Shown: positions 1-64,000 of the stretch, one piece after another
Layout of the letters: the number at the start of each line of letters is the position of its first letter
Numbering within the stretch: the stretch's first letter is position 1
NCBI GenBank assembly: GCA_016861245.1
Contig: BOKZ01000001.1
Location: 415,746-479,745 of the forward strand
Length of the DNA: 64,000 nucleotides
From: Patescibacteria group bacterium
Lineage (GTDB): Bacteria > Patescibacteriota > UBA1384 > 2-12-FULL-50-11
Reading direction: 5' to 3'
Made by a program: the position numbers and the translations under genes
Notes under the pieces: generated by a model
The model's input: only the letters and a program-made list of their open reading frames with translations
Databases searched by the model: none
Told to the model about the DNA's origin: nothing

Positions 1-1166
1 TTACAGACTTTCTTAATAACTAACGAAACGTCAACCGGTCGAATCGTAAACTGCATACGGTTCTCTTCGACTCTCACTACTTCTAGTAGATCCTCAGCCA
101 ATCGAACTAACCGCTCGCTCGCTTCAGTTGCTCGTGCCAAGTAACCCGACTGTTTTTCGCTGAAGGTACTTGTGTCTTTACTAAGTAAACTTAAGTAACC
201 CTTGACGGCGGTGATGGGTGTACGAAGCTCGTGGGTGGCGATAGAGATAAATTCGTTCTTGCGCTGCTCTAGCTCTTTAAGATGAGAGATATCTCGAACC
301 AAAATGATGGTTTGAGTTATCTCCCCGTTATCATCTCGGATGAACGAGCCGGAAATATTAACCCACTTCGTTTGTCGCTGCTTAGTTAATATTTGTACGT
401 CGCTGGCAAACGTATTTTTGGTTGTCTGCGGGCCATACTCTGCAATTAACGAAGTTAGCCAGCGATTGTTGCCAGGAATCTGAAGGAAATCTGTTAGGGG
501 TTTGCCCAGGGTTTCTTTAACGGAATAGCCAGTAAGTCGGTAGAGCGGCCGATTCCATATTGTTATGTCTAATTGTTGTGTTAATACGATCAACCCCTCG
601 CTCAAATGATGGGTAAGCGCAGCAAGCCGCTGTTGTTCTTGAACTAACTGGTTTTGCAAGAGCTGCCGTCGTCGCCGAATTCCTAGTAGTAAATTGACGA
701 AATGCAAATACTTCCTTTTTTCAACACTAATTGGATTGGTAGTTAATAGAGTTAATAGGATCGGTGATTGCCCGTGCTGGAGCGGCAGTTGGTAAATAAT
801 TCGTAACGGCTCTTCTAAGAAATCAGTCGCGATCGCTGTTTTAAGGCGTCGTTCAGTCAGCGTATTGCTTGACTCTGATGACCCGGGTAGTACTTGAACG
901 ATTTTAGCTTCGCGAGCGCGGTTAATGTTAGAAAATAAAACCTGTTTCTTATCGGTTCTTTGCACGAGTAAAACCGGAACCGCTAAGCATCGTTGGGCGA
1001 TCGTCCCAAATCTTGTGAAGAATTGATCGGTGTCAGTTAGGCTGTCGGCTACTAGCTCGAGCAGTTCTACTCGGAAGAGATCCGCTTCGTGATGCTCTAT
1101 CCCGCTCAGGCGTTGCAACCACTGCTCCCAGAGTGCTGTTGATCTTGGCGTTTGCTCTTCTTTCAT
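1..1166 (-). CDS. Sensor histidine kinase, partial (C-terminal HATPase domain lies beyond the window start). PAS-like N-terminal region followed by a HisKA H-box.
   Basis: The minus-strand reading frame is open from ATG (complement of 1164-1166) to the window edge. The translation contains FISIATHELRTPITAVKGYLSLL, a canonical HisKA H-box. No stop occurs before position 1. Confidence 0.7.
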   Translation of the reverse strand, partial: MKEEQTPRSTALWEQWLQRLSGIEHHEADLFRVELLELVADSLTDTDQFFTRFGTIAQRCLAVPVLLVQRTDKKQVLFSNINRAREAKIVQVLPGSSESSNTLTERRLKTAIATDFLEEPLRIIYQLPLQHGQSPILLTLLTTNPISVEKRKYLHFVNLLLGIRRRRQLLQNQLVQEQQRLAALTHHLSEGLIVLTQQLDITIWNRPLYRLTGYSVKETLGKPLTDFLQIPGNNRWLTSLIAEYGPQTTKNTFASDVQILTKQRQTKWVNISGSFIRDDNGEITQTIILVRDISHLKELEQRKNEFISIATHELRTPITAVKGYLSLLSKDTSTFSEKQSGYLARATEASERLVRLAEDLLEVVRVEENRMQFTIRPVDVSLVIKKVC

Positions 1167-1293
1167 CTCAAGAAGTATAGTCGTTTACGGCTCTTTTACC
1201 TAGAACACGCGCTCTCATTACATAGCTTTCAAGCGGCTCGATTTGTAAGATATTACAAATAATAAAAATTGCAGAGAATTGGAAGGTAGAGTA

Positions 1294-1321
1294 TTGACAG
1301 AAGGGGCGGATGCGCTAGAAT
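1294..1321 (+). promoter_or_regulatory. Candidate sigma70-type promoter for greA (TTGACA-N16-TAGAAT).
   Basis: TTGACA at 1294-1299, a 16-nt spacer, TAGAAT at 1316-1321, about 70 nt upstream of the greA ATG. Confidence 0.4.
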
Positions 1322-1394
1322 TTCTGTATTAGTAATTAACAAGTTGGTCGGCATTTTATTTTTTTTATTGCCGCCACTGATGTAGGAGAGCACT

Positions 1395-1856
1395 ATGCCC
1401 AAGAAAGAGATTCTTATTACACAAGAGGGTTTAGACAAGTTGCAACAAGAGTTGCACGAGTTAACGACTATCCGACGACCAGAGATCGTTAATCGTATTA
1501 AAGTAGCAAAAGAGCTCGGCGATTTAAGTGAGAACGCCGAATATACATCAGCCAAAGAGGAGCAATCGTTTGTCGAAGGGCGGATTCAGGAGATCGAGCA
1601 AGTTCTAAAGCAGGCAAAAGTTGTTGCCGAAAACCACACTGGTACGATCGGTATCGGTACAACGGTTACCTTCAGTGTTGACGGCGATAAAGATAGTTTT
1701 GAGCTAGTCGGACCGACAGAGTCAGACCCGGAAAAGGGCAAAATTTCAGTTGACTCACCAGTTGGGCAAGCGTTACTTGGACACAAAGTCAAAGACAAGG
1801 TTAAAGTAGAGACCCCCGACGGTTCTGTTGTCTACGAAATTATTTCGGTTGCGTGA
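1395..1856 (+). CDS. greA: Transcription elongation factor GreA.
   Basis: 153 aa. Has an N-terminal coiled-coil (ITQEGLDKLQQELHEL...SENAEY) and a C-terminal FKBP-like domain (SPVGQALLGHKVKDKVKVETPDG...YEII). Confidence 0.9.
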   Translation: MPKKEILITQEGLDKLQQELHELTTIRRPEIVNRIKVAKELGDLSENAEYTSAKEEQSFVEGRIQEIEQVLKQAKVVAENHTGTIGIGTTVTFSVDGDKDSFELVGPTESDPEKGKISVDSPVGQALLGHKVKDKVKVETPDGSVVYEIISVA

Positions 1857-1901
1857 CAGGGCTCTGGAATACTCCAGGTAAGGTCTGTTACACTTTGACC
1901 G

Positions 1902-3104
1902 ATGATTGATATCGCGTTACTTCGCAGTAAACCAGAAGAGATAAAAGAGACGTTAAAGAAGCGTAACGATAACCCCGATGTTGTCGACTCCTTATTAAAA
2001 CTTGATCTACAGTGGCGCACAACCGTACAAAAACTCGAGGCGTTGCAGGCTGAGCGAAACGGTCTCACTAAAACTAAACAGTCGGCCCAAGAGCATCGTT
2101 CGAGACTAGTAGCTTTGAAAAAGATGATCGATCAGGCGGAAGGCGAGGTACGCGAGTGTCAGCTTGAGTTGCACTCTGCCGTCTCGGTACTACCGAATAT
2201 ACTTGCGCCAGACGTACCAGTTGGTAAGGATGCTACGAGTAATAAAGTATTAGCTACCAACGGCAAAATTACAGTTAAAGACGGTCGGCCGCACGAGGAA
2301 ATAATGAAAGACCTTGGTTGGCTCGATCTAGAATCGGCCGCCAAAGCGAGCGGCGCACGTTTCCGTTATTTGATCGGTGAAGCGGCAAAAGCGCATCGAC
2401 AACTATTCACCACTGCAATCGCGTTCGCCGAGTCGAAAGGTTTCACCTACGTCGTGCCACCTGTAATTAGTCGCGGCGAGACGCTGCTTTCGACCGGATT
2501 CTTCCCGCGTGGTGCGGAAGATACGTTTCGGGTTGGGGACGATCAATACCTAGTTGGGACATCGGAGCCGATGTTACTAATGCTCGCGGCGAATAAAACG
2601 TATAACCAGAGCGATTTACCGAAGCGCTTCGTTGGTTACTCAAGTTGTTTCCGTAAAGAGGCCGGTTCGTACGGTCGTGACGTTAAGGGAATGTTTCGCA
2701 TGCACCAATTTGACAAAGTAGAGCTAGTTTCGATCTGCCACCCGGACGACTCAGAAAAAGAGCACGAGCTTATCGTTTCTATGCAGGAAGAGTTTGTCTC
2801 GCGTTTCAATCTTCCATATCAAAAAGTATTGCTATCGAGCGGCGACCAAAGCCATATCGCAATGAAGCAAATCGATATCGAAACATGGTTTCCGTCGCAA
2901 GGTCAGTACCGCGAAACCCATTCGGCGAGTAACTGCGGTGATTTTCAGGCACGGTTGCTGAAAACAAAAGTTTCAGACGGTCGAACGATCGTACTCGCAC
3001 ACACGCTAAACGGTACCCTAGCGACAGAACGCCTACTTTTAGCAATTATCGAGAATAACCAAGAAGAAGACGGTACTGTCAACCTTCCGAGTGAACTCAA
3101 GTAA
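1902..3104 (+). CDS. serS: Seryl-tRNA synthetase (class II).
   Basis: 400 aa. Has an N-terminal coiled-coil arm and class II motifs (FRKEAGSYGRDVKGMFRMHQFDKVE; GTLATERLLLAIIEN). Confidence 0.9.
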   Translation: MIDIALLRSKPEEIKETLKKRNDNPDVVDSLLKLDLQWRTTVQKLEALQAERNGLTKTKQSAQEHRSRLVALKKMIDQAEGEVRECQLELHSAVSVLPNILAPDVPVGKDATSNKVLATNGKITVKDGRPHEEIMKDLGWLDLESAAKASGARFRYLIGEAAKAHRQLFTTAIAFAESKGFTYVVPPVISRGETLLSTGFFPRGAEDTFRVGDDQYLVGTSEPMLLMLAANKTYNQSDLPKRFVGYSSCFRKEAGSYGRDVKGMFRMHQFDKVELVSICHPDDSEKEHELIVSMQEEFVSRFNLPYQKVLLSSGDQSHIAMKQIDIETWFPSQGQYRETHSASNCGDFQARLLKTKVSDGRTIVLAHTLNGTLATERLLLAIIENNQEEDGTVNLPSELK

Positions 3105-3108
3105 TTTA

Positions 3109-5694
3109 ATGGGGTTTTTTCAAAAAATTTTTGGTGACCCAAACGAGAAAGAAGTCAGCAAATACCAGAAGATTGTTGACGAAGTTAACGCGTTCGAACC
3201 AGGCCTCGAGAAGAAAACGGATGCAGAGTTGCGCAAACAGTCGCTTGAGCTGCGCGACAAGATCAGAACGGCAGTGACTACTGTAATTGCCGAAACTGAG
3301 CCTATTCCTGACCGCGTTGAACAAAATACAACTCGTAAAAAATTAATAAACAAGATACTTGAACCAGAATTAGCATGTGCTTTTGCTTTAGTTAGAGAGG
3401 CGTCTAAACGAACACTCGGATTGCGACATTATGATGTTCAAATTATAGGTGGCGTCGTTCTCCATCAAGGGCAGATCGCCGAGATGCAAACGGGAGAAGG
3501 TAAGACGCTAGTCGCGACGTTGCCGCTTTATCTTAATGCATTAACAGGACTTGGTGTTCACTTGGTTACGGTCAACGATTACCTCGCCCGACGTGACGCG
3601 GGGTGGATGAGTCAAATTTACGACTTTCTTGGGTTAACAGTTGGTGTAATCGGACCGCAGTTTTCTTTTATCTACGATTCCTCTTTCGATAACGGCGAGA
3701 ATGATTGGAGACTTCAGCGGCTGCGCCCAGTCGAGCGTCGCGAAGCGTACGCTGCCGACATCACCTACGGCACAAACAACGAGTACGGATTCGACTACCT
3801 TCGCGATAACATGCTTCAAGACGCAAATCAGCTTGTACAAAGAGAATTAGCATATGCTATCGTGGATGAAGTAGATTCAATTTTAATTGATGAAGCTCGA
3901 ACGCCGTTGATAATCTCGGCACCATCTTCAGAATCAGCTGGCTATTATAAAGAATTTGCCAAACATGTTAAAACATTAAAACCACAGACAGACTTTATCG
4001 TAGATGAAAAAGCCAAAAGCGCAGCGCTAACCAATGAAGGAATACAGAAACTGGAAAAAGCAGCCGGTGTCAGCAACCTATACGATCCTTCAAACGCTCA
4101 ACTTGTTCATTACGCCGACACAAGCTTAAAAGCATATGCTTTATTTAAGAAGAATAAAGATTACGTGGTTAAAGACGGACAAATAGTTATCGTTGATGAA
4201 TTTACTGGGCGGTTACTGCACGGGCGTCGATACTCAAGTGGACTTCACCAGGCGATTGAAGCTAAAGAAGGGGTGATAGTTCAAGAGGAGTCGGTTACGC
4301 TCGCTACGATTACCTTTCAAAACTACTTCCGACTCTACTTTAAGCTTGCCGGTATGACCGGAACAGCAAGCACGGAAGCAGAAGAATTCTCGAAGATTTA
4401 CCACCTAGAAGTTGTTTCGATACCGACAAATCGGCCGTCGCAGCGACGCGATTTAGCTGATGTAGTATATAAAACTGAGAGAGCAAAATTTAAGGCCGTA
4501 GCGGAATTAGTTCGGGAGTTGCAGCAAAACGGTCAACCAGTGTTAATTGGGACAGTCTCGATCGCCAAATCTGAAACGATCAGTAAACTACTGAAAAGCG
4601 AAAAAATCGAGCACCGCGTTCTTAACGCTAAATTTCACCAAAAAGAAGGCGAGATCGTAGCCGAAGCCGGACTGCCTGGGTCGGTAACGGTTGCAACTAA
4701 TATGGCTGGTCGTGGCGTCGACATCGTACTGGGCGGTCCGCCGCCGTCGAGCGACGCGCCCAAACAAGAATTTACGATCTGGGAGAAACGACACCAAGAG
4801 ATATTGGAAAGAGGGGGATTATACGTAATTGGTACCGAACGACACGAGTCGCGACGTATCGACAACCAGCTGCGCGGTCGAGCCGGCCGTCAAGGCGACC
4901 CAGGTGTTAGTCAGTTCTTTGTCTCGATGGAAGACGATTTAATGCGAATTTTCGGCGGCGATCGAATGAAGGCGATTATGGAGCGTCTCAACATCCCAGA
5001 AGACCTAAGTATCAATAACAAACTTCTCTCAAGGGCAATCGAACAAGCCCAGTCAAAGGTGGAGACACACAACTTCGATATTCGTAAACAACTAGTTGAA
5101 TACGACGACGTTATGAACAAGCATCGCGAAGCGATCTATCGGCGTCGAGAGCGGATAGTCCGATCAACGTTTAGCGACGAAGCGGCCATCGAATTTCACG
5201 ATGAGCTAGTACAGCTTTTCACTGAAGAGCAGCAAAAGTCGTACGAAGCTCGTTCGAAAGATTGGGGGACGCAGCTGAGATTTGAAGTTGAGCGAGCAGT
5301 AGTACTGCGCGCTATCGACGTACTCTGGGTTGAACATCTTAAAAACCTCGAAGATTTACGTGAGAGTATCGGGTTACAAGCGTACGGTCAGCGTGAACCG
5401 CTCGTAGAATATAAACAACAAGCCTACCGAATCTTTTCTGAGCTCCAAGATACGATTAATCGACAAATTGTTGAAATGCTTCTACACGTCAATGTCGGTT
5501 CTGCGCCCCCAGAGCAGCAGACGAATCAGAGGGTGGCGTACAATAAGCAAGAAGAAGTTACCCAGCCCCAAAGCCAAACAAACAAAATCGGTCGAAACGA
5601 TCCGTGCCCGTGCGGAGCGATCGACCCAGTGACAGGTAAGGTCTACAAGTATAAAAAATGCGGCTTAATTAACGCGCCGCATCACCGTCAGTAG
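3109..5694 (+). CDS. secA: Preprotein translocase ATPase SecA. The likely start is MGFFQKIFG at 3109; the ORF-track start at 3091 overlaps serS.
   Basis: Has a DEAD-like motor (GEGKTLVATLPLYLNAL, DEVDSILIDEARTPLIIS) and a C-terminal zinc finger (CPCGA...KKCG). Confidence 0.93.
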   Translation: MGFFQKIFGDPNEKEVSKYQKIVDEVNAFEPGLEKKTDAELRKQSLELRDKIRTAVTTVIAETEPIPDRVEQNTTRKKLINKILEPELACAFALVREASKRTLGLRHYDVQIIGGVVLHQGQIAEMQTGEGKTLVATLPLYLNALTGLGVHLVTVNDYLARRDAGWMSQIYDFLGLTVGVIGPQFSFIYDSSFDNGENDWRLQRLRPVERREAYAADITYGTNNEYGFDYLRDNMLQDANQLVQRELAYAIVDEVDSILIDEARTPLIISAPSSESAGYYKEFAKHVKTLKPQTDFIVDEKAKSAALTNEGIQKLEKAAGVSNLYDPSNAQLVHYADTSLKAYALFKKNKDYVVKDGQIVIVDEFTGRLLHGRRYSSGLHQAIEAKEGVIVQEESVTLATITFQNYFRLYFKLAGMTGTASTEAEEFSKIYHLEVVSIPTNRPSQRRDLADVVYKTERAKFKAVAELVRELQQNGQPVLIGTVSIAKSETISKLLKSEKIEHRVLNAKFHQKEGEIVAEAGLPGSVTVATNMAGRGVDIVLGGPPPSSDAPKQEFTIWEKRHQEILERGGLYVIGTERHESRRIDNQLRGRAGRQGDPGVSQFFVSMEDDLMRIFGGDRMKAIMERLNIPEDLSINNKLLSRAIEQAQSKVETHNFDIRKQLVEYDDVMNKHREAIYRRRERIVRSTFSDEAAIEFHDELVQLFTEEQQKSYEARSKDWGTQLRFEVERAVVLRAIDVLWVEHLKNLEDLRESIGLQAYGQREPLVEYKQQAYRIFSELQDTINRQIVEMLLHVNVGSAPPEQQTNQRVAYNKQEEVTQPQSQTNKIGRNDPCPCGAIDPVTGKVYKYKKCGLINAPHHRQ

Positions 5695-5711
5695 TACGGT
5701 ATGCTAAAACC

Positions 5712-6515
5712 ATGACGATCGACTTTGAGTCAGAATTTTTAAAGGCAGATAATCTTCGCAATTTTGGTAGAGTCGATCAAGCGATCGAAGCGTACGCGAC
5801 GATCGCCAGAGCGGCCGAGCTAGGGGGAAATAATTTTGAACTCGGTAGAGCCTTACACGGCGCAGCGATAGCAGCCTTCCAAAGCGCTGATAGTAATAAT
5901 CAAGAGTCTAGTTACCTCCGGGACGGACTTAATTACCTCCACAAAGCCGCAGAAGTGTTCCGTTCGATCGACGAAACTGTGCGACTAGGCACAATTTACA
6001 GAGATGGCGCAAGTGCGTTTGCTAAAGCAGGCTTAAGCTCGCAGGCGCTAGACTATTTTCAGAAAAGCATCGTTGAGTTGCAGCAAAGCGACGAATTCGG
6101 CGAGCTCGGCGCAACGTATACAAAATTTGGCGACTATTATCTCGCACGCAACGATCTCGATCCCGCCAACCAGTATTATCAGAAAGCCCTCGACTGTTTT
6201 AAAAAAGATCCGACGAAGGGGTTCTACCTAGCTACAACGTTGTTATCTATCGCCTCACTCCATTTAAAGAAAAAAGAGTATCTTGAGGCATACGAAATAG
6301 CCGAGCAAAGTCTCGGATGGTTTTCGGCCGACCACGGCGGTGAGCGCTACGATTACCGACAGACCCAACTGTACGGATTACTTTCGGTGATCTGCACCCA
6401 TATCGCTAAAGAAAAAGAAGCCGTGAGGTTTGGAGTGCTCTTCGAACAAGGGTTGAAAAAGATCGATCCGCGCTCCGCTAAAAACATTCAAGTCGAGTTA
6501 GAGTCACTCTTGTAG
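5712..6515 (+). CDS. Hypothetical protein, TPR-like helical repeats.
   Basis: 267 aa with repeated A/L/Y-rich helices (AIEAYATIARAA, ALDYFQKSIVEL, NQYYQKALDCF). No catalytic motif was recognised. Confidence 0.3.
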   Translation: MTIDFESEFLKADNLRNFGRVDQAIEAYATIARAAELGGNNFELGRALHGAAIAAFQSADSNNQESSYLRDGLNYLHKAAEVFRSIDETVRLGTIYRDGASAFAKAGLSSQALDYFQKSIVELQQSDEFGELGATYTKFGDYYLARNDLDPANQYYQKALDCFKKDPTKGFYLATTLLSIASLHLKKKEYLEAYEIAEQSLGWFSADHGGERYDYRQTQLYGLLSVICTHIAKEKEAVRFGVLFEQGLKKIDPRSAKNIQVELESLL

Positions 6516-6549
6516 AAAGCAGTTTTGTGCTTCATCGTTGTAAATAGAG

Positions 6550-7794
6550 ATGTCTCGCTTAGGTTCTTTTTGGAGGAAAATCGGTCCAGGGCTGGTAACT
6601 GGTGCTAGTGACGACGATCCGTCGGGCATTGCGATTTATTCCCAAGTTGGTGCCCAGACAGGCTTTAGCTTGCTTTGGACGGCGCTTCTAACTTTCCCGC
6701 TAATGACAGTGGTTCAGGAAATGTGCGCTCGGATCGGCTTGGTTACCGGTCACGGTCTGGCTGGGAATTTAAAACGTAACTACTCAAAACCGCTTCTTGT
6801 TACGCTGATGTTACTAGTGGTTGCCGGTAATACGTTAAATATTGGTGCCGATCTCTCGGCAATGGCGGCTACTACCCACCTACTAGTCCCGATACCCGAA
6901 CCGATTTTAGCGATCTTCTACACGGTACTTATTCTCGTTGCTCTACTTTATAGCTCGTATCAAACGATCGCGAACGTTCTCAAGTGGGTGGCGTTAACGT
7001 TGCTTGTCTATTTGGCAGTGCCATTTTTCACAGAGACAGATTGGGCCGGCGCGATCCGCGGTACCTTAGTACCAAGTTTAGAGTTTAAGAAAGAAACTCT
7101 TGCTCTTATTGTCGCGATTTTCGGCACAACAATCTCGCCGTATCTATTTTTCTGGCAAACCTCGATGGAGGTAGAAGATAAGAAGACTAAAATTAAGCGG
7201 CTCTTTGCGCATTGGTTTATCCGTAAGCGTGAGTTAAACGATATGAAACAGGATGTCACACTTGGGATGCTACTTTCTAACATTGTGATGTGGTTTATCA
7301 TCGTGACAGCGGCGGTGGCGTTGAATTCAAACGGTATTACAACAATTAACACCACTAAAGAAGCGGCGGAAGCACTTCGTTCTTTTGCCGGAGATTTAGC
7401 ATATGTTATTTTCTCTCTTGGTGTAGTTAGCGTCGGATTTCTTGCTATCCCAGTCCTTGCCGGTGCTAGCTCGTACGCGCTTTCTGAAACGTTTGGCTGG
7501 AAGGAGGGTCTGAATAAAAAGTTCCACCAAGCGCCTCAATTTTATTTAATTATTATTATTTCGACACTAGTAGGATTATTAATCCCGTTACTTGGTGTTG
7601 ATCCGATTAAAGCGTTAGTTTATACCGGTATTTTCTTCGGTTGTACGGCGCCGATTCTCATCTTTGTTATTCTTCACGTCGCCAATAATAAGAAGATTAT
7701 GGGGAAATTCACTAATTCGCTGGCAACCAACATCGTTGGCTACGCGACGTTCTTCATTATGTCAGCTGCACTTATAGCGCTGATTCTGCTCTAG
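6550..7794 (+). CDS. NRAMP-family divalent metal (Mn/Fe) transporter.
   Basis: Polytopic membrane protein, 414 aa, with an N-terminal GPGLVTGASDDDPSGIAIYS signature matching the Nramp/MntH family (COG1914-like). Confidence 0.6.
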   Translation: MSRLGSFWRKIGPGLVTGASDDDPSGIAIYSQVGAQTGFSLLWTALLTFPLMTVVQEMCARIGLVTGHGLAGNLKRNYSKPLLVTLMLLVVAGNTLNIGADLSAMAATTHLLVPIPEPILAIFYTVLILVALLYSSYQTIANVLKWVALTLLVYLAVPFFTETDWAGAIRGTLVPSLEFKKETLALIVAIFGTTISPYLFFWQTSMEVEDKKTKIKRLFAHWFIRKRELNDMKQDVTLGMLLSNIVMWFIIVTAAVALNSNGITTINTTKEAAEALRSFAGDLAYVIFSLGVVSVGFLAIPVLAGASSYALSETFGWKEGLNKKFHQAPQFYLIIIISTLVGLLIPLLGVDPIKALVYTGIFFGCTAPILIFVILHVANNKKIMGKFTNSLATNIVGYATFFIMSAALIALILL

Positions 7795-7829
7795 GAGCAG
7801 GCGTAAAAGCTTGTTATGCTCAAACTCGG

Positions 7830-8600
7830 ATGACAACCGACATACAAAAAGCTGACCAGGAAATTCTTCGCATCGGGGCGCCGGCTAAATCCGAGCGGAA
7901 AATAAATACGTCTTCAAAGCCGTTGATCGAATTCAAAAAAGTAACGATGCAGTACCCCGGTCGGCTGGCGGTAAGAGAAGTTGATCTGGAAATCCGCGAG
8001 GGCGAGTTTGTTTGTTTGGTTGGTCAAAGCGGTGTCGGTAAAACAACACTAATTAAGCTTCTGACTATTCAGGAAACCCCGACTACCGGGGAGGTCTATG
8101 TTGCCGGCCGGAACTTGGCGGATTTGCGCAGTAAAGAAGTGCCGCTCTACCGAAGAAAAATCGGAGTAGTTTTTCAGGACTTTAAGTTACTGCCCCAGAA
8201 AACTGTGTGGGAGAATGTGGCGTTCGCCATGGAGGTTTGTGGTTTTTCGAACGCAGAGATCGCGAAGCGAACAGAAAAAGTGCTTGATTTAGTTAATTTG
8301 GGTCGGCGGGCAAAGAATTATCCGCACGAACTCTCTGGCGGCGAACGACAGCGCGTCGCGATCGCTCGGGCCCTGGTTCACTCCCCCAAAATTTTAATCG
8401 CCGACGAGCCAACCGGGAACCTAGATCCAGTTAATACTTGGGAAATTATCGAGTTGTTGTACCGAATTCATCAGAAAGGAACAACAATTATTCTTGCTAC
8501 GCACAACCGCCAAGTTGTCGACCGTATCCAGAAGCGAGTAGTACTGATGAAGTCTGGGAAAATCGTCAGCGATCAGCACGGAGGTAAATATGTCATATAA
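7830..8600 (+). CDS. ftsE: Cell-division ABC ATPase FtsE. The N-terminal extension is uncertain.
   Basis: Walker A (GQSGVGKTT), ABC signature (LSGGERQRVAIARAL), Walker B (ILIADEPTGNLD). It is immediately upstream of, and overlapping, ftsX. Confidence 0.8.
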   Translation: MTTDIQKADQEILRIGAPAKSERKINTSSKPLIEFKKVTMQYPGRLAVREVDLEIREGEFVCLVGQSGVGKTTLIKLLTIQETPTTGEVYVAGRNLADLRSKEVPLYRRKIGVVFQDFKLLPQKTVWENVAFAMEVCGFSNAEIAKRTEKVLDLVNLGRRAKNYPHELSGGERQRVAIARALVHSPKILIADEPTGNLDPVNTWEIIELLYRIHQKGTTIILATHNRQVVDRIQKRVVLMKSGKIVSDQHGGKYVI

Positions 8601-9516
8601 ACTCGAAACCGTGTTGCGGATTGTAAAGCTCGGCCTAAATAATTTTTGGAGAAACCGCTGGTTAACGCTCGGGGCGACACTTTTAATGACGTTAACGCTA
8701 ACGATGATTAGCGTCTTTTTGCTCTTCTCGTTTATCGTTCGTGATACCGCGGAGGCGATTCGTTCGAAGATCGACGTCACAATTTACTTTACCGATGACG
8801 CCGTAGCAGACGAGAAAATTATGGCGCTTGCCGATCGAATTAAATCGCAGCCAAACATTCAGGAAGTTATCTTTGTGAATAAGAAACAAGCGCTAGAAAT
8901 ATGGCAACGACTGCCAATTAACGAGGACGTTAAAAAGCCAGTGAGCGACTCATACAATCCGCTGCCCCGAAGTCTCCAAGTTGATACAACCGACCCAGAC
9001 GAAATACAGGGAGTAGTGAGTAGTATCGAAATCGCCGATACCGAGAAACTCATCTGTAACGAGTGCGTGTCGTACGTTAAAAACAAAGATGCAGTTAACA
9101 AGCTCGTTAGTATTACTCGGTTAGTTCAGCGAGTCGGACTATTTTTAAGTATTTTCTTTGGAATAATTGCCATATTCAACGTGCTTAATATTATTCGCAT
9201 CACCATCTCGGCCCGCTCAGATGAGATCGAAATTATGCGATACGTCGGTGCGTCAAATGCCTTTGTCCGCGGTCCGTTTGTAGTTGAAGGAGTGCTTTAC
9301 GGAGTGCTCGGTACGATAATAACTACTTTGTTTATTGTGTTAGTTTCACAAATTGCCAGCGGATATATTAGTATCACCGCTGACGTTTTGAACTTAAGTT
9401 TCGGCGCGTACGTACTTCATTACATCTGGCAAATTATCGGTTTTCAGCTGCTTATCGGTGTAATTCTAGGCGTAGTTGTTAGTGTTATCTCAATGCGGCG
9501 GTATCTACGAGCTTAA
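8590..9516 (+). CDS. ftsX: Cell-division permease FtsX.
   Basis: 308 aa. It has an N-terminal TM, a large extracellular loop, and three C-terminal TMs (FtsX/MacB permease topology), and it is translationally coupled to ftsE. Confidence 0.75.
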   Translation: MSYKLETVLRIVKLGLNNFWRNRWLTLGATLLMTLTLTMISVFLLFSFIVRDTAEAIRSKIDVTIYFTDDAVADEKIMALADRIKSQPNIQEVIFVNKKQALEIWQRLPINEDVKKPVSDSYNPLPRSLQVDTTDPDEIQGVVSSIEIADTEKLICNECVSYVKNKDAVNKLVSITRLVQRVGLFLSIFFGIIAIFNVLNIIRITISARSDEIEIMRYVGASNAFVRGPFVVEGVLYGVLGTIITTLFIVLVSQIASGYISITADVLNLSFGAYVLHYIWQIIGFQLLIGVILGVVVSVISMRRYLRA

Positions 9517-9553
9517 CATTGCAACCGACAAGCGGCGTGCTAGGATAGGTATA

Positions 9554-10726
9554 ATGAGCAAATCGTTAATTGTGCGACTTATTAGCTTTTTTCTTGTGCT
9601 AACACTTGGTATCGCAACGCTCGCGCCGATGAGCGCACAGGCTGAGACACTCGATGAATTGCTAAGGCGCCAAGCTGAGCTAAAAAGAAAAGAAGAGCAA
9701 AACCGAAAAGCCCTCGAGCAAAAAAAGCGAGAAGCGAGTAACTTGCGAGAGTTGATTGGAGATTTGGATGGAGACATTAGTTATACTTCAAGCCGAATTC
9801 AAAACACCGAAGAGCAGATCGCGGCAACAAATAGCGTTATTAATCTTTTGATTCAAGATATCCAGAAGCAACAGACCGAGCTTGATGCCTTGTCGGCTAA
9901 ACTCAAGGGCGCGTACGTAAATCTCTACCAGCTCTCACAAACTAGTACGATGGAGTTATTACTTCAGAGTCCTAATCTTGAAGAAGCGCTCTCGCAAGCG
10001 GAGTATATCCAAGCGATCCAAACTGATCTGCGAAAGAATATCGACACCGTTAATGCGTTAAAAACCGATCTCGAAAAAAAGAAGACAGATAATGAGAGCC
10101 AAAAGGCAAACCTTGAGACACTCAGACAAGAGCTTGATCGATCGAGGGGGACGTTAACGAGCCAGAAAAATCAGAAAAATTACTTACTTAACCAAACTCA
10201 GGGAGAACAAGCTCAGTATGAAGAACTACTGAAAAAGCTTTCAGCGCAGCAAGAACAGCTTGGGGCGGAAATCTACGAAGCACGTCGACGAGCATCGTCT
10301 GGCGAGAACGTTAGCGGCGGCAGCGGTGGATACCCATGGGCTAACGAACCAAACCCATACGCTGTTGATCCGTGGTTATTCTACAAGAGGCAGTGTACCT
10401 CTTTTGCTGCCTGGAAATTCCAATCAGTCTATGGTCGCGCCTTTATTAATACACGACCAGGAAATGGCAGCGCCTGGAACTGGCCAGCGTTAGCAACTGA
10501 TCCCGAGAATGGCTACAGAGTAAGCACGAGCCCGCGCGTGAATTCCATTGTTTCTTGGCCGCGCGGTACTAACATGCCATATGGGCACGTCGCCTGGGTA
10601 ATTGCAGTGAATGGAAACGGAACAATTGATGTTGAAGAGTATAACTGGACAACCGAGCGCGGTTATAGCAAGCGCACAAATGTTAACCCAAACAACTACG
10701 GCTCGGCTCGATATATTTATCCTTAA
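9554..10726 (+). CDS. PcsB-like peptidoglycan hydrolase: signal peptide, long coiled-coil, C-terminal CHAP domain.
   Basis: MSKSLIVRLISFFLVLTLG signal. About 220 aa of heptad-rich sequence. The CHAP Cys...His region is CTSFAAWKF...GHVAWVIAVNGNG. It sits directly after ftsEX, as pcsB does in Firmicutes. Confidence 0.6.
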   Translation: MSKSLIVRLISFFLVLTLGIATLAPMSAQAETLDELLRRQAELKRKEEQNRKALEQKKREASNLRELIGDLDGDISYTSSRIQNTEEQIAATNSVINLLIQDIQKQQTELDALSAKLKGAYVNLYQLSQTSTMELLLQSPNLEEALSQAEYIQAIQTDLRKNIDTVNALKTDLEKKKTDNESQKANLETLRQELDRSRGTLTSQKNQKNYLLNQTQGEQAQYEELLKKLSAQQEQLGAEIYEARRRASSGENVSGGSGGYPWANEPNPYAVDPWLFYKRQCTSFAAWKFQSVYGRAFINTRPGNGSAWNWPALATDPENGYRVSTSPRVNSIVSWPRGTNMPYGHVAWVIAVNGNGTIDVEEYNWTTERGYSKRTNVNPNNYGSARYIYP

Positions 10727-10732
10727 GGCTAA

Positions 10733-10924
10733 ATGTTGAACAGCTACATTTTGATTGGCTACGGTCTATTTTTAGCGATTATGCTCGTGGTGAATTTGCT
10801 GTACTTTTTTCAGGTTTTTAAGTACCGCTTGCCCGGCGACGCCTCGATACCGGTATTATCGACGCATATATTCTTGGTGCTACTAATACTAGTATTTAGC
10901 GGTATTTATATCGGGATTAAGTAA
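10733..10924 (+). CDS. Small hydrophobic membrane protein (hypothetical).
   Basis: 63 aa, two predicted TM helices. Confidence 0.3.
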   Translation: MLNSYILIGYGLFLAIMLVVNLLYFFQVFKYRLPGDASIPVLSTHIFLVLLILVFSGIYIGIK

Positions 10925-11520
10925 TGCCGCATCTAATCGAAGAACATATAAACAGTAACGACCCGGCGTTTCTGTATCTTAACCTTCATCCGGGTGAAGA
11001 AATTAAGTACGCAGTGCGCCATCACTGGGCCGGCTTCTTAACGACGCTACTGATTGTATTAGCGATGGGGCTCTTCCCACTTTTTTTGTTGTTTGCGATA
11101 GGGATCGGTTTTACTAACGGAGTATCCGACTTTGTTCCCATTATTACCGTGTTACTGTCGGGTTATTACATCTTTCTGCTAACGTTTCTTTTCGGTTCGT
11201 GGATTAATTTTTATTACGACATTATCTTTATCACCAACGAGCGACTAATTAATGTATCTCAAGAAGGCCTGTTGAGTCGTAAAACCTCTGAACTATCGTT
11301 AAAGCAAGTTCAAAACGTCTCAGCTGAGGTTACTGGGTTTCTACAAAGCTTCTTTAATTACGGCTTACTCATCGTTGAAACTGCGGGCGGCGGCACCACA
11401 GACGATCCGCACAAACCAGGCCTACAAGGTTACTTTACTATCACCGATGTGCCCGATCCGAATCGACTTGCCCGCGTGATCCTCGAGATGCACCGGGCGT
11501 TGGTTGGCGAAGAAGGATGA
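10924..11520 (+). CDS. Membrane-flanked bacterial PH-like (bPH_2/YdbS-like) domain protein.
   Basis: Two TM helices followed by a beta-rich domain with the ITNERLI motif typical of PF03703 proteins. Confidence 0.35.
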   Translation: MPHLIEEHINSNDPAFLYLNLHPGEEIKYAVRHHWAGFLTTLLIVLAMGLFPLFLLFAIGIGFTNGVSDFVPIITVLLSGYYIFLLTFLFGSWINFYYDIIFITNERLINVSQEGLLSRKTSELSLKQVQNVSAEVTGFLQSFFNYGLLIVETAGGGTTDDPHKPGLQGYFTITDVPDPNRLARVILEMHRALVGEEG

Positions 11521-13556
11521 AGCGGCAAGTTTGGCTCTTCATCCTTTTTCTTTTTCTCCCAACTGTCTCGTTGGCGGCCGATTTAGAAAAAGTTGAAAAC
11601 AAGTTAGTGATCAAAGCTGGCGAAAAACAGTATCGCTTACGGGCAAATGCGAAACCGTTTCAACTCGCTGCGATTAACGGGGCGGTTTTAGAGCAGTTCG
11701 TAATTGGTGGGGAGCTATTTGTTGTGGTAGATAGGATCGGAGAGAAATTACTACTTCGATCAAAAGACGGTCTTGGTTATTATCCTGTGCCAGGGTTAAC
11801 GAATGAGCCGATACTGGAGTATAACCGTCAGAAACCGTTGTTAGTTCGAACAAACAGCAAGGTACTGCTTTATGTTAGGAGCGAATTTACTGAAATAACA
11901 GAACCGATTGTCGGGTCAAAATTAGATCAGTTTTATCTATCTAGCGACCAATTTTATTATCTTGATCTACAGGCTGGTAAAGTAACGGTTTTCGGTTGGG
12001 CCGGGGATGTCTGGAACCGCCTAGACGAGTTAGATTGCTTAGAAGTTACTCGCGTAACTGCACTGTTGCCAACAGTTGTTTGTGACGGCAAGCTTTTCCA
12101 ACATTCTACTGGCAATACCTTCATTCAACTAAGCAGCGCTCAACTATCACTCTTGTCTAGCTCCGATACGCTTTCGGTATTTGTTGGGCAAACTGATATC
12201 AGTATCGTCGTAATTCTAACACCGAGCGAACTGATCGAGCTCACTCTCCCGATTTCCTCACCGATACTCTTCGCCAAGATACTGGGAAATAGAGTATTTT
12301 TAGAAATGGAGAACCGCCAATACGAATTAGACTACGGTCGGACTATCCCAGAGCTAACACCGGCTCCGGCTGAGGGCGGTGAATTAGTGGCGGTCGAAGG
12401 TACTAGCTGGCTTTATTTTCGAAGCGGAAGCGAGAATTGGCTAACAACAGAATTCGGCAGTTGGCTGCCCGCTACAATCTTGGCGGGTTACGACCGTGCT
12501 AATAAACTAAGTAGTGGTGTTGTGCTATGGAAATACGAAAGCGCTGATATCCAGTTCTCAGCAGATGGCCTAAGCTTTTCGCTGCGTAATGGCTCTTGGG
12601 CTCGATCGGCAAAATTCAAAGCGTTGCTGGAGCATAATCAAGAGGTGTTTCTGCTACTACTGAACAGCAGCTTGGCCCCCAATCTGTATCGAACAGCAAC
12701 GCTCAATAGCTGGAGTAGGGTAACCCTTCCGACGAAACCAACGCATCAACTCTCTGTTCGTGAGGCGCGTCTGGCGTTAGCGGGGACGCTCCTTGAGTTA
12801 TCTGGTGTTGTGACGGCCGATCAGGGGCTGGTTTCTGACGAAGCATTTTACCTACAAGATCAAACAGCTGGTATTCAAGTATTTTTAAGTAGAACCAAGG
12901 GTGTCATCCCAAATATTAAAGATAAAACAGCGCTCGTAACCGGCGAGCTAAGCTCGAGTCAAACGAAAAGAATAATTATCGACTCACCAGATGACGCGAT
13001 AATTGGAGGGGTAGCTGCTATTGATCCGGCGGACGTCTCAATGTCAGACGAACTCCAGCAACGACTCGGTGAAAAAGTAGCGCTCAATAGTACAGCCACC
13101 GACGTTGAGAGCGATTATTTTACACTTAGCTCTCAGTTGGCGCATGTTAAAGCGCATCTAACAGAGAGTAAAACTTACTTAAGTGAGGGAGATTCAATAC
13201 AGTTTTCGGCGGTCGTCGACTGGAATTCAGCCAGCGAGGCGGTGGAGACCTGGGTATTTCCTGAATCAGTCGTAGTTAGCAGGGTGCAAACAACTAAAAC
13301 TGAGTCGCCGAAACCACAACCCGCACCAGTTAAAAGAACTACTCAACCGGCCGTCTCAAAATCAACTCCAGCGCCAGCGGTAGTGGCAGCAGCGACTAAA
13401 AAAATCACTCCGATCGCCAACCAAACCAGTAATCCGGAGCCTGTTGGCTCGATACCGAGTCAACATCAGAATATTGTCACGGCGCTATTAAGCTCGCTCG
13501 GCTTGCTCGTGGCGTCAAATGGCCGCAGATTCCAGCGTCTCTTGAGTAGGTACTAG
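11517..13556 (+). CDS. Large secreted/anchored protein (hypothetical). Signal peptide, Pro/Thr/Ala-rich linker, C-terminal TM anchor.
   Basis: 679 aa. MKRQVWLFILFLFLPTVSLAA signal, a C-terminal PKPQPAPVKRTTQPAVSKSTPAPAVVAAATKK linker, and a hydrophobic tail. Confidence 0.4.
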   Translation: MKRQVWLFILFLFLPTVSLAADLEKVENKLVIKAGEKQYRLRANAKPFQLAAINGAVLEQFVIGGELFVVVDRIGEKLLLRSKDGLGYYPVPGLTNEPILEYNRQKPLLVRTNSKVLLYVRSEFTEITEPIVGSKLDQFYLSSDQFYYLDLQAGKVTVFGWAGDVWNRLDELDCLEVTRVTALLPTVVCDGKLFQHSTGNTFIQLSSAQLSLLSSSDTLSVFVGQTDISIVVILTPSELIELTLPISSPILFAKILGNRVFLEMENRQYELDYGRTIPELTPAPAEGGELVAVEGTSWLYFRSGSENWLTTEFGSWLPATILAGYDRANKLSSGVVLWKYESADIQFSADGLSFSLRNGSWARSAKFKALLEHNQEVFLLLLNSSLAPNLYRTATLNSWSRVTLPTKPTHQLSVREARLALAGTLLELSGVVTADQGLVSDEAFYLQDQTAGIQVFLSRTKGVIPNIKDKTALVTGELSSSQTKRIIIDSPDDAIIGGVAAIDPADVSMSDELQQRLGEKVALNSTATDVESDYFTLSSQLAHVKAHLTESKTYLSEGDSIQFSAVVDWNSASEAVETWVFPESVVVSRVQTTKTESPKPQPAPVKRTTQPAVSKSTPAPAVVAAATKKITPIANQTSNPEPVGSIPSQHQNIVTALLSSLGLLVASNGRRFQRLLSRY

Positions 13557-13567
13557 TTAAATAGCTC

Positions 13568-13909
13568 TTGGTATTCTCGAGATTCTCGAGTATCCTGTGG
13601 AAACAAAGGATGATAACTCGACTGCGAAGCTGGTACTCCGCCCAACCAATCCCAGAAAGAAAGGCGCTAATTGTTTGGCTAATTGCTGCTGTTGTTATGC
13701 TTGGTACTGGTTTGTTTGCCCGTACTCAACTAGCGGCTGGAATGTCGGTTTACTACTACTCGCTCGGTCTGTTTATAGTAGATAGCGTGGTATTTTTCAT
13801 GTTATATCGTCAAATGCCTGCAGTTAAAACGCTACTTTTAACGATCATCATCGTGCTTGAACTAGCGGTGATCGGGTATTACATCGTCGCTCGATCTGCC
13901 ATTATCTAA
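13568..13909 (+). CDS. Small integral membrane protein (hypothetical).
   Basis: 113 aa, three predicted TM helices. It lies directly upstream of the GT2 synthase. Confidence 0.3.
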   Translation: MVFSRFSSILWKQRMITRLRSWYSAQPIPERKALIVWLIAAVVMLGTGLFARTQLAAGMSVYYYSLGLFIVDSVVFFMLYRQMPAVKTLLLTIIIVLELAVIGYYIVARSAII

Positions 13910-13911
13910 AT

Positions 13912-15426
13912 ATGCTGGGGTATCAACGAAGCCGAGTTTGGGAGATTATTCCGGGATTACTAACCTGGACGACGTTAACTGGATTAATATTGCTTGCAGT
14001 TTTTAACCCACCTGTCCTAACGATGCTAGTCTTGCTTTACGCGATCTACTGGTTAATTAAAGTCTTTCTCATCACTGGATACTTACTAGCCGGTTTTGCT
14101 AGATATAACCGTGAGCGTAAAATTGATTGGCTAACTAAACTCAACAACGATTATCCCGAGGCACAGAATAGGTTTTACCACGTCGCCATCGTGCCAACCT
14201 ATAAAGAGGATATCTCAATTCTTCGGCACACCATCGATGCCATAAGAATGAGCAACTACCCAGCTGATCGGTTGATTGTTGTTGCAGCGTTTGAAGGGCG
14301 TGAAAAAGAGTTAGCGCCGGAGTACGCCAAGATCTTAACGCACGAGTACGAACACGCGTTTTTTCATTTTATGACTACTAGCCACCCAGCAGATATCGAA
14401 GGTGAAGTTCGTGGAAAAGGGCCGAATATCACCTGGGCGGCGCGTCGGGTTAAGGAATATCTTGATGAGAAAAAAATTAAGTATTCTGACGCTATTCTCA
14501 CAACACTCGACGCCGATAACCGGGTTGATCGCGACTATTTTGCCAACCTTACCTGGTCTTACTGTGCCGACCCAGACCCAATTCATAAAAGTTTTCAGCC
14601 GCTACCGATGTTTTTCAATAATATCTGGCAAGTGCCGTTACCGGTAAAACTGACGGCGCTCGGCTCATCCTTTTGGCAGCTCATTCAGGCTATGCGACCG
14701 CACTACTCGCGTAACTTCGCCGCCCACGCTCAGAGTTTCGAAGCCCTGGTACAAACAGATTTCTGGTCGGTTGCGACGGTGGTTGAAGACGGGCATCAGT
14801 ACTGGCGTTCGTACTTTAGATTTGACGGTAACCACCACGTGGTGCCGCTATTTGTGCCGGTTTATATGGACGCAGTTCAGGGTGAAGATATTATGGACAC
14901 GTTTCGCGAGCAGTATCTTCAACGTCGCCGCTGGTTCTGGGGGGTTTCTGACGTTCCGTATGTCTTTCGGCATTCGTTCGGTAATCCTCGAATTCCGTTT
15001 TTATATAAATGGTTGCAATTTTTACGGTTGTTCGAGTCTCATTACTCGCTTGCTACACAGTCGTTTATTCTGCTAATCGGTTGGCTACCGATAGTTGTGA
15101 ACCCGGATTTTCGAGATAGCGTGCTTGGCTATAATTTTCCTACTGTTTATAGAACATTTCTGATAGCAGCATGGACTGGTATGATCGCCAACATGCTCGT
15201 GGCATCTCTACTAGTGCCACCACGACCTGGTAAGCGCTCGGTCTACGTTCTTACAATTATTAAAGAGTGGTTGTTAGCGCCGGTGTTGCTGCCAGTTAGC
15301 GGCATATTTTTCTCGGCGATCCCGGCGATCGACTCGCAGACGCGTATGTTATTCAATAAGCCGTTTACTGTCTTTAACGTCACCAAAAAAACCGCGATTC
15401 CTAGCGGTGTGCTAGTAAAAGACTAG
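13912..15426 (+). CDS. Processive family-2 glycosyltransferase (cellulose/chitin/hyaluronan-synthase-like).
   Basis: Multi-TM protein with a DxD motif (TLDADNR) and a QxxRW processivity motif (QRRRWFWG). Confidence 0.55.
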   Translation: MLGYQRSRVWEIIPGLLTWTTLTGLILLAVFNPPVLTMLVLLYAIYWLIKVFLITGYLLAGFARYNRERKIDWLTKLNNDYPEAQNRFYHVAIVPTYKEDISILRHTIDAIRMSNYPADRLIVVAAFEGREKELAPEYAKILTHEYEHAFFHFMTTSHPADIEGEVRGKGPNITWAARRVKEYLDEKKIKYSDAILTTLDADNRVDRDYFANLTWSYCADPDPIHKSFQPLPMFFNNIWQVPLPVKLTALGSSFWQLIQAMRPHYSRNFAAHAQSFEALVQTDFWSVATVVEDGHQYWRSYFRFDGNHHVVPLFVPVYMDAVQGEDIMDTFREQYLQRRRWFWGVSDVPYVFRHSFGNPRIPFLYKWLQFLRLFESHYSLATQSFILLIGWLPIVVNPDFRDSVLGYNFPTVYRTFLIAAWTGMIANMLVASLLVPPRPGKRSVYVLTIIKEWLLAPVLLPVSGIFFSAIPAIDSQTRMLFNKPFTVFNVTKKTAIPSGVLVKD

Positions 15427-16067
15427 TTGTTTGGCTTAGAGCTAACGAAGTAGTTGTGAGTGACTGACCCGCTTATTCCGTTACCGATTACTATTCCCGA
15501 TAAATCGTATCCCCATCCCTGGACTCTATTTCGAATAAAGGTAATCGATGACGAATCGTTAACACCGTTGTTATTTATATTAACGCTTGGTGCCGTTTCC
15601 ATCTTTGCCAAAATATAATATCCGGCTTTTGGGCGCGGATCGCTGTTTGGCGGTATGGTGTTCCCTGCCACAAAGTAGATGTACTCGCCAGATGAGTTAC
15701 TATTGGTTAACTCGCTACACCCACCGACTGAGGCAGGTAGTTTATTGATGGGATCCTCGGGGATTGTAGGCAAAATCAACGGCGCAAGCGCTGCCCGATT
15801 TGAAGCGCAATTACTAACTAAACCAGCTTCGAATTGCCAGCGAGCGTTGTAAATATTACCGCGGGCGCTATTAAACGACGGGTAATTACGATTATCGAGA
15901 TAGTATTGCTCTAACGCGTTTTTGATACTGTCTAAGTCCGTTTTACGTTGACCGTCTCGAGAACGTTTAAGCGAGCTACTATAAACCATCGTCGTAATAG
16001 CCACCAATATCCCGATAATAGTGATCGTTGTTAGTACTTCAATAAGAGTAAATCCACGTTTAGACAT
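15423..16067 (-). CDS. Type IV pilin / pseudopilin with a prepilin-peptidase cleavage motif.
   Basis: MSKRGFTLIEVLTTITIIGILVAI, the class III signal peptide (G/FTLIE), and a conserved Glu at +5. Confidence 0.7.
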   Translation of the reverse strand: MSKRGFTLIEVLTTITIIGILVAITTMVYSSSLKRSRDGQRKTDLDSIKNALEQYYLDNRNYPSFNSARGNIYNARWQFEAGLVSNCASNRAALAPLILPTIPEDPINKLPASVGGCSELTNSNSSGEYIYFVAGNTIPPNSDPRPKAGYYILAKMETAPSVNINNNGVNDSSSITFIRNRVQGWGYDLSGIVIGNGISGSVTHNYFVSSKPNN

Positions 16068-16123
16068 ATATGTAGCGTTGCGTATTTTAATGCTAATATC
16101 AACACATTCCTTATTGGAGGTAT

Positions 16124-16549
16124 TTGTACTTGAGTAAGCGTGAGATAGAACGAAAAAAGCTCGATACCAAGATGCTGTGGGGGATCGGAATTACTTCTAC
16201 GGCAATTGCTGGTGTGTTATGGATACTAAATAGGCACAAGAACAAGCAATATTCAGAACGCGCGGCGGAGATTGATCTTCGAGACGACGCTCGAATCAAG
16301 ATCCTCGACGAGCGTCTGATTGAGATTGACCTAAAGATTCAGTTTGAGCAGGACGAGGATGTAAAGGCGATTCTCGGGGAGCTTAGGACACAGGCTATTC
16401 GTGAAAAACAGCGCATCATCGAATCCCGGAGCTTGTCGCTGCCAACCCGGCTCGCCATCGAGACTTGTGATGAGGCCGCAGCTAACTGCGATCACGAGCT
16501 AGACTTGCGGACTGATCAGCAGAATTCCGAGCAAACCGACAGTGGCTAA
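16124..16549 (+). CDS. Hypothetical membrane-anchored coiled-coil protein.
   Basis: 141 aa. One TM (GIGITSTAIAGVLWIL) followed by a charged helical region. Confidence 0.3.
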   Translation: MYLSKREIERKKLDTKMLWGIGITSTAIAGVLWILNRHKNKQYSERAAEIDLRDDARIKILDERLIEIDLKIQFEQDEDVKAILGELRTQAIREKQRIIESRSLSLPTRLAIETCDEAAANCDHELDLRTDQQNSEQTDSG

Positions 16550-16617
16550 CATGTTAGCCACTTTTTTCTACGTATCGACGTGAGTCGGTCCGTGATTGCA
16601 AGGCAACACGGGTGTGT

Positions 16618-16691
16618 ATTCTGTTTGCGGTCCCGACGGGAGTCGAACCCGTGATTTCCTGGATGAAAACCAGGCGTCCTAGGCCACTAGA
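16618..16691 (-). tRNA. tRNA-Glu (anticodon TTC).
   Basis: Minus-strand cloverleaf GGTCCCGTCGTCTAGTGGCCTAGGACGCCTGG-TTTTCAT-CCAGG...GGTTCGACTCCCGTCGGGACCG. Acceptor, D, anticodon and T stems all pair. Confidence 0.8.
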
Positions 16692-16790
16692 CGACGGGAC
16701 CAATAGCAATATTTTACGTTTAACAGGATCGAAAATCAATCTTCGTGTTCAAAAGTTGACAGCCATGCTGATTGTCGTGAATATAAAAGT

Positions 16791-17438
16791 ATGAATCGAA
16801 CAACGTTGTTACATATGGGAATTGGTTTTGTTTTGGCGCTGGCTGGCGCTGCGATGCTGTACGTTTCTAAAGGAGACGTTAAAACTTCTGCTCAAACGAA
16901 TACGCCGTACACAAGCACCTGGACTGCAAGTAGCGTACTAACAGTAGATGCCCGTGTTGGCACATCTCAAGTAGGCCAGGCTGCTTTAGGTGTATGGGGC
17001 TGGACAGTTGCTGGAACGGTAGGCTCAAAATCGTTTACGGAAACTTGGCAGGCGCCAAGTATAACTGGTGTTAGCTTTACCCCCCGCTCAGTTGGTTGCG
17101 ACTTAGTGGGACTTAATGCCCAACAGTTATTGGGTGGTTGCTTTGCCGATCAAAATGAGATCGGTGGCCCAGACACATCTAGTTATACTTTTGCCGTTCG
17201 ACCGCCGAGTGAGGTTGTTAGTAATAAATCCAGATATAACAGCGGATCAGGGTTACAAAGGGCTATCAGCTGCATAAACTCTCCGAGAAACGGCGATGAG
17301 ACGGAATGTCTGATTCAAAGTGGTTCGTACGCGTTTCAACATGTTCACGAACCGGGGTTCCCGAGCCGTGATCGTTGGCTCGGTGGTGGCGTATTAATGC
17401 CACTAGTATGGACCGTTACCGGAAGCATCAGAAACTAA
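16791..17438 (+). CDS. Secreted protein, member A of a three-copy paralog family (hypothetical).
   Basis: Signal/TM at the N-terminus. It shares the motifs YTSTWTA..LTVD, TETWQAP, two Cys, GSY, and G.LMPL.W.VTG.I with the ORFs at 18246 and 18881. Confidence 0.45.
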   Translation: MNRTTLLHMGIGFVLALAGAAMLYVSKGDVKTSAQTNTPYTSTWTASSVLTVDARVGTSQVGQAALGVWGWTVAGTVGSKSFTETWQAPSITGVSFTPRSVGCDLVGLNAQQLLGGCFADQNEIGGPDTSSYTFAVRPPSEVVSNKSRYNSGSGLQRAISCINSPRNGDETECLIQSGSYAFQHVHEPGFPSRDRWLGGGVLMPLVWTVTGSIRN

Positions 17439-17489
17439 CTTCTTCACAGCTCGACTATTTTTCAGTAGAATTAACTGGTTAATTAGCCA

Positions 17490-17561
17490 GGCGCCCGTAG
17501 CTCAGCGGTAGAGCACTTCCTTGACGTGGAAGGGGTCTTCAGTTCGATCCTGAACGGGCGC
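17490..17561 (+). tRNA. tRNA-Val (anticodon GAC).
   Basis: GCGCCCG-TA-GCTCAGCGGTAGAGC-A-CTTCC-TTGACGT-GGAAG-GGGTC-TTCAGTTCGATCCTGAA-CGGGCGC-A. Confidence 0.8.
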
Positions 17562-17613
17562 ACATGACAAATATAAAAAATATTAAAGAGAGGGAGGGCG
17601 ACGTTAGTCGACT

Positions 17614-17631
17614 ATCCTGAACGGGCGCACA
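17614..17631 (+). repeat. 18-nt direct duplicate of the tRNA-Val 3' end (ATCCTGAACGGGCGCACA), 67 bp downstream of the original copy (17547-17564).
   Basis: Exact 18/18 match. Both copies are immediately followed by ATG. The second copy abuts the ppiB start codon. Confidence 0.7.
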
Positions 17632-18210
17632 ATGAAAATCACACATATTATTATCGGTGTTATAGCGGTAGCGGGTGTATTTTTACTAATTCCGCAATCA
17701 GAAAATAAACAAGGAGGCGTTAAAAAAATGACAGGCGATCCAACAACTTTTGAACAAGTTTCTGCAACAAAAGCGACGATCAAAACCGAAAAAGGCGAGA
17801 TCCAGCTCGAGCTTTACCCTCAAGATGCGCCAAAAACGGTGACAAACTTTGCAACGCTAGCTAAAAACGGTTTCTACGACGGTTTAACATTTCACCGTGT
17901 TGAGCCAGGCTTTGTTATCCAGGGTGGCGATCCGGACGGCAACGGTACCGGCGGAGTCTCAATTTACGGATCAGAGTTCGAAGATGAACTAAACGAGGAC
18001 ACGCCGTCGTATAAAAATGGGTACAAAGAAGGTGTGCTGGCTATGGCTAATCGCGGGCCAAATACCAATAGCAGTCAGTTTTTCATTATGCTCGCCGACA
18101 ACGACTCGTTACCAAAAAATTACACAATTTTCGGGAAGGTGACTACCGGAATGGATGTAGTAAAGAACATTGCTGTCGGTGACGTTTTGCTTTCAATTAC
18201 TGCAGAATAA
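17632..18210 (+). CDS. ppiB: Cyclophilin-type peptidyl-prolyl cis-trans isomerase, membrane-anchored/secreted.
   Basis: FHRVEPGFVIQGGDPDGNGTGG and SMANRGPNTNSSQFFI motifs. N-terminal TM helix. Confidence 0.85.
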   Translation: MKITHIIIGVIAVAGVFLLIPQSENKQGGVKKMTGDPTTFEQVSATKATIKTEKGEIQLELYPQDAPKTVTNFATLAKNGFYDGLTFHRVEPGFVIQGGDPDGNGTGGVSIYGSEFEDELNEDTPSYKNGYKEGVLAMANRGPNTNSSQFFIMLADNDSLPKNYTIFGKVTTGMDVVKNIAVGDVLLSITAE

Positions 18211-18245
18211 CTTGACGCTCACCGCTAGTTTGTCATGATAGAAAC

Positions 18246-18881
18246 ATGACAAAGATGATTTTTTCGTTGATAGGTATGTCTCTGCTGGCAGTTGGTGCTA
18301 TTAGTGGGGGATCGAGTGCACGAGCTCAAGGTTCGGAAACCTATACCACGACCTGGACGGCTACTAAACTTATAACTGTTGATTCAGCAGGTGGCTGGAG
18401 AGATGTCGGGATTCTGCGAAACGTGCCAATTGGCGTAGCTGAGTGGCAAGTTGACGCTCGGGCTGGTGCTGGTGGCGCCCAACTATTTAGCGAAACCTGG
18501 AAGGTGCCAGCGGATAATGAAATATTATTTGATCCGGGAACTCAGAATACGACCGGGACAGGATTTAACCCCGCTGAATGGATTTTTGCCAACCATATAG
18601 CGGTATTTGGAGATACGCCTGATGGCGGTAGGGTTCGCTATAAATTTCAGTCACCAAGTATCTTAAACCCTGGCTACAAGTACACTAAAGATCAGGCGAG
18701 GGTTGGCGGAAACGGTGTTCAGTGTGTAACTACGACGGACTCGAATTGTCTTATGTCTCGCGGTTCGTATGGGTGGGAAGTCTACCACTCTGTTAGTAAC
18801 CTTGGTTCAACTCGCGGTCGTATCAGCGCTTCTGGGGTGATGATGCCGCTAAAATTGGTGGTTACCGGAACAATTTACTAA
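18246..18881 (+). CDS. Secreted protein, paralog B of the family (hypothetical).
   Basis: 211 aa, about 75% identical to the next ORF (TWTATKLITVDSAGGW..NVGILRNVPIGVAEWQVDARA...). Confidence 0.5.
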   Translation: MTKMIFSLIGMSLLAVGAISGGSSARAQGSETYTTTWTATKLITVDSAGGWRDVGILRNVPIGVAEWQVDARAGAGGAQLFSETWKVPADNEILFDPGTQNTTGTGFNPAEWIFANHIAVFGDTPDGGRVRYKFQSPSILNPGYKYTKDQARVGGNGVQCVTTTDSNCLMSRGSYGWEVYHSVSNLGSTRGRISASGVMMPLKLVVTGTIY

Positions 18882-19546
18882 TGGCGGTTACCCAAAGAGT
18901 TAGGGTAGTAGTGGGAGTAGCTCTTGCAGTAGCTGGTTTTCTATTTCTCTTTTTCAGTACGAGAAATGCAGCACAACTAACAACACAAGCACAAACCGGA
19001 CAAAATTATACCAGCACATGGGAGGCAACTAAACTCATAACTGTTGACTCGGCAGGTGGCTGGAATAACGTCGGTATTTTGCGAAACGTGCCAATTGGCG
19101 TAGCTGAGTGGCAAGTTGACGCCCGGGCTGCTATTGGCGGCGCACAGTTATTTACAGAGACTTGGAGGACACCAACTTCTTCTGAGATCGTATATAACCC
19201 AGCCGATCAGACACTGACCGGCAGCGGTTTTAATAGTGCCGACTGGATCTTTGCAAATCATATTGGGATATTCGGGGACACGCCTGATGGCGGTAGAGTT
19301 CGATATAAATTTCAGTCACCAAGTGTCTTAAACCCTGGCTACAAGTACACCAAAGATAATGCAAAAGTCGGAGGAAATGCTATCCAGTGTAGGAGTAATT
19401 CAGACTCGAATTGCCTGATGCCAAGAGGATCATACGGGTGGGAAGTATATCACGCGTTAGGAAACCTTGGATCTGATCGAGGCCGAATTAGCGCCTCTGG
19501 TTTGATGATGCCAGCCAAGTGGATTATCACAGGCACAATTTACTAG
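18881..19546 (+). CDS. Secreted protein, paralog C (tandem duplicate of B).
   Basis: 221 aa. The ATG overlaps the stop of paralog B. Long stretches are identical to B at the nucleotide level. Confidence 0.5.
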   Translation: MAVTQRVRVVVGVALAVAGFLFLFFSTRNAAQLTTQAQTGQNYTSTWEATKLITVDSAGGWNNVGILRNVPIGVAEWQVDARAAIGGAQLFTETWRTPTSSEIVYNPADQTLTGSGFNSADWIFANHIGIFGDTPDGGRVRYKFQSPSVLNPGYKYTKDNAKVGGNAIQCRSNSDSNCLMPRGSYGWEVYHALGNLGSDRGRISASGLMMPAKWIITGTIY

Positions 19547-19552
19547 AGACAG

Positions 19553-19858
19553 ATGAAGGTGCGTAAGATTATTTTAATTATTGTCGACAATTTTTTGGCA
19601 ATTGGTTTGTTCATTTTCGCGGTTGGTGTTTTGTCGTATTACAACAGTTCAAGACAAAACGCTGTTAGCTCGTTGCCAGTAAAGACTTCACTAACTGAAC
19701 GTGATATCGCCATTACTGAGGCAGTTAAAAACGGTAAGAAAGAATACACTTTTACGACCCGTTTTATACCTGGTGTTGGTGTAATAACAGACCCCGAAGC
19801 GTATAAGAAGGAATGGGAGCAGCAGCTCCAGGAAGACAGTAACAAAAAAGCGCCGTAG
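19553..19858 (+). CDS. Small membrane-anchored protein (hypothetical).
   Basis: 101 aa, one N-terminal TM helix, followed by a strong terminator. Confidence 0.3.
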   Translation: MKVRKIILIIVDNFLAIGLFIFAVGVLSYYNSSRQNAVSSLPVKTSLTERDIAITEAVKNGKKEYTFTTRFIPGVGVITDPEAYKKEWEQQLQEDSNKKAP

Positions 19859-19872
19859 TGGCGCTTTTTTGT
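19844..19872. terminator. Bidirectional rho-independent terminator (AAAAAAGCGCC-GTAGT-GGCGCTTTTTT).
   Basis: Perfect 5-bp GC stem, 5-nt loop, flanked by an A-run and a T-run. It lies between convergent genes. Confidence 0.7.
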
Positions 19873-19881
19873 TGCGAGTAA

Positions 19882-20580
19882 TTAAGCCCGCCTTACTTCG
19901 ATCTTTTTTACTTTCGGTTTTGTTGGCTCTATTTTTGGAGCGATGATTTTCAGCGTACCGTTCTCCATCTTCGCCTCGACTTTATCTTCTTTGATCGGGT
20001 GGGTAAAGCGGATAGAGCGTCTGAATTGGCTGTGTTGCCATTCGCGTCGAACAACATCTCTACCCTCTTTTTTCTCTTCTTCTTTGGCGCCGGAGACTGT
20101 TAGGGTGTTCTCGGTCATCTCGATCGTAACTTCCTTTTCCGTGTAGCCCGGAACCTGGAACTCGATCTCGTACTCTTTTTCGCTCTCGTGAATGTTCATC
20201 GCGCCCGTCGTTGCTTGTAGAGCGCTAGACCAATCTCCACGACCGAACGTTCGTTCGATCATGCTATTCATCTCTTCCTGCATATGATCGATCGCTTGAA
20301 ACGGATTCCATGGCGTTAGTTGCATCTGCTTTTCACCCCCTTTCTCGATTTGGCTTACAAGTTGTTGATTATTTTTCGGTGAGACGCCGTCGATCAGCTG
20401 GTCGATCGGACAGTCGAAAAATTCAATCAGCGAGATCAGCACCGGCATACTCGGTAGATACTCGCCGCGCTCGAGTGAGATAATCGACTGTCGCGATACC
20501 TGAAGTGCTCGAGCCAATTCTTCTTGGCTCAAGTCGTTCGCCTGCCGCAGCTCTCGAAGTAGTAACCGAAATTTTGTCAT
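19882..20580 (-). CDS. Fusion protein: N-terminal XRE-family HTH DNA-binding domain plus C-terminal Hsp20/alpha-crystallin domain. The likely start is MTKFRLLL at 20580, not the ORF-track 20622.
   Basis: The HTH is LRELRQANDLSQEELARALQVSRQSIISLERGEYLPSMPVLISLIEFF. The ACD-like beta-sandwich has the pattern W.P......MQEEM...... / EYEIEFQVPGYTKEEVTIEM.ENTLTVSGAKEEEKKE...REWQHSQFRRSIRF...V..DKVEAKMENGTLKII.PK. Confidence 0.6.
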   Translation of the reverse strand: MTKFRLLLRELRQANDLSQEELARALQVSRQSIISLERGEYLPSMPVLISLIEFFDCPIDQLIDGVSPKNNQQLVSQIEKGGEKQMQLTPWNPFQAIDHMQEEMNSMIERTFGRGDWSSALQATTGAMNIHESEKEYEIEFQVPGYTEKEVTIEMTENTLTVSGAKEEEKKEGRDVVRREWQHSQFRRSIRFTHPIKEDKVEAKMENGTLKIIAPKIEPTKPKVKKIEVRRA

Positions 20581-20595
20581 CGTTTCTACGAATAA

Positions 20596-20613
20596 TGTAA
20601 AGTAAACTTTACA
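20596..20613. promoter_or_regulatory. Perfect palindrome TGTAAAG-TAAA-CTTTACA, 16 nt upstream of the XRE-Hsp20 start. Candidate autoregulatory operator.
   Basis: 7-bp perfect inverted arms with a 4-nt spacer, positioned in the leader of the HTH gene. Confidence 0.45.
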
Positions 20614-20690
20614 CAGCGTCAAGATAAGAACTCCCCAAGCTTGTCTAATTGTTGTTGATTAGCTAGCATTAAGAAAATGCGAGGGGGAAA

Positions 20691-21548
20691 CTGAATAATA
20701 AACTAATATTACCGATCACTGCCGTAGCGGTAGCAGTTGCGATAATCGTTTTTGTATTCTCCTCAATGAGGATCTTCCGAGCAGAAGTGGCAAATGAGCC
20801 CGGTGGTGAGGGGCAAACAACACAAGGTACCGGTACAGGTAGCGGATCAACGAGCAACAGCAATACAACCACAACCGAGCCGTGTGTGGTTGCAGTTGAA
20901 GGAGAGGAATCACCAGATCCAAACTGCGGCACCACTACCAATAACAATACTGGCAACACCGGTAACACGAGTAATAACACAACCAGCAATAGCACGAGCA
21001 ACTCAACTACCAACTCAAATACGAACAGTAACACTACTAACTCAACCACAGGTAATACTAGCGGCTCTACAACCGGCTCTGGTACGACAAATAATACACA
21101 GCCCGGCTCAACCGGAACAGGGAGCGGTAGTACTAACACTGGAACAGCTCCAAGCACGAACAGTACTAATCTTCAGCTCGGTGACACCACCGATACAGCT
21201 GGCGCGTCTAAACAAGAAACCACACTTGGCAGTGGAATTTTCAGCGCCACAAACGGCACGTTGTGGCCAATTCTACTCTTCCCGCTGTTGTTGCTCGATG
21301 TTTTAATTCTAATTCTAGTTGCTGATACGCGAAAACGCGTTAAGAAACTACAGGAATCTTCGACGACACTTCACGATATGAACGATCCAGCGCAGCCGAT
21401 TGCTCCTCAAGTTCCAGCGGCACCAGTCGCAGCTACGCAACCGTTAGAAGAAACGGTTGTACAAGATCCGCCAGCAACGTTAGTGGATGAGAATATGGTG
21501 TTAGGTAGTAATCAGCCGCCATCAACCCCACCGCCAAGCGTTCAGTAA
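20691..21548 (+). CDS. Ser/Thr/Asn/Gly-rich low-complexity surface protein with a C-terminal TM anchor. The start is uncertain and probably non-ATG, upstream of the ORF-track ATG at 20766.
   Basis: In-frame upstream sequence encodes a hydrophobic signal-like segment (KLILPITAVAVAVAIIVFVFSS) after a GAGGGGG RBS. The body is NTGNTSNNTTSNSTSN... repeats. The C-terminus is LWPILLFPLLLLDVLILILVA followed by KRVKK. Confidence 0.45.
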   Translation: MNNKLILPITAVAVAVAIIVFVFSSMRIFRAEVANEPGGEGQTTQGTGTGSGSTSNSNTTTTEPCVVAVEGEESPDPNCGTTTNNNTGNTGNTSNNTTSNSTSNSTTNSNTNSNTTNSTTGNTSGSTTGSGTTNNTQPGSTGTGSGSTNTGTAPSTNSTNLQLGDTTDTAGASKQETTLGSGIFSATNGTLWPILLFPLLLLDVLILILVADTRKRVKKLQESSTTLHDMNDPAQPIAPQVPAAPVAATQPLEETVVQDPPATLVDENMVLGSNQPPSTPPPSVQ

Positions 21549-21549
21549 T

Positions 21550-22764
21550 TTACTCGAACCGAAGCGCTTCAACTGGGTTCTTGCGAGCGGCGCGAATTGC
21601 TGGGAATAACCCAAAGACGATACCGGCAATCCCACCCATACTCAGAGCGATTCCAATAGTCTGTAGCGTAATTAAAGGTTCGAGCGGCGAGTATTTTGCT
21701 GCCAGTAGAGAGGTACCGTAGGCCATCAAAAGACCAATAACTGAGCCAATCACCGTTAGGAGCACCGCCTCAATCAAAAACTGGAGCAAAATTGCGCCTT
21801 CAGTGGCGCCGACAGCTTTACGGATACCGATCTCGCGAGTTCGCTCAGCAACGGTTACAAGCATGATATTTGAGATCCCGATTCCACCCACTAGCAGCGA
21901 GATTGAAGCGATACCAACCACCATATAGGCCAAGACGTCAGTAATCTGGTTAATCGTTTCGAGCAAATCAGTCGGTTTTAATACCGTAAAATCAGTGGAG
22001 CCGTGTTTGGCCGTAAGTAGATTCTTTACTTCCTCACGAGCCTCATCGACCTTGTTGATATCTTTTGCGTAAACAACTACTCGATTAACTTGTTCTGATT
22101 GATTGATCTCATTGGCAACGGTAACAGGTATTAGAAACATATCTCCGCTACTGGATGTTAGGTTTAGCTCTTGTTCGATCTCAAATATTCCGGTCAGCTT
22201 AAAATTATTAGCGCCAATTGATAATTCGTCGCCAATCGTCGCCCCAAGTTTTTCCGCGGCATTTTTTGAAATAACAATAACTTTTTCTTTTTTATCGACG
22301 TTTTCTTGGGAAATGCCTTCGCCCTCTTTTATAACAACGCTAAATAAATCGGCCGCTCCCGGTGTGATGCCAACAGGTAAACCGCTAATTTTTGTTGTGC
22401 CCTTAGAAACTAGGCCACCGATAAAAGTAGCGTAATCAACTGGCTGATCGATTAATTTTGCGTTCTGACTAAGATAAATAATGTCATCGACAAACAGCGT
22501 TGAAGGGGCAAAGTTTGCCGTTATATTAGGAGTGCCGTTCTCTGCTTCTTCACCGGGTAATATCATAATCGTTTTCGGTCCAAAATCTTCTACTGAACTC
22601 GTTATCTGTTTTTGGACGCCCTGAGCAGCAGCCAATAGGGTGACAACAGCGTATATCCCAATAATTACGCCAAGAATTGTAAGGAAACTTCGCAACCTAT
22701 TTGCCCAAATAGATTTAAGCGCAGAACGTAGACTATCAATTAGCATTTTTTCTATCCTCAACAA
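21550..22764 (-). CDS. ABC transporter permease, MacB/FtsX-like.
   Basis: 404 aa. N-terminal TM, large periplasmic domain, C-terminal FtsX-type 3-TM bundle. It overlaps the upstream ATPase gene. Confidence 0.7.
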   Translation of the reverse strand: MLRIEKMLIDSLRSALKSIWANRLRSFLTILGVIIGIYAVVTLLAAAQGVQKQITSSVEDFGPKTIMILPGEEAENGTPNITANFAPSTLFVDDIIYLSQNAKLIDQPVDYATFIGGLVSKGTTKISGLPVGITPGAADLFSVVIKEGEGISQENVDKKEKVIVISKNAAEKLGATIGDELSIGANNFKLTGIFEIEQELNLTSSSGDMFLIPVTVANEINQSEQVNRVVVYAKDINKVDEAREEVKNLLTAKHGSTDFTVLKPTDLLETINQITDVLAYMVVGIASISLLVGGIGISNIMLVTVAERTREIGIRKAVGATEGAILLQFLIEAVLLTVIGSVIGLLMAYGTSLLAAKYSPLEPLITLQTIGIALSMGGIAGIVFGLFPAIRAARKNPVEALRFE

Positions 22765-23407
22765 TTTTACCGTCTTTCATCGCAATAACCCTCGTTGCGT
22801 AATGGAGTAATTCGTTGTTGTGAGTAACCATTACTACTGTGGTTCCAATGCGATGAATCTCTTTAAATAAGTCCATAATCTCCAAACCTGTTTTCGTATC
22901 TAAGTTACCAGTTGGTTCGTCGGCTAGTATTATTTTTGGTTCGTTAACCAGCGCTCTAGCGATTGCTACGCGTTGCTGCTGACCACCACTTAACTGATTT
23001 GGCCGGCTTTTAAGTCTGTCTGATAATCCGACGCTAGCGAGTACTTCTCGTACTTTTTGATCGCGACTATCGCCCTTACGGTATTTAAGCGGCAACAATA
23101 CGTTATCGTACGCAGATGTTCTGGGTAGTAAGTTAAAAGACTGGAAAACAAAACCAAACACTTCGTTACGAAAGCGAGCACGCTGTTTATTTGAGAGGTC
23201 GTCAACGCGCTTTCCGTCGATCGTGTACTCGCCACCGTCAGGCGTATCGAGCAACCCTAAAATATTAAGCAGGGTTGATTTACCGCAGCCGCTCGGACCG
23301 ATAATGGCGATAAACTCGCCGCTGCCAATTTCAAGCGAAAGGTTATCAAGCGCGTGAATCGTCTCGCCCATTTTGTAATTCCTGGAGATGTTTTTCAGGC
23401 TCAGCAT
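22736..23407 (-). CDS. ABC transporter ATP-binding protein (MacB/LolD-type).
   Basis: Walker A GPSGCGKST, signature LSGGQQQRVAIARAL, Walker B ILADEPTGNLD. Confidence 0.8.
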   Translation of the reverse strand: MLSLKNISRNYKMGETIHALDNLSLEIGSGEFIAIIGPSGCGKSTLLNILGLLDTPDGGEYTIDGKRVDDLSNKQRARFRNEVFGFVFQSFNLLPRTSAYDNVLLPLKYRKGDSRDQKVREVLASVGLSDRLKSRPNQLSGGQQQRVAIARALVNEPKIILADEPTGNLDTKTGLEIMDLFKEIHRIGTTVVMVTHNNELLHYATRVIAMKDGKIVEDRKNAN

Positions 23408-23431
23408 TAACTAATAGTACCCTAAAACGGA

Positions 23432-23460
23432 TTGACTTTCGAGCTGTTATATGGTATAGA
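23432..23460 (+). promoter_or_regulatory. Candidate promoter for tmRNA (TTGACT-N17-TATAGA).
   Basis: -35 at 23432-23437 and -10 at 23455-23460. The tmRNA 5' G is at 23469. Confidence 0.45.
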
Positions 23461-23468
23461 TCATCTAC

Positions 23469-23850
23469 AGGGCCTGTCACGGCTTCGACGGGAACATTTA
23501 CAACTAAAGCACGCAAGCGGAGAGGACACGCCTTATCGTCCACAATTAACGTGCAAACGTTTTTGCAAAAGCTAAAGCTTCGATCGCGCAAGCTTTCGCG
23601 CCTAGCTTTGCTCCAGCAGTAGCGTAACGCTCACTGCCGTTTCAATAATCGATGCTACTACATTATTGAGGCGCTATATTTGTAGCTAGACGACGTCGCT
23701 GTGTCCGACGTTGTTCGAATCTCTACACTGCTCTATCGAAGTATTTCGTTTACTTCAAGCCTCGATAGCTAAGAAATTAAGTAAACTACGCTTGTAGACA
23801 CTTTAGTTGTTCGTTTTCGGACGCGGGTTCAACTCCCGCCAGGTCCACCA
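23469..23850 (+). ncRNA. ssrA: Transfer-messenger RNA (ssrA/tmRNA).
   Basis: The 5' end GGGCCTGTCACGGCTTCGACGGG matches the conserved tmRNA start (cf. GGGGCUG...UUCGACGGG). The 3' end is a tRNA-like T-arm and acceptor, GGACGCGGGTTCAACTCCCGCCAGGTCCACCA. The 5' and 3' ends pair as an acceptor stem. An internal Ala-rich tag ORF GCA AAC GTT...GTA GCG TAA (23553-23627) encodes ANVFAKAKASIAQAFAPSFAPAVA. Confidence 0.8.
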
Positions 23851-23851
23851 A

Positions 23852-23882
23852 GAAAAATCCACTGTATAGTGGATTTTTCTTT
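23852..23882 (+). terminator. Rho-independent terminator after tmRNA (AAAAATCCACT-GTAT-AGTGGATTTTT).
   Basis: 11-bp stem followed by a T-run. Confidence 0.6.
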
Positions 23883-23900
23883 ATAGCTGTAAATTTTTAG

Positions 23901-26900
23901 CTACTTATATACAGTCACGTTGGCCGATGTCCCCACATTTCCGGCTGCGTCGTAAGCTTTGACAATTAAGGTGTGTTGGCCTTTGGGGAACTTACGATGA
24001 TTCCAGTTCATCGTAAACGGTGAGGAGGTGGAGGTAGCTACTCTAGTACCGTTAACGTAGAGCTCGGTCTTGGTGACACCAACGTTGTCGGTAGCGTTAA
24101 CTTGAACCTTAACGGTTGAACCCTTGAGTGAGCTACCACTAGTTGGTGAGGTAATACTAACTGCCGGGGCGATCGTGTCTACTGGGTTTGGATCCGGTTC
24201 GGGTTCTGGCTCAGGGCTAGGATCTGGATCTGGCGCTGGAGAAACAGTAGTTCCAACTTGTCCCCAGCGGTCGATGGTTCCGTCCGGCCAGGTAACAACC
24301 AATTCAGTACCTTCTTCTACTAAGCTTGGTACCGCCATTCCCGGGATATAAGGATAGACAAACATTCGCATCTTCGGTTCAACCGATGTAACCGAATAGG
24401 TAAGTTGCTGGTGGATGCATGAGATCTCCTGGCAGAGTACAGCTGGGTCGTTGTTGGCAGACATTTGGTACGTATTCTCGTGGTCAGCGCTGTGGAAGAA
24501 CTTATTTAACTGAAACCCGCTCTTATTGGTACCGCTGCTCGACATATATAACAGTACACTCGGTCGGTTAGCGGCGCTGCCAACAGTCCAGCCGTTCGGT
24601 AGGGTCTTGTCGTAAAGATTCACCGTAACAGCGTCGGACGGGATAGTATCGAAGTTCGGATTAATTGTGCTGGTAGTAAATAACAACCGAGCGATTCGAA
24701 CGCCGGGCTCCATCCAACCGATGTTAAACGTATGATTGCCTGCTGCTAACGTTTCGGGGTTGTTTAGGATCTTTTGGTAATGGAAGTGTGCCTGGTCTGC
24801 GCTGGCTAACGCAAAGCTGGTATTATTGCCGCCGCCGTTAACACCTTTCGGTGCGGCGCCGTCAAACTTGAACGCGCGCGGACCGTAGTTAGCCGGATCG
24901 TAGTAATTTTTCTCAGCCATCAACCAAACGTTGTAATTGCCAGCTGTCGGCACACTAAACGCTACACTCATCTCGTTACTGCCGGCGCTGGTAACGTATT
25001 GCCCGTTGTAAAGCGGTCGTAAGTAAGCGGAATTCTGATTAACAGTCTCCAATTTGAACCCGGTCGGTAATAAGAATTTACTGTTATAAACGCGGGAGGT
25101 GTCGTCTTTTTTAATATCGTCATGTACGACTAGATACGGATTTGGCTGTCGGACAAAGTCGACGGTTCTAAAGGCTTTTTGAACTGGGTTGTACGAGCGT
25201 GAGTAAACGCCGTCGATAAGATCTGGGAACGTAACCCCAGCCCAATTACTTACATTAAATTTCGCAACCATATAGTCGTAGGCCTTTTTAGCGTCGCCAG
25301 TAACTGTAAAGAAATCTCGGTTTGACGTACTACTAGTGCTAAACCACGCGCTTGGTGTTGTGGAGAAATTAGCGATTCGCCCACAAGCCGGTGGCCAAGC
25401 TTGGCCTTTGCCGTCGATTTCAATATTGTTGTGGTCGCGTTGTAGTTTGCGACCGAACCCGCCTTCGTTAAACAAGATTGAGCCGTACGCTTGAAGATTA
25501 AAGCTGTTGCGATCGGCGTGGATATGGCCGATCTGGCAATTCCTCGATTCGCTATGAAACTCTAAATTAACAGCGTTAACGTTACCCCAGGCGGTCTTGG
25601 CAAACGCAAGACCGTTCTTAACTAGGTTAAACTGATTCGGAAGCCCGAGCGTTGTTGGATCGATACCGCTCGGCGGCGTTTCCGGCGCCCAGAGAACTTT
25701 ATCTAACTCGAGGAAAAAGTTATACGGGGTGAAGAAGCTCTTATTATCAGTAAGTTCTTGGTACACCCAGCGCATCGTTTGGTTAGTCGGAAAACGATTC
25801 ATCGCTGCTAAATAAGTCGCAACCGATCCCATACTGCCGTACGGGGTATCATCAAAGCTCGGCATCTCGCCGTTGGCCCATGGACGCATACTATACGCCC
25901 ACCATTTAATAATGTTCGGCCAGCCTTCGTGCGTCCAAACGTTCTGTCCGCGCAGATCCATCACGTCGTAAGCCTGAGCTAGGAATACTTGGTCGAGCGT
26001 CTCGTAGTGAACACCGCTGTAGTGAACGCTACCGCTGTCTGCCGGCGTTAAACCCTTCATCCGATCAAGGTAAGCGAGGATTGTTTTTGTAGAGTTAAGG
26101 GCGGTAACCTCAGCTATCGTGTCGTAACCCAGCTCACCTTCAAACGAGGCTGTGAGTATCCGGGCTGGTCCGTTATACGGACCGACGGCACCGACTAATA
26201 CCTCCGGGCTAAAGCCGTTCGCCCAGCCGTGACCGCCGGTCTCGGCTAGCAGTAAGTCGTGCATCAGGCCAACGATGCTTCTTGCCCATGTTCGGTACTG
26301 TTGCCGCTCTGTTTCACTTAAGTGAGAGTAGATCCAATCGTACGTGAGAGCGGCGCTCGGTGAGAGTCGCCACATGTCTGGTTTACTGGTGTTGCCCCAG
26401 TTTGGTGTAGGATCCCACTTTGTGTTCAAGTACGCCAAAAAGGTGTCTTTAGCTAGGGCAATCGAGTTCGCGTCGCCGTCGATAAGCGCCACAAACGCAG
26501 CGTTTGTTAAGCTCTTTTGGAGTTTCTCAATTCTCGAGCTCGTTAGTCGGGGATCAACCGTACCGCCATTTTGACCGAACTGTGCGTACGTCGGATTCGA
26601 TTTTAGCGCCGTAATCGTATCTTTTATTTCTTGATCCGTAGTAATGAGCGCGGCGTTAGTTTTCATCTCCTGATAATACGGAGCGATCGCAGGTTTTTGG
26701 ACGCGAGTTTTTAGTGTTGCCACCTTATCAGCTGTAAACATTACTCGTGGGTGCTCGCCGGCCGGAGAGGGAAAGGTGATAACAGTGGTCTCGGTAAATC
26801 CTTGGAACGACCGCTGATATAAGTAGTAGAAACCAGAGCTTATTAGTAATACGGCAATAACCCAATAAACAATCTTGGTAATTTGTTTTCGAGCGCTCGG

Positions 26901-26930
26901 TGGAACCGGCTTAGTCCCCTCGTTAAGCAT
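23901..26930 (-). CDS. Large membrane-anchored extracellular polysaccharide lyase-like enzyme (heparinase II/III or alginate-lyase-like fold) with a C-terminal Ig-like domain.
   Basis: 1009 aa. N-terminal TM (IVYWVIAVLLISSGFYYLY). Central region with His/Tyr-rich motifs (HSESRNCQIGHIHADRNSFNLQAYG) reminiscent of Hepar_II_III. A Pro/Asp/Glu linker (PAPDPDPSPEPEPEPDPNP). A C-terminal Big-like domain (VKVQVNATDNVGVTKTELYVNGTRV). Confidence 0.4.
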   Translation of the reverse strand: MLNEGTKPVPPSARKQITKIVYWVIAVLLISSGFYYLYQRSFQGFTETTVITFPSPAGEHPRVMFTADKVATLKTRVQKPAIAPYYQEMKTNAALITTDQEIKDTITALKSNPTYAQFGQNGGTVDPRLTSSRIEKLQKSLTNAAFVALIDGDANSIALAKDTFLAYLNTKWDPTPNWGNTSKPDMWRLSPSAALTYDWIYSHLSETERQQYRTWARSIVGLMHDLLLAETGGHGWANGFSPEVLVGAVGPYNGPARILTASFEGELGYDTIAEVTALNSTKTILAYLDRMKGLTPADSGSVHYSGVHYETLDQVFLAQAYDVMDLRGQNVWTHEGWPNIIKWWAYSMRPWANGEMPSFDDTPYGSMGSVATYLAAMNRFPTNQTMRWVYQELTDNKSFFTPYNFFLELDKVLWAPETPPSGIDPTTLGLPNQFNLVKNGLAFAKTAWGNVNAVNLEFHSESRNCQIGHIHADRNSFNLQAYGSILFNEGGFGRKLQRDHNNIEIDGKGQAWPPACGRIANFSTTPSAWFSTSSTSNRDFFTVTGDAKKAYDYMVAKFNVSNWAGVTFPDLIDGVYSRSYNPVQKAFRTVDFVRQPNPYLVVHDDIKKDDTSRVYNSKFLLPTGFKLETVNQNSAYLRPLYNGQYVTSAGSNEMSVAFSVPTAGNYNVWLMAEKNYYDPANYGPRAFKFDGAAPKGVNGGGNNTSFALASADQAHFHYQKILNNPETLAAGNHTFNIGWMEPGVRIARLLFTTSTINPNFDTIPSDAVTVNLYDKTLPNGWTVGSAANRPSVLLYMSSSGTNKSGFQLNKFFHSADHENTYQMSANNDPAVLCQEISCIHQQLTYSVTSVEPKMRMFVYPYIPGMAVPSLVEEGTELVVTWPDGTIDRWGQVGTTVSPAPDPDPSPEPEPEPDPNPVDTIAPAVSITSPTSGSSLKGSTVKVQVNATDNVGVTKTELYVNGTRVATSTSSPFTMNWNHRKFPKGQHTLIVKAYDAAGNVGTSANVTVYK

Positions 26931-27051
26931 TTACACAAGAATAGCAACTGTGAATGCGTTGTCAAAAATTACTCACTGAGTCTTGATCTCCTCTTCACGA
27001 AGCGATATAATTGTCGGTGCCCTTAACCCAAGTGGTTAAGAAGGAGTACCT

Positions 27052-27444
27052 ATGCTTGAGAATCCGATTACCATTGCCGTGCCCTCGCCGCGAGGCGATT
27101 GCCAGTTGATCGACGACGTTGTCGTCCAACTCGGCCAGCCCTGGAGAGGTCACATTCGTCAGTTTCAAGAGACCGAAGACGGTTTCGAGGGCGTCTTGTC
27201 GCTTGGCTGCGGGGATATCCCGGTCAGACTGAGCAGAAACACCCAACAAGGGGATATCGTCATCAAAGCTGAGCCCACTGGTAAGGTTGGCCAGCGATTC
27301 TCGGGGACTGGAGGCCTGTTTAGGGTGAACCCCTATAACGAATACGACAGCTCGACGCATCGAGGCGTCGTCAAGCTGGTGACGGGCTCGATCAACCACT
27401 ACCTGGAACAGCTGGCGCGACAGCGCAGCTACCAACCGAAGTAG
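27052..27444 (+). CDS. Hypothetical protein in a GC-rich (~65%) patch.
   Basis: 130 aa, with an AAGGAG RBS 7 nt upstream and a clean terminator downstream. Its composition is very different from the flanking DNA. Confidence 0.45.
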   Translation: MLENPITIAVPSPRGDCQLIDDVVVQLGQPWRGHIRQFQETEDGFEGVLSLGCGDIPVRLSRNTQQGDIVIKAEPTGKVGQRFSGTGGLFRVNPYNEYDSSTHRGVVKLVTGSINHYLEQLARQRSYQPK

Positions 27445-27467
27445 CTAACCACTGCCTAACACGTTTT

Positions 27468-27489
27468 CCGGCCGCGAGGCCGGCTTTTT
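27468..27489 (+). terminator. Rho-independent terminator CCGGCC-GCGA-GGCCGG-CTTTTTA.
   Basis: 6-bp GC stem plus a T-run. It is oriented for the plus-strand ORF 27052-27444. Confidence 0.6.
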
Positions 27490-28849
27490 ATATTCCTCTA
27501 ATTTTACGGTAAAAATTTTCTTGACGGTGTCTTAATTGCCGTGCCGAGTAGACGCTATCTACCAATCCAAGCCCGATAAGGAAAAACTTCTTTTTAAGTG
27601 AGAGGTGATGCAGACGATTAACAAATAACGACGCCAAAACTAATCCGTTAGCGATGATCGCTAAGATGATTGCTAAATTTGCAAGCGGTATTTTTGCGTC
27701 GTTGGCTGTGGTCTGCGTAGCGACTAACGATCCGGCGGTTTTCTTCGGTAGCGGCTTTGGAATCTCTTCAACCGGAATTTCTAGAGCTGGGTCGGCTACT
27801 GGCTCAGGCGTGCTCTGCACCTGGTTGGCAGAATTATTGGCTGGTTTTGTTTGAGCCGTAGAAGACGGCTTATTGGTGGTTGATTGCGTTGAGCTGTTTG
27901 TAGTCGTGGTTGAACTTTGACCTTTATAACCAGCAATAAAACTAGTAGTAGCGCTCTCGCTTGATGTTATTCGCCAGTCAGTCTCCTTATTAATGTTAAA
28001 CCAGGTAAAACCTTTAACTCGTGGGAACGAGCTTTCGAGCGTTGCGAACATATCGCTAATCCACTGCGCTTTACTTCCCCCAATTTCGGTTGAGGCAATC
28101 TCCATTATCAAGACGTCTTTATTTGCTACCCCAACTAGCTCGTTGTATGAACTTTCAAATACTTCTCGAAACGTCTGCCAGACGCTCCAGCTTTGTGATG
28201 TTCCCCAGTTGTACCCATCCAACCCTAAGTAATCAACGTACTCTGATCCCGGAAAAATGTTAGCGTACGAGCCGTATAAAGCGCTTGCGTTCCAAGGTCG
28301 GACATTTGCCGACCAGATCCATCTAACGTTAGTAACGCCTGCGTCTCTAAATTTTGTAACAACGTGTCGCCAAAAAAGCTTGTGGTTGTCGGCGGTATTT
28401 CCTTGTTTGCCGATCCCCCAAGGCGTCCAGTCGGTATTCATCTCCGGAGCAAGGCTAATACGAATAGTGTGATTTAGGCTTTTTACTGCCAGAGCGGTTT
28501 GAGTGATGTATGAGTCGTAGCTGCCGCCTATAACATCATTATAAGCAACGCCAACTCCGTTGAGTTGCGGTTCCCAGGTTAGTTCTGGGATAAACCCCGC
28601 GGCGTGCATAGCGTTGGCAACGCTCGGATCAAACGCTGTTGCCCAATCCTGATACCACTTTGTGGAGGTAAATTGAACGCCAAGCGATTGTTGTAGCGAA
28701 GTTACAAGACCAGTGTTGTAGGCTGCTCCCGGATGAAAAATACTTACCTCAACCCGAGTTTTGGCTTGCGCAGAAAAAAGCGGAACCAGCACAGTTCCGA
28801 GAATGGATATTATTAAGGCAATAACGACATATACCCCTCCTCGACGCAT
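27488..28849 (-). CDS. GH26-like glycoside hydrolase (mannanase-type fold) with a Ser/Thr-rich linker and a C-terminal membrane anchor.
   Basis: Signal peptide. The acid/base motif is RISLAPEMNTDWTPWG (the GH26 HEMN-like block). The nucleophile region is VLIMEIASTEIGG. There are WIWSANVRPW and YVDYLGLDGYNWG blocks, an S/T-rich tract, and a hydrophobic tail. Confidence 0.45.
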   Translation of the reverse strand: MRRGGVYVVIALIISILGTVLVPLFSAQAKTRVEVSIFHPGAAYNTGLVTSLQQSLGVQFTSTKWYQDWATAFDPSVANAMHAAGFIPELTWEPQLNGVGVAYNDVIGGSYDSYITQTALAVKSLNHTIRISLAPEMNTDWTPWGIGKQGNTADNHKLFWRHVVTKFRDAGVTNVRWIWSANVRPWNASALYGSYANIFPGSEYVDYLGLDGYNWGTSQSWSVWQTFREVFESSYNELVGVANKDVLIMEIASTEIGGSKAQWISDMFATLESSFPRVKGFTWFNINKETDWRITSSESATTSFIAGYKGQSSTTTTNSSTQSTTNKPSSTAQTKPANNSANQVQSTPEPVADPALEIPVEEIPKPLPKKTAGSLVATQTTANDAKIPLANLAIILAIIANGLVLASLFVNRLHHLSLKKKFFLIGLGLVDSVYSARQLRHRQENFYRKIRGI

Positions 28850-28887
28850 GGCTTGATAGTAGCAATATCAAGCCACATGACAAGCTG

Positions 28888-29907
28888 TTACGCGTATCTA
28901 GGTAGTTTTTGCCAAGAAAGCTGTTTTTTGTGCCAAATAATTGCACGAAACAGCGAGAAAATGAACGATGCAACGTTAATTAAATGGAAAACTCCAAACA
29001 GCGGTGCGTATGGAATTGCCCAAAATCTTCGTTCGACCGCAAGTACCGTTATAGAGAGTAGCAACATAATCCCAAGCGCCGTTCCATATAGTTTTAAAAA
29101 GAATAACGGTTTGAATATTGCCAACATAACGGTGGCAAACCAGTAGAAAAAATCACCGGTTAGCAATAGTATTTCGAGATTGACTTTCTTATTTGGAAGA
29201 AATAATCGATGCGAAAAGAAGTTCTGCCAGTATCCAGTGTTCCAACGCATAATTTGTTTCCAGTAGTCGCCAAACGTAATTGGATCTTGAGTTATCACGT
29301 ACGACTTTCGGCTGTAAACCACCTTTCCGAGTTTCTGATGATGAATCTGGAGCGTCAAATCAAAATCTTCGGTCAACGTTCCGCCGTCAAAACTGAGTTG
29401 ATTAAGTACGTCGGCGCGGTATGTCGAAGTGCAGCCAGGTGCGATAGTAATAGTACCCATCGCATTTTGAGCGTTCTTAAAAAAGCGGTGTGAGAAACCG
29501 TACTCAAACGCACGGTAGGCGCTAATAAGTCTCCGGCGCTGGCTTGTGACCGTACCGACGATGCAAGCAGGTTCGGAATTAATTAATTTCTTTGTTTCGC
29601 GGAAGTATTCCTTATTTAGAGTAGTATCGGCGTCGAAAAACATCACGTATTGATACCGTTTGGTTAACTTAAATCTCGTTAGCAGTTTTTTAATAGCCTT
29701 GGCTTTACCGACGTTCTTTCGAAGCGATAAGACGTTTTTTCCAAGAATTTTCCGAGCAATTCTTGAAGTATTGTCAGTTGAGCCGTCGCTAACGACATAC
29801 ACGTGCTTTTTATTGATTGCCGAAAATAGTGATCGTAACGATTTTTCGATCACGACTTCTTCGTTGTACGCAGGAACAACTACGCAAAAGGTAGCTTTTC
29901 GAGCCAT
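28888..29907 (-). CDS. Family-2 glycosyltransferase with a C-terminal TM region.
   Basis: FCVVVPAYNEE...VSDGSTDNT (GT-A N-terminal motif), a DAD motif, and four C-terminal TM helices. Confidence 0.65.
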   Translation of the reverse strand: MARKATFCVVVPAYNEEVVIEKSLRSLFSAINKKHVYVVSDGSTDNTSRIARKILGKNVLSLRKNVGKAKAIKKLLTRFKLTKRYQYVMFFDADTTLNKEYFRETKKLINSEPACIVGTVTSQRRRLISAYRAFEYGFSHRFFKNAQNAMGTITIAPGCTSTYRADVLNQLSFDGGTLTEDFDLTLQIHHQKLGKVVYSRKSYVITQDPITFGDYWKQIMRWNTGYWQNFFSHRLFLPNKKVNLEILLLTGDFFYWFATVMLAIFKPLFFLKLYGTALGIMLLLSITVLAVERRFWAIPYAPLFGVFHLINVASFIFSLFRAIIWHKKQLSWQKLPRYA

Positions 29908-30178
29908 GGCAACGAGCTAGTCGCGATTAGCGACTAACTTTAGCAAATTTGAGAACAGCTTTCGCCAACACAAACACGCCAACAGCTAATAAAGCAGCTG
30001 CGTGGATGATTGTACTTGGACCGGCTTTTGGAAGTGTATACATGCTTCTCCTAATAAAAATGGGGGATCCGCCCCTTACTATTCAAAAAAGAATATACTA
30101 CTTTTCAGTAAAATAATCAATACTCGATAATAAATTTATATTAGCTAGGCGACAATTGCCGTATAAATTGTTAAAATT

Positions 30179-30784
30179 GTGTTCATGAATCAATTAGACC
30201 AACTACTAGATGAGGCTCGCGTTCGGCTTCACGAGTCGCCATTTGATATCGCTCACGACTTGGCGCATCACTTGGAGGTGTTGCGAAACGCGCTGCAACT
30301 CGCACATGACCTGGAAGATCCAAGCATCGATTTTGATGCTTTGCGTGTGGCGGTAATGTGGCACGACGTGCCGCACGAAGACGGAACTGAGAAAGCTTCC
30401 GAGGCTACGGCTAACCACCTAAAGGTGAAGATGCAACAAATGGGCTTCCATAAAGATTTTATTGATACTGTGTACGACGCCGTCTCGCTCCACTCATTCG
30501 ACCAAGAGCCGACAACAATTGAAGGAAAAATCTTGTACGACGCCGATAAGCTGGAGCTGCTAAATGCCGCACGCATTATTCGGTACGGCAAGGCAGTTGA
30601 ATCCGGGCAGATCAGCGCCGAAAAAGCTAAAAAAGATATCGAATGGTTGGCTCAAGCCTACAAGACGCTACGTAGTAAACTCCATTTTGAGGCGAGCAAA
30701 GCCAGATACGATAAGCTAATGACTAAGCTTCGTGAGAGTAGCGCTGCTAAAGCTGTCTTTCAAAAATACGGTCAAACTATCTAA
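30179..30784 (+). CDS. HD-domain phosphohydrolase (hypothetical).
   Basis: H..HD motifs (HDLAHHLEV; MWHDVPHED; DADKLE). Confidence 0.5.
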   Translation: MFMNQLDQLLDEARVRLHESPFDIAHDLAHHLEVLRNALQLAHDLEDPSIDFDALRVAVMWHDVPHEDGTEKASEATANHLKVKMQQMGFHKDFIDTVYDAVSLHSFDQEPTTIEGKILYDADKLELLNAARIIRYGKAVESGQISAEKAKKDIEWLAQAYKTLRSKLHFEASKARYDKLMTKLRESSAAKAVFQKYGQTI

Positions 30785-30828
30785 TTTTGCTTCAAATTAA
30801 GGTAAAATCACGACAGCTGCCCCTGTAG

Positions 30829-30905
30829 CTCAGCGGATTAGAGCAAGACGGTTCTAACGTCAAGGTCGTAGGTTCGATTCCTACCGGGGGCACCAAATGC
30901 GGCAT
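30829..30905 (+). tRNA. tRNA-Arg (anticodon TCT), CCA encoded.
   Basis: GCCCCTG-TA-GCTCAGCGGATTAGAGC...GTTCTAA (anticodon loop)...GTAGGTTCGATTCCTAC-CGGGGGC-A-CCA. Confidence 0.75.
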
Positions 30906-31076
30906 TATTATTTTGTAATGCCATGATAGCCGAGAAAAACGGGCTTTTTGGGGTGTCGCGAATCGCAACACAAAATTATAATTTCGCTAAATTTTGCGTT
31001 GCCAGGTTTGAAAGTGTTCGAATACTGTCAGGGTCAAAATACCCCACTCAATCCTTGACTTTTCAGGTTCGATAAA

Positions 31077-31107
31077 CAGCAAATTGCCGATTTACGGCAA
31101 TTTGCTG
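31077..31107. repeat. Perfect 13-bp inverted repeat (CAGCAAATTGCCG-ATTTA-CGGCAATTTGCTG) inside a 400-bp non-coding region.
   Basis: 13/13 complementary arms with a 5-nt loop. There is no U-run after it, so it is not a classic terminator. Confidence 0.6.
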
Positions 31108-31307
31108 TAATTTACTCGTTATTCCTCAGGTTCAGATGCTCGAACAATGTTGGGGCTCGGGTAGTAAACCCTTACGTTTTTCCCAAGGTCGAACAGCATG
31201 AGCTAATCACTAGCTCACACCCTCCACAAATAGCTTGTCCGAGTTGCGTTTGCACGGCCCAATTCCCAATTATTGATAAATGCTCACACTCTCCCTAGTA
31301 TTAAGTA

Positions 31308-31706
31308 ATGCGAGACGTATTCCATAGATTATCAACATTCGTATCAAATGCCGTCGGTTCACCGTATTCGTTCGTCCTGGCAATAATAGTGATCCTTGCT
31401 TGGGCAATCAGTGGACCAATTTTCAAGTTTTCCGACACTTGGCAGCTGGTCATCAATACCGGCACAACGATTATTACGTTTCTTATGGTGTTTTTGATCC
31501 AGAACACCCAAAATCGCGACTCAAAAGCCGTTCACCTTAAGCTTGACGAACTGCTCCGAGCCACAAGAAGCGCCCGCAATCAGATTATCAACGTTGAAGA
31601 TATGTCTGATGAGGAGCTGGAATCACTTCATACTGAATTTAGCGAGTTCCATCAAAAAACTGCATCAGCGTTAGAGCGACGAAAAATCAAACAAAAGCAA
31701 ACTTAG
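31308..31706 (+). CDS. Low-affinity iron permease family protein (PF04120-like small membrane protein).
   Basis: Two TMs with the conserved DTWQLVINTGTTIITFLMVFLIQNTQNRD block, followed by a charged coiled-coil tail. Confidence 0.55.
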   Translation: MRDVFHRLSTFVSNAVGSPYSFVLAIIVILAWAISGPIFKFSDTWQLVINTGTTIITFLMVFLIQNTQNRDSKAVHLKLDELLRATRSARNQIINVEDMSDEELESLHTEFSEFHQKTASALERRKIKQKQT

Positions 31707-32671
31707 TCCAAAATCGGCACATCGACTTCCTGTAATCTTCGCCATGTTTCCGCAATAACAAAGAGAATATAAATAAGCAGTAGCACTAAACCTTCTTTGC
31801 GTGACAAGTGAGTCTTACTTTTGGCAAATAGCCAGAATAGCAGTAAGCCGATTAGGAAAAAGATAAAAACAATCCAAATCTTTTCCCTAATTATTGGGAC
31901 GCGGCCAGTTAAGATGACAAAGAAGCCAAACAGCAGTGTATTAACAGCCGCCGAACCGACGTAGTTACCAAAAGCAATTGCTTTTTCATTTCGGAGGACT
32001 GACCTGACACCGATAATAAGTTCCGGTACGTTAGTCCCGATTCCCAAAACGAGTAAACTTATCATGAACGTCGAAATGCCGAACAAATCAGAGAGGGTGA
32101 CGGTCTGACCAACCAAAAGGTCGCTAGCGAAATACATCAGGACCGCTCCGATAAGAATTTTTAGCCCATCGCCCCACCCGGCGTGATCGCCGTTAAGCAG
32201 CCGGTCGGCGATACTAGCGAGCGCGCCTTTGCGCCGACGTAGTACGTAAAACAGCACGCCGTATAGCAAAATCATAAAGACAGCCTCGACCCGGTTATAA
32301 GCACCGTCGATGCCGAATAAGACGGTCGCGAAAATTACCAGCAGGATCAGCGGTAGGTTCCGGCCAGCCAGATCTTTGTTGAGTTCAACTCCCTTGCCGA
32401 TCACGACTAAGAGCGGAATAACAAGCAAAAACAGTACCACCGATGCGCCGATCAGATTACCAATGAAGATATCGGGCTTACCTTCCCTAATAGCATTCAG
32501 GCCAACGCTGAACTCTGGAATAGAAGTTAAGAGTCCGAGAATAAAAAAGGAAACCGAGAAAGAGGACAGCTTAAAGCGATGAGAGAAAGCGCTGACGCCG
32601 TGAACAATTAACCCGGCGGCAATCCAGACCCCGAGGGCAGCGGTTATGAACAGTAAAGCCGCTTCCAGCAT
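31703..32671 (-). CDS. Ca2+/cation antiporter (CaCA / YrbG-like).
   Basis: About 10 TM helices with two alpha-repeat signatures, GNLIGASVVLFLLVIPLL and GNYVGSAAVNTLLFGF. Confidence 0.65.
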   Translation of the reverse strand: MLEAALLFITAALGVWIAAGLIVHGVSAFSHRFKLSSFSVSFFILGLLTSIPEFSVGLNAIREGKPDIFIGNLIGASVVLFLLVIPLLVVIGKGVELNKDLAGRNLPLILLVIFATVLFGIDGAYNRVEAVFMILLYGVLFYVLRRRKGALASIADRLLNGDHAGWGDGLKILIGAVLMYFASDLLVGQTVTLSDLFGISTFMISLLVLGIGTNVPELIIGVRSVLRNEKAIAFGNYVGSAAVNTLLFGFFVILTGRVPIIREKIWIVFIFFLIGLLLFWLFAKSKTHLSRKEGLVLLLIYILFVIAETWRRLQEVDVPILD

Positions 32672-32777
32672 TATTTATAACTTACCAGGTTTGAACGGGA
32701 AAATCTTTCAAGCCACCTCTCCGTAATAGAATGGAGATCATGATCATATTCCTCTATCTACATCCTCACCGGTAAAC

Positions 32778-33464
32778 TTATCCACAGCGAACTCTTGGCG
32801 CATTTGATCCAGCCAACTCAAAAGGTGTTCGAAGTGAAGTGTGTCGAGGGCGCGAGTGAAAAGAATGACACTGGTAGGAAGTGAGCGAATGTGAACATCC
32901 CTCCCAGGGCGCAAATAAAGAAAATCCCCCTTGCGGGGGTTTGAAGTTGGGAACGGCTTCGTCGAGTCGCCATTTCTTTTCAGGGCTGAGCTTAAAGAAA
33001 AGTATCCAGTTGATCGTGCTGCGATCGGGCAGCGGGATGGTGAGTTGAATCACCTTCTCTGCTTTCTGTGACTTCATGTATTCGAGGACGCGAGTGCTCA
33101 GATCCTCTTTGCCTCGGTAGTAGCGCTCCAAGAAGGCACGAAATTCACTGGATCCGCTCGTAGTCGAAACTCCATTCTGACTGATCGTCGAGAACGAGAA
33201 CTGCCTGCGAGCAGCAGGGTAACCTTCTCCAGAAGACATCTTGAAAACCTTCAGACCGAGTGCGAAATCCTCGATCATCGGGCTCGAGCCATCGAATAAG
33301 ACCGGCTCGATTCCTTCCTTGCCGTTACTCGCCATGTGATCAACCAGAAGCTCAGTTGCCTCGGCGATCGGTTTACTGTCGAACTGCGCTTGAAGCCCGG
33401 GCTCCTGGAAAGAACCTGGATTCAAACAGATACCCATGATGATAAGTACGAGTTTCATGTCCAC
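32778..33464 (-). pseudogene. Secreted hypothetical protein, probably disrupted at its 3' end (the C-terminal 50 aa look like a non-coding translation). It lies in a GC-rich patch.
   Basis: A plausible signal peptide (MKLVLIIMGICL) and body. The ORF then reads through a terminator-like hairpin (CCCCC-GCAA-GGGGG plus a U-run, minus strand, about 32925-32950) into low-quality sequence. GC is about 55%. Confidence 0.35.
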
Positions 33465-33579
33465 TCCTTCGGACCTGTATCCGATGTGAAGAAATTATAC
33501 GCTTCTTTGGCAACGTATCAATATCTTGAGCCGGTAACTATCCCTTGACAACAAGTAGATAATCAGTTACTCTGTAAGC

Positions 33580-34404
33580 ATGAAGTACACAATCAAGAAC
33601 TTTCGTAACGATTTCCCAAATGATGACGTTTGCCTGGAGTATATTTTCAAGCAAAAATACCCTGACTTAGTGAGTAAATTTTATCGTGTAAAAGGCAGAA
33701 AGTGTTTTGCCAATACTGTCGGTGACCAAATTCACCCACTCAAGAAAACTATCTTTGAAAAGTCCAGTACGCCCCTGACTGATTGGCTGTATGCAATCTA
33801 TCTGTTTTCGGCTTCTAAGAACGGGGTTTCCGCTAAGGAGCTAGAACGTCAGCTAGGGGTTACTTATAAGTGTGCCTGGCGTATCTGCAATCAAATCCGC
33901 AAGCTAATGACCGAAGATAATGAAAAGTTAAGCGGCGAAGTCGAAGTAGACGAAACCTATGTGGGCGGTAAGTCTGTGAATAGTCGAAATAAGAAACGTA
34001 CTATCGGCGATAAAGCGGTGGTTTTCGGTGCAGTTGAGCGAGAGGGCCGAGTAAAAGCCAAACACGTAATCAGTTCAGGTGCGAGAGTACTTCTGCCGGA
34101 GATTGCCCGAACCGTTGAGAAAGCTACGAAGATTTACTCGGACGAGTGGGGTTCATACAAGAGACTAGCCGTGCTCGGCTATTCGCACGGATCGGTTAAT
34201 CACCGAGAAAACGAGTACTCCAAAGACGGTATTCACACCAATACGATTGAGGGCTTCTGGAGCCAATTAAAACGATCAATTAACGGAACTTACCACGTGG
34301 TTAGTCCGAAGTATCTCCAGCTTTACGTTGATGAGTTTGCTTTTCGCTATAATCACCGACAACTTGCTCGTCCGCTTTTTGCGGAGCTGGTTGCTCGGGT
34401 TTAG
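33580..34404 (+). mobile_element. IS1595-family (ISXO2-like DDE) transposase, likely a decaying copy.
   Basis: The conserved block TPLTDWLYAIYLFSASKNGVSAKELERQLGVTYKCAW...LSGEVEVDETYVGG...HTNTIEGFWSQLKR matches the IS1595 DDE_Tnp pattern. The N-terminal zinc-ribbon cysteines are mostly missing. No clear terminal inverted repeats were found. Confidence 0.7.
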
Positions 34405-34557
34405 TCGCCTTGCTCAGTAGCTGATAAAATTTTTCTTTTTCGGGGAGTTCTTTGTTCATTCGTTTTGTCTTTTAACTCTCGAGGAATAAATCCCTCTAGT
34501 CGAAAAGTAAAATAACGGAGGGCTTCTTTCGTAGATCCTTCGGTTGATAGAGCAATT

Positions 34558-35469
34558 CTATTTTCCATTTTTCTTATTATTACGCTTATTATTTGACTTG
34601 GCTACTTTGGTTTTCACAGATTTTGGGTAGTAAGTCTTGATTATATGTGTAGTTTTTTCCTCATTGATATTATCTCTCACCCATTGCTTGAAAGGCTTAA
34701 GATAAGCGAGCTTAGTAGTGTCCTCAGATACGGATAGATTTAGTTCTTTTGCCTCCCTTTTGTCTATAACGTGACCGTGTGGTGTACGTGTATTAACTAG
34801 CTCGTAGGCGATATTAAACAACTCTAATCGACGCTTAGGATCATTTTCCTTGTTTAGTGCTTGGTTCATTAGTTTGTAGGCTACTAACATCGTGTCGGTC
34901 ACTAATTTATTAAACTGTTTAGCTACAATCGGATCGAATTCTCGGCTCATTTGCTGGTAGGGACTGGGTATTTCCATAGGAGAAAGGTTTCCCCAGTTTT
35001 CGTAAAAATCCTGAATAGCCTGTTCATACGATACTGCCGAAATACGTACGTCTTTATAGGGAACTTGGGGATCAATCGGAGTGAGATTTGCCACTTCGTC
35101 TAGGATAATTTCATTTGCCGCTATGCAGAGAATCGTTCCACCACTCGATGCTTCGTAAGGAACGTAAGCCTCTATATTTTCAAAAACGCACTGTAGGTAT
35201 TTTGCGATTTTGGTTGCCGCATAAGCTTGGCCTCCTGGTGTATGGATAACAAGCTTTAACTCTTTGGGAAGATTGGTCTTGAACTTAATCTCTTCGATTT
35301 CTTTTTCAATCGCGTAGAGGTCTTCAATTGTTATTGAGGTGTAATCAAACGACACTGGCGATTTCCTGACCACCTTTTCCGACGCAATAAAACTCATTAA
35401 TACAGCTCCAGAATCATCAGCAATACTTTGCAGTGTGGTAGATAGAGTTTGCTCCTGGATTTCTTCCAT
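34558..35469 (-). CDS. ClpP-class serine protease of the S49/serine-dehydrogenase-proteinase type.
   Basis: LKLVIHTPGGQAYAATKIAKYLQ and YEASSGGTILCIAANEII match the crotonase-fold S49/SDH protease active-site region. Confidence 0.5.
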   Translation of the reverse strand: MEEIQEQTLSTTLQSIADDSGAVLMSFIASEKVVRKSPVSFDYTSITIEDLYAIEKEIEEIKFKTNLPKELKLVIHTPGGQAYAATKIAKYLQCVFENIEAYVPYEASSGGTILCIAANEIILDEVANLTPIDPQVPYKDVRISAVSYEQAIQDFYENWGNLSPMEIPSPYQQMSREFDPIVAKQFNKLVTDTMLVAYKLMNQALNKENDPKRRLELFNIAYELVNTRTPHGHVIDKREAKELNLSVSEDTTKLAYLKPFKQWVRDNINEEKTTHIIKTYYPKSVKTKVAKSNNKRNNKKNGK

Positions 35470-35536
35470 TGACCTGATACTAACCAGAAGAATATCTGTT
35501 TAGCAAGTATTGCTTATGTTGGAGCCAGATTCCTTT

Positions 35537-35860
35537 TTATTTTTGACGCTGGGCTGGTTTCTCGTATGCCTCAAGAATTTGTATGATTTTTCCCTTGGTT
35601 TCATCTGAAACAATGTAGCCAGATTCGTCATAGACAATGGGTATACCGAACTGCTGGCCAATAACCTTCCAGATCTTGTCGTGTTCGTAATAATTCTCAA
35701 GTGATTCAAAAAAAGCTTTCATTCCTTCTTTGGTGCCAAGGTGCCCAGTCAGTGCGTCGCGATAGGCTTTAGCAAGAGCCATGTTATGATTCACTGCCTG
35801 TTGAGTTTTAATCAGTAGGTAGATAAGAACGACAATAATAACTAACCATAACCATGTCAT
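35537..35860 (-). CDS. Small membrane-anchored hypothetical protein.
   Basis: 107 aa. N-terminal TM (MTWLWLVIIVVLIYLLI). Confidence 0.3.
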   Translation of the reverse strand: MTWLWLVIIVVLIYLLIKTQQAVNHNMALAKAYRDALTGHLGTKEGMKAFFESLENYYEHDKIWKVIGQQFGIPIVYDESGYIVSDETKGKIIQILEAYEKPAQRQK

Positions 35861-35983
35861 TTGACCCTACTATACACCCTATTTGGTTATACTTGTCAAG
35901 AGGGTATAGTTACCCTTGAGCCCTGTTGACAGGTACTACGTTTCCAGTAATTCTAGAAATAACTAACAAAACTATGGAGGGGA

Positions 35984-37051
35984 ATGGAACGCAATATGAA
36001 AATTAGAAAGTGGATAATTTATAGTGGGGTATTTTTCCTCGCGTTATCGACCGTAATCACTATCGTTAGTACGAGTAGTAGATTCAACGCCCAAGTTGCG
36101 AAAGAACTTTGTTTTGCTGAGACTGACGTTAACGGCGACGGCGTTATTGATGAAGGCGACTGTGAGGGCGGCGGAACTGGCGGTGGTACAACGTATACTG
36201 AATGTCCAACCCCCACTCCCGCTGGTACAGGTAGCGAAATAACGGGATTATTGGTTGGTCGCGCAAAAGCTATTACCAACGAGACTGCAATATTGCCCGA
36301 AGAGTGTGTATGCGAAATGGGGCCAGAACCAATGCCTGTGCCACAATCGGTTGAAGACTCTAAAACGGCAGCAAACAATCAAATAAATCCGTTACCGGGC
36401 GAAGTTGATCAAGTAAAATCGAAAACAAAGCTAGATGTAGAATTTGGTTCAGTTAAAGATATGTACACCGGATATTGGACTAAAGTCTACGATACCAAAG
36501 CTCAGGCTGAGCGTGAAATCAGGGCTGGCTATAATTCTATTTTCAACTCTTACTTCAAGCCAAACTACTATGAAAATATTGGCAATAAGGTCAATTCTCG
36601 GGCAGAAGCGGCGTTTGGCAGCGCGAAAGGATACTTTGGCTATCGATACTCTACCGATCCCGAGAAGTGGGGTCCTACCGCGACGTATAACACCTCACTA
36701 TTAAGGAGCGGTGACGCATCGGTCTCTATGTCAACGACATTGGGTGGTTACTCATATGAAGGTCAGCCTCTGGGAACTGGTTATGTAAAAACTAGCGTAA
36801 GAGGTAAGTGGGATATATCTGGAGACAGGCTATATGCTGTAGCAGGCTACGACTGCTTAGTTGGTGATGCCAGCGGAAATGTTGATTTTAGAGGTGAGTT
36901 TACCGGATTAAGGACGTATTACGATGTCCCCTATAACTTTAAAGACCCGACCAACCCTAAGCGAGCGTTGCGTGGTAAAGTATCGTTCTACATTGAGATT
37001 CTCGACAAGAAAGGCAATTGGTCAGGTACGCTCGGTTGGAGAATTAAGTAG
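35984..37051 (+). CDS. Secreted hypothetical protein with a Cys-containing N-terminal region.
   Basis: 355 aa. Signal/TM, a Gly/Thr linker, and a Tyr/Gly-rich beta-type body. Confidence 0.35.
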   Translation: MERNMKIRKWIIYSGVFFLALSTVITIVSTSSRFNAQVAKELCFAETDVNGDGVIDEGDCEGGGTGGGTTYTECPTPTPAGTGSEITGLLVGRAKAITNETAILPEECVCEMGPEPMPVPQSVEDSKTAANNQINPLPGEVDQVKSKTKLDVEFGSVKDMYTGYWTKVYDTKAQAEREIRAGYNSIFNSYFKPNYYENIGNKVNSRAEAAFGSAKGYFGYRYSTDPEKWGPTATYNTSLLRSGDASVSMSTTLGGYSYEGQPLGTGYVKTSVRGKWDISGDRLYAVAGYDCLVGDASGNVDFRGEFTGLRTYYDVPYNFKDPTNPKRALRGKVSFYIEILDKKGNWSGTLGWRIK

Positions 37052-37114
37052 CTAATTCACATTGATTTCTAGCCGTATTTGTGCTTAACTATGCTCATCC
37101 TGACTTGATACAGG

Positions 37115-37477
37115 GTGACGGTTATGCACAAATCACTATTGGTTTTCCTCGTCCTCGTGATTGGAATCGTGTCGGCCTCGGCACAAACCAACGCACGAAC
37201 CTGGGAGTTGAAGAGCAGCTACGAGCTCCAGTACTCTCAGCCGCGACTTCGCTTCCTTGATTTCGACCCGTTCCAGAGGGACCGGGGCTTGAATCTCTAC
37301 TTCTCTGGCTACCGGCGGGATCCTTTCTACCGAATCAGCGCGTTTGACAGACCGAGTCTGTACAAGGAGCGATTCGGAATTGGTTTCCAGTCAGAGCGGA
37401 TGGAACTCAGCTTCTCCACTGGGAAAGTGGAAGACAGGGGCAATGTCACGAGTGCCGGCTTCAGCATTCGCTGGTAA
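37115..37477 (+). CDS. Small secreted hypothetical protein (GC-rich ORF).
   Basis: 120 aa. Signal peptide MHKSLLVFLVLVIGIVSASA. Followed by a hairpin plus T-run terminator at about 37480-37520. Confidence 0.35.
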   Translation: MTVMHKSLLVFLVLVIGIVSASAQTNARTWELKSSYELQYSQPRLRFLDFDPFQRDRGLNLYFSGYRRDPFYRISAFDRPSLYKERFGIGFQSERMELSFSTGKVEDRGNVTSAGFSIRW

Positions 37478-37527
37478 CCGGCGACCTACGAACGCGCAAA
37501 TTGGTTTAAACCGATGAGCGCGTTTTT

Positions 37528-38007
37528 TTAAACGATCGTTCCGACGGCGATCGCTAGCAAAACCACAATTGTTCCGATCGTTGTAATTTTCAACGCACTC
37601 AGAAATAAAGATTTCTTAACGTAATAACCTTTAAATACACCTAAGCCAATTAAAGCAAAAACCGTTGAAGCCACAGAATAGTAAAACGCCTGGCGGGTAT
37701 CCGGAGTAAAGATATACGGCAGCAGCGGAATTAGTCCGACCATCATGTACGAGAAAAACATCACCAAAGAATCGCTAAGTTGATTATCCTTCTTTTGTCC
37801 GTCGGATAGTTCGTTGGTGGAGTCTTCTGAGATATAAACACCGGCGCCCATCGAGAGCGCTTCAACAAGGATTAAAATAATCCCACTAACGATAATTTCT
37901 CGGCTAGCTAAGCCGGCGAAACTAACACCGGATAGTAACCCAACGGTCGAGACTAAACCGTCTTCGGCGCCAAAGATAAAATTTCGTAAAAAGCCCCTCC
38001 GTTGCAT
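37528..38007 (-). CDS. VIT1/CCC1-family Fe/Mn transporter-like membrane protein.
   Basis: GAEDGLVSTVGLLSGV signature of PF01988 plus 4-5 TM helices. Confidence 0.55.
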   Translation of the reverse strand: MQRRGFLRNFIFGAEDGLVSTVGLLSGVSFAGLASREIIVSGIILILVEALSMGAGVYISEDSTNELSDGQKKDNQLSDSLVMFFSYMMVGLIPLLPYIFTPDTRQAFYYSVASTVFALIGLGVFKGYYVKKSLFLSALKITTIGTIVVLLAIAVGTIV

Positions 38008-38035
38008 ATATGTATCTTACTGCAACGAGCAGTCT

Positions 38036-39142
38036 TTAGTAGACGTAACCGCGGATAACGCCGCTGTACACCGAGATCGTTCGCTGGCTAACGACGAACG
38101 GTCGGACGTAGTTCATTTCGGTAATGGTAATAGTGTCGCCGCTGACTCGTTCAACATACGCGACGTGGCCTACCGAAGCCTCGGAAGTTACCACGATAGC
38201 GCCGGCACGAGGAATACTACCGGTTGGGATACCGTAGCTTCGAGCATACGCTAAGTACTGGCCGCCGTTACCCATCTTTTGTGGTAAATCTGGACGCTTA
38301 TATTTAACCCAGTTGGTACACTGGCCGGCAAACGCACCGTACGTTGGTAGATTTCGATAGGTACCAAGAATGGTGTAGCCACCGATAGCTTGGGCTAGTC
38401 GAACGGCTGGGCCGCTTCGGCTGCTTTGGGCAGCACGTCTTGTTGCTTGTCTTTTTAGCTCTTCTTGACGAAGGCGCTCTTTTTCTTCCTCTTTAACCTT
38501 ATTTAAGCCGTCCAACCACGCGAGTGAAGTGTTAGTATCTTCTGATGGAATGAGCAACTCTGTTCCTGGTTTAATTTTCTCGATCTGATCGATCGGAATG
38601 TTGTTAGCATCAACAATTGTACCGACGCTAATGTTGTAGCGACCAGCGATCCCAAGTAACGTATCGCCCTTCTCAACGGTATAGCTGATAGCAACGAGTT
38701 CTTGGACTTCACCGGTTAACAGCGTCTGGCCGGCGAATAATTGCGGTTTGCCTAAGAACGAGTCGTTTTGATCCTGGATTTGCGCTGCAACTTTTGGTGT
38801 ATCGATTTCGTACGCCTGACCCTCACCGACGGTAATTGTTAGAAAAACACCAATAATAAACGCAAAGGCAAGCTGCGTCGCGTAGCGTTTCGTAAATGTT
38901 GCAAAGCGACGAACTGGCTTGAGTCGCGATGTTTTTTTCACCTGATTGATGAGCGGCAAACTTATAACAGCGAGCCGTGCCCTGGCAGATGAAAGATTAG
39001 ATAGTAACTTTTGAACGATAAAATATAATTTTTGTCTAACGGTCTTGATGGTAGTTCTAATGAACCTCCTTACAAAATAGACGAGTATCAGTGTACCCCA
39101 GATAAAATTAATGTCAAGCCTACTCGGTGCCCTGCCGAACAT
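38036..39142 (-). CDS. Cell-wall hydrolase: TM anchor, LysM domain, coiled-coil, C-terminal CHAP domain.
   Basis: LysM is YTVEKGDTLLGIAGRYNISVGTIVDANNI. CHAP is CTNWVKYKRPDL...GHVAYVERVSGDTITITEMNY. Confidence 0.6.
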   Translation of the reverse strand: MFGRAPSRLDINFIWGTLILVYFVRRFIRTTIKTVRQKLYFIVQKLLSNLSSARARLAVISLPLINQVKKTSRLKPVRRFATFTKRYATQLAFAFIIGVFLTITVGEGQAYEIDTPKVAAQIQDQNDSFLGKPQLFAGQTLLTGEVQELVAISYTVEKGDTLLGIAGRYNISVGTIVDANNIPIDQIEKIKPGTELLIPSEDTNTSLAWLDGLNKVKEEEKERLRQEELKRQATRRAAQSSRSGPAVRLAQAIGGYTILGTYRNLPTYGAFAGQCTNWVKYKRPDLPQKMGNGGQYLAYARSYGIPTGSIPRAGAIVVTSEASVGHVAYVERVSGDTITITEMNYVRPFVVSQRTISVYSGVIRGYVY

Positions 39143-39176
39143 CTCGGCATCGTCAACTACTCTTTAGGTAATACGA

Positions 39177-39665
39177 CTACTCAAGAATCTTGATCGAGCG
39201 AACAAGCGACGTATTTTTCCAGCGAGCGCCAAACCCGAGCACATCACCAGCCTTAGCTTGGCCGATTGCCAGGATCGTCAGAGCGTATAAGACGTGATCA
39301 TCAAGTATCGGATTGTTCTTCGGCGGAAAGTTCGTTAGCCAAAGTAACGCCATAAATAATACGCCGCCCCAAACCGCGAGGCGCATGCCAACTCCTAACA
39401 GAAACGCGATTCCAAGCAGAAGGAGCCCGGCCAGGAAGAGCCACTCGATTGCAGCGCTCGTAGCTAGATTCTGGAATACTTCGGCGAACGCCCCGCTTGT
39501 GCCTTTTGATAGGTAGCCCGCTGTCGCTGAGGCGCCGTTTAGAACCGACATCTCCGGCTTAGTTGCAAATCCTAACCCAAAAACCTTGTCTACAAACGCC
39601 CAAAGAAACAAGAAACCGAACGCGATCCGAACAACCGCTAAATACTTTTGTGTTTTTTCGCTCAT
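39177..39665 (-). CDS. DoxX-family membrane protein.
   Basis: 162 aa. Four TMs. The N-terminal YLAVVRIAFGFLFLWAFVDK matches DoxX/DoxD-like proteins. Confidence 0.5.
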   Translation of the reverse strand: MSEKTQKYLAVVRIAFGFLFLWAFVDKVFGLGFATKPEMSVLNGASATAGYLSKGTSGAFAEVFQNLATSAAIEWLFLAGLLLLGIAFLLGVGMRLAVWGGVLFMALLWLTNFPPKNNPILDDHVLYALTILAIGQAKAGDVLGFGARWKNTSLVRSIKILE

Positions 39666-40888
39666 TAGTACTCCTTTGCGTCAATACTAGAACACTCCGG
39701 ACAGGTTTCATAGATCTTGCGTCCTTCCTGAAACGCCCGCAGAGCGATCGATGCCGGTAAAATACTTTGAAAGAATTTAAAATCGACAAATCGACGAAAA
39801 ATCCAACCAAGTTTTCCAGTTAACGTACCGTCTTCAGCTTCTAGTATTGCCCAACCCGGACCGACTGGAATTGAGTAGTACGGCAGCTTGGCGCGATATG
39901 TCGTGAGCTCTCGGTTAAAAATGAGGTTTAAAATTTGTCTGGCTGCAAATTCGCCGTCGTGAATAGCTGTTTGTGCCATACCGCTATACTCGGTTGCAGC
40001 GGCATCGCCAACGACAAACACCGAGTCGTTGTCACGGCTTTGAAGTGTTTGGCGCACTTCAATCTTGCCGTAGTGGTTTAGCGTAAAGCCGCTCTTCTCG
40101 GCTAATTCGTTAGACGTTGTTCCCGCCGTCCAGATCACAGTTTTAGTGCGAATTTTCATCTGTTCCAGATATACACTCTCAATATCTTTCTTTTGAATCG
40201 GTGCGTTAACGAAGATGTTTACACCAAGCGCTCGCAGTCGCTTCTCAGCGATAACTGAACTGCTTAGATGTAGCGTCGGTAGTAAGCGGTTTGAAGCCTC
40301 AAATAAGGTAACTGTTACAAGCGACGGGGGTACGCCGTGCTGTCGCGCAAGTTTTTTTGTGTAGACGGCTAACTCGCCCGAAAGTTCTACGCCAGTTGCT
40401 CCGCCGCCAGCTACGACGATATCGATCGGTTTTTTTTGTTTGCTTGCTGCGGTTTCGCTAAAAAGCTGATGGATATGTCGTTTTAATCGCAGCGCGTCGT
40501 CGATCGTTCGAAGTGTAAAAGAGTGTTCTTTAAGCCCCGGAATAGAAAAGTAAGTCGTTTTACAGCCGACAGCAAAAATTAGATAGTCGAACGGATACTC
40601 CGAGCCGTTACTCCCAATTGCAATTTGCTTGGTGAGCTGAATCTTTTCGATAGTGTCTTTAACAACAACGGTTTTACTTGGGTTTACTATCTCGGAGAGC
40701 GGGATGCAAACCTCGAGCGGCGAGCGACCGGTAACAACGCGATATAGCGCTGCATGATACTCAAAATGGCTGGTGTTGCTAACTAGAGTTACTTCGATAT
40801 TCGAGTTGTTGTGTCTCTCAAATTCGCGCGCTGCTGCAATGCCGCCAAATCCGCCGCCGACGATCAATACTTTTTTAGGGCGCCCCAT
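39665..40888 (-). CDS. ndh: Type II NADH dehydrogenase (NDH-2) / FAD-dependent pyridine nucleotide-disulfide oxidoreductase.
   Basis: Two Rossmann GxGxxG motifs (KKVLIVGGGFGGIAAA; IDIVVAGGGATGVELSGELA). Likely start MGRPKK. Confidence 0.7.
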   Translation of the reverse strand: MGRPKKVLIVGGGFGGIAAAREFERHNNSNIEVTLVSNTSHFEYHAALYRVVTGRSPLEVCIPLSEIVNPSKTVVVKDTIEKIQLTKQIAIGSNGSEYPFDYLIFAVGCKTTYFSIPGLKEHSFTLRTIDDALRLKRHIHQLFSETAASKQKKPIDIVVAGGGATGVELSGELAVYTKKLARQHGVPPSLVTVTLFEASNRLLPTLHLSSSVIAEKRLRALGVNIFVNAPIQKKDIESVYLEQMKIRTKTVIWTAGTTSNELAEKSGFTLNHYGKIEVRQTLQSRDNDSVFVVGDAAATEYSGMAQTAIHDGEFAARQILNLIFNRELTTYRAKLPYYSIPVGPGWAILEAEDGTLTGKLGWIFRRFVDFKFFQSILPASIALRAFQEGRKIYETCPECSSIDAKEY

Positions 40889-40954
40889 ACAGCTATCGTA
40901 CCAAGTTTCTGTTAAATAACTTGCCACCTGTGATAATACGATTATTCTAATGCC

Positions 40955-41521
40955 ATGAGCGGGCTACGAATTGTGGCGGGAGTTTCCGCAAGCGGCAAGG
41001 GGACAATTATCGAGTTGCTGTTAAATCGGCATCCGAACGTTGAGCGCGCTATCACCTGCACGACCCGACCCCCACGCGGTAATTCTCAAGATCAGGCGCG
41101 GTATCAGTTTTTAACTGACGAACAGTTCGACCGCATGATTGATGACGGGTTACTCTTTGAGTATGAAGTTGTTTGGGGATCTCGCTACGGCTTGCCGCTA
41201 TCAGAGCTAGAGCGAGCAAAACATAGTAACGAGCCAGTTTTATTGGAGCTTGATATCCGCGGGGTGAGGAAGGTGCTCGAGTACGACTCTGAGGCACGAG
41301 CAGTATTTTTATTTTGCAACGCTGCCGAACAGAAAAAACGATTAATCGAACGAAACGTTTCGATAGAGACACTGGAATCGAGAATGGCAGGCGCTGCTAA
41401 CGAGATAACGATCGCTAAGGAGCTACAGTCGTATTTTGGCGACCGAATTGTTCTTATCGATAACAGTAACCAAACGATCGAGCAGACTTATCGAGCGGTG
41501 GAAAGAGTAGTTAGCCCTTAG
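40955..41521 (+). CDS. gmk: Guanylate kinase-like protein with a degenerate P-loop.
   Basis: GVSASGKGT P-loop. The TTRPPRG...YQF..DEQF...G.LFEYEVVWGSRYG pattern is typical of Gmk. Confidence 0.55.
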   Translation: MSGLRIVAGVSASGKGTIIELLLNRHPNVERAITCTTRPPRGNSQDQARYQFLTDEQFDRMIDDGLLFEYEVVWGSRYGLPLSELERAKHSNEPVLLELDIRGVRKVLEYDSEARAVFLFCNAAEQKKRLIERNVSIETLESRMAGAANEITIAKELQSYFGDRIVLIDNSNQTIEQTYRAVERVVSP

Positions 41522-41674
41522 ACTTTTCATTAAAGAGCTGCTATACTTTCAGTAACTTTATCCGCGTATGCGAGTATAAAGCAAAAATTATTTTGCTTTC
41601 GGATCGTGGCCACAACTAATAACAGTGGCACTACTGTTCGGGAGTACCAACAGTAGAAAGGCTGTTATTAGTAA

Positions 41675-42868
41675 ATGTATAAAAATGTTAAAAGTCGTCG
41701 TGGCGGTTTTAGCCGAGGTAGAAGCTTCGGTGGCCGATCCAGGCGTCCAAACCCATCGGCTGTTCACTCGTCGATGTATATCAATAAGGCAGTTGAGCTG
41801 CCTGAACAAGTAAGCGAACCGATCAAGCATCGTTTCACCGACCTTTCGTTAGATAATCGACTCGTCGATTTAGTAACCGCACGCGGTTACGTTACCCCGA
41901 CGCCAATTCAGGACAAGGCGATCCCGTTAGTTATGGGACACCGCGACGTTATCGGTATCGCCGATACCGGCACCGGTAAGACGGCTGCGTTTCTTCTGCC
42001 GCTGTTGCATAAGTTTCTAAAAGATCGATCACAAAAAGCTCTTATCATCGTCCCGACTCGCGAGTTAGCGGTACAAATTGAAGATGAGCTTCGAGTCTTC
42101 TCGCGAGGGCTACACGTTTTCTCGGCGCTTTGTATCGGTGGCGGTGGCTTTGGTTCACAGATCAACGCGCTCCGACGCAACCCCCAATTTATTATCGGGA
42201 CACCGGGACGCCTCAAAGACCACTTAAACCGCCGGACTCTGCGGTTGAATGATGTTGCAAACCTCGTTTTAGACGAAGCTGATCGTATGGTTGAGATGGG
42301 CTTTATCGACGATGTTCGTGAGCTAATCTCTCAATTACCGAAACAACGTCAATCGTTATTTTTCTCGGCGACGATTACTCCAGAAGTTCGTAATCTTATT
42401 GCAAATTTCACCGTTAACCCAGAATCGGTTTCGGTTAAGGGCCGTGAAACGTCCCAAAACGTCGATCAGGATGTGATCCGTTACACAGACGCGTTTCAAA
42501 AATTAACACTACTTCACGACATCCTCACTCAAGAAGATGCGAAAAAAGTGCTGATTTTCGGTCGTACTAAACACGGAGTTGAAAAACTTTGCAACACACT
42601 AATTGAGCGAGGCTTTAGTGCTGTCTCGATTCATGGCAACAAAACTCAGACTCAGCGACAACGTTCTTTGAACGAGTTTAAAACCAGTAAAACTCAGGTT
42701 ATGGTTGCTACCGACGTTGCGGCTCGTGGGTTAGACATTCCAGATGTTACACACGTTATCAACTACGACGCGCCGGAGAATTACGCCGATTACGTCCACC
42801 GCATTGGGCGGACTGGTCGCGCAAACAAAAAAGGCAAAGCGCTAACGTTTGTTGGCATGGGTGCGTAA
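41675..42868 (+). CDS. DEAD-box ATP-dependent RNA helicase with an RGG/Arg-rich N-terminal tail.
   Basis: Motifs I (ADTGTGKTAAF), II (DEAD in LVLDEADRMVEMGF), III (SAT), VI (HRIGRTGRA). Confidence 0.85.
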   Translation: MYKNVKSRRGGFSRGRSFGGRSRRPNPSAVHSSMYINKAVELPEQVSEPIKHRFTDLSLDNRLVDLVTARGYVTPTPIQDKAIPLVMGHRDVIGIADTGTGKTAAFLLPLLHKFLKDRSQKALIIVPTRELAVQIEDELRVFSRGLHVFSALCIGGGGFGSQINALRRNPQFIIGTPGRLKDHLNRRTLRLNDVANLVLDEADRMVEMGFIDDVRELISQLPKQRQSLFFSATITPEVRNLIANFTVNPESVSVKGRETSQNVDQDVIRYTDAFQKLTLLHDILTQEDAKKVLIFGRTKHGVEKLCNTLIERGFSAVSIHGNKTQTQRQRSLNEFKTSKTQVMVATDVAARGLDIPDVTHVINYDAPENYADYVHRIGRTGRANKKGKALTFVGMGA

Positions 42869-42871
42869 CAA

Positions 42872-44689
42872 ATGGGTATCCGTAACGTCGCTATTATTGC
42901 TCACGTTGATCACGGAAAAACCACCTTAGTTGATGGCTTATTAAAGCAATCAAAAACGTTTCGTGAAAACGAAGCGGCAATGAGCCAACACCTGATAATG
43001 GATTCAAACGATCAGGAGCGCGAGCGCGGTATTACGATTTTGGCCAAAAATACAGCTGTTACTTACAAAGGTGTAAAAATTAACATTATTGATACACCGG
43101 GGCACGCTGACTTCGGCGGCGAAGTTGAACGAACGTTAACTATGACCGATGGCGCTCTGCTGATTATCGATGCCAAAGAAGGTCCGATGCCGCAAACAAA
43201 ATTTGTACTAAAAAAGGCGCTCGAATTAGGTCTTCGGCCGATTGTTGTGATTAATAAGATCGATAAACCAGACTCTCAGGTCGAAAAAGTGCTACGAGAT
43301 ACTTCGGATCTTTTCTTGGACTTAGCTACCGACGAGTCTCAACTAGATTTTCCTGTTTACTACGCGATCGGGCGTGATGGTAAATCGTGGAATAGCTTAC
43401 CAACTCGCGAACAAATTAGCGCCGAAACCGATCTGACGCCGATTTTTGATGCGATTCTCGAGCATATCCCAGCACCGCAGTCGCAAAAAGACGAGCCGTT
43501 TCAAATGTTAGTCACAGCGCTCGATTGGGATAGTTTCCAAGGTAAATACGCGATTGGAAAGATTACTCGTGGTGTTGCGAAGCCGGGACTAGCTGTCTCA
43601 ATTGGTACACCAGACGGATTTCGTGAAACCGCAAAGATCGATCGAGTATATAGCACTCATGGCTTAACTCGATCACAGGTTGAGTCGGCAGACGCTGGCG
43701 ATATCGTGGCGATTACAGGCATAAAAAATTGCCGGATCGGCGACACGATTGCTGATGCTAATACCCCCGAAGCGCTTCCGACACTCCAAATTGCCGAGCC
43801 AACACTTAAGATGGCGATTTCTGCTAATACCTCACCGTTTGTCGGCAAAGAAGGCACTCAACTCACCAGTCAAAAAATTTACGAACGAATTATTAAAGAG
43901 CTAGAGGTTAATGTGTCGCTGAAGATGACTCCCGGAGAAAACAACGAATACATCCTTTGGGGACGTGGTGAGCTTCACCTTTCTGTTTTTATCGAAAATC
44001 TTCGCCGTGAAGGATTCGAGCTTCAAGTAGGCAAGCCACAGGTTATTACTAAAGTTGTTGATTGTCAGACTCAAGAACCGATCGAAGAGCTAACAATCGA
44101 TGTCAAAAACGAATTTGCCAGTGCTGTTACTGGCGAGATTGGTAAGCGAAAAGGTATTTTATTACTACAAACTGAAAACGAAGACGGCACAACCCGACTA
44201 TTATTTGAAATTCCAACACGAGGATTACTTGGTTTCCGAAATCATTTGTTAACTATCTCGCGTGGTACAGCGGTTATGGGCTCAAACTTCTTGCGTTTTG
44301 CACCCGTCGGCAGCGCCATTCCAAAGTTACGTAATGGTGTGTTGGTAGCGTCTGAAGGCGGTAAAGCAGTTTCGTACGGATTGAATAACGCCCAGCAACG
44401 CGGTATTACTTTTATTCCGCCGCAAACAGCTGTTTATGAAGGGATGATTATCGGTTTGCACTCACGTGAAAACGATTTAGAGATCAATGTCACGAAAGAA
44501 AAGAAACAAACAAACGTGCGTTCGAGCGGCGCCGACGACGCAATTGTTCTTACGCCTCCAACTGTGCTCAGTCTTGAACAGTCGATTGACTTTCTAGAAG
44601 ACGACGAGCTCTTAGAGGCAACACCAAAATCGTTGCGACTACGCAAGCGAATTTTAAACTCGTCTCAACGCGCTAAATCTAAAAAGTAA
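42872..44689 (+). CDS. typA: Translational GTPase TypA/BipA.
   Basis: [24 protein letters not shown]-motifs, and a BipA-type C-terminal domain. 605 aa. Confidence 0.9.
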
Positions 44690-44737
44690 TTCCGTTTTCC
44701 GTGCTACTTGTTGCGTGTGCTACTATTGAGAAACCGA

Positions 44738-46540
44738 ATGTGCGGAATAATCGGCTCGATTGGTCATAAGAAAGTTGTTAACGACGTCTTGATCCACGGA
44801 TTAAAACGTTTGGAATATCGCGGATATGATTCCGCCGGCTTAGCAGTATTGACAACAGATGGTCTAAAAGTTGTTAAAAGAAAAGGTAAAGTTACTGAGC
44901 TCGAAGGCGACCAAACGACACAGAAAATTGACGGCAATATTGGTATTGCCCACACACGCTGGGCTACCCACGGCGAACCAAACGAAATTAACTCCCACCC
45001 TCATACAGATTGTGCCGGGAAGATTGCTGTAGTTCATAACGGGATTATTGAGAATTTTTATGCTCTAAAGATGATGCTAGTGAACGAAGGCCATAAGTTT
45101 AAATCGGAAACTGATACAGAAGTATTAGCCCATCTAGTTGAAAAATTTTATAAGGACGACTTAGAAGAAGCAGTTACGAGGTCACTTAAGCTGGTTGAGG
45201 GCGCGTTTGGAATTGCAGTGATTCGCGAAGGCGAAGATAGGATTGTAGTTGCTCGTCGAGGTTCGCCAATAATCTTAGGGGTCGGTCACAAAAAAATGTA
45301 CGTTGCCTCAGACGCACCAGCAGTTTTAGCACACACAAAAAAAGTTATTTATTTAAATGACAACGAAATCGCGTCGCTTTATGAAGATAGCTACACAATC
45401 AAGGACCTAAAGGGCAAAAAAGTAGTTAATGATATCCATGAGATAAAGTGGTCGCTTGAAGAGATTGAGAAGGGCGGATTTGAACATTTTATGCTCAAAG
45501 AAATGCACGAACAGCCAGACGCTATTGCTAACGCACTTCGCGGTCGAATATCTGGAGAAAAAGTAAAGTTAACTGTCAGATTTAAATCCAAGAACATTAA
45601 AAGAATTGTTATTGTCGCCTGCGGAACTAGTTGGCACGCTGGCTTAATCGGTCGATATATACTCGAGAAAATGACTGGAATACCGGTGTCTGTGGAATAC
45701 GCATCGGAATTTCGATACCGCGATCCAATTGTTGATAGCCGTACGCTTGTGATCGCTATCTCCCAATCCGGCGAGACGGCTGATACATTGGCTGCCGTGC
45801 TAGAAGCAAAAAGAAAGGGCGCAAAAACACTTGGGATTATCAACACGGTTGGTTCTACTATCAGTCGCGAAGTCGATTCGGGGGTATTCCTACATGCGGG
45901 ACCAGAGATTGGGGTGGCAAGTACAAAAGCGTTTAGTTGCCAAGTGACCACACTGGTTCTGTTAGCGATCCACATCTGCCAAGATTTAGATAAGAGCGTT
46001 TCTCCCGATATAGCACAGTCTCTCGTTAAGCTACCCGGGTTGATTCGAGAGGTGATCGCTGATCGCAAGAAAATTCAATCGATATCCAAGAAGTATCAAA
46101 AATATACGGACTTTCTGTACTTAGGCAGGGGGATAAACTTCCCAGTAGCGCTTGAAGGCGCGCTCAAACTCAAGGAAATATCGTACATTCACGCGGAAGG
46201 TTATCCAGCAGGTGAGATGAAGCACGGCCCGATTGCAATGATCGATCCAAATTTACCATCGGTTTTTATTACCCCAGACGACGATTCCTACGAAAAAACT
46301 CTTTCGAATATGCAGGAGATCAAAGCGAGGCAAGGTAAAATCATCGCAATTACAAGTATTGAAGATGAAAAACTTACCAAGCTAGCTGACGATGTAATTT
46401 TAGTACCAAACGTCCCAGCCGAAATCTCGCCAATTATCAACAACATTCCGCTACAATTTTTGGCTTATTACATCGCGACCGCCAAAGGAATTAATGTGGA
46501 TCAGCCGCGTAATTTAGCAAAATCCGTAACGGTGGAGTAG
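44738..46540 (+). CDS. glmS: Glutamine--fructose-6-phosphate aminotransferase (GlmS). The true start is MCGIIG.
   Basis: An N-terminal nucleophile Cys directly after the Met, then two SIS domains. 600 aa. Confidence 0.9.
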   Translation: MCGIIGSIGHKKVVNDVLIHGLKRLEYRGYDSAGLAVLTTDGLKVVKRKGKVTELEGDQTTQKIDGNIGIAHTRWATHGEPNEINSHPHTDCAGKIAVVHNGIIENFYALKMMLVNEGHKFKSETDTEVLAHLVEKFYKDDLEEAVTRSLKLVEGAFGIAVIREGEDRIVVARRGSPIILGVGHKKMYVASDAPAVLAHTKKVIYLNDNEIASLYEDSYTIKDLKGKKVVNDIHEIKWSLEEIEKGGFEHFMLKEMHEQPDAIANALRGRISGEKVKLTVRFKSKNIKRIVIVACGTSWHAGLIGRYILEKMTGIPVSVEYASEFRYRDPIVDSRTLVIAISQSGETADTLAAVLEAKRKGAKTLGIINTVGSTISREVDSGVFLHAGPEIGVASTKAFSCQVTTLVLLAIHICQDLDKSVSPDIAQSLVKLPGLIREVIADRKKIQSISKKYQKYTDFLYLGRGINFPVALEGALKLKEISYIHAEGYPAGEMKHGPIAMIDPNLPSVFITPDDDSYEKTLSNMQEIKARQGKIIAITSIEDEKLTKLADDVILVPNVPAEISPIINNIPLQFLAYYIATAKGINVDQPRNLAKSVTVE

Positions 46541-46583
46541 GTTTTTCCTTTAGGGCGACGTAGTGAGAGCTGTTAGAACTTTT

Positions 46584-48815
46584 TTAGATTCTGCTTCTCT
46601 TTAGTAGCAACGAGTTTAAAACAACAGAAATTGAACTTGCGGCCATGGCAGCCGATGCAAAAATAGGGCTAAGAAGTATCCCCCAAATTGGGAACAATAC
46701 TCCAGCAGCGACAGGAACGAGTAATGTGTTATAGCCAAATGCCCAGACTAAATTCATTTTAATCGTTCCCATAGTTTTTCGGCTGAGCCGGATCGCCGAT
46801 GCGACACTACGTAAATCTTTGTTTATTAAAGTAATGTCTGCGGCTTCAATGGCAACATCGGTACCGCTTCCCATCGCTATTCCGTTATCCGCGGCAGCTA
46901 ATGCTGGGGCGTCATTTATTCCATCGCCAACCATCGCCACATGGAAACCATCTCTTTGTAATTTTCGGACTTCGCTTTCTTTGTTCTGTGGCAAAACATC
47001 AGACAAGACATTTCCAGGATTAATCCCAACTTCTTTAGCAATTGCTTCGGCGACTCGGCGATTATCTCCAGTAATCATAAAAACCCTTAGACCTAATTGC
47101 ATGAGCTGGTTAACTGCTTCTTTGGACGTTGGTCGGAGTGTGTCGGCAACAGCAACGATCCCGGCAGCTTGGCCATTTATTGCTACTAGCATCGCAGTTT
47201 TACCTTCACTTTCTTTTTGCTGAAGGATCTTTTCTTGTTCGGGCGAAACAATAATCTTCTGATCTAAAAGCATCGCCCTATTACCAACTACAACCGTATT
47301 ATCTTCAACGACCGCGCTAACACCTTTGCCGGAAACAGAATCAAACTTTATCGGTTTTGACAGGCTAATATTTTTAGATTTAGCCCCTTCGACGATCGCA
47401 GTTGCTAATGGATGCTCCGACAAACTTTCAACAGAGGCTGCTGCTACTAAAACTGCTTGTTCACTTTTTTTCCATGCAATAACGTCTGTGAGTACCGGCT
47501 GCCCGTTCGTTAAAGTACCGGTTTTATCAAAAATAATGGCATTAACTTTATGAGCAGTTTCAAGTGATTCAGCATTTTTTACTAAAATTCCTTTTTCCGC
47601 ACCGCGCCCAGTTCCAACCATAATCGCAGTTGGCGTGGCTAATCCCATAGCACAAGGACACGCAATAATTAAGACCGTCACCATATTTAATAAGGCATAA
47701 GTTAAGTTTGGATTTGGACCAAATGCGTACCACACAACGAATGTTGCGATCGCAACCATAATAACTATTGGAACGAAATACGACGAAACTATGTCGGCCA
47801 TTCGCTGAATCGGTGCTTTAGAGCCTTGAGCATCTTCAACTAATTTGATTATTTGAGCGAGCATCGTTTCGGATCCAACTTTTTCTGCTTGTAATGTAAA
47901 ACTTCCTGATTTGTTCAAAGTAGCTCCGATGACTTGGTCGCCAACTTTTTTAGTTGATGGGATTGATTCACCGGTTACCATAGATTCGTCGACGGCTGAA
48001 GTGCCATCAATAATTTTTCCATCAACCGGGATCTTTTCACCAGGTCGAACGACAATATGGTCGCCTTTAACCACTTGATCGATCGGTAAATCTATTGTTT
48101 CGCCATTTCGAATTACTCGGGCAGTTTTCGCTTGCAAACTTATTAGGTTCTTAATAGCTTGACTAGTACGTTTCTTGGCGACGGCTTCAAGATATCGACC
48201 GAGTAATATTAAGGTAATTACAACAACCGAAACATCAAAATACGGCATTATTTCGGCCTCAATACTCATAAATAAATCAGGCATAAAAGTAATGATTGCC
48301 GAATATAGGTATGCCACCAATGTACCGATGGAGATCAAAGTATCCATATTCGCATTTCGATGTCTTAAGGCTTTGAGAGTGCTTTTATAGAATTGCCAAG
48401 CTGCCCAAAATTGAATTGGCGTTGCGATAATTAATTGAACGTAAAAGTTCTTTAATAGCTCTGGTGCAGTTTCAATTAACCCTGGGAAACTTCCCCATAA
48501 AATTAATAATCCAGCGATTGTGCCAGCGATTATTTTTGGACGCAATGATTTAATTTCTTGCTCGCGCATCATTTCTTGATGATTATGATGAGCTTCCCCT
48601 TCTTTAACAGCTTTATAGCCAGTTCGATCGATCGCTGCGTCTAAATCTTTTCGCTGACATAAAGTTTGATCGTAGGTAATCGTCGCTTTGCCAGTTGCTA
48701 AATTAACATTTGCTTCTTTCATCCCCTTAACTTTTGAAAGAGAACGTTCAATTGTGCGAACACAACTGGCGCAGTGCATCCCCTCAATAACAATAGTTTC
48801 TTTTTTGTGGTTCAT
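46584..48815 (-). CDS. copA: Copper-translocating P1B-type ATPase.
   Basis: N-terminal HMA domain (GMHCASC), a CPC motif in TM6, DKTGTLT phosphorylation site, GDGINDAP. Confidence 0.9.
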
Positions 48816-48918
48816 TTAGTGATGATGATCTTCCGGTTCGTCTTGACTAGATTCACCTAAAAAGAACCAGTAAACAAAAATAATTAATCCAACGCCAATA
48901 ACAATGACAAATAATTTA

Positions 48919-49137
48919 TCAATTGGCATTTGGCGTTGCTTTATAACCGCTTATTTCGTCGATCGCTTCAATAATTTCGTTGGTAGACATTTTCAATTCA
49001 TCAAACTCAATCTCAACCTCCTTTTTTATTAAGTCCGTTCTAACGTTTTTAATAGCGGAGTGATCTTCTTCGAGCCCCTCTAATAACATCAGGCAACTTG
49101 AACAATGAATTTCTGGTACTGAAAAAATTTGTTTCAT
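48919..49137 (-). CDS. copZ: Small heavy-metal-associated (HMA) domain protein / CopZ-like chaperone with a variant metal site.
   Basis: 72 aa. A HCSSC motif in the position of MxCxxC. ferredoxin-like HMA length. Confidence 0.5.
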   Translation of the reverse strand: MKQIFSVPEIHCSSCLMLLEGLEEDHSAIKNVRTDLIKKEVEIEFDELKMSTNEIIEAIDEISGYKATPNAN

Positions 49138-49147
49138 GACTACTCCT

Positions 49148-50293
49148 TTAATCGAATAAAATATTGCCTGTATACATACCCATCGAGCAAGTAAATTTTA
49201 GGAAGCCAGGCTTCTGTGGGGGGATGTTGATTGTTTTTGTGCCTGTTTCTTCTAATACTTCTTGAATTTTCAAGCTAGGAATTACGAACGCACGACTGCA
49301 ACTGTATGTATTGTTTGTTACTAGTATTAATTGCGTTGGAGAATTGGCCTTAGCTTTAAGTATTCTTGGTTCGTAGCCGTAGTCAGTGGCGTTGATAGTT
49401 ACAATTTGACTTATCCCATCTTCGGAACTAACTACTGGAGGTTGGTTAGCCGCTGTATCGTTGGTGTTCTGTGAAGTAATACTTTTAAGTTCCAACCTCT
49501 GCTTATAAGCCGCGTAAGAGATAGGCGAGCCAATTAAATTTAATCCACTTTCTAGCGAGTATAGTGCAAAAATCAAAATAATTACCGCAACAACTTTAAC
49601 GAAGTTGGCGTTTAAACTCTCACTGATACGTGTTGTGAAGTAGGCTAGGATAAAAAATAACGGCGAAGCCCCGACTGTAAACGCAAACATAATTACAGCA
49701 CCATAGAGTGGGCTACCGGTTCCAATTGCCAGAGCCATCATTGCCTGTGTGATGCCACAAGGAATTAACACCGTTAAGGCACCCAAGAAAGCTGGTGTTG
49801 CAAAGTCTTCTTTTCTATTTTTACTCAGCCGACGAATAAACGTTCGAACAAATCTTGGCGGCTGGATTTGGAAGTAACGAAAAATCGGGTGAACGTTTAA
49901 CATCCTCAATGCTGTTCCCAACATGAAAATAGTAATCGCTATCATGAGAACACCACGAGCAATTGGACTTAACTGGATCATAGTTCCTAAGTATCCGAGC
50001 CCAAACCCCAGAATTGTATAAGCGATTATCTTAGATATTAAAAATAAAATAATCGAAAGAGTTATGTTGTTACGGGATGCTGCGCTCCTGGAGTTCGGAT
50101 GAATATTATTGTATCGGTTGAGTAGGTCTTTCTTGGTTGCGGGAGAAATTTGTCCTGGATTTTTTAGATCTGAACTTATTTCATCTTCAGCCTGGTTACC
50201 GATCACATTTGCTAGTAGCCCGCCCTGGACTGCTAAACAACTCAAGCCGCCAGTCGTGAGTCCAGTTAGAAACACAAGCCAAATGTTTGGCAT
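49148..50293 (-). CDS. Membrane permease (DsbD_2/TauE-like 6-7 TM domain) fused to a C-terminal cupredoxin-like copper-binding domain.
   Basis: Gly-rich TM N-terminus (LTGLTTGGLSCLAVQGGLL). C-terminal block ITINATDYGYEPRILKAKANSPTQLILVTNNTYSCSRAFVIPSLKI...FKFTCSMGMYTGNILF, typical of the cupredoxin_1-type domain. It lies within the cop operon. Confidence 0.45.
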   Translation of the reverse strand: MPNIWLVFLTGLTTGGLSCLAVQGGLLANVIGNQAEDEISSDLKNPGQISPATKKDLLNRYNNIHPNSRSAASRNNITLSIILFLISKIIAYTILGFGLGYLGTMIQLSPIARGVLMIAITIFMLGTALRMLNVHPIFRYFQIQPPRFVRTFIRRLSKNRKEDFATPAFLGALTVLIPCGITQAMMALAIGTGSPLYGAVIMFAFTVGASPLFFILAYFTTRISESLNANFVKVVAVIILIFALYSLESGLNLIGSPISYAAYKQRLELKSITSQNTNDTAANQPPVVSSEDGISQIVTINATDYGYEPRILKAKANSPTQLILVTNNTYSCSRAFVIPSLKIQEVLEETGTKTINIPPQKPGFLKFTCSMGMYTGNILFD

Positions 50294-50622
50294 TATTTCG
50301 TAACTCCTTCGGACAGCTCCTCAACTAAGTTCTGAGTGAACTCATTGTTTTGAAGGGAGTAATACACGGTTTGAGCCTGTTTGTTTGATGTAACAATATC
50401 CGCTTCTTTTAGCTTCTTAAGTTGTCGAGATGCGGCTGAGATTGATAAATCCACTAACGTCGCAATATCTGAGACCGAAAGCTCAGGGTGGTGACGGAAA
50501 AGATAGCAGATTTTCATTGCCGTAGGGTCGCCGACTGTGCCGTGACGACGCGCACATGCTCTCACTGATTCGCTGTTTGCAATTTCTTCCTTAATCTTCT
50601 CAAAATCTTTATTTGCGTCCAT
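50293..50622 (-). CDS. ArsR/SmtB-family metalloregulator. The likely start is MDANKDF at 50622; the ORF track used TTG at 50634.
   Basis: Winged HTH (ICYLFRHHPELSVSDIATLVDLSISAASRQLKKLKEADIV). It is the first gene of the cop operon. Confidence 0.65.
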   Translation of the reverse strand: MDANKDFEKIKEEIANSESVRACARRHGTVGDPTAMKICYLFRHHPELSVSDIATLVDLSISAASRQLKKLKEADIVTSNKQAQTVYYSLQNNEFTQNLVEELSEGVTK

Positions 50623-50652
50623 ATGCAAATACAATCAAATTCGTATTTGCAT
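50623..50652. promoter_or_regulatory. Perfect 10-bp inverted repeat ATGCAAATAC-N10-GTATTTGCAT abutting the arsR-family start. Candidate operator of the cop operon.
   Basis: 10/10 complementary arms with a 10-nt spacer, located in the promoter region between tRNA-His and the regulator gene. Confidence 0.5.
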
Positions 50653-50671
50653 GTCAAGGAAAGTACAATTG

Positions 50672-50744
50672 GGCGCTAGACAGGGATCGAACCTGCGGCC
50701 AACCGGACCACAACCGGTTGCTCTACCACTGAGCTACTAGCGCC
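50672..50744 (-). tRNA. tRNA-His (anticodon GTG) with an encoded G-1.
   Basis: G-GCGCTAG-TA-GCTCAGTGGTAGAGC-A-ACCGG-TTGTGGT-CCGGT...GCAGGTTCGATCCCTGT-CTAGCGC-C-C. Confidence 0.8.
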
Positions 50745-50805
50745 ATACCCAACAATTTTACCCTAAACGGCCGAGAATTTGAACCGCCTGTGGTACAGTT
50801 ATTCT

Positions 50806-51777
50806 ATGAAGAAGGTCCTATCAATCGGCGAGGCAACGCTAGATTCTTTTATTTTTTTAGATGAAGCCAATGTCCACTGCACACTTGATAAAAGTAAGTG
50901 TGAGTTTTGTATCAACTACGCTAGTAAAACTATGGCAACAGATTGCAAATTCACGGTTGGTGGAAACGCCGCCAACGCGGCAGTCGGCTTTCGCCGATTG
51001 GGTATCGAAAGTCAGCTTTACAGTATGCGAGGCGACGATTGGATCGGCAAACAAATTCAAGAAGTATTAAACAAAGAAGGTGTTGATTCAAAATACATCG
51101 ACGTTGAGCCCGGGCAGACTAGTTTCGCGACCGCGCTTATTTTTCAAGGTGAGCGAAACTTGGTTATCTATCACGTCCCACGCGAGTACCATCTGCCGAA
51201 ATTTGAGCCAGTTGATTGGGTCTATCTAACCAGTATGGGGAGAGCCTTTACGCATGCCTACGACACAGCGGTAAAGTTCGTTAAAGAACACGATATTAAA
51301 ATGACTTTTAACCCGGGTACGTATCAACTTAAGGCTGGTGTTAAGGCGTTAAAGCCGATTCTCGAAGTGACCGAGGTGTTGATTCTTAACACCGAAGAAG
51401 CGCGGCAGCTAACAGAATTAAGTGCGAAAGCAGATTTTCGTGAGTTATCTGAATCTCTTTACGATCTTGGACCAAAGATCGTAGTTATAACTGATGGCCC
51501 AAACGGCGCGTATAGCTTTGACGGCAAACAGCTGTTGTTTTGTAATATTTTTCCAGGTGAAGTTATCGAGCGAACGGGCGCCGGGGATTCGTTTGGCACC
51601 GGATTATCGGCGGCGCTGCTGCAGGGTAAAGACTTGGCTGAGGCAATGCGCTGGGGGATGGCGGAATCGTCAAATGTTGTTAAAAAGATCGGTCCACAAG
51701 AGGGGCTGGTGACGCACGAGCAGCTGCTTGAATATCTTGACTTGAATCATAAAATCCAGCCAACAATTATTAAATAA
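50806..51777 (+). CDS. PfkB-family carbohydrate kinase (ribokinase-like).
   Basis: Gly-Gly motif (GGNAANAAVG) and the catalytic TGAGDSFG anion hole. Confidence 0.7.
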   Translation: MKKVLSIGEATLDSFIFLDEANVHCTLDKSKCEFCINYASKTMATDCKFTVGGNAANAAVGFRRLGIESQLYSMRGDDWIGKQIQEVLNKEGVDSKYIDVEPGQTSFATALIFQGERNLVIYHVPREYHLPKFEPVDWVYLTSMGRAFTHAYDTAVKFVKEHDIKMTFNPGTYQLKAGVKALKPILEVTEVLILNTEEARQLTELSAKADFRELSESLYDLGPKIVVITDGPNGAYSFDGKQLLFCNIFPGEVIERTGAGDSFGTGLSAALLQGKDLAEAMRWGMAESSNVVKKIGPQEGLVTHEQLLEYLDLNHKIQPTIIK

Positions 51778-51859
51778 TCTTCATTTTTATCGTTGAAAGT
51801 AGTATAGTGGACGCCCGTTTGTGGTGATAAACCAGGGCGGTGATCATTAGGAGACAAGG

Positions 51860-52201
51860 ATGACTCAAGTTCTCTCGATCCCTATTAGGGAAATTTCTCT
51901 TCAAGTACGTAGGCATTTCGGTGCCGACAACCAGCAGTTCGAAGGAACGGTCCGTGAGGGCGCGGTTGTGCTCTTCTACGACCACGACGGCGGTTACCCC
52001 GAGGGGTATTTGCTCGATCGCGATTGCGATTTCGATCCAATCAACGTCGAGTGCGGTGATGGGATGGAGGCTAGCTTCTGCAAACTGGGGGTGAGCACCC
52101 CACTCGGCCAAGCGTTGCTCAACCAGAGGGTAGGTGATAAGTTCACCGCAAAGCTGGATAGGGGGTTGCAGCGCAACATCGAAATACTCGCAGTTGGCTA
52201 G
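51860..52201 (+). CDS. GreA/GreB C-terminal-domain-only protein (Rnk-like).
   Basis: 113 aa ending in STPLGQALLNQRVGDKFTAKLDRGLQRNIEILAV, which resembles the GreA FKBP-like domain. A GGAGACAAGG RBS precedes it. GC-rich. Confidence 0.5.
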   Translation: MTQVLSIPIREISLQVRRHFGADNQQFEGTVREGAVVLFYDHDGGYPEGYLLDRDCDFDPINVECGDGMEASFCKLGVSTPLGQALLNQRVGDKFTAKLDRGLQRNIEILAVG

Positions 52202-52216
52202 CAAACAAACGGTTCC

Positions 52217-52250
52217 GGGTGACACAACGGTGTGTCGCCCATTTTTTTGT
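52217..52250 (+). terminator. Rho-independent terminator (GGGTGACACAACGGTGTGTCGCCC plus a T7 run).
   Basis: GC-rich stem-loop followed by TTTTTTT, after the Rnk-like gene. Confidence 0.6.
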
Positions 52251-52296
52251 CTATTTTATGGAAAAAAACAGGTTTGTACTGTAAAATTATCACATT

Positions 52297-52370
52297 GCGC
52301 CTGTAGCTCAGCGGATTAGAGTACTTGTCTTCGGAACAAGGGGTCGCAGGTTCGAATCCTGCCAGGCGCG
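52297..52370 (+). tRNA. tRNA-Arg (anticodon TCG).
   Basis: GCGCCTG-TA-GCTCAGCGGATTAGAGT-A-CTTGT-CTTCGGA-ACAAG-GGGTC-GCAGGTTCGAATCCTGC-CAGGCGC-G. Confidence 0.75.
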
Positions 52371-52426
52371 CAGTAGAAAAAAACAATTAACTAAATTATG
52401 ATCGACTCAGATCCAGGAGGATTTAC

Positions 52427-53053
52427 ATGCCCCTTATTATAGGAGTCGAACGCGATCGGATAATGCGACGTCTTGTGGAAAGTGGAGTGATTCTATCGGG
52501 TCACTTCGAGCTTCATTCCGGTCGTCATAGCGACCGATACCTCGATAAGCGATTATTTATGCAAGAGCTAGTAGAGGAATACGACCAATTTTGTGCGTTA
52601 ATTGCAGATCGAATCGTTACTGAGGGTTACAGCGCGATTGTAGCCCCAGAAGCGGCTGGGATGATGGTGGCGGAACGGGTTCTCGGACATATTCGATCAC
52701 GCAATTACAAAGTTGGTTACGCACCGGCGTATAAAACTGACAACGGTTTCGTGATCGACTCTAACTACAAGCGAGAGATCGCCGGACGGTGCGTCGCCGT
52801 TATCGAGGACGTAATTACGACTGGCGACACAGCGGTAAAAGCTGCTCAACTTGCCCGTTCGATGGGTGCTAGCGTCAACTCTGTTTACTGTTTGTTCGAG
52901 CGTGGAGCTCACCGTCGCATCGGTGGAATACCAATCCATCCCGTGGTTAGCATAGAGTTGCAAGATTGGACTCCGCCGTGTCGGCTATGCGAGCAGGGAA
53001 TCCCGCTTTCACCGAAGCCAATGGGCGGCTCGCAACTTGCCCTTAGCGACTAA
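52427..53053 (+). CDS. Phosphoribosyltransferase, orotate-PRTase-like.
   Basis: PRPP-binding motif VAVIEDVITTGDTAV. The N-terminal ILSGHFELHSGRHSDRYLD resembles PyrE. Confidence 0.6.
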   Translation: MPLIIGVERDRIMRRLVESGVILSGHFELHSGRHSDRYLDKRLFMQELVEEYDQFCALIADRIVTEGYSAIVAPEAAGMMVAERVLGHIRSRNYKVGYAPAYKTDNGFVIDSNYKREIAGRCVAVIEDVITTGDTAVKAAQLARSMGASVNSVYCLFERGAHRRIGGIPIHPVVSIELQDWTPPCRLCEQGIPLSPKPMGGSQLALSD

Positions 53054-53054
53054 C

Positions 53055-53082
53055 CCGCCGTTGGCGGGTACTTTTTTACTTG
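53055..53082 (+). terminator. Rho-independent terminator (CCCGCC-GTTG-GCGGG plus a T-run).
   Basis: Stem-loop then TACTTTTTTA. Confidence 0.55.
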
Positions 53083-53143
53083 CTTCTAGTATCTGGCTGT
53101 GTTTCTATTGGGTTCGAACCGATTCGTCGGTTGTGGAGGGAAA

Positions 53144-54172
53144 ATGTCTGTTATCGAGTTTGATCGCGAGCGAGCGATAGTTATCTTTCGCGATCTTGCC
53201 GCTCGGTGGCAGAATCGCGAAGCGCCCTTTAATACCGAAAAGTTTATCTCACCAGAACGGAAGTACCACCCCAAAGGAGTGACAGTGGGCTCAATCGAGC
53301 ACGCTCAGTTCCTGTTCTTTAGCGGCTGGCTGAATAGAAACGGCAAAACTGCTACCGAGCTGTTTCGTGACGCTCGAAACATCGCAGAGCAGTCACCGTG
53401 GATTATCGATCCGCGCGACTCGCGAAGCTTAGAGCGTGAGCGGTTTGACCTCCTAGAGAGGGTAATACCGTTCGCTAGCCACGAGAAGTACACTGCACGA
53501 GTTGACTGGTGGTACCGAGATTGTATGGGGCTGTTACGAGACACCTATGAGAGTGATCCGAGGAACATCTTTGTAACGGCAGAACTTTCTGGCGACTGGC
53601 GGGCTGATCGAGATTTGCTGTTGAAGCGGTTAATGTCCTTCTTTGGTACCGGACCGAAGATTGCTCAGCTAATTTTGCTTTTCTTCCAGGAAGTTGAGTG
53701 GTTGGACAATCACCAACATCGTTGGGAAGCAGTTCGTCGAGTACCGTCGATTGCGGCCGACATGTGGGTGATGAGACTCATGCGTCAACTAAATATTGTA
53801 GTAAGCTGGGAATCAGACATCTCAACAAAGATTAGTTCTGAAATCTCAGATTTTATCTGCGAGATTTGTTTTGACGAGAGTATCCCACACACTCACCTCA
53901 TTCAAGCACTCTGGCATACCGGTGCCGTGATTTGCGGTCGGATGCGACCAAAAGACCAAACGGTCGCTCGACCGTTCTGTCATAACATTTGTCCAGTTGG
54001 AAAGAGCTGTGTAGGGATCGTTCCGGCCAATTACGTAAGTAACGGCAGGCTCTCACTCTACGCTACGAAAAATGGCAAGCAACGTACCACACAGCGGCTG
54101 GCAAGTCTTCGCTACGACGAGATGAGACCGCATCCGTTAACGTTCGACGACCTCTGGCATGACCCAGAATAA
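53144..54172 (+). CDS. Divergent HhH-GPD superfamily (endonuclease III-like) DNA glycosylase-like protein with a C-terminal 4-Cys cluster.
   Basis: The HhH is LMSFFGTGPKIAQLILLFF. It is followed by VPSIAADMWVMRL, which is like EndoIII PTIAVDTHIFRV (catalytic Asp). Then come C-x14-C-x3-C-x5-C at the C-terminus. GC-rich. Confidence 0.4.
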   Translation: MSVIEFDRERAIVIFRDLAARWQNREAPFNTEKFISPERKYHPKGVTVGSIEHAQFLFFSGWLNRNGKTATELFRDARNIAEQSPWIIDPRDSRSLERERFDLLERVIPFASHEKYTARVDWWYRDCMGLLRDTYESDPRNIFVTAELSGDWRADRDLLLKRLMSFFGTGPKIAQLILLFFQEVEWLDNHQHRWEAVRRVPSIAADMWVMRLMRQLNIVVSWESDISTKISSEISDFICEICFDESIPHTHLIQALWHTGAVICGRMRPKDQTVARPFCHNICPVGKSCVGIVPANYVSNGRLSLYATKNGKQRTTQRLASLRYDEMRPHPLTFDDLWHDPE

Positions 54173-54198
54173 GCCGGCTACAAGCCGGCTATTTTTTT
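54173..54198 (+). terminator. Rho-independent terminator AGCCGGCT-ACAA-GCCGGCT-ATTTTTTT.
   Basis: Perfect 7-8 bp stem plus a T7 run. Confidence 0.7.
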
Positions 54199-54272
54199 AT
54201 TTGACACGCAATTTTTTTGACTGTACGACGAGTATAGGGGATCGTCAGTTCTTTAACCTACAGGAGGGTAAT

Positions 54273-55508
54273 GTGTCAGATTCTACAGCTATCGTTCGCG
54301 GAGAACCGGGGTTTGTCGACCCCTTCAACGTCTGTGTTTTCCGCCAAGTCCGCGATGGCGAGGAATCACACTACCAGGGGATCACGGAGCTTGCAGAGAG
54401 TATCGCCGGGAACCACTTGCTGACTCCCCTCACAATTTGTGTTTGGGACGAAGCTACAACCGAGCAGTACGCGCAACTGATCAAGCAGATCTTCAACGGC
54501 GACGGGGGCTTCGTTTTTGAAGCGAAACAGCCGTACGACGACGGAAAGAATCGAGTCTTAGTTGCCGGCCACCGTCGGCGACAAGCGCTCCATCGATTGC
54601 GGTTTGAGGGTAGCGATGTCTATCGACAAAACTTTCCCGAGCAATCAAGCGAGGAGTGTTTTCTTGATCAGTTCAGAGGAGATCGGAATCATCCGTTGCC
54701 CGGCTTTGTGCCGGCGATGATCTACACTGACATTCCAGCCGAGCGAGGCGTAAGCCTCCAGCTCGAGGAGAACATAAACCGTCGCAATATCTCGTCGCCC
54801 ACTCAAGCGAAAGCGATCAAAGGTCTTTACGATCTAAAAGCGCTGCAGCAAGGGGATGCGAGCCTCAGCATGGCTGAGTTTGCACGGCAGAGCCAGATAA
54901 GTCTCAACGTCGTTCGCGACGCGCTTCGCTTTTGCGAACTGCCGAAATCCATCCGCTACGCGGTAGAAAACGGCGCGTTCAAATGGAGTTGCGCGCTTGA
55001 GCTGACGGTGATTCACCGGATGTTGCGCGAGCGGCCCAAGCCAGACGGAACCCTGCGTGATGCGAAGGAAATCGAGTACACACTGCTCTCGCTCTCAGCG
55101 AGTGAAGCTGCCTCGAAGAATCTTCAGGCGTTTCGCAAGTACCTGCAGACTTGGGTTACTGAAGTGCTTGGACAGCTGGTAATGTTCGAAGAACTAGCGC
55201 TAACTCCTCAACAGATCGCCACCCAACTCTTGGGCGACGAGATGGTTCGAGGGAGCGCTGAGCACACGATCTTTTTGCAGCGCGTCACGTACGCGCTCAG
55301 AAACGGCTGGATCAAGGATGGTAAACTGGTGCCGCTTCATCGTCACGAAGCGAGAAAAGCGATCGCAGCGATACTCGCCGAACAGCGAGCGTTACTGCCG
55401 ATGTTGCAGCTCGTGCTCGACCAAGCAACCGCCGAGGAATTGGAAAACCTCGGCACTGACAGTCAGAAAGCGCTGGACGCGATTTCGGCTCTGGCCGTCA
55501 ATTCCTAA
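54273..55508 (+). CDS. ParB/Spo0J/Noc-like protein with a GHRR (not GERR) arginine-patch variant. It is an orphan: no parA is in the window. Likely GTG start.
   Basis: ParB N-terminal domain ELAESIAGNHLLTPLTICVW...NRVLVAGHRRRQALHRL. ParB-type HTH SQISLNVVRDALRFCELPKSIRYAVENGAFKWSCALEL. The ORF-track N-terminus (54159-54272) overlaps the previous gene and its terminator, so it is discarded. Confidence 0.55.
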   Translation: MSDSTAIVRGEPGFVDPFNVCVFRQVRDGEESHYQGITELAESIAGNHLLTPLTICVWDEATTEQYAQLIKQIFNGDGGFVFEAKQPYDDGKNRVLVAGHRRRQALHRLRFEGSDVYRQNFPEQSSEECFLDQFRGDRNHPLPGFVPAMIYTDIPAERGVSLQLEENINRRNISSPTQAKAIKGLYDLKALQQGDASLSMAEFARQSQISLNVVRDALRFCELPKSIRYAVENGAFKWSCALELTVIHRMLRERPKPDGTLRDAKEIEYTLLSLSASEAASKNLQAFRKYLQTWVTEVLGQLVMFEELALTPQQIATQLLGDEMVRGSAEHTIFLQRVTYALRNGWIKDGKLVPLHRHEARKAIAAILAEQRALLPMLQLVLDQATAEELENLGTDSQKALDAISALAVNS

Positions 55509-55548
55509 CCCGTTTCTCCGTTCGGAGAGCGGGTATTTTTTTACTTCT
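55509..55548 (+). terminator. Rho-independent terminator (CCCGTTTCTCCGTTCGGAGAGCGGG plus a T-run).
   Basis: Imperfect GC-rich stem followed by TATTTTTTT. Confidence 0.5.
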
Positions 55549-55564
55549 CTGGTATTATGCAACT

Positions 55565-55849
55565 ATGGATCAGCAGGAAAAAGACAAGATCTTAGATCGT
55601 CTCGTTGCTTCAATCGAAAAAGCTTATCATCGCCCAGGTCGCTTGATGTGGCGAGGGTTTTTAATCGGACTAGCATCGGGTATCGGTGGGACGCTCGGAA
55701 TCGCACTCGTTATAATATTGCTAACATTACTGGTCGGGAAGTTAGGCGGAATACCGGTTATCGGTGAAGCTCTGAGGGATTTGCTCGATATTATTAATCG
55801 AGGGGCGGACACACAATCGTTTATCCAGTACGTACGACTACTCGTTTAA
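55565..55849 (+). CDS. Small membrane protein (hypothetical).
   Basis: 94 aa, two TM helices (FLIGLASGIGGTLGIALVIILLTLLVG). Confidence 0.35.
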   Translation: MDQQEKDKILDRLVASIEKAYHRPGRLMWRGFLIGLASGIGGTLGIALVIILLTLLVGKLGGIPVIGEALRDLLDIINRGADTQSFIQYVRLLV

Positions 55850-56466
55850 TGGCAGATTGGATTATTGATTTTATTTCTACTGGAGGATATCCGGCGATCG
55901 CGGCGTTGATGCTGCTTGAGACAATCTTTCCGCCGATTCCGTCGGAATTAGTGGTACCGTTTGCTGGATTTGCTGCCGCCCAAGGACGTCTCGACATCTG
56001 GCTAGTTGTAATCTCTGCCTTTGTTGGCTCCGTGTCAGGAGCGTTAGTGTTGTATTGGGTTGGAAAACTGATTAAAGACGAGAAACTAGAGCAATTCGTT
56101 CAAAAGCACGGACGTTGGCTGACGTTAGATGTTGACGACTTACGGAAGTCTCGTCGTTGGTTTGATCGCTATAGTCGAACAGCGGTCCTATTTGGACGAC
56201 TCATCCCAGCGGTTCGATCTCTTATTTCGATACCAGCTGGGATCACTAAAATGAGTATTGTGTCTTTCTTTATATTCTCAGCCATCGGTACCGCTGTCTG
56301 GTCCTCGGTTTTAGCTTGGGCGGGGTACTTACTCGGCCAAGATTACGAGCGAATTCGCCATATTATAGACCCAGTAACTTCGATTGTTGTTTTACTAGTT
56401 GTTGTGATCTACCTATATCGACTTATTTTTCCTAGGCGTAAATCTGGATCAGCTGTAACAGATTAG
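55849..56466 (+). CDS. DedA/SNARE-associated family membrane protein.
   Basis: AALMLLETIFPPIPSELVVPFAGFAAAQG is the DedA signature. Confidence 0.65.
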   Translation: MADWIIDFISTGGYPAIAALMLLETIFPPIPSELVVPFAGFAAAQGRLDIWLVVISAFVGSVSGALVLYWVGKLIKDEKLEQFVQKHGRWLTLDVDDLRKSRRWFDRYSRTAVLFGRLIPAVRSLISIPAGITKMSIVSFFIFSAIGTAVWSSVLAWAGYLLGQDYERIRHIIDPVTSIVVLLVVVIYLYRLIFPRRKSGSAVTD

Positions 56467-56491
56467 GTATAATTTTATTTGCTAGATATTT

Positions 56492-56563
56492 GGGGCATTA
56501 GTTCAGTGGCAGAACAACGGACTCTTAATCCGTGTGTCAGTGGTTCGAATCCACTATGCCCCA
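56492..56563 (+). tRNA. tRNA-Lys (anticodon CTT).
   Basis: GGGGCAT-TA-GTTCAGTGGCAGAAC-A-ACGGA-CTCTTAA-TCCGT-GTGTC-AGTGGTTCGAATCCACT-ATGCCCC-A. Confidence 0.75.
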
Positions 56564-56633
56564 CAGAGTAAATTCGAACCAGTTCGACTGCGACTCGCCG
56601 AACGGCGAGGAGAAGTACTGAGCGAAGCTCAGT

Positions 56634-56650
56634 AATCCACTATGCCCACC
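56634..56650 (+). repeat. Direct duplicate of the tRNA-Lys 3' end (AATCCACTATGCCC plus CAC/ACC), about 70 bp downstream of the tRNA.
   Basis: 14/14 identical core plus similar flanks. This is the same arrangement as at tRNA-Val. Confidence 0.6.
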
Positions 56651-56752
56651 ATTAAATACTGTTAATAACCGTTGATATACTACTAATGGCGGAGTATAAT
56701 TTGCTCCACTCCTGGTTCAACCAGGCGTAGATTACATACAGGAGGTTAACAT

Positions 56753-57688
56753 GTGGTGGAAAAGCTCCCCAGAATCGTAGTTGAGAAGCAAGGGTCGCAT
56801 TCCGAAAACCCGCCGAAGGGTATCGAAGTGCCGATCCGTGACGCATTAGCGCGTCACGGCTTCACGGAAGGTTGCTGGTGCATGAAAGTTCGCATGGTGC
56901 ATGCTCGAGGCGAAAGCCATAGCTACCGCGGTGCGCACTTCAAGGGCCTTCGGAATTACGCTCGTGCTCGTAACGTCATCGACGTTGTGTCACAGCCGGG
57001 CGCCGCACATACGGCTTTCCTAGCAGACCTGATTGTGCCGGACTGTTACGACGCAACTCACGTTCTCAACACGGTTCGACAGATCAACACCCTTGATCCG
57101 AACAAAGACGAGGACCTGGAGATGCTCAAGAAAGCATCGCAGTTCGACGTCGGCGCTTCTGCTAAGAGGCGCAGCAACGAACCCATCGCGTCAGTCCGTC
57201 GAAGCAACGAAGCGCGCCAACAAAGGATCGCTAAGTTCCTCGGTAAGCCAAAAAACATCGACGCAGTCGGAGTAGTGATCCAGCGAGAATCTCTCAACGG
57301 TTCTGTTCCGATCAGCGTCCTGGATAAGGCGATCCGGGAAACGCTGCCGTTTCAAATCTCAAGAGATGAGCTGGCGAGTACGCGAGCGATCTTCGTGTTG
57401 AATGAGGATCTTTTGCAGCCGGGTGATGGCGTGTACCACCTTTCCGAACGCGGCCAACTCTGGATCGAGAGCTTACGTCAGCGTGAGCGCGACAACGAAG
57501 CGTTAGCGCAGCAAATGCAGCAGCAGCTTCTTCGGCGGCAGCTTCAGAAATGCGAACGCAGCCTTCGACAGTTCGACGAACGGGTTGAGGCCGAGCGATT
57601 AGCGAGGCTCGAGACTATCCAACAACTCAAGTCACAGCTCGGGATCTTCGAGCAAGGAAGTGAAGAACATGTATTGGTGTTGAGCTAA
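56753..57688 (+). CDS. Hypothetical protein, GC-rich, with a C-terminal Gln/Arg-rich coiled-coil. GTG start with a GGAGG RBS.
   Basis: 311 aa. GGAGG 7 nt upstream of GTG. C-terminal ALAQQMQQQLLRRQLQKCERSLRQFDERVEAERLARLE. Confidence 0.4.
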   Translation: MVEKLPRIVVEKQGSHSENPPKGIEVPIRDALARHGFTEGCWCMKVRMVHARGESHSYRGAHFKGLRNYARARNVIDVVSQPGAAHTAFLADLIVPDCYDATHVLNTVRQINTLDPNKDEDLEMLKKASQFDVGASAKRRSNEPIASVRRSNEARQQRIAKFLGKPKNIDAVGVVIQRESLNGSVPISVLDKAIRETLPFQISRDELASTRAIFVLNEDLLQPGDGVYHLSERGQLWIESLRQRERDNEALAQQMQQQLLRRQLQKCERSLRQFDERVEAERLARLETIQQLKSQLGIFEQGSEEHVLVLS

Positions 57689-57694
57689 CACAAA

Positions 57695-57722
57695 GCCCCA
57701 GCTAGTCTGGGGCGTTTATTTT
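57695..57722. terminator. Bidirectional terminator GCCCCA-GCTAGTC-TGGGGC-GTTTATTTT between convergent genes.
   Basis: 6-bp GC stem, flanked by an A-rich run on one side and a T-rich run on the other. Confidence 0.6.
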
Positions 57723-58382
57723 AATATATTTACCTGGCTCGATATCGCCAAGCTCAAAGCGACCCAATCGAGTGCGCGTTAGCTGCAATACCTCTATTCC
57801 GACAGCAGCACAAATACGGCGGATGATATGATTTCGGCCATCGTGAATAGTAATAAGAAAATCAATTTTGTTTTGACGAATTTTACGCAGCTCTAAGTTA
57901 TCGATCGTTACTGCACCGTCTTTCAGTTTTATCGGCTGCTGTAGTCTTTCCCAGGCTAGTTCGGGGTTTTTTGTCGATCCGACAACGTGATACTCTTTTT
58001 TATGCTCAAATTTCGGATGAGTAAGTTGATAACACAAATTACCGTCGTTTGTGAGCACTACCAGCCCCATCGTTTCGGCGTCTAGCCGACCGCACGGGAA
58101 GACGCGAGGGATGCTCGGCACGAGACCCGTAACGGTCGGTCGATTCTGAGGATCGTCGGCAGTTGTTATCACCCCTTTCGGTTTATTTAATAGATATACC
58201 ACCGGTTGATCACTGAGTGTAAGTAGCTTGTTGTTGAGTGTGACGTTGTCGTTTTCATTAACTTCGGTTGCGAGATTAGTGCAAATCGCTCCGTTTATTT
58301 TTACCTGCCCGCTAATAATAAGCTCATCTGCTTTCCGGCGAGAAAACTCGGTGGTGCTGGCGATAAATTTATTAATTCTCAT
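57702..58382 (-). CDS. rluB: Pseudouridine synthase of the RsuA/RluB family (S4 domain plus catalytic domain). The likely start is MRINKFIA.
   Basis: S4 RNA-binding N-terminus (MRINKFIASTTEFSRRKADELI). Catalytic Asp motif GRLDAETMGLVVLTNDG. Confidence 0.75.
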   Translation of the reverse strand: MRINKFIASTTEFSRRKADELIISGQVKINGAICTNLATEVNENDNVTLNNKLLTLSDQPVVYLLNKPKGVITTADDPQNRPTVTGLVPSIPRVFPCGRLDAETMGLVVLTNDGNLCYQLTHPKFEHKKEYHVVGSTKNPELAWERLQQPIKLKDGAVTIDNLELRKIRQNKIDFLITIHDGRNHIIRRICAAVGIEVLQLTRTRLGRFELGDIEPGKYIKINAPD

Positions 58383-58467
58383 AACGCTCGAATCATTGTT
58401 ATTGTTCTCCAAATACACTACAACTGAAACATATGATTTCACAAATAGCTAAGGTTGAGGAGGAAAA

Positions 58468-59100
58468 ATGAGCGGAGAAGGAAAGTTCTTTGGAATTGTG
58501 GCTGTTGCAGCCGTTGTAATAATTGGCTTAATCGTTATTTTTTCGCGAGGCGGCGAGAAAGTAGTTGACGTCTCCGGCGGTGACGCCTACAAAGTTGGTC
58601 CAGATGACGCCAAAGTAAAGATTATCGCCTTCGAAGATTTTCAGTGTCCTGCTTGCAAAGCGGCTGAGCCGGCGATTCGTCAGATGATAAAGGATTATCC
58701 GACAACCGTTCAGTTTGTGTTTCGTCACTTCCCGCTCCCGATTCACCCCAACGCCGAGGAAGCAGCGCTCGCCGCTGAAGCAGCGGGTGTTCAAGGTAAG
58801 TTTTGGGAGATGAAAGAGTTGATCTACGATACTCAGGAAAACTGGTCAACGATGTCTAACCCCGACAACTACTTCGGTGATTTAGCAAAACAACTCGGAC
58901 TAGATCTCGACAGATTTAAAGACAGTTATCGTTCTGATAGCTTAAAGCAGAAGATCAAAGCTGACTTAGAAGCTGCTGGAGCGGCGCAAGTTAACCAGAC
59001 TCCGACATTTTTTGTTAACGGGAAGAAGGTAACCGGTGCGCAGTCGTTGGATGACTGGAAAAAGCTAATCGACGAAGCGTCGAGTACGCCTACAGAGTAA
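58468..59100 (+). CDS. DsbA-like thiol:disulfide oxidoreductase, membrane-anchored.
   Basis: N-terminal TM. CPAC active site in FEDFQCPACKAAEP. Thioredoxin fold length. Confidence 0.7.
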   Translation: MSGEGKFFGIVAVAAVVIIGLIVIFSRGGEKVVDVSGGDAYKVGPDDAKVKIIAFEDFQCPACKAAEPAIRQMIKDYPTTVQFVFRHFPLPIHPNAEEAALAAEAAGVQGKFWEMKELIYDTQENWSTMSNPDNYFGDLAKQLGLDLDRFKDSYRSDSLKQKIKADLEAAGAAQVNQTPTFFVNGKKVTGAQSLDDWKKLIDEASSTPTE

Positions 59101-59106
59101 ATCGGT

Positions 59107-59880
59107 ATGCAGCTTGAGTCGAAGCAGCTTTTGCTGGCTAAAAATAACGAGCTCGAGCAGCTGCGATCGAACTGGAAAAGTCCTCCCGGGATAGCGCTAA
59201 TCTGGGTTGGTGACGATCAGCAAACTGCTGCGTTTGTTCGGGTTAAACAACGAAAAGCTAAAGAGCTTTCTTGTGTGTTTATGCTTCATCACTTCCCAAC
59301 CATAACTGATCGTCAGCTAAGTGCTGTAATTAATAGTTTGAACGCACGTAAAGATATACACGGTATTGTGTTACAGCTACCGCTACCAAAGAATGTCGAC
59401 ACCGATCGGGCAATTATGGAAATCGCTCCCCAAAAAGACATCGATGGCTTGCGCAGCGATAGTCGACTAACGGCGCCGACTGCTCAGGGAATTGTAGAAC
59501 TATTAGAGCATAACAATGTAGATCTATGGCACTTGAAGACTGCTATCTTAGGTGATGGTCGTTTGGTTGGGCATCCGCTCGCAGAAATTTTCAAGAAAAA
59601 TGGTTGGAGTTTTACTCAATTTTCAACTGATGCCAAGCGACACAGCGCTGAAATCCGGTCGCATGACGTGCTAATTTCAGCAACGGGGCAGAATGGGTTA
59701 GTGAGTGCGGGAATGGTTCGTAAAGAGATGATAGTAGTTGATGGCTCGGGAGTTGACGTCGATATCGAGGCAATTGAACCACTTGTTGCCTTAATTACGC
59801 CGAAAAAGGGCGCAATCGGCCCTTTAACGGTTTGTAATTTGTTTGAGAATTTATTTACTTCTTCGTCGCACGAGGCTTGA
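59107..59880 (+). CDS. folD: FolD-like methylene-THF dehydrogenase/cyclohydrolase (divergent).
   Basis: IHGIVLQLPLPKNVD, KDIDGL, and a substrate-binding Lys region. The NAD-binding motif is degenerate (GDGRLVGHPL). Confidence 0.5.
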   Translation: MQLESKQLLLAKNNELEQLRSNWKSPPGIALIWVGDDQQTAAFVRVKQRKAKELSCVFMLHHFPTITDRQLSAVINSLNARKDIHGIVLQLPLPKNVDTDRAIMEIAPQKDIDGLRSDSRLTAPTAQGIVELLEHNNVDLWHLKTAILGDGRLVGHPLAEIFKKNGWSFTQFSTDAKRHSAEIRSHDVLISATGQNGLVSAGMVRKEMIVVDGSGVDVDIEAIEPLVALITPKKGAIGPLTVCNLFENLFTSSSHEA

Positions 59881-60319
59881 TGACGTTTTCGACTAAGCAG
59901 GAGGAGTAAGTAACAGTTGCTGTCGAAATCCCAGTTGTCATACATGTATCAACGGCAGCTTTTTCAGGAGCGGTAATTGTACCAAGATCAAAGTTAATTT
60001 TAGTAGGATATCTTAAGCCCGGAAAACCTTGCTGCCCTATCCAACTACCAATCGTATCGGTATCGAGAATTATTGTCGTCGGGATACTTATTGATTTGGC
60101 CTTACTGTATAGGTCTGTCTCTTTCCACCCGATACCGACGATACCACTTAGATCGCCCTCAGTACTAACGCCGGTACTGGTATTAGGTTGTACTGCTGTT
60201 GGTAACATATACGCCTCTAAATTTAAAAGTTGTGCCAGCGAACCCCTAAAGCCAAAACCTACTAGCACGCCGATCAACAATCCAACTAAACCGATTACAA
60301 CCACTCTTGGTGTGTTCAT
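59855..60319 (-). CDS. Secreted/membrane-anchored hypothetical protein.
   Basis: 154 aa. N-terminal TM (VVVIGLVGLLIGVLVGFGF). Confidence 0.3.
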   Translation of the reverse strand: MNTPRVVVIGLVGLLIGVLVGFGFRGSLAQLLNLEAYMLPTAVQPNTSTGVSTEGDLSGIVGIGWKETDLYSKAKSISIPTTIILDTDTIGSWIGQQGFPGLRYPTKINFDLGTITAPEKAAVDTCMTTGISTATVTYSSCLVENVIKPRATKK

Positions 60320-60347
60320 ATCCCTCCTTATGTATTACTACCTCTAT

Positions 60348-62090
60348 CTAACTGAGTAACGAGAAATCTGTCAAATACGATACAAGCTTCTTAATCTCAA
60401 CAGTTTTTTGTTCTTGAGTTGCGCGGATTCTTAAGGTAACTTTCTTTTCGGCAAGCTCTTTTTCGCCAATTACCGCAATTACCGGAACTTTTTCGAGCTC
60501 GGCTGTCCGGATTTTTTTACCCAGTGTTTCTTCAGAAGTATCTAACTCTGCTCGGAATTGCTTCGTTATTCCGTCAAATACCTCTTTGCTAAATGCGGCT
60601 GCTTTCTCGGAGACACTCAAGATTTTTATCTGAGTTGGTGCAACCCAAAACGGAAAGTCGCCAGCGTAATGTTCGATAAGGACGGAGATAAAACGTTCCA
60701 ACGAACCCATGACAGCAACATGAATCATAACTGCGCGTTCTTTCTCGCCTTGTTCGTTAATGCAGTACAGATCAAATCGCTCCGGCATATTGAAATCGAG
60801 TTGTATTGTCGCGACTTGCCATTGGCGACCGATCGAGTCTTTCGCCATAAAATCGACCTTCGGACCGTAGAACGCTGCTTCGCCCTCTTGTTCTAATACC
60901 GCTACTTTTCGTGATTTGGCTATCGAGCGCAGCGTCTGCTCGGCTTGCTGCCACTGCTCCGGTTTACCAAGGTACTTCTCCGGCTCTTTCGGGTCGCTTA
61001 AGCTCAATCTAACCTCTAACTTAAAGCCGAATTTTTTGTAAAACGCGTCGACGATATCCCAAGTATCTTTAACCTCTTTTTCGATTTGGCTTGGGCGGCA
61101 GAAGATGTGCGCGTCGTCTTGAGTAAAGCCACGAACCCTAGAAAGTCCCGCTAACTCGCCCGACTGTTCGTCGCGATAAACCATCGTCGTATTCGAGTAA
61201 CGCTGCGGCATATCGCGGTAGCTGTGTTGTTCTGAAGCAAAGATTTGAGTGTGATGCGGGCAGTTCATCGGCTTCATCGCAAATTCGTGACCCTCACGAG
61301 TTTTAACTAAGAACAGCTCGTCTTTAAATTTCTCCCAATGTCCGGAAGTAATGTATAAATCTTTTTTAGTAATGTGAGGAATCTCAACTTTTTGATACCC
61401 CTTTTTTTTACGTAACTCCCAAACAGCGTCGTCGAGAACGTTACGCAAGACGGTACCTTTTGGTTTCCAAAGCGGCAACCCGCTGCCGACTAACTCGGAA
61501 AAGGTGAATAGTCCGAGTTTCGGACCGAGTATTTTATGGTCGCGGCGCTTGGCCTCGGATAGCTGGTCAAGATATTCTTTTAGCTGTTTTTCACTTTCGA
61601 AAGCAGTGCCGTAAATACGAGTTAGCATCGGTTGGTGTTCGTCGCCGCGCCAGTATGCACCGGCAGTAGAAAGGAGTTTAAGCGCTTTAATCTCGTTAGT
61701 AGATTTTACGTGCGGCCCCTTACAGAGGTCCCAAAAACTATCTATGCCGTAGAAACTCAACTCTGTGTCCTCGAGATTCTCGGCGAGCTCGAGTTTGTAA
61801 GGCTGTTGGTCTTTTCGATACTGCTTTTCGGCTTCAGATTTCTTTAGTGTTTTACGAACTACAGGAAAATTTTTGTTAATAATTTTCCACATGCTTTTTT
61901 CCAACACTGAGAGATCCTTTTCAGTAAGAGTTTTAGAAAGCTGGAAGTCGTAGTAAAACCCGTTTTCGATCGGCGGACCGATCGCCAGCTTTGCGTCTGG
62001 ATCCCACTCTAATACAGCCATCGCCAAAACGTGAGCGGCGGTGTGGCGGATTTTGTACAGATTTGATTCCTCGTACGGGATGTTATTCAT
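60348..62090 (-). CDS. thrS: Threonyl-tRNA synthetase (lacks the N-terminal TGS domain).
   Basis: Zn-binding and class II motifs (RHTAAHVLAMAV; SRVRGFTQDDAHIFC; FYGPKVDF). Confidence 0.9.
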   Translation of the reverse strand: MNNIPYEESNLYKIRHTAAHVLAMAVLEWDPDAKLAIGPPIENGFYYDFQLSKTLTEKDLSVLEKSMWKIINKNFPVVRKTLKKSEAEKQYRKDQQPYKLELAENLEDTELSFYGIDSFWDLCKGPHVKSTNEIKALKLLSTAGAYWRGDEHQPMLTRIYGTAFESEKQLKEYLDQLSEAKRRDHKILGPKLGLFTFSELVGSGLPLWKPKGTVLRNVLDDAVWELRKKKGYQKVEIPHITKKDLYITSGHWEKFKDELFLVKTREGHEFAMKPMNCPHHTQIFASEQHSYRDMPQRYSNTTMVYRDEQSGELAGLSRVRGFTQDDAHIFCRPSQIEKEVKDTWDIVDAFYKKFGFKLEVRLSLSDPKEPEKYLGKPEQWQQAEQTLRSIAKSRKVAVLEQEGEAAFYGPKVDFMAKDSIGRQWQVATIQLDFNMPERFDLYCINEQGEKERAVMIHVAVMGSLERFISVLIEHYAGDFPFWVAPTQIKILSVSEKAAAFSKEVFDGITKQFRAELDTSEETLGKKIRTAELEKVPVIAVIGEKELAEKKVTLRIRATQEQKTVEIKKLVSYLTDFSLLS

Positions 62091-62163
62091 CTCAACTATT
62101 GTAAGCTATATACCAACCTGAAAAAAGGTTTGCGATATAGGGTAGATTTGTTACTGTTAATTA

Positions 62164-64000
62164 AATGAGGAGGGTGGCAACGGCTATTGCTAAGTCCTGG
62201 GCTGGAATTACCCGTGCGCTGGCGTACTATCCGCTCGGTTTTTACCTAGGTTTGTTACTAATTGTCGCAGCCGCGTTTTTATACTGGGCGCAAACGGACC
62301 TAGGTTGGAAATTCGATTGGGTACAATTACAGCGGTGGATATCAAATCACGCCATGGCGATACTAGCCCTGTTTACGGGCCTGCTCGGTTTAGTGCTAAT
62401 CGGAAGCGCGATCGCGTATAAGCAGGTAATTGACCTATCGAAACAGGAGTACGTACTATGGCTCCATCAACGAGCGACGAAAGTACTTTTTCCGGTGTTT
62501 TCTCCGCTGCACGATTGGATCCGTTTGCGCAGCCGAATATATCATTGGTGGCACGCCCAATCGTTCTCAAACGTTACGCACTATTTCTTGCTTGTTATCG
62601 CAATCGGTGGATTAGCAAAAACCACCTTCAACTACATTAGTTCAGCTCAAGCATCACACGGCTGTTCGGATGCGGTAACTATTACTGTTAATACAACCTG
62701 GTCAACGAACCAATGCCACGGTGACGTCGTGATTCGAAACGGAGCAACTCTAACAATTAACGGCGGCGTAACTGCCGATCTGAGTAGCTTAAGCGTCGGT
62801 AGCGACTCCCCGGCAGAGAACGGTTTTATCACGGCGAAAGGTGACACTTTAAATAATCTTGGGGTAGTTCTGAATATTGATGGAAATGTCTATATTCGCT
62901 CAGGAAGTTCAATTAGTGGAGACGGCCAAGGTTTTACCGGAGGCGCCACTGGTGGAGGGAACGGTAATGGGCCCGGTGGTGGTACGGGTTCGGCGACCGC
63001 TCACGGTGGTGGCGGTGGGCACGGCGCAGTCGGCGGAGCTCATACTGGAGGAAGTGATGGGCCGGGCGGTACAGCCTATGGCACATTTGATGGGCCTATT
63101 GCGTTGGGCTCGGGTGGTGGTGGCGCCAACGGCGCCGGAACTAACGGAGCCAGTGCTATTAAGATTAATGCAACTAATTCAACTGTGACAATCAGCGGTA
63201 CGATCAGTTTCAACGGGGATACAACTACCTGTGGAGCAGGTGCTACAGCTCCTGGTGGTGGATCAGGTGGAAGTGTCTGGATCGTAGCAAATACATTGGC
63301 TGGTAGCGGAACGGTTAGGGCTAATGGTGGAAGATGTACGACTTATACCGATACTCCTGGCGGAGCGGGGGGCAGAATATTTATTTCGGCGACGAACGAC
63401 TCGTCGTCATTAACAAAACAAGCATACGGCGGATCCGGTTTGAGCGGGACAACTCATCGCGGCGGTGCTGGTACGATTGTTCACAACAACGCGCTTGCGG
63501 TTGTCAACGATTCGGTTAACTCAACGGGTATCTCCCCATCAACACCGTTTACAGGAAGCAGTTATAGTTTTATCTCGACAACGGTTTCCTATGCTTCAAC
63601 TATTGAACTGGGAGCTGCGACTAGTTTTTCCGGTGGAGCTTTAACAATCAACAACGGCACGAATACATTTAATATTCCGCAGAATATCAGCTCCGAACCG
63701 ACATTTTCTTCGATAAACATAGCATCCGGAGGCACACTGAGACATCCGGCAAATAGTAGTACCCATTCTTACTCATTAATACTAGCTTCGACCGGGGCAG
63801 TCACTGTTACAGGTAACGTGACACTTGATGGACTGGGCTATACAGGTGGAGGAGTTAATACGGCCGGAAACGGTCCCGGCGGTGGGCTTGGTTCCGGCAC
63901 GGGATGTGGTGGCAGTGGTGCCCATGTCGGTAATGGTCAGGGTGGTGTGGGTGTGTGTGGTAGTGGTGGAGCAAACGGTGGCACGGCATATGGCACAGTG
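62164..64000 (+). CDS. Giant membrane-anchored, Gly-rich repeat surface protein, partial (continues past the window end). Not in the ORF track because there is no stop in the window.
   Basis: The frame is open from ATG 62164 to 64000 (more than 612 codons). It has three N-terminal TM helices and then repeated units of about 290 aa containing NGPGGG...GSG...GGAH...GGSDGPGGTAYGT / GGANGGTAYGTV blocks. This looks like a beta-helix / adhesin-like architecture. Confidence 0.55.

Follow-up and report, generated by a model that had tools for sequence, protein, structure and literature searches.

The window analysed here is a 64,000-nucleotide stretch of contig BOKZ01000001.1 (685,065 bp), whose relatives place it in the Saccharibacteria; this agrees with the small-genome bacterium proposed in an earlier, sequence-only reading of the same DNA. 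Three ORFs on the forward strand, here named up, d1 and d2 and lying exactly where that reading placed them, are functional paralogs belonging to a rare, unannotated family found in Patescibacteria only. The three genes flank tRNA-Val and ppiB, and d2 is followed by tm101, a co-conserved fourth gene that the sequence-only reading had overlooked (Table 1). In this species, the order tRNA-Glu, slot, tRNA-Val–ppiB, cassettes and partner is fixed. The up gene occupies the conserved slot between the two oppositely oriented tRNA genes, and the tRNA-Glu at the slot border is kept in all of the Saccharibacteria relatives examined.

Table 1. Genes and other features of the locus (positions are those of the window).
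Feature	Position	Strand	Description and basis
Type IV pilin-like gene	15423..16067	-	N_methyl PF07963, E 6.5e-7; T2SSG PF08334
tRNA-Glu(TTC)	16627..16701	-	Left border of the upstream slot
Family member up	16791..17438	+	215 aa, four Cys; ORF; family HMM, E 1e-56
tRNA-Val(GAC)	17491..17563	+	ARAGORN and Rfam
Direct repeat D3	17614..17631		Exact repeat of the last 18 nt of tRNA-Val, abutting the ppiB start codon
ppiB	17632..18210	+	Cyclophilin-type peptidyl-prolyl isomerase; Pro_isomerase PF00160, E 3e-45
Family member d1	18246..18881	+	211 aa, two Cys; HMM, E 3e-62
Family member d2	18881..19546	+	221 aa, two Cys
Partner tm101	19553..19858	+	101-aa single-pass membrane protein; alignments, HMM co-occurrence

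The tRNA-Val, ppiB and pilin neighbours described previously are all present in the window. The ppiB product carries an N-terminal hydrophobic helix, and a 67-nt indel at the tRNA-Val/ppiB repeat is polymorphic among relatives. The ppiB gene neighbours the family in the Saccharibacteria clade only (L001–L011, L095 and L096), and there is no ppiB at the Berkelbacteria family loci. The pilin-like gene is syntenic across the Saccharibacteria clade; no pilin was found near the family members in L090/L091, L093 and L094, Berkelbacteria loci included. It is a neighbour only, and a link between the pilin and the family is not supported. The scan for promoters and terminators returned matches at chance level.

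Similarity and history of the three paralogs

At the protein level, d1 and d2 share 73% identity over 188 aligned aa (E-value, 6e-112), and the upstream copy is 29–31% identical to them (196–219 aa aligned; E-values, 3e-14 to 6e-21). The similarity extends beyond the signal peptide over the entire mature domain, and the pairwise alignments confirm the paralogy. Two Cys had been ascribed to all three proteins; this holds for d1 and d2, but the upstream copy has four (positions 103, 117, 161 and 173).

The overlap of the d1 stop and d2 start codons, as previously noted, is real and amounts to one shared base (TAATG, 18879–18883). The pair had been taken for a recent tandem duplication with long runs of identical nucleotides. 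Such runs do exist, but they are modest, the longest exact one being 43 nt, and the two genes are 70% identical overall at the nucleotide level; the identity by codon position (76/80/52%) fits coding constraint. A recent duplication is excluded by a dS of 1.17, by synonymous sites that are saturated (pS ~0.75) outside two short patches, and by the orthologs that d1 and d2 each have in other strains. The d1/d2 duplication is old (dS about 1.2), and the two short patches are gene conversion.

Protein family, fold and membrane partner

The family accounts for 11 clusters of 5.8e9, and a profile search retrieved 112 of 1.84e9, all about 200–250 aa in length. Family members were also found in Berkelbacteria. 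A scan of GTDB genomes that used the close-family alignment yielded none, and only 3 of the 80 GTDB Saccharibacteria loci carry the family. The earlier statement that no known family is recognizable was borne out: single-sequence and profile searches of Pfam, NCBIfam, PHROGs, PADLOC and PDB sequences gave no match for either the family or the partner, and neither ever passed a curated-family HMM threshold, with noise at E-values of 0.01–0.15 only. Phage origin was rejected, as the viral contig scan produced zero family matches.

Each member has a Sec-type signal at its N-terminus and, after it, an all-beta domain of ~180 aa. All of the 86 aligned members have an n-h-c signal in which an A-x-A-type site is conserved in position, and all have a small-residue (-3,-1) motif, with Ala at -1 in 85 of them; the N-terminal signal reported previously is thus upheld. 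Signal hydrophobicity (H19) is mostly about 1.7–2.9, with five members lower, and the putative cleavage sites mostly lie 3–6 residues ahead of the first strand. By a heuristic test that combines hydrophobicity with the -3/-1 motif, Sec/signal peptidase I export is predicted family-wide. The great majority of the 86 members contain 2, 4 or 6 Cys residues, arranged in closely spaced pairs. Regular-expression searches found a prepilin (class III) signal or Glu+5 in 0/86 members, and the three ORFs of the window, unlike the neighbouring pilin, do not match PF07963. A lipobox ([LVI][ASTVI][GAS]C) at the signal end and a C-terminal LPXTG were each found in 0/86, and the proteins finish at the last beta strand (...VTGTIY). 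On the other hand, the signal helix contains a conserved G-x6-G motif, which is odd for a cleaved helix and counts against the reading favoured below.

The AlphaFold2 model of d2 (pLDDT, 93.1; pTM, 0.80) comprises a helix (residues 3–28), a linker, and an all-beta domain (residues 43–220). Comparison of this model with solved structures gave no fold match, the glycoside hydrolases and CBMs of the PDB included; no significant structural similarity was detected to known folds, including lectin/CBM jelly-rolls, Ig-like domains and pore-forming toxins. Among the 86 members, W47, W77, W95, Y185 and W214 show no or almost no variation, and E93 is conserved in 85. The core motifs YTxxW, IGxAxWxV, ETWxVP, GxYGW and SG..P..W belong to a scaffold of ~115 aa, and strands are better conserved than loops (0.42 vs 0.28). 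Between d1 and the L005 allele, 11–12 of the 21 differences fall within an insert at aa 79–102. The protein P0102 contains three tandem compact domains, in which every core motif is kept and ~60 insert residues are missing.

The single TM helix of the tm101 product contains a G-x6-G motif and is followed by a conserved ER..AI.EA..G..Y.FTT.FIPGIG..DP.AYK domain. The partner family comprises 31 clusters, none of them annotated. It adjoins the family in 17 loci, and the two family loci without a partner are truncated contigs. In the reverse direction, a partner-only query retrieved the adjoining family gene in L096 (E-value, 1e-47) and a family gene adjacent to the partner in 6/6 informative metagenome loci; the contigs that carry P0013 and P0020 are too short for their context to be informative, but the partner is seen in L089. 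The conserved unit is a two-gene module, in which one to three tandem family genes are closed by the gene for a small membrane protein with a single TM pass; in the window, no partner gene adjoins the upstream copy. Between L092a and L096, identity is 56% for the family protein and 76% for the partner, as compared to 30% and 36% between the two modules within L092, which indicates that modules move as units. The partner of the window is 49% identical to that of L001 and 95% identical to those of L005 and L006; it therefore changes with the cassette type. The mirror-tree comparison of family and partner gave a Spearman coefficient of 0.24, which overall did not reach significance (Mantel p about 0.1).

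With regard to the topology of the partner, the K+R counts compared under the positive-inside rule are nearly equal (46 vs 44). P0047 gives full-length matches to both the family and the partner HMMs; if this fusion is real, the conserved domain of the partner would lie in the cytoplasm, and this speaks against simple docking outside the cell.

Variation between strains

Copy number is 3–5 in the six conspecific genomes compared (defined by a flank gene 98–100% identical), and 1–5 across the wider clade. The conspecific genomes harbour three deep allele classes of up and two downstream cassette types that are only 25% identical; for the up copy of the window, dS is 0.006 relative to L006 and 1.78 relative to L005. 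In L097/L098, one of the slot alleles is broken into fragments. A 230-aa gene in the upstream slot of L007 was tested for membership in the family, as a possible diverged copy, and was rejected at an hhalign probability of 0.1. The adjacent MacB-type permease has its ectodomain likewise replaced between strains.

The paralogs had been described as diversifying. They are indeed the most variable genes at the locus between strains, but not through point mutation: gene-wide dN/dS (omega) is 0.1–0.2, which indicates purifying selection and rules out gene-wide positive selection. In sliding windows along the genes, dN/dS never exceeds 1, and local pN/pS peaks at about 0.5. The differences between strains represent recombinational replacement of old alleles and cassettes, each under purifying selection. 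TRF and repeat scans of positions 15300–21600 for phase-variation signals revealed trivial repeats only and no inverted repeats; simple-sequence repeats, an invertible promoter and silent donor cassettes, the hallmarks of a phase-variable contingency locus, were not found there.

Possible functions

The reading that we favour, tentatively, is that of an exported module for binding, in which variable loops sit on a conserved scaffold, acting with the membrane partner at the cell surface. The domain would be exported, probably with cleavage at the conserved A-x-A site. Outside the cell, it would act as a binding module whose ligand specificity is set by the variable inserts on the ~115-aa scaffold, and the membrane partner would cooperate with it, probably by holding it at the surface. 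The strain-variable copy number and alleles suggest a variable cell-surface recognition role. The cassette diversity among strains may then stem from balancing or diversifying pressure, with an exposed surface component as its target; candidates are the recognition of host cells or glycans by an epibiont, and phage evasion. The binding character is supported by the three compact domains of P0102, by the allelic changes that cluster in the insert, and by strands that are better conserved than loops. Against this reading stand, besides the G-x6-G motif of the signal helix and the topology implied by P0047, the dN/dS values that nowhere exceed 1, the non-significant family–partner correlation, the near-equal K+R counts of the partner, and the upstream copy that no partner adjoins. 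Binding itself we infer from the architecture of proteins that have neither a functional nor a structural homolog, and E93, lying beside aromatic residues, could just as well belong to the active site of an enzyme.

The latter possibility leads to a rather unlikely alternative, namely that the proteins are envelope-maintenance factors or small extracytoplasmic enzymes, which would modify or assemble wall or surface polysaccharide together with the neighbouring envelope genes (the ppiB foldase, a polysaccharide deacetylase, a GT2-like membrane protein and a MacB/ABC exporter), the conserved Glu and aromatics forming an active or sugar-binding site. It is consistent with the near-invariance of these residues, with the purifying selection, with the recurrence of ppiB, HTH-HSP20 and MacB/ABC as neighbours across rearranged loci, and with a Polysacc_deac_1 gene inside the L096 module region. 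However, the family is missing from 77/80 related GTDB loci that retain the GT504 neighbour, its copy number varies from one to five with a slot allele in fragments, and the link to ppiB is lost in Berkelbacteria. In addition, the tandem triple domain of P0102 is atypical of a catalytic domain, and the fold resembles no glycoside hydrolase or CBM in the PDB. A secreted polymorphic toxin or bacteriocin, paired with a downstream small membrane immunity protein in cassettes used for competition among related cells, is in our view quite improbable. The small membrane-protein gene that comes straight after the exported one at every locus, the partner that differs where the cassette type differs, the deep allelic polymorphism inside one species, and the replaced permease ectodomain nearby would all agree with it, but two or three family genes share a partner and the upstream copy has none, so that the pairing is not one-to-one. 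Moreover, the soluble domain of the partner is its most conserved part across phyla, unlike co-diversifying immunity proteins, and a toxin–immunity pair fits poorly with the P0047 fusion and the triple-domain P0102; these two forms point to a binding module rather than to a toxin. Bacteriocin, toxin and defence models were unmatched apart from a single hit (E-value, 0.15) to the signal region only.

The suggestion of pilus-tip variants, here taken as a type IV pilus accessory that would serve the neighbouring pilin as tip adhesin or variant minor pilin, is largely refuted already and appears very improbable. The pilin-like gene does lie 0.7 kb upstream and is syntenic in the Saccharibacteria clade, but it is on the opposite strand with another gene and tRNA-Glu in between, no family member has a prepilin leader, members in Berkelbacteria and L093 have no pilin nearby, and the family is missing from most Saccharibacteria loci that retain the GT504 neighbour.

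The Patescibacteria (CPR) are epibionts that occur in abundance and for the most part remain uncultured; type IV pili aside, their host recognition is poorly understood. The locus offers a compact, well-defined candidate, with a confidently modelled exported domain that has no known fold relative, an obligatory membrane partner, and clear within-species polymorphism of alleles and cassettes. Should host or wall ligands be what these proteins bind, their alleles would serve as testable markers of host specificity at the strain level; otherwise, the family remains a clean structural-genomics target in the CPR 'dark matter', one among many unannotated CPR families, with a function that we only infer. 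A bolder proposal, which we regard as unlikely, is an undescribed Patescibacteria-specific two-component surface system with a new beta fold, whose cassettes would set the host cells or surface glycans recognised; if true, the locus would determine host range at the strain level, with balancing selection keeping it polymorphic.

Strain-variable surface or secreted paralogs are known from other host-associated, reduced-genome bacteria, such as the variable surface lipoproteins of Mycoplasma and the paralogous families of Borrelia. The family resembles these in that small exported proteins with a conserved scaffold and variable segments are encoded in tandem arrays, with copy number and alleles differing among strains of a small-genome, host-dependent organism. 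It differs from them in lacking a lipobox, simple-sequence repeats, invertible elements and silent cassettes, in the replacement of alleles and cassettes between genomes, and in its obligatory membrane partner; there is no homology in sequence or fold. Carbohydrate-binding modules and beta-sandwich lectins are also all-beta extracellular domains of ~20 kDa with invariant aromatics and an acidic residue, and tandem repeats within one polypeptide are possible in them, as in P0102. With Sec-dependent bacteriocin and immunity pairs, the module shares the exported-protein gene followed by a small membrane-protein gene, the ABC/MacB transporter nearby, and the polymorphic locus; it departs from them in the pairing, in the highly conserved ectodomain of the partner, in its fusion and tandem-domain variants, and in having no homology to known bacteriocins.

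Within the CPR, local hypervariation in a PTD-repeat surface protein of a Gracilibacteria genome has been interpreted as attachment-related (Sieber et al. 2019, PMC6851277). As in the present family, the organism is a CPR bacterium, and a single N-terminal TM or signal precedes a beta/coil extracellular protein (PMC6851277). The Gracilibacteria case concerns a single large gene, in which a repeat that is hypervariable in its nucleotides still specifies a constant peptide (PMC6851277), whereas the present locus, which lacks such repeats, consists of discrete paralogous genes with alleles that are divergent in amino acid sequence.

Three paralogs in the window and a rare protein family

Sequence comparison recovered all three ORFs of the proposed family (an upstream copy of 215 aa, d1 of 211 aa and d2 of 221 aa), and these are its only copies in the 64-kb window. 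As had been proposed, d1 and d2 are close paralogs (73% identity across 188 aa, E-value 6e-112; ~75% in the sequence-only reading) with an overlapping stop/start, TAATG, and the upstream copy is a diverged third member with 29–31% identity to both (E-values, 3e-14 to 6e-21). The match covers nearly the whole mature region; thus, the similarity extends well beyond the signal peptide and greatly exceeds chance. The description of all members as two-Cys proteins stood except for the upstream copy, which has four Cys.

Contrary to the sequence-only reading, the tandem duplication is not recent. Between d1 and d2, dN is 0.24, dS 1.17 and omega 0.21 (Nei–Gojobori), and synonymous differences are saturated across most of the gene (pS about 0.75). 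Only in two patches (d1 residues 54–68 and 129–143) does pS drop to 0.17–0.19; the 43-nt and 25-nt identical runs fall inside these patches, which most plausibly represent short tracts of gene conversion. Both d1 and d2 have orthologs in other strains (L005, L006 and L092).

Features of the window and of loci from relatives (locus named before the coordinates)
Feature	Coordinates	Strand	Description
504-aa protein	13912–15426	+	multi-pass membrane protein
Pilin-like gene	15423–16067	−	N_methyl/T2SSG; upstream side
141-aa ORF	16124–16549
tRNA-Glu	16627–16701	−	upstream side
Upstream copy	16791–17438		family member
tRNA-Val(GAC)	17491–17563		between upstream copy and d1/d2
18-nt repeat	17547–17564; 17614–17631		tRNA-Val end and its second copy
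ppiB	17632–18210		PF00160, E-value 3e-45; between upstream copy and d1/d2
d1	18246–18881		family member
d2	18881–19546		family member
Partner (tm101)	19553–19858	+	101 aa, single-pass membrane protein
HTH_3–HSP20 gene	19882–20622	−	DNA-binding domain fused to HSP20/alpha-crystallin domain
260-aa protein	20766–21548	+	low complexity
Permease	21550–22764	−	MacB/FtsX type
tmRNA	23470–23850	+	solid Rfam match
Extra module	L092 8001–9705		238-aa family gene, 94-aa partner, unknown 210-aa gene on minus strand
Unrelated gene	L007 4246–4938		230 aa
Broken family gene	L097 3235–3950; L098 277–992		three pieces

CPR genomes contain many unannotated families. This one is extremely rare: a first search found 11 clusters of it among 5.8 billion proteins, and an exhaustive profile search of 1.84 billion proteins (E ≤ 1e-3) found 112 representatives, nearly all about 200–250 aa long; the named members are hypothetical proteins of Saccharibacteria relatives and Candidatus Berkelbacteria. 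The family had been recorded as unrecognised, and it indeed has zero sequence matches in Pfam, NCBIfam, PHROGs, PADLOC and PDB. No paper describing it was found in the literature search, and no members were found in viral contigs or in a GTDB scan with the close-family alignment. Among 80 GTDB Saccharibacteria loci collected via the 504-aa neighbour protein, only the three closest (L008, L009 and L011) carry members.

Predicted exported domain and its membrane partner

Structure prediction, proposed along with dN/dS analysis in the sequence-only reading, gave a confident AlphaFold2 model (86-sequence alignment; pLDDT 93.1, pTM 0.80) with an N-terminal helix (residues 3–28), a linker and an all-beta domain (43–220) containing two very long strands; the predicted fold is unmatched. 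All of the 86 members have a basic N-terminus with a hydrophobic segment some 19 residues long, and a small-residue (−3,−1) motif, mostly 3–6 residues ahead of the first strand, with Ala at −1 in 85 by a heuristic call biased towards Ala. The conserved position of this motif suggests cleavage by signal peptidase I. Prepilin motif, lipobox and LPXTG were found in none of the family members. In the large majority, the ectodomain contains 2, 4 or 6 Cys residues grouped as close pairs, as disulfides outside the cytoplasm would lead one to expect. Residues W47, G73, W77, E93, W95, G183, Y185, P211, W214 and G218 are invariant or nearly so. P0102 carries, in tandem, three compact domains (about 115 aa each) in which all conserved motifs are retained and about 60 middle-region residues are missing; these domains define a conserved scaffold with variable inserts. 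This exported and constrained paralog family is real.

At one border of each family-gene run lies a small ORF of 75–124 aa (tm101 in the window, overlooked in the sequence-only reading); it comes after the run in all but one locus (before it in L094/L100). These ORFs are mutually homologous, with one TM helix containing G-x6-G followed by ER..AI.EA..G..Y.FTT.F(I/T)PG(I/V)G..DP.AYK; the charges flanking the helix favour neither orientation. When all retrieved loci were scanned with an HMM, the partner was detected in 17 of the 19 loci that carry family genes and in none of 70-plus family-less Saccharibacteria loci; the contigs of the remaining two family-bearing loci end ahead of its position. 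In L009, the partner comes after ppiB and not after a family gene. Among loci retrieved by the partner only, a family gene lies directly adjacent in L096 (E-value, 1e-47) and in all six informative metagenome loci, while two further loci end at a contig edge. The partner family is equally rare (31 clusters, none annotated). In P0047 (373 aa), family protein and partner are fused at full length; being a singleton from a contig of 2.3 kb, this fusion could stem from stop-codon loss. Across phylum-level distances, the pairing of family genes with a small membrane-protein gene is obligatory.

In the conspecific strain L092, the position held in the window by the 141-aa ORF, between pilin and tRNA-Glu, is taken by an extra module. 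Its family protein and partner are 56% and 76% identical to those of the L096 module, and 30% and 36% identical to those of the other module of the same genome. Within the window species, partners share 95% identity for the same cassette type and 49% for differing types. By these identities, modules behave as units; a global mirror-tree test of family versus partner was not significant (Mantel p about 0.1).

A polymorphic cassette locus

Six conspecific genomes were compared, in which the 504-aa flank gene is 98–100% and ppiB 91–98% identical. In the upstream slot, bordered by tRNA-Glu and tRNA-Val, there are three allele classes with 65–79% identity to each other: A (window, L006), B (L005, L092) and C (L001, L008), with one extra paralog in L001. 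The slot after ppiB contains either two genes of type A or three of type B; between the two types, the genes next to the partner are only 25–27% identical. Upstream classes A and B each occur with downstream type A. Between the window and L001, nucleotide similarity is lost exactly at 17065–17409 and 18212–19763, and the flanks are 82–98% identical. The upstream gene has a dS of 0.006 to L006 and 1.78 to L005, compared with 0.05–0.38 in the flanks. This pattern marks old alleles that homologous recombination has moved. Omega is 0.1–0.3 in all comparisons. Of 21 differences between d1 and its L005 allele, 11–12 fall at residues 79–102, the insert after the ETW strand (local pN/pS about 0.5). 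No repeats or invertible elements indicative of phase variation were found at the locus. In the wider clade, genomes carry 1 to 5 copies.

In the more distant relative L007, the upstream slot is filled by an unrelated gene, which does not match the family (hhalign probability 0.1); the slot is conserved and not its content. In metagenome contigs L097 and L098, the upstream-slot family gene is broken and the ABC ATPase is split too, which reflects either an error of assembly or pseudogenisation in the population concerned.

Possible functions and neighbouring genes

Tentatively, the domain may be an extracellular binding module, in which variable inserts on the conserved scaffold would set ligand specificity and which would act together with, and perhaps be anchored by, the membrane partner; selection acting on a surface-exposed component would then account for the polymorphism. 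A role as an enzyme or maintenance factor of the envelope would suit the invariant Glu and the neighbourhood with ppiB, a deacetylase and MacB, but is unlikely given the patchy distribution and varying copy number. Even less probable is a toxin–immunity pair: gene order and polymorphism are in keeping with it, although the pairing is many-to-one, the partner domain is conserved, and fusion and tandem forms exist. A pilus accessory role is essentially refuted and highly improbable. The nearest published concept is the hypervariable surface protein of a Gracilibacteria genome, which works differently. The family may be likened to strain-variable exported paralog families of reduced-genome symbionts, its distinctive traits being the obligatory partner and the unmatched predicted fold.

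The last 18 nt of tRNA-Val (ATCCTGAACGGGCGCACA) recur exactly 67 nt downstream, up to the ppiB ATG. Both copies are present in the window, L001–L003 and L008; L097 and L098 have one copy only, and L005 and L006 lack the 67-nt unit, with ppiB starting directly behind the tRNA 3' end. The difference is an indel between direct repeats, and this arrangement suggests a common transcript for tRNA-Val, ppiB and the cassettes.

The permease shares 56% identity with its L001 ortholog, compared with 97% for the adjacent ABC ATPase; nucleotide similarity is lost at about 22023–22575, corresponding to the extracytoplasmic MacB_PCD domain, a second strain-variable exposed domain of this neighbourhood. All Saccharibacteria relatives examined, including the rearranged L095 and L096, keep the HTH_3–HSP20 gene beside the module. 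The 504-aa protein has no Pfam match; GTDB Patescibacteria genomes contain at least 566 of its relatives. By name, relatives of this protein are Saccharibacteria or Patescibacteria (closest, MAG DTUPAT3, 99% identity), and the window belongs to a Saccharibacteria genome. In the 504-aa protein, DAD and QRRRW motifs, seen by eye, are reminiscent of processive GT2 glycosyltransferases. The 260-aa protein, mostly Thr/Ser/Asn/Gly with a hydrophobic segment near the C-terminus, has no Pfam match and is syntenic in relatives. The ARAGORN tag of the tmRNA (DATTLLRRYICS) is atypical, and its frame was probably mis-called, because tags in some relatives end in ...FAPAVA or ...LAVA.

Follow-up and report, generated by a model that had tools for sequence, protein, structure and literature searches.

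Short insertions flanked by duplicated tRNA 3′ ends leave att-like footprints at tRNA-Val and tRNA-Lys, at sites that vary between related genomes

The window, which is the whole 64-kb stretch of DNA that we analyzed, comes from a small genome of Patescibacteria/Saccharibacteria-like type, to judge by its flanking genes and the most closely related contigs. It contains two tRNA genes whose 3′ ends recur a short distance downstream. These are tRNA-Val(GAC), at 17491-17563 and without an encoded CCA, and tRNA-Lys(CTT), at 56492-56564. Both were identified by ARAGORN and Rfam, and both lie, like the features described below at these two loci, on the forward strand. At tRNA-Val, an 18-nt sequence (ATCCTGAACGGGCGCACA) is found exactly twice in the window. 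Copy 1 (17547-17564) runs from A58 of the tRNA to the discriminator, plus CA, and copy 2 (17614-17631) adjoins the start codon of a cyclophilin gene. This confirms the exact copy 67 bp downstream that was reported in a preliminary description of this DNA. The same description had an ATG following both copies, which is correct for copy 2, directly 3′ of which lies the ATG at 17632, but copy 1 overlaps its ATG (CAC-ATG), the final A of the repeat being the A of the start codon. Moreover, the Val similarity runs on past the tRNA with one indel (CACA-TGAcAAAT versus CACAATGAaAAT). At tRNA-Lys, a 14-nt sequence (AATCCACTATGCCC) occurs twice in the window. Copy 1 (56548-56561) covers A58 to position 71 of the tRNA, while copy 2 (56634-56647) is missing one C of the acceptor run and is followed by ACCA. 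The downstream Lys copy is as real as had been claimed, but the positions and spacing first given needed correcting, since copy 1 ends at 56561 and the copies are 86 nt apart from start to start, with 72 nt between them. At both loci, the tRNA gene is thus intact, and the fragment of its 3′ end that follows has the same orientation and begins in the T loop.

When the whole window was scanned for direct repeats of at least 13 nt within 300 nt of each other, four families were found, of which the sole two perfect ones are the Val and Lys pairs. These are also the only perfect short-range repeats of at least 14 nt in the 64 kb. Since both perfect families are located at tRNA 3′ ends, their association with tRNA 3′ ends is not due to chance. 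No comparable 3′-end copy accompanies any of the other four tRNAs in the window. Furthermore, ATCCTGAACGGGCGCACA has no further match in the window even with three mismatches, and in a shuffle control with three mismatches allowed, 0 of 100 shuffles reached two matches. A chance origin of the repeats is ruled out by these shuffles together with the whole-window scan. The Val duplication is also present in an independent assembly (L001; L numbers designate relatives here and below), as is the Lys duplication (L143), and the recurrence of the same structures in the independent assemblies L001, L143, and L218 rules out an assembly artifact.

As for the Val locus, the sole promoter-like site upstream of tRNA-Val (TTCACA-17-TAGAAT, 17443-17471) has hexamers that are conserved in relatives, and no promoter-like or terminator-like site is seen between the tRNA and the cyclophilin open reading frame (ORF). 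As judged from its sequence context, this one site would drive both tRNA-Val and the cyclophilin gene. The latter (17632-18210) encodes a cyclophilin-type PPIase with an N-terminal membrane helix and has a conserved internal Shine-Dalgarno (SD) sequence and ATG at 17711-17730. The 49-nt insert between the two copies (17565-17613), which is absent from six related genomes, consists in order of an A/T-rich segment, a purine-rich segment (GAGAGGGAGGG), and a hairpin. The hairpin (17592-17618) is predicted to have a GUUA loop, its purine tract pairing with the beginning of copy 2. L001 and L218 have a comparable hairpin; the z-score is only -1.3 to -1.5. An 18-codon ORF (MTNIKNIKEREGDVSRLS*) extends from the duplicated ATG after tRNA-Val to a TGA inside copy 2 (17564-17620). 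It is probably incidental because its L218 version is unrelated and has 13 codons.

Comparison with relatives revealed both occupied and empty versions of this site. Three sites are occupied (the window, L001, and L218) and six are empty (L002, L003, L004, L217, L219, and L222). In the empty sites, the junction reads tRNA...GCGCA(N1-4)ATG, the cyclophilin ATG lying 1-4 nt past the discriminator. The intervening bases are C in L217, CA in L002, CCA in L003, CGA in L004, CAA in L222, and CTAG in L219. Aligned with these empty sites, the occupied ones show a clean insertion of 64-67 nt. The window and L001 are 85% identical in DNA, with PPIases 93% identical, and the window and L218 are 85% identical. 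The DNA of L217 (empty) and that of L218 (occupied) is 92% identical in both flanks. In L218 the exact repeat is 22 nt long (TCCAAGTGGGCGCACATGAAAA), reaches 25-26 nt when compared with the tRNA of the empty L217, and takes in the cyclophilin start codon and the next four bases (ATGAAAA). Since the start codon and first codons lie inside the repeat, the duplicated unit is the junction between tRNA end and gene start, and not the tRNA end alone. In a separate observation, L217 and L218 also have an insert of about 55 nt at the 5′ end of tRNA-Val, in which the tRNA 5′ end recurs in degenerate form together with a palindrome of 11 bp.

At the Lys locus, the 72-nt insert between the copies (56562-56633) is predicted to fold into three hairpins (56574-56587, 56594-56609, and 56616-56634). 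At its start, the adjacent T arm is repeated imperfectly in inverted form over 18 nt, with 83% complementarity, as is also the case in L138. Past copy 2, and outside the repeat bracket, lies a 311-residue orphan ORF (56753-57688) that is present in this genome only, with no Pfam or PHROG match and no homologue at any related locus. This gene has its own strong promoter-like site (TTGATA-17-TATAAT, 56672-56700), which makes it independent of tRNA-Lys. We gathered relatives of this locus by a protein search for DedA homologues, together with their contigs. A metagenome scan with the DedA protein returned distant loci only, without the tRNA. In the window, L138, and L141, tRNA-Lys is followed by one type of insert (72-130 bp), homologous between these genomes, and then by the 3′-end copy. 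In L147 and L148, a second type of insert is followed by a decayed copy that reaches back into the 5′ strand of the T stem, and in L145, L146, and L223 the site is empty, with no copy. Between L138 and L223, identity is 95.4% as far as precisely the 3′ end of tRNA-Lys, after which the two sequences are unrelated. Indeed, the DNA beyond tRNA-Lys (or copy 2) carries unrelated genes in every genome, these variable regions showing no homology between genomes, and no genome has a third, distal tRNA-Lys fragment that would bracket the downstream region or the orphan gene. The match between the empty-site junction and copy 2 plus its flank is seen at Val only, and not at Lys, where the DNA downstream of the empty sites is different.

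Across five loci, the duplications start on the left at tRNA positions 56-61, i.e., in the T loop, and end on the right 1-10 nt past the discriminator. The length of the duplication varies from 14 to 26 nt. Together, these comparisons show that the repeats are insertion footprints of att-like form at sites that are variable between relatives. The preliminary interpretation is partly supported. Its attL/attR geometry holds, with an intact tRNA and a same-orientation fragment starting in the T loop, and the comparison of occupied and empty sites that it proposed found both versions at exactly these loci. A conserved leader structure present in all relatives, which was to have spoken against that interpretation, is not what we see, as some relatives are without the duplicate. 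However, the idea that the repeats are scars of excised islands fails, because clean excision leaves one copy and here there are two. As for the proposed role of these tRNAs as integration hot spots, the tRNA-Lys flank is hypervariable between genomes, which fits, but conserved anchors around an accessory region would predict the same.

We then examined the inserts, which measure 41-130 bp across loci. None has a match in Rfam (Rfam 15), whose threshold is reached in the searched sequence only by tRNAs and tmRNA. With a tRNA covariance model, the inserts gave no match at E values up to 10. No significant similarity was detected between the inserts and either the tRNA body, in both orientations, or the sequence 3′ of copy 2 (p = 0.19-0.97 for the Val insert; best p = 0.037 and 0.007 among 15 tests for the Lys insert). 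Within each locus, the inserts appear homologous between genomes as judged by sequence comparison. The Lys inserts of the window and L138 are colinear throughout (z = 8.8), and similarity is also found between the window and L141 at Lys (p = 0.004) and between the window and L218 at Val (p = 0.011). By contrast, the Val and Lys inserts of the window are not similar to each other (p = 0.68), which led us to drop the idea of a common element family at the two loci. The Val insert and the Lys insert of L141 do look alike in having a hairpin with a GTTA loop, at p = 0.045 among 14 tests. No further copy of either insert of the window was found in the window itself, i.e., 64 kb of a genome of roughly 685 kb, or in about 0.9 Mb of related loci, and no terminal inverted repeats were found. 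In terms of folding, the Lys inserts are more stable than shuffled sequences (z = -3.2, -2.1, and -2.6). In each of the three Val inserts, a single hairpin immediately precedes copy 2, with stems of different sequence and weak z-scores. In L141, a terminator lies between tRNA-Lys and the insert.

The search for integrase genes that had been suggested came back empty, whether between the copies, in the 28 ORFs around both loci, or at about 18 related loci. The 28 ORFs also have no match to Phage_integrase or phage genes, and no cas1 was seen in the ORFs examined. The sole transposase that we saw is of the IS1595 type (33580-34404). Nothing at these loci points to an active element. Similarly, querying IMG/VR (2.9 million viral contigs, among which the phages of this clade may be poorly sampled) with the repeat cores yielded no meaningful attP match. 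Matches of 15-16 nt were rejected as attP since they lie in coding sequence or have no tRNA context.

The distal copy follows the tRNA of its own genome. The tRNA-Val genes of the window and L218 differ at positions 60, 62, 63, 65, and 66, and the tRNA-Lys genes of the window and L141 differ at positions 59, 60, 65, and 69. Copy 2 mirrors the resident tRNA at all of these lineage-specific substitutions (5/5 for Val and 4/4 for Lys), the inserts meanwhile having diverged by about 40-50%. The sole exception is position 59 in L218, where copy 2 has T, its own tRNA G, and the tRNA of the empty relative L217 T. At this base, the L218 copy 2 has the look expected of a displaced original fragment. 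In addition, Val copy 2 is conserved at 18 of 18 positions between the window and L001, genomes that are 85% identical overall, an outcome to which neutrality would give a probability of about 0.05-0.1. Given that the inserts look orthologous, the co-variation can be accounted for in three ways, namely that the two copies have been homogenized, that selection has kept copy 2 matching the tRNA, or that the inserts were acquired independently from related sources. Such maintenance is not universal, as L147 and L148 have a decayed distal copy. Decay of this kind is what one expects of a dead scar, so an extra process must be assumed where it has not occurred.

The position of the cyclophilin start codon is of interest in its own right. 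The 32 N-terminal residues of the protein form a hydrophobic helix with a GAFLLIP-type motif that is conserved despite diverged DNA, and most nucleotide changes between the window and L001 in this segment are synonymous. This indicates that the ATG beside tRNA-Val is a real start. The start codon at the tRNA junction is without an SD sequence. Of what tRNA punctuation calls for, the sequences show an ATG near the tRNA 3′ end, no promoter or SD between the two, and an N terminus that, as judged by its conservation, is translated. From its sequence, the tRNA-Val|ATG junction therefore suggests a leaderless mRNA made by tRNA processing. In the literature we found tRNA-punctuated leaderless mRNAs described for organelles only, and no description for bacteria.

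How did these structures arise? Integrase-type islands are recognized by an intact tDNA and a 3′ fragment that has been displaced from it, the crossover lying either in the T loop or at the T/acceptor junction (PMC4383910), and in the present loci an intact tRNA gene is likewise followed on its 3′ side by a same-orientation fragment that starts at a known crossover sublocation and reaches the 3′ end of the gene. The explanation that we favor, with a confidence somewhat short of even, is that they are eroded attL/attR scars of integrase type, inherited vertically, sometimes lost, and homogenized with the tRNA. According to this explanation, a short DNA (about 40-130 bp) would have been inserted into the 3′ part of the tRNA gene with duplication of the target, which would begin in the T loop (positions 56-61) and end a few bases past the tRNA, at Val in the first codons of the cyclophilin gene. 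Target duplication would leave the tRNA with a complete 3′ end and the downstream junction with its original upstream sequence. The attL/attR geometry typical of tyrosine integrases acting at the T loop is why we regard the inserts as all that is left, without genes, of integrated elements that would have lost their interior by deletion. The scars would then have passed vertically through the Saccharibacteria-like clade, some lineages losing them again, plausibly when the two copies recombined. Recombination or conversion between these close neighbors would also have kept the distal copy the same as the tRNA. Insertion with target duplication did take place, as the occupied/empty polymorphism demonstrates. 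What we infer is that an integrase was at the origin, that the elements eroded, that repeat recombination caused the losses, and that the copies were homogenized. The one-base deletion before the discriminator in the Lys fragment resembles, by analogy, the "damaged fragment" with a small deletion near the discriminator that is sometimes seen at islands (PMC4383910).

We hold this explanation tentatively for several reasons. No tyrosine integrase was found between the copies or nearby and no larger remnant was seen at any locus, and the latter makes small size look like the rule and not like the end of a decay series. The inserts, at 41-130 bp instead of kilobases, are shorter than even a typical attP of about 250 bp (PMC4383910). 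Because the Val duplication includes ATGAAAA, the attP of the element would have had to carry ATGAAAA. The T-stem-like dyad expected of a core-type integrase site is not found to the left of copy 2, and the co-variation needs an added process.

A possible but less likely origin, and the main rival, is duplicative insertion by an error of replication or repair, with no integrase. Replication would stall at the T arm, which is prone to form a hairpin, switch template (to a locally inverted or a distant locus), and return upstream by microhomology, leaving a short patchwork insert flanked by a duplication of the junction sequence. A duplication spanning the tRNA end and ATGAAAA, which is awkward for an attP, is natural for a target duplication of this kind, and inserts that are tiny and gene-free everywhere also fit it. 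The inverted T-arm copy that opens the Lys insert in the window and L138 is what a local switch would give, but the similarity is partly due to the palindrome TTCGAA and is not significant by shuffling. A distant switch could explain why the last part of the Val insert, together with ATC (17597-17616), agrees with the antisense strand of folD (59477-59458) at 19 of 20 bases, the ATC being common to the match and the junction; 1 of 1000 shuffles scored as well. However, this match is a single find among many comparisons and is missing from the apparently homologous insert of L218, and the match of the Lys insert to another gene is not significant (p = 0.08). The insert at the 5′ end of tRNA-Val in L217 and L218, with its degenerate end copy and palindrome, would also fit replication error. 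What fits poorly is location, since such errors are expected anywhere and the two perfect repeats in the 64 kb are both located at the 3′ end of a tRNA gene, their left boundary lying in the T loop. A maintained function for the distal copy, as a mimic of the tRNA 3′ end or as an RNA or DNA signal that must match the tRNA, is in our view improbable. Copy 2 would pair with the 5′ strands of the tRNA on a co-transcript, bringing about processing next to the cyclophilin ATG and thereby a leaderless mRNA like that proposed for relatives with an empty site, and this pairing requirement would explain why copy 2 co-varies with the tRNA. The tracking of lineage-specific tRNA changes amid diverging inserts is in its favor, as are the intact copy shared with L001 (weakened by its probability under neutrality), the hairpin upstream of copy 2 in 3/3 Val inserts (weakened by its z-scores), and the stable folding of the Lys inserts. 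An ancestral tRNA|ATG junction, which from sequence would make cyclophilin expression dependent on the tRNA transcript, also points this way. Yet the copy is absent from the close relatives L217 and L223 with no visible compensation and is decayed in L147 and L148. Moreover, there is no Rfam match, and at tRNA-Lys no ORF adjoins the copy, L141 has a terminator, and the next gene in the window has its own promoter.

Quite improbable, in our view, is a miniature nonautonomous mobile element that was inserted independently in each lineage, mobilized in trans by an unknown enzyme making long target duplications of variable length (14-26 bp) at tRNA T loops. Since a fresh target duplication always matches the resident tRNA, this would account without gene conversion for perfect repeats that match the tRNA of each genome, and it would also account for presence and absence between close relatives and for insert similarity across genomes at one locus. 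A multicopy miniature element is nonetheless not what the inserts look like, as those of one genome are dissimilar and each is single-copy in the searched sequence, with no terminal inverted repeats. The colinearity of the window and L138 inserts over their full length is what descent predicts, and not reinsertion, and the only transposase found, of the IS1595 type, leaves no candidate enzyme. Finally, decayed tandem duplicates, either of the tRNA or of the tRNA end and gene start, with only the 3′ end still recognizable, are very improbable. In their favor, the 86 nt from one Lys copy to the next come close to the length of a tRNA with a spacer, both of the window's Lys copies have TCAGT just before them, and the degenerate copy of L147 extends into the 5′ strand of the T stem and the T loop (GCGGTTCG...). 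However, a tRNA duplicate or pseudogene should retain some tRNA character, and the inserts are significantly similar neither to the tRNA body nor to the DNA after copy 2, which argues against such duplicates; the covariance model is silent in them, and the Val unit (67 nt) is shorter than a tRNA.

If the eroded-scar explanation is true, it matters for annotation and for island finding in the streamlined genomes of Patescibacteria. The Islander length filter rejects candidates under 2 kb (PMC4383910), and because tools that pair tRNAs with fragments discard such short pairs, minimal integration remnants go unseen. If instead the distal copy is a functional mimic, this would amount to bacterial tRNA punctuation of a membrane-anchored cyclophilin, with copy 2 preserving the processing site after insertion, and the tiny att-flanked inserts would be a persistent class of elements coevolving with tRNAs in reduced genomes. 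More interesting than the scars themselves are the tRNA-Val|ATG junction and the distal fragment that tracks the tRNA. A fragment that keeps matching a changing tRNA implies either homogenization over very short tracts, with repeats 67-145 bp apart, or an unrecognized function. The clade-wide ATG 1-4 nt past tRNA-Val provides a testable case for tRNA-processed leaderless mRNA in bacteria.

Among known systems, the tDNA islands cataloged by Islander share with these loci an intact tRNA, a T-loop 3′ fragment downstream, empty sites in relatives, and a small deletion near the discriminator, which here affects the Lys fragment. They differ in that here only 49-130 bp separate the copies, no integrase, cargo, or attP partner was found, the repeat enters the codons of the next gene, and the distal copy coevolves with the tRNA. 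Our literature search found no description of tRNA-fragment pairs with spacers under 150 bp. CIMEs are cis-mobilizable derivatives of integrative elements that lack an integrase and are flanked by att sites; those known span kilobases and retain working att arms. Our inserts resemble them in their att-like direct repeats at a tRNA 3′ end, in having no integrase, and in a possible role as landing pads for further elements, but they are an order of magnitude smaller, with no cognate integrase seen. Casposons produce target-site duplications of 14-15 bp, some of them at tRNA 3′ ends, and integration by Cas1-Cas2 duplicates the repeat. A long target duplication flanking an insert, at tRNA 3′ ends or palindromic DNA, is the shared feature. 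Instead of the inverted termini and fixed duplication length that mark casposons and transposons, our loci have no terminal inverted repeats and a duplication of 14-26 nt, and a ruler mechanism is at odds with inserts of 41-130 nt. The last parallel is with the tRNA punctuation of mitochondria. The present case differs from it in being a free-standing bacterial locus with one gene, whose processing is predicted, and where an internal SD and ATG give a conventional second start. In both, however, the start codon comes 1-4 nt after the tRNA 3′ end with no SD, and a single upstream promoter-like site serves the tRNA and the gene.

The region 3' of tRNA-Lys(CTT) is a hypervariable spot, because the genes lying between this tRNA and the next conserved gene form unrelated sets that differ from genome to genome, and because the homology between two related loci that are 95.4% identical, L138 and L223, goes right up to the 3' end of the tRNA and no further. 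This variable region occupies positions 56565-57720 of the window, 3212-3440 of L138 and 2094-2520 of L223, as well as 3214-4680, 1113-2200 and 1092-2237 in three other relatives (L141, L146 and L147, respectively). The bases that follow the two copies of the tRNA-Lys 3' end look exchanged between the window and L138. In the window, CAGAG comes after the tRNA (56562-56566) and CCATT after the downstream copy (56648-56652); in L138, CCATT comes after the tRNA (3210-3215) and CAGAT after the copy (3300-3304). The swap could have arisen by exchange between both copies.

At tRNA-Val(GAC), the related loci L217 (855-917) and L218 (584-646) display an insert of ~55 nt, missing in the window, which separates the promoter from the tRNA 5' end. 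This insert contains a degenerate copy of the tRNA-Val 5' end (GCGCTTATCA vs. GCGCTCATAG) and an 11-bp palindrome (GAGCGCCAACA/TGTTGGCGCTC) overlapping the tRNA 5' end, and is the 5'-end counterpart to the 3' duplications. As for the 49-nt insert between the two tRNA-Val 3'-end copies of the window, its 3' end together with the first three bases of the second copy (GGCGACGTTAGTCGACTATC, 17597-17616, plus strand) matches the antisense strand of folD (59458-59477, minus strand) at 19 of 20 bases, a score equalled by 1 of 1,000 shuffled spacers. The stretch of folD that matches is not conserved among relatives, and the match may be either a templated patch or a coincidence. The core of the Val repeat, the 14-mer ATCCTGAACGGGCG, is also found twice on the minus strand of L203 (2873-2886 and 3049-3062), an IMG/VR contig of 184 kb that bears an array of nine tRNAs, one identical copy on each side of tRNA-Gln(CTG); there is no tRNA-Val there.

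Elsewhere in the window, the sole mobile-element gene among 28 ORFs examined encodes an IS1595-family (ISXO2-like) DDE transposase (33580-34404). Where relatives carry tRNA-Arg(TCG) and then tRNA-Arg(CCG) (L141, 1360-1599; L148, 868-1019), the window has tRNA-Arg(TCG) alone, between 10-nt direct repeats GAAAAAAACA (52261-52270 and 52376-52385; whole segment with the repeats, 52261-52385).

The cyclophilin ORF downstream of tRNA-Val contains, at 17711-17730, the internal sequence AAGGAGG, a strong SD, together with an ATG in frame (Met33), both kept in L001, L217, L218 and L002. A short cytoplasmic isoform of 160 residues, the form annotated by several gene callers, may be produced besides the membrane-anchored long form. 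In all insert-free relatives, the ATG of the long form lies 1-4 nt 3' of the tRNA-Val discriminator (L002, 2977-2982; L003, 2989-2995; L004, 2985-2991; L217, 989-993; L219, 1497-1504; L222, 1497-1503); the corresponding junction in the window, which is occupied by the insert, spans 17562-17634. Since the ATG is this close to the discriminator, the junction loci have a single promoter-like site, 5' of the tRNA, and no SD precedes the ATG, the sequence suggests that the cyclophilin message is a leaderless mRNA freed by tRNA-Val 3' processing. In the literature that we searched, leaderless mRNAs made in this way are described for organelles only.

Follow-up and report, generated by a model that had tools for sequence, protein, structure and literature searches.

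A conserved ParB-like and glycosylase-like gene pair in native chromosome of a Berkelbacteria-like bacterium

The patch at 51.8-57.7 kb of the window (the whole 64,000-nt stretch of DNA that was analysed) belongs to the native chromosome of a Berkelbacteria-like bacterium of the candidate phyla radiation and was inherited vertically; a few small spots next to tRNA genes vary. Its noteworthy content is an undescribed, conserved two-gene module formed by a glycosylase-like gene and a ParB-like gene. Within this native block, the pair may act through a ParB-type NTP-gated DNA clamp by which a base-excision enzyme is targeted or activated; this reading, whose mechanism rests on adjacency and homology, was given a probability of about 45%. 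The features of the patch and its borders are listed below.

50671..50743, - strand: tRNA-His(GTG) (ARAGORN, Rfam); marks the left edge of the conserved block and has this neighbourhood also in L001 and L004
50779..51777, + strand: PfkB-family sugar kinase (Pfam PF00294, E 3.3e-38); native, 45.6% GC, syntenic in L001, L004 and L006
51827..52212, + strand: variable cassette with a 113-aa GreA/GreB-C (Rnk-like) gene at 51860-52201 (Pfam PF01272, E 2.4e-8)
52217..52240, + strand: intrinsic terminator after the Rnk-like gene, 10-pair stem with 6 GC pairs; kept in L006 and L004
52297..52371, + strand: tRNA-Arg(TCG) (ARAGORN, Rfam); same block in L001 and L004
52427..53053, + strand: OPRT-like phosphoribosyltransferase, below family cut-offs (NCBIfam TIGR01367, E 1.4e-17, 63.9 bits against a cut-off of 150; Pfam PF00156, E 7e-4)
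53053-53069: terminator after the phosphoribosyltransferase gene (terminator scan)
53144..54172, + strand: 342-aa HhH-GPD superfamily, EndoIII/AGOG-like glycosylase/lyase-like protein (profile, fold)
54172..54190, + strand: intrinsic terminator between the pair genes, 8-pair stem with 6 GC pairs, then a T-run
54273..55508, + strand: 411-aa orphan ParB-fold protein (profile, fold)
55517-55533: terminator-like stem after the ParB-like gene (terminator scan)
55565..55849, + strand: DUF5665 small membrane protein (Pfam PF18910, E 3.8e-10); native, 46.3% GC, syntenic in L001, L004 and L005
55849..56466, + strand: DedA/VTT-domain protein, UptA-like (Pfam PF09335, E 4.4e-24; NCBIfam UptA, E 1.7e-49, under cut-off); native, 45.8% GC
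56492..56564, + strand: tRNA-Lys(CTT) (ARAGORN, Rfam); also in L001, L004 and L005
56549-56561 and 56635-56647, + strand: 3' end of tRNA-Lys, ATCCACTATGCCC, repeated directly; the two copies enclose a three-hairpin insert
56753..57688, + strand: 311-aa protein of unassigned function with a coiled-coil-like C-terminus; accessory gene, 55.2% GC
57695-57713: bidirectional terminator after the 311-aa gene
57702..58442, - strand: RluB-type pseudouridine synthase (Pfam PF00849 and S4 domain); native, right border of the patch

The three tRNAs named in an earlier note on this DNA (His, Arg-TCG and Lys) were all confirmed. The gene identities proposed there were recovered with Pfam and NCBIfam for the Rnk-like, phosphoribosyltransferase, DUF5665 and DedA genes, and at the superfamily level only for the HhH-GPD-like and ParB-like proteins.

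The gene pair and its two proteins

The pair genes were adjacent in 13 of 15 sampled independent lineages (window/L006, L004, L001, L009, L008, L012, L013, L014, L015, L017, L018, L019 and L021), in every order and orientation: HhH then ParB, ParB then HhH, and convergent in three lineages. The flanking contexts differed and comprised rpsB-tsf-pyrH-frr, dnaG, purA...uvrBA and BipA. Adjacency survived at least five genomic contexts, order inversion and convergent rearrangement, down to approximately 22% identity. Moreover, the two proteins co-diverged, as their pairwise identities were correlated (r 0.71, Mantel 0/5000). For L022 and L023, which are the most distant of the sampled HhH family members, no ParB partner was detectable. 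The two genes are not transcribed together, since in the window a strong terminator lies between them and in three lineages they are convergent. The earlier suggestion that the pair is not a partition module but an undescribed system was supported by the adjacency, the co-divergence, the lack of a ParA gene or a ParA-binding motif and the scores of both proteins, neither of which reached the cut-offs of the standard ParB and Nth/HhH-GPD models.

By profile and fold, the 342-aa protein belongs to the HhH-GPD superfamily as a divergent EndoIII/AGOG-like member; it scored under the Pfam thresholds for HhH-GPD and AGOG, and no NCBIfam Nth match was found. It contains the HhH lysine K172, the catalytic aspartate D206 and the conserved cysteines C264, C279, C283 and C289. 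Among 108 family members, the catalytic aspartate was invariant, and the HhH lysine and the cysteines were kept in at least 90%. Because the lysine, the aspartate and the four-cysteine cluster are retained, the protein is most likely a [4Fe-4S] bifunctional DNA glycosylase/AP-lyase, as judged from motifs and a predicted fold. The AF2 models of both pair proteins were of moderate confidence (pLDDT of approximately 70), and the cysteine region of the 342-aa model was of low confidence. In at least one genome (L017), a canonical Pfam HhH-GPD gene was also found 1.8 kb away, indicating that the glycosylase-like family is additional to the standard Nth and distinct from it.

The N-terminus of the 411-aa protein is a ParB/Srx NTPase domain with box I (Q25/R27), box II (GHRR) and box III (LEENINR). 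This domain is followed by a ParB-type HTH, which was the best conserved region of the protein, and by a helical C-terminal region of approximately 170 aa. These NTP-binding boxes, the HTH and the long helical C-terminus suggest that the protein is most likely a nucleotide-gated DNA-binding switch or clamp. The box III arginine was not kept in distant members; thus, NTP hydrolysis may not be universal. As the earlier note had claimed, no ParA gene was found in the 64-kb window; the protein had no ParA-binding motif, and a search for a parS-like site found none.

Proposed function and competing readings

In the proposed mechanism, a dimer of the ParB-like protein would load on DNA, would close upon NTP binding and might then recruit, retain or activate the glycosylase on double-stranded DNA. 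The substrate could be a damaged or a modified base. A role of the pair in genome maintenance was favoured over phage defence because of the housekeeping gene contexts.

The ParB-like protein might instead act in cis on transcription of the glycosylase gene beside it, in the manner of KorB, VirB or DndB, a reading considered unlikely. Such a regulator would bind near the pair, spread or slide, and control a potentially mutagenic enzyme, with adjacency kept for regulation and not for protein-protein partnership. NTP-switch regulators of the ParB fold do exist (VirB and KorB), and DndB has been named as a ParB-like family member (PMC10164549). The high conservation of the HTH, the absence of co-transcription and the adjacency in any orientation, which a cis-spreading regulator requires, are consistent with this reading. 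However, the vicinity of the pair at six related loci yielded no conserved palindrome or operator, and a simple repressor would need neither such strict co-divergence nor so long a conserved C-terminal region. In L013, one ParB-like gene accompanies two tandem glycosylase paralogues, an arrangement compatible with either the regulator or the partner model.

The pair may also be read as an anti-phage or type IV restriction-like module, in which the ParB-fold NTPase would scan or sense DNA, as the DUF262 domains of GmrSD, BrxU and SspE do, and the glycosylase would excise modified bases of the invader, as the Brig1 glycosylase does; this was judged quite improbable. ParB-fold NTPases are common in modification-dependent defence, with SspE and DndB cited (PMC10164549), the gene order inside the pair is variable, and the family is sporadic, as only two GTDB species representatives were found by a pattern scan. 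Against this, PADLOC gave no match for either protein and no Dpd or Dnd match for the pair; the sole PHROG match was a weak one of the ParB-like protein to a ParB-like partition family (E 1.2e-5), and no relatives were found among 2.9 million viral contigs. The 411-aa protein has an HTH and the architecture of a canonical ParB instead of that of DUF262, and it lacks the DGQHR motif of the DndB/DpdB type. Furthermore, the surrounding genes were of the ribosomal, replication, purine and UvrAB kinds and not integrases or defence genes, and synteny was stable within Berkelbacteria. The defence island suspected in the earlier note was therefore not upheld.

That the two genes have independent functions is highly improbable. 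The ParB-like protein would then be a diverged chromosome-organisation or segregation protein and the glycosylase an ordinary base-excision repair enzyme, lying side by side by accident. Both proteins belong to housekeeping superfamilies, each gene has its own terminator, and orphan ParBs without ParA are widespread (PMC12704722), but the persistence of the adjacency, the correlated divergence and the additional canonical HhH-GPD gene of L017 argue against it.

Native origin and composition of the patch

The order of the block was PfkB, GreA-C-like gene, PRT, HhH-like, ParB-like, DUF5665, DedA, DsbA and FolD, with tRNA-His, tRNA-Arg(TCG) and tRNA-Lys(CTT) included. The relative L004 carries the same block at approximately 75-80% nucleotide identity, and synteny with all three tRNAs was common to L004, L006 and L001/L007. 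In Berkelbacteria RIFCSPLOWO2_01_FULL_50_28, the block was present but rearranged, and its proteins were only 41-53% identical. The pair orthologues were also rich in GC and GC3 relative to their own neighbours, with GC3 values of 0.635/0.633 in L001 (mean 0.549) and 0.511/0.611 in L004 (mean 0.448).

The mean GC of the window was 46.4%. In the patch, GC was 47.0-53.1% per 1-kb window and 50.2-51.7% in 3-kb windows, which was the maximum of the window (z of approximately 1.7-2.35). Values of 55-58% occurred in 300-bp windows only, within the ParB-like, 311-aa and Rnk-like genes. The gene values were 51.7% for PRT, 50.2% for the HhH-like gene, 54.1% for the ParB-like gene (z 1.9) and 55.2% for the 311-aa gene (z 2.2), and the GC-rich patch was broken by two genes of approximately 46% (DUF5665, 46.3%; DedA, 45.8%). 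Hence, the GC rise claimed earlier stands, whereas its size is approximately 4-6 points rather than 10-15, and the patch is discontinuous. The jump appeared larger because the lowest-GC part of the window (46-51 kb, 40-41%) lies immediately upstream. Three window genes outside the patch were equally GC-rich (26995-27435, 56%; 37115-37477, 54%; 62877-63188, 58%). GC-normalised tetranucleotide usage of the patch was ordinary (z -1.85 to +0.85). The segment that does deviate and vary is the low-GC copper-ATPase cassette at 46.5-50.6 kb.

The long GC-rich terminator stems noted earlier were confirmed: the scan of 50.0-59.5 kb gave 26 terminator-like sites against 10.9 +/- 3.5 expected, whereas that of 30-50 kb gave no enrichment and no stem with at least 6 GC pairs. 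GC-rich stems of 7-10 pairs followed four + strand genes (Rnk-like, PRT, HhH-like and 311-aa), and a weaker stem (7 pairs, 4 GC pairs) followed the ParB-like gene.

Only three small spots varied: the Rnk-like cassette, the 311-aa gene and the 86-bp insert that follows tRNA-Lys. In place of the cassette, L006 (a 94%-identical strain) and L004 hold a 184-aa gene without detectable similarity, with the same flanks and the same terminator. The tRNA-Lys 3'-end repeat (2 matches against 0.04 expected) and its insert were present in L004 and absent from L006, and the three-hairpin insert matched no Rfam family. The 311-aa protein had only three homologues and no match in Pfam, PHROG, PADLOC or PDB; its gene was found in L006 and L005 and was absent in L004.

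A laterally acquired island at tRNA genes, as the earlier note had proposed, is largely refuted and retains scarcely any likelihood: the GC maximum, the three tRNAs, the att-like duplication of the tRNA-Lys 3' end and the differences between close relatives in the 311-aa gene and the Rnk-like cassette fit it, but block and tRNAs are syntenic with core genes down to 41-53% protein identity, a finding of the kind that the earlier note had itself named as refuting, the GC3 excess recurs in orthologues of other genomes, DUF5665 and DedA have genome-typical GC, tetranucleotides are ordinary, no integrase or mobility genes were found with Pfam and PHROG, and the deviant segment is the copper-ATPase cassette.

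Comparison with known systems

The close known relatives of the 342-aa protein are Endonuclease III (Nth) and archaeal AGOG, which are HhH-GPD bifunctional DNA glycosylase/AP-lyases. It differs from them in an insertion of approximately 15 residues between the HhH motif and the aspartate, an extra N-terminal helical region and its cysteine spacing, C-X14-C-X3-C-X5-C (family, C-X14(-26)-C-X3-C-X5-C) against the canonical C-X6-C-X2-C-X5-C. Its family almost always adjoins a ParB-like gene, whereas Nth and AGOG are not known for such pairing. The queuosine-5'-monophosphate glycosylase QNG1/DUF2419 (PDB 7ugk, 7u07) is also among the closest known systems.

Like the CTP-gated DNA clamps chromosomal ParB/Spo0J, Noc and KorB, the 411-aa protein has boxes I (QxR), II (GxRR) and III (EN) followed by an HTH; unlike them, it is without a ParA gene, a ParA-binding motif and parS. 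It scored 28 bits against TIGR00180 (cut-off 58). Relative to these clamps, it has an insertion of approximately 30 residues after box II, which carries a conserved cysteine (CxxC...C in distant members), and a longer C-terminal region.

The functional analogy proposed for the pair is with DpdB-DpdA, of 7-deazaguanine DNA modification, and ParB-5mYOX, of a phage thymine dioxygenase, in which a ParB-fold NTPase is encoded beside, and required by, an enzyme acting on bases of dsDNA (PMC10164549, PMC13229309). The DpdB ATPase is needed for the DpdA transglycosylase (PMC10164549), and the activity of 5mYOX176, a dioxygenase, on dsDNA needs a phage ParB (PMC13229309). A DGQQR motif is present in DpdB, and a DNA-binding domain is missing from the 5mYOX ParBs, whereas the 411-aa family has GHRR/GERR and an HTH. 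The partner here is an HhH-GPD glycosylase instead of a TGT-fold transglycosylase (DpdA) or an Fe/2OG dioxygenase (5mYOX), and the context is chromosomal housekeeping genes of CPR bacteria instead of the phage or restriction-modification clusters of Dpd and 5mYOX.

Conservation of the ParB-like and HhH-like gene pair

The genes of the GC-rich patch are listed below, together with their GC content. The third and fourth entries are referred to as the pair.

Genes of the patch (51.8-57.7 kb of the window)
51827-52212, cassette with the GreA/GreB-C (Rnk-like) gene, 113 aa
52427-53053 (+), phosphoribosyltransferase (PRTase) gene, GC 51.7%
53144-54172 (+), HhH-like (glycosylase-like) gene, 342 aa, GC 50.2%
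54273-55508 (+), ParB-like gene, 411 aa, GC 54.1%, GC3 61.6%
55565-56466 (+), DUF5665 gene (GC 46.3%) and DedA gene (GC 45.8%)
56753-57688, 311-aa gene, GC 55.2%, GC3 62.5%

The linkage of the pair was evaluated in 15 independent lineages with a member of the HhH-like family. In 13 of these lineages, the HhH-like gene lay directly next to a ParB-like gene, and the order and orientation of the two genes are given in the table. The flanks of the pair differed by lineage and all consisted of housekeeping genes (rpsB-tsf-pyrH-frr-rseP-proS; dnaG; purA with uvrB-uvrA; BipA). Moreover, the pairwise identities of both proteins were correlated across lineages (r 0.71, Mantel 0/5000). A strong terminator was located between the two genes in the window, and this terminator and the convergent arrangements indicated that the linkage was not kept for co-transcription. 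From the standpoint of comparative genomics, the adjacency and co-divergence supported the suggestion of the earlier note that a ParB-like protein and a glycosylase-like protein could form an undescribed system.

Arrangement of the pair (L numbers denote related loci; L006 is a strain 94% identical to the window)
HhH-like then ParB-like, same strand: window/L006, L004, L001, L009, L015
ParB-like then HhH-like, same strand: L008, L012, L013, L014, L021
Convergent: L017, L018, L019

The most distant HhH-like members sampled (L022 and L023) had no detectable ParB-like partner on their short contigs, where the neighbouring proteins (468, 344, 216 and 149 aa) had no Pfam matches; the partnership may end at this fringe of the family. 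Tandem HhH-like paralogues (7941-8942 and 9019-9990) followed a single ParB-like gene in L013, a 460-kb contig. The L001 gene ahead of the ParB-like gene (404 aa vs 403 aa) was considered as a ParB paralogue and rejected, as it was the HhH-like orthologue. A perfect 20-bp palindrome (CCGATGCAATATTGCATCGG) occurred in the spacer of the pair in L009 (1793-1812) and in none of the other loci; it may serve as either a terminator or an operator.

Sequence features of the paired proteins

The HhH-like protein had no Pfam match even at E <= 10, and its sole NCBIfam match, to MutY, was non-significant (E 0.089). The PF00730 gathering score was not reached; a weak PF00730 match was present in only 1 of 108 family members, weak AGOG matches were present in 5 of the 108, and nearly all family representatives were without any Pfam match. 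The family was much larger by exhaustive HMMER than by word-indexed search; counted at 50% identity, its representatives numbered 409 at E <= 1e-3 and 61 at E <= 1e-30. The 108-member profile was matched in the PDB by D. radiodurans EndoIII (E 6.4e-4), AGOG (5.5e-3) and NTHL1 (8.7e-3). In the profile alignment, GxGhKIA was placed onto GVGVKTA and PVDiHvmR onto PVDTHVHR, which was the same register as that inferred earlier from hhalign and visual inspection. The registers obtained against E. coli Nth and B. subtilis Spo0J were likewise reproduced, independently, by the PDB profile searches.

The features of the HhH-GPD superfamily were present in the protein, namely, a two-domain helical fold in which a helix-hairpin-helix precedes a Gly/Pro-rich loop and the catalytic Asp. 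K172 (GTGPKIA) was aligned with the lysine of GVGRKTA/GVGVKTA, which is the position of Nth K120, and D206 was invariant in the family. K172, G168, C264, C283, P284 and C289 were each at least 90% conserved among the 108 members, and C264, C279, C283, C289, K172 and D206 were all invariant among 11 members. The cysteine spacing was C-X14-C-X3-C-X5-C, compared with C-X6-C-X2-C-X5-C in the [4Fe-4S] glycosylases EndoIII/MutY, in a region where the structure model was of low confidence. From these sequence comparisons, it was concluded that the protein represents a new family within the HhH-GPD superfamily, one that existing models do not cover, and that it carries the catalytic dyad of bifunctional glycosylase/lyases. 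An Fe-S cluster with unusual spacing was considered probable.

A QNG1-type nucleotide glycosylase forming a salvage route with the adjacent PRTase was also considered, with the fold as the only feature in its favour. This reading was rejected because the EndoIII-like K/D register and the putative Fe-S cysteines argued for a DNA enzyme and because the PRTase was unlinked to the pair beyond the window clade. No Pfam membership in DUF2419 (QNG1) was found for the HhH-like protein. In L017, a canonical Pfam HhH-GPD gene (4757-5668) was located 1.8 kb from the pair; thus, the new family is additional to the standard base-excision glycosylases, at least in that genome.

The ParB-like gene started at GTG 54273, after an AGGAGG Shine-Dalgarno sequence, according to the homologue alignment and the sequence. 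The ATG at 54159, which had been taken as the start before, is not the start. The N-terminal ParB/Srx fold with the phosphate-binding GxxR motif of box II was present, and box I Q/R, box II G..R and box III E-N were invariant down to 21% identity. TIGR00180 scored 28.2 bits, whereas its cut-off was 58.45, and no Pfam ParB_N match was found. Both proteins were therefore outside the ordinary family models (PF00730, Pfam ParB_N and TIGR00180), in line with the earlier note. The distant ParB-like partners had a CxxC...(10-14)...C insertion directly after box II (L008 5700-6911, L012 1597-2799, L013 6477-7865 and L014 6486-7859), possibly a metal-binding knuckle, and the insertion was degenerate in the window clade, with only C129 left.

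The lack of a ParA partner was confirmed. The window contained no deviant Walker A motif KGGxGK[ST] and no ParA gene, and a ParA/CbiA gene was absent from all related loci examined. Furthermore, the N-terminal ParA-binding motif (L/F/I)G(K/R)G(L/F/I) (PMC12704722) was absent from all 12 partner proteins.

Composition and inheritance of the patch

The GC jump claimed for the patch was real as a rise, but its size was only about 4-6 points and it was interrupted. The mean GC of the window was 46.4%, and that of 51.8-57.7 kb was 47.0-53.1% in 1-kb windows and 50.2-51.7% in 3-kb windows, the latter being the window maximum (z about 1.7-2.35). Values of 55-58% were reached in the patch only by 300-bp windows inside three genes, and equally high GC was found in three window genes outside the patch. 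The jump looked larger because the stretch with the lowest GC of the window (46-51 kb, 40-41%) was directly upstream. The GC-normalised tetranucleotide usage of the patch was unremarkable (z -1.85 to +0.85). The three tRNA genes described for this region were confirmed by ARAGORN and Rfam. The GC-rich terminator stems were likewise borne out by a terminator scan, in which 26 terminator-like sites were observed in 50-59.5 kb versus 10.9 +/- 3.5 expected. Four genes on the + strand were followed by stems 7-10 pairs long that included 6 GC pairs, and the stem after the ParB-like gene was weaker, with 4 GC pairs among its 7 pairs. In contrast, the same scan of 30-50 kb found neither this excess nor a stem with at least 6 GC pairs.

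Close relatives of the ParB-like protein were few, and the named ones came only from Candidatus Berkelbacteria, a lineage of the candidate phyla radiation (CPR). L006 (a MAG contig of isolate DTUPAT3) was collinear with the window for 18.6 kb at about 94% nucleotide identity, and the more distant L004 (about 72-82%) kept the gene order of the window from BipA to ThrRS. The block was thus syntenic in both relatives. The proteins of L001/L007 (Berkelbacteria RIFCSPLOWO2_01_FULL_50_28) were only 41-53% identical to those of the window; the gene set and all three tRNAs occurred there in one neighbourhood but were rearranged (PRT, HhH-like, ParB-like, GreA-C-like, PfkB, DUF5665, DedA, DsbA, FolD). 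The GC3 values of the pair were 0.635/0.633 in L001 and 0.511/0.611 in L004, compared with 0.549 (the neighbour mean) and 0.448, respectively. Given this synteny, the GC3-rich orthologous pair and the ordinary tetranucleotide usage, the block is native, vertically inherited chromosome. Its GC excess belongs to individual genes, in which it is retained from lineage to lineage, and is not a sign of recent transfer. No integrase was found in the patch, and the suggestion of an island inserted at tRNA loci was not supported by this result, the synteny and the tetranucleotide usage. By island criteria, only an 86-bp insert (13-17-nt repeats) and the 311-aa gene varied.

Three small variable spots were found in the patch by comparison with L006 and L004. 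At 51827-52212, the position of the Rnk-like gene in the window was held in both relatives by a 184-aa gene with no detectable similarity to it and no Pfam match. The flanks of this cassette swap were conserved, with the same terminator and tRNA-Arg downstream. The 3' end of tRNA-Lys(CTT) (ATCCACTATGCCC) was repeated 86 bp downstream (56549-56647; 2 matches vs 0.04 expected), 13 nt exactly and about 17 nt overall, with ACCA after the second copy. Three small hairpins were possible between the copies, and the 86-bp insert had no Rfam family. The duplication was present in L004 and not in L006; it could represent an att-like scar left behind by an integrative element, or else a small insert that is mobile or structured. 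The 311-aa gene, downstream of tRNA-Lys, was at the same position in L006 and L005 (57% identity) and was missing from L004. Its protein had a Q/R/E-rich, coiled-coil-like C-terminus, only three homologues among 5.8 billion clusters and no recognisable domain in the domain, PHROG and PDB profile searches. A 283-aa gene of L001 was rejected as its orthologue on comparison. L004 alone contained a 99-aa ORF (11377-11676, 60% GC) between the ParB-like gene and DUF5665, for which no homology was found.

The segment at 46584-50634 (with 44708-46540) encoded a heavy-metal P-type ATPase, an HMA chaperone, a DsbD_2-cupredoxin membrane protein and an ArsR regulator. This metal segment (46.5-50.6 kb) adjoined tRNA-His, and its composition deviated more than that of any other part of the window, with tetranucleotide z up to +2.6. 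In L004, 44690-50666 had no counterpart, and BipA was separated from tRNA-His by other genes over about 2 kb. As a candidate for an island, the low-GC metal segment is to be preferred to the GC-rich patch. A GC rise beside tRNAs was not an island here, and the contrast came largely from the adjacent low-GC metal-resistance cassette. The window also contained a tmRNA gene (23470-23850, Rfam 119.9 bits), and the tag peptide predicted by ARAGORN (DATTLLRRYICS) was unusual.

Interpretation of the pair and comparison with known systems

The conserved adjacency, the co-divergence and the retention of motifs for catalysis and nucleotide binding argue that the two proteins form a functional module. 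ATP hydrolysis by DpdB is needed by the DpdA transglycosylase (PMC10164549), and a phage ParB activates 5mYOX176, a thymine dioxygenase, and does so specifically on dsDNA (PMC13229309); in both of these precedents, which have experimental support, ParB-fold NTPases are obligatory partners of duplex-DNA base enzymes (PMC10164549, PMC13229309). On the basis of the module evidence and these precedents, the ParB-like protein may be an NTP-gated DNA clamp or loader, which would recruit or activate the putative Fe-S glycosylase/lyase. The full reading is that of an unrecognised base-excision machinery, in which a ParB-type NTP-gated sliding clamp would load on DNA and carry or license a dedicated Fe-S glycosylase/lyase; it was regarded as tentative, with a probability of roughly 0.3.

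Among the main rivals, the ParB-like protein could act in cis, as a regulator of the ParB type, on the glycosylase gene next to it. With regard to DNA sites at the pair, a search of the window and six related loci for a parS-like site found no palindrome common to them, and a perfect 18-bp palindrome at 53959 was not shared even with the 94%-identical L006. The pair could also be a modification-dependent defence module, as the earlier note had proposed from its pairing; however, PADLOC returned no match for the pair (the PRTase had just a weak ShosT-like PRT match), two scans of viral contigs gave no relatives, PHROGs gave only a weak ParB-partition match, and the contexts were housekeeping, so a defence-island character was not upheld. 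Box II was GHRR/GERR/GECR in this family, unlike the DGQHR/DGQQR of DndB/DpdB; no PADLOC match to DndB/DpdB was obtained, and no dnd or dpd genes occurred in any context examined. Coincidental adjacency is disfavoured by the conservation and co-divergence that argue for a module.

No description of the pair was found in the literature searched on ParB with glycosylase, Berkelbacteria or CPR. A survey of the ParB-CTPase fold, which was based on PF02195, does not mention glycosylases (PMC12704722). PF02195 misses this ParB-like family, and since both families are invisible to Pfam, they were missed by PF02195-based surveys. An HhH-GPD family of about 400 clusters and its partner ParB-like family were defined here.

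It has long been asked how glycosylases locate their rare target bases in a genome. If the clamp reading is true, one-dimensional scanning of the chromosome would be coupled to base excision, and the pair would offer a small two-protein system that is directly testable in vitro. ParB-fold NTP switches are now emerging as activators of DNA base-modifying enzymes (DpdAB, ParB-5mYOX), and a conserved ParB-like/HhH-GPD pair would extend this principle of a ParB-fold partner with a DNA base-processing enzyme to base excision. It would form the third class of ParB-fold-dependent enzymes, after TGT-like transglycosylases and Fe/2OG dioxygenases, and the first such case in the housekeeping genome maintenance of reduced-genome CPR bacteria.
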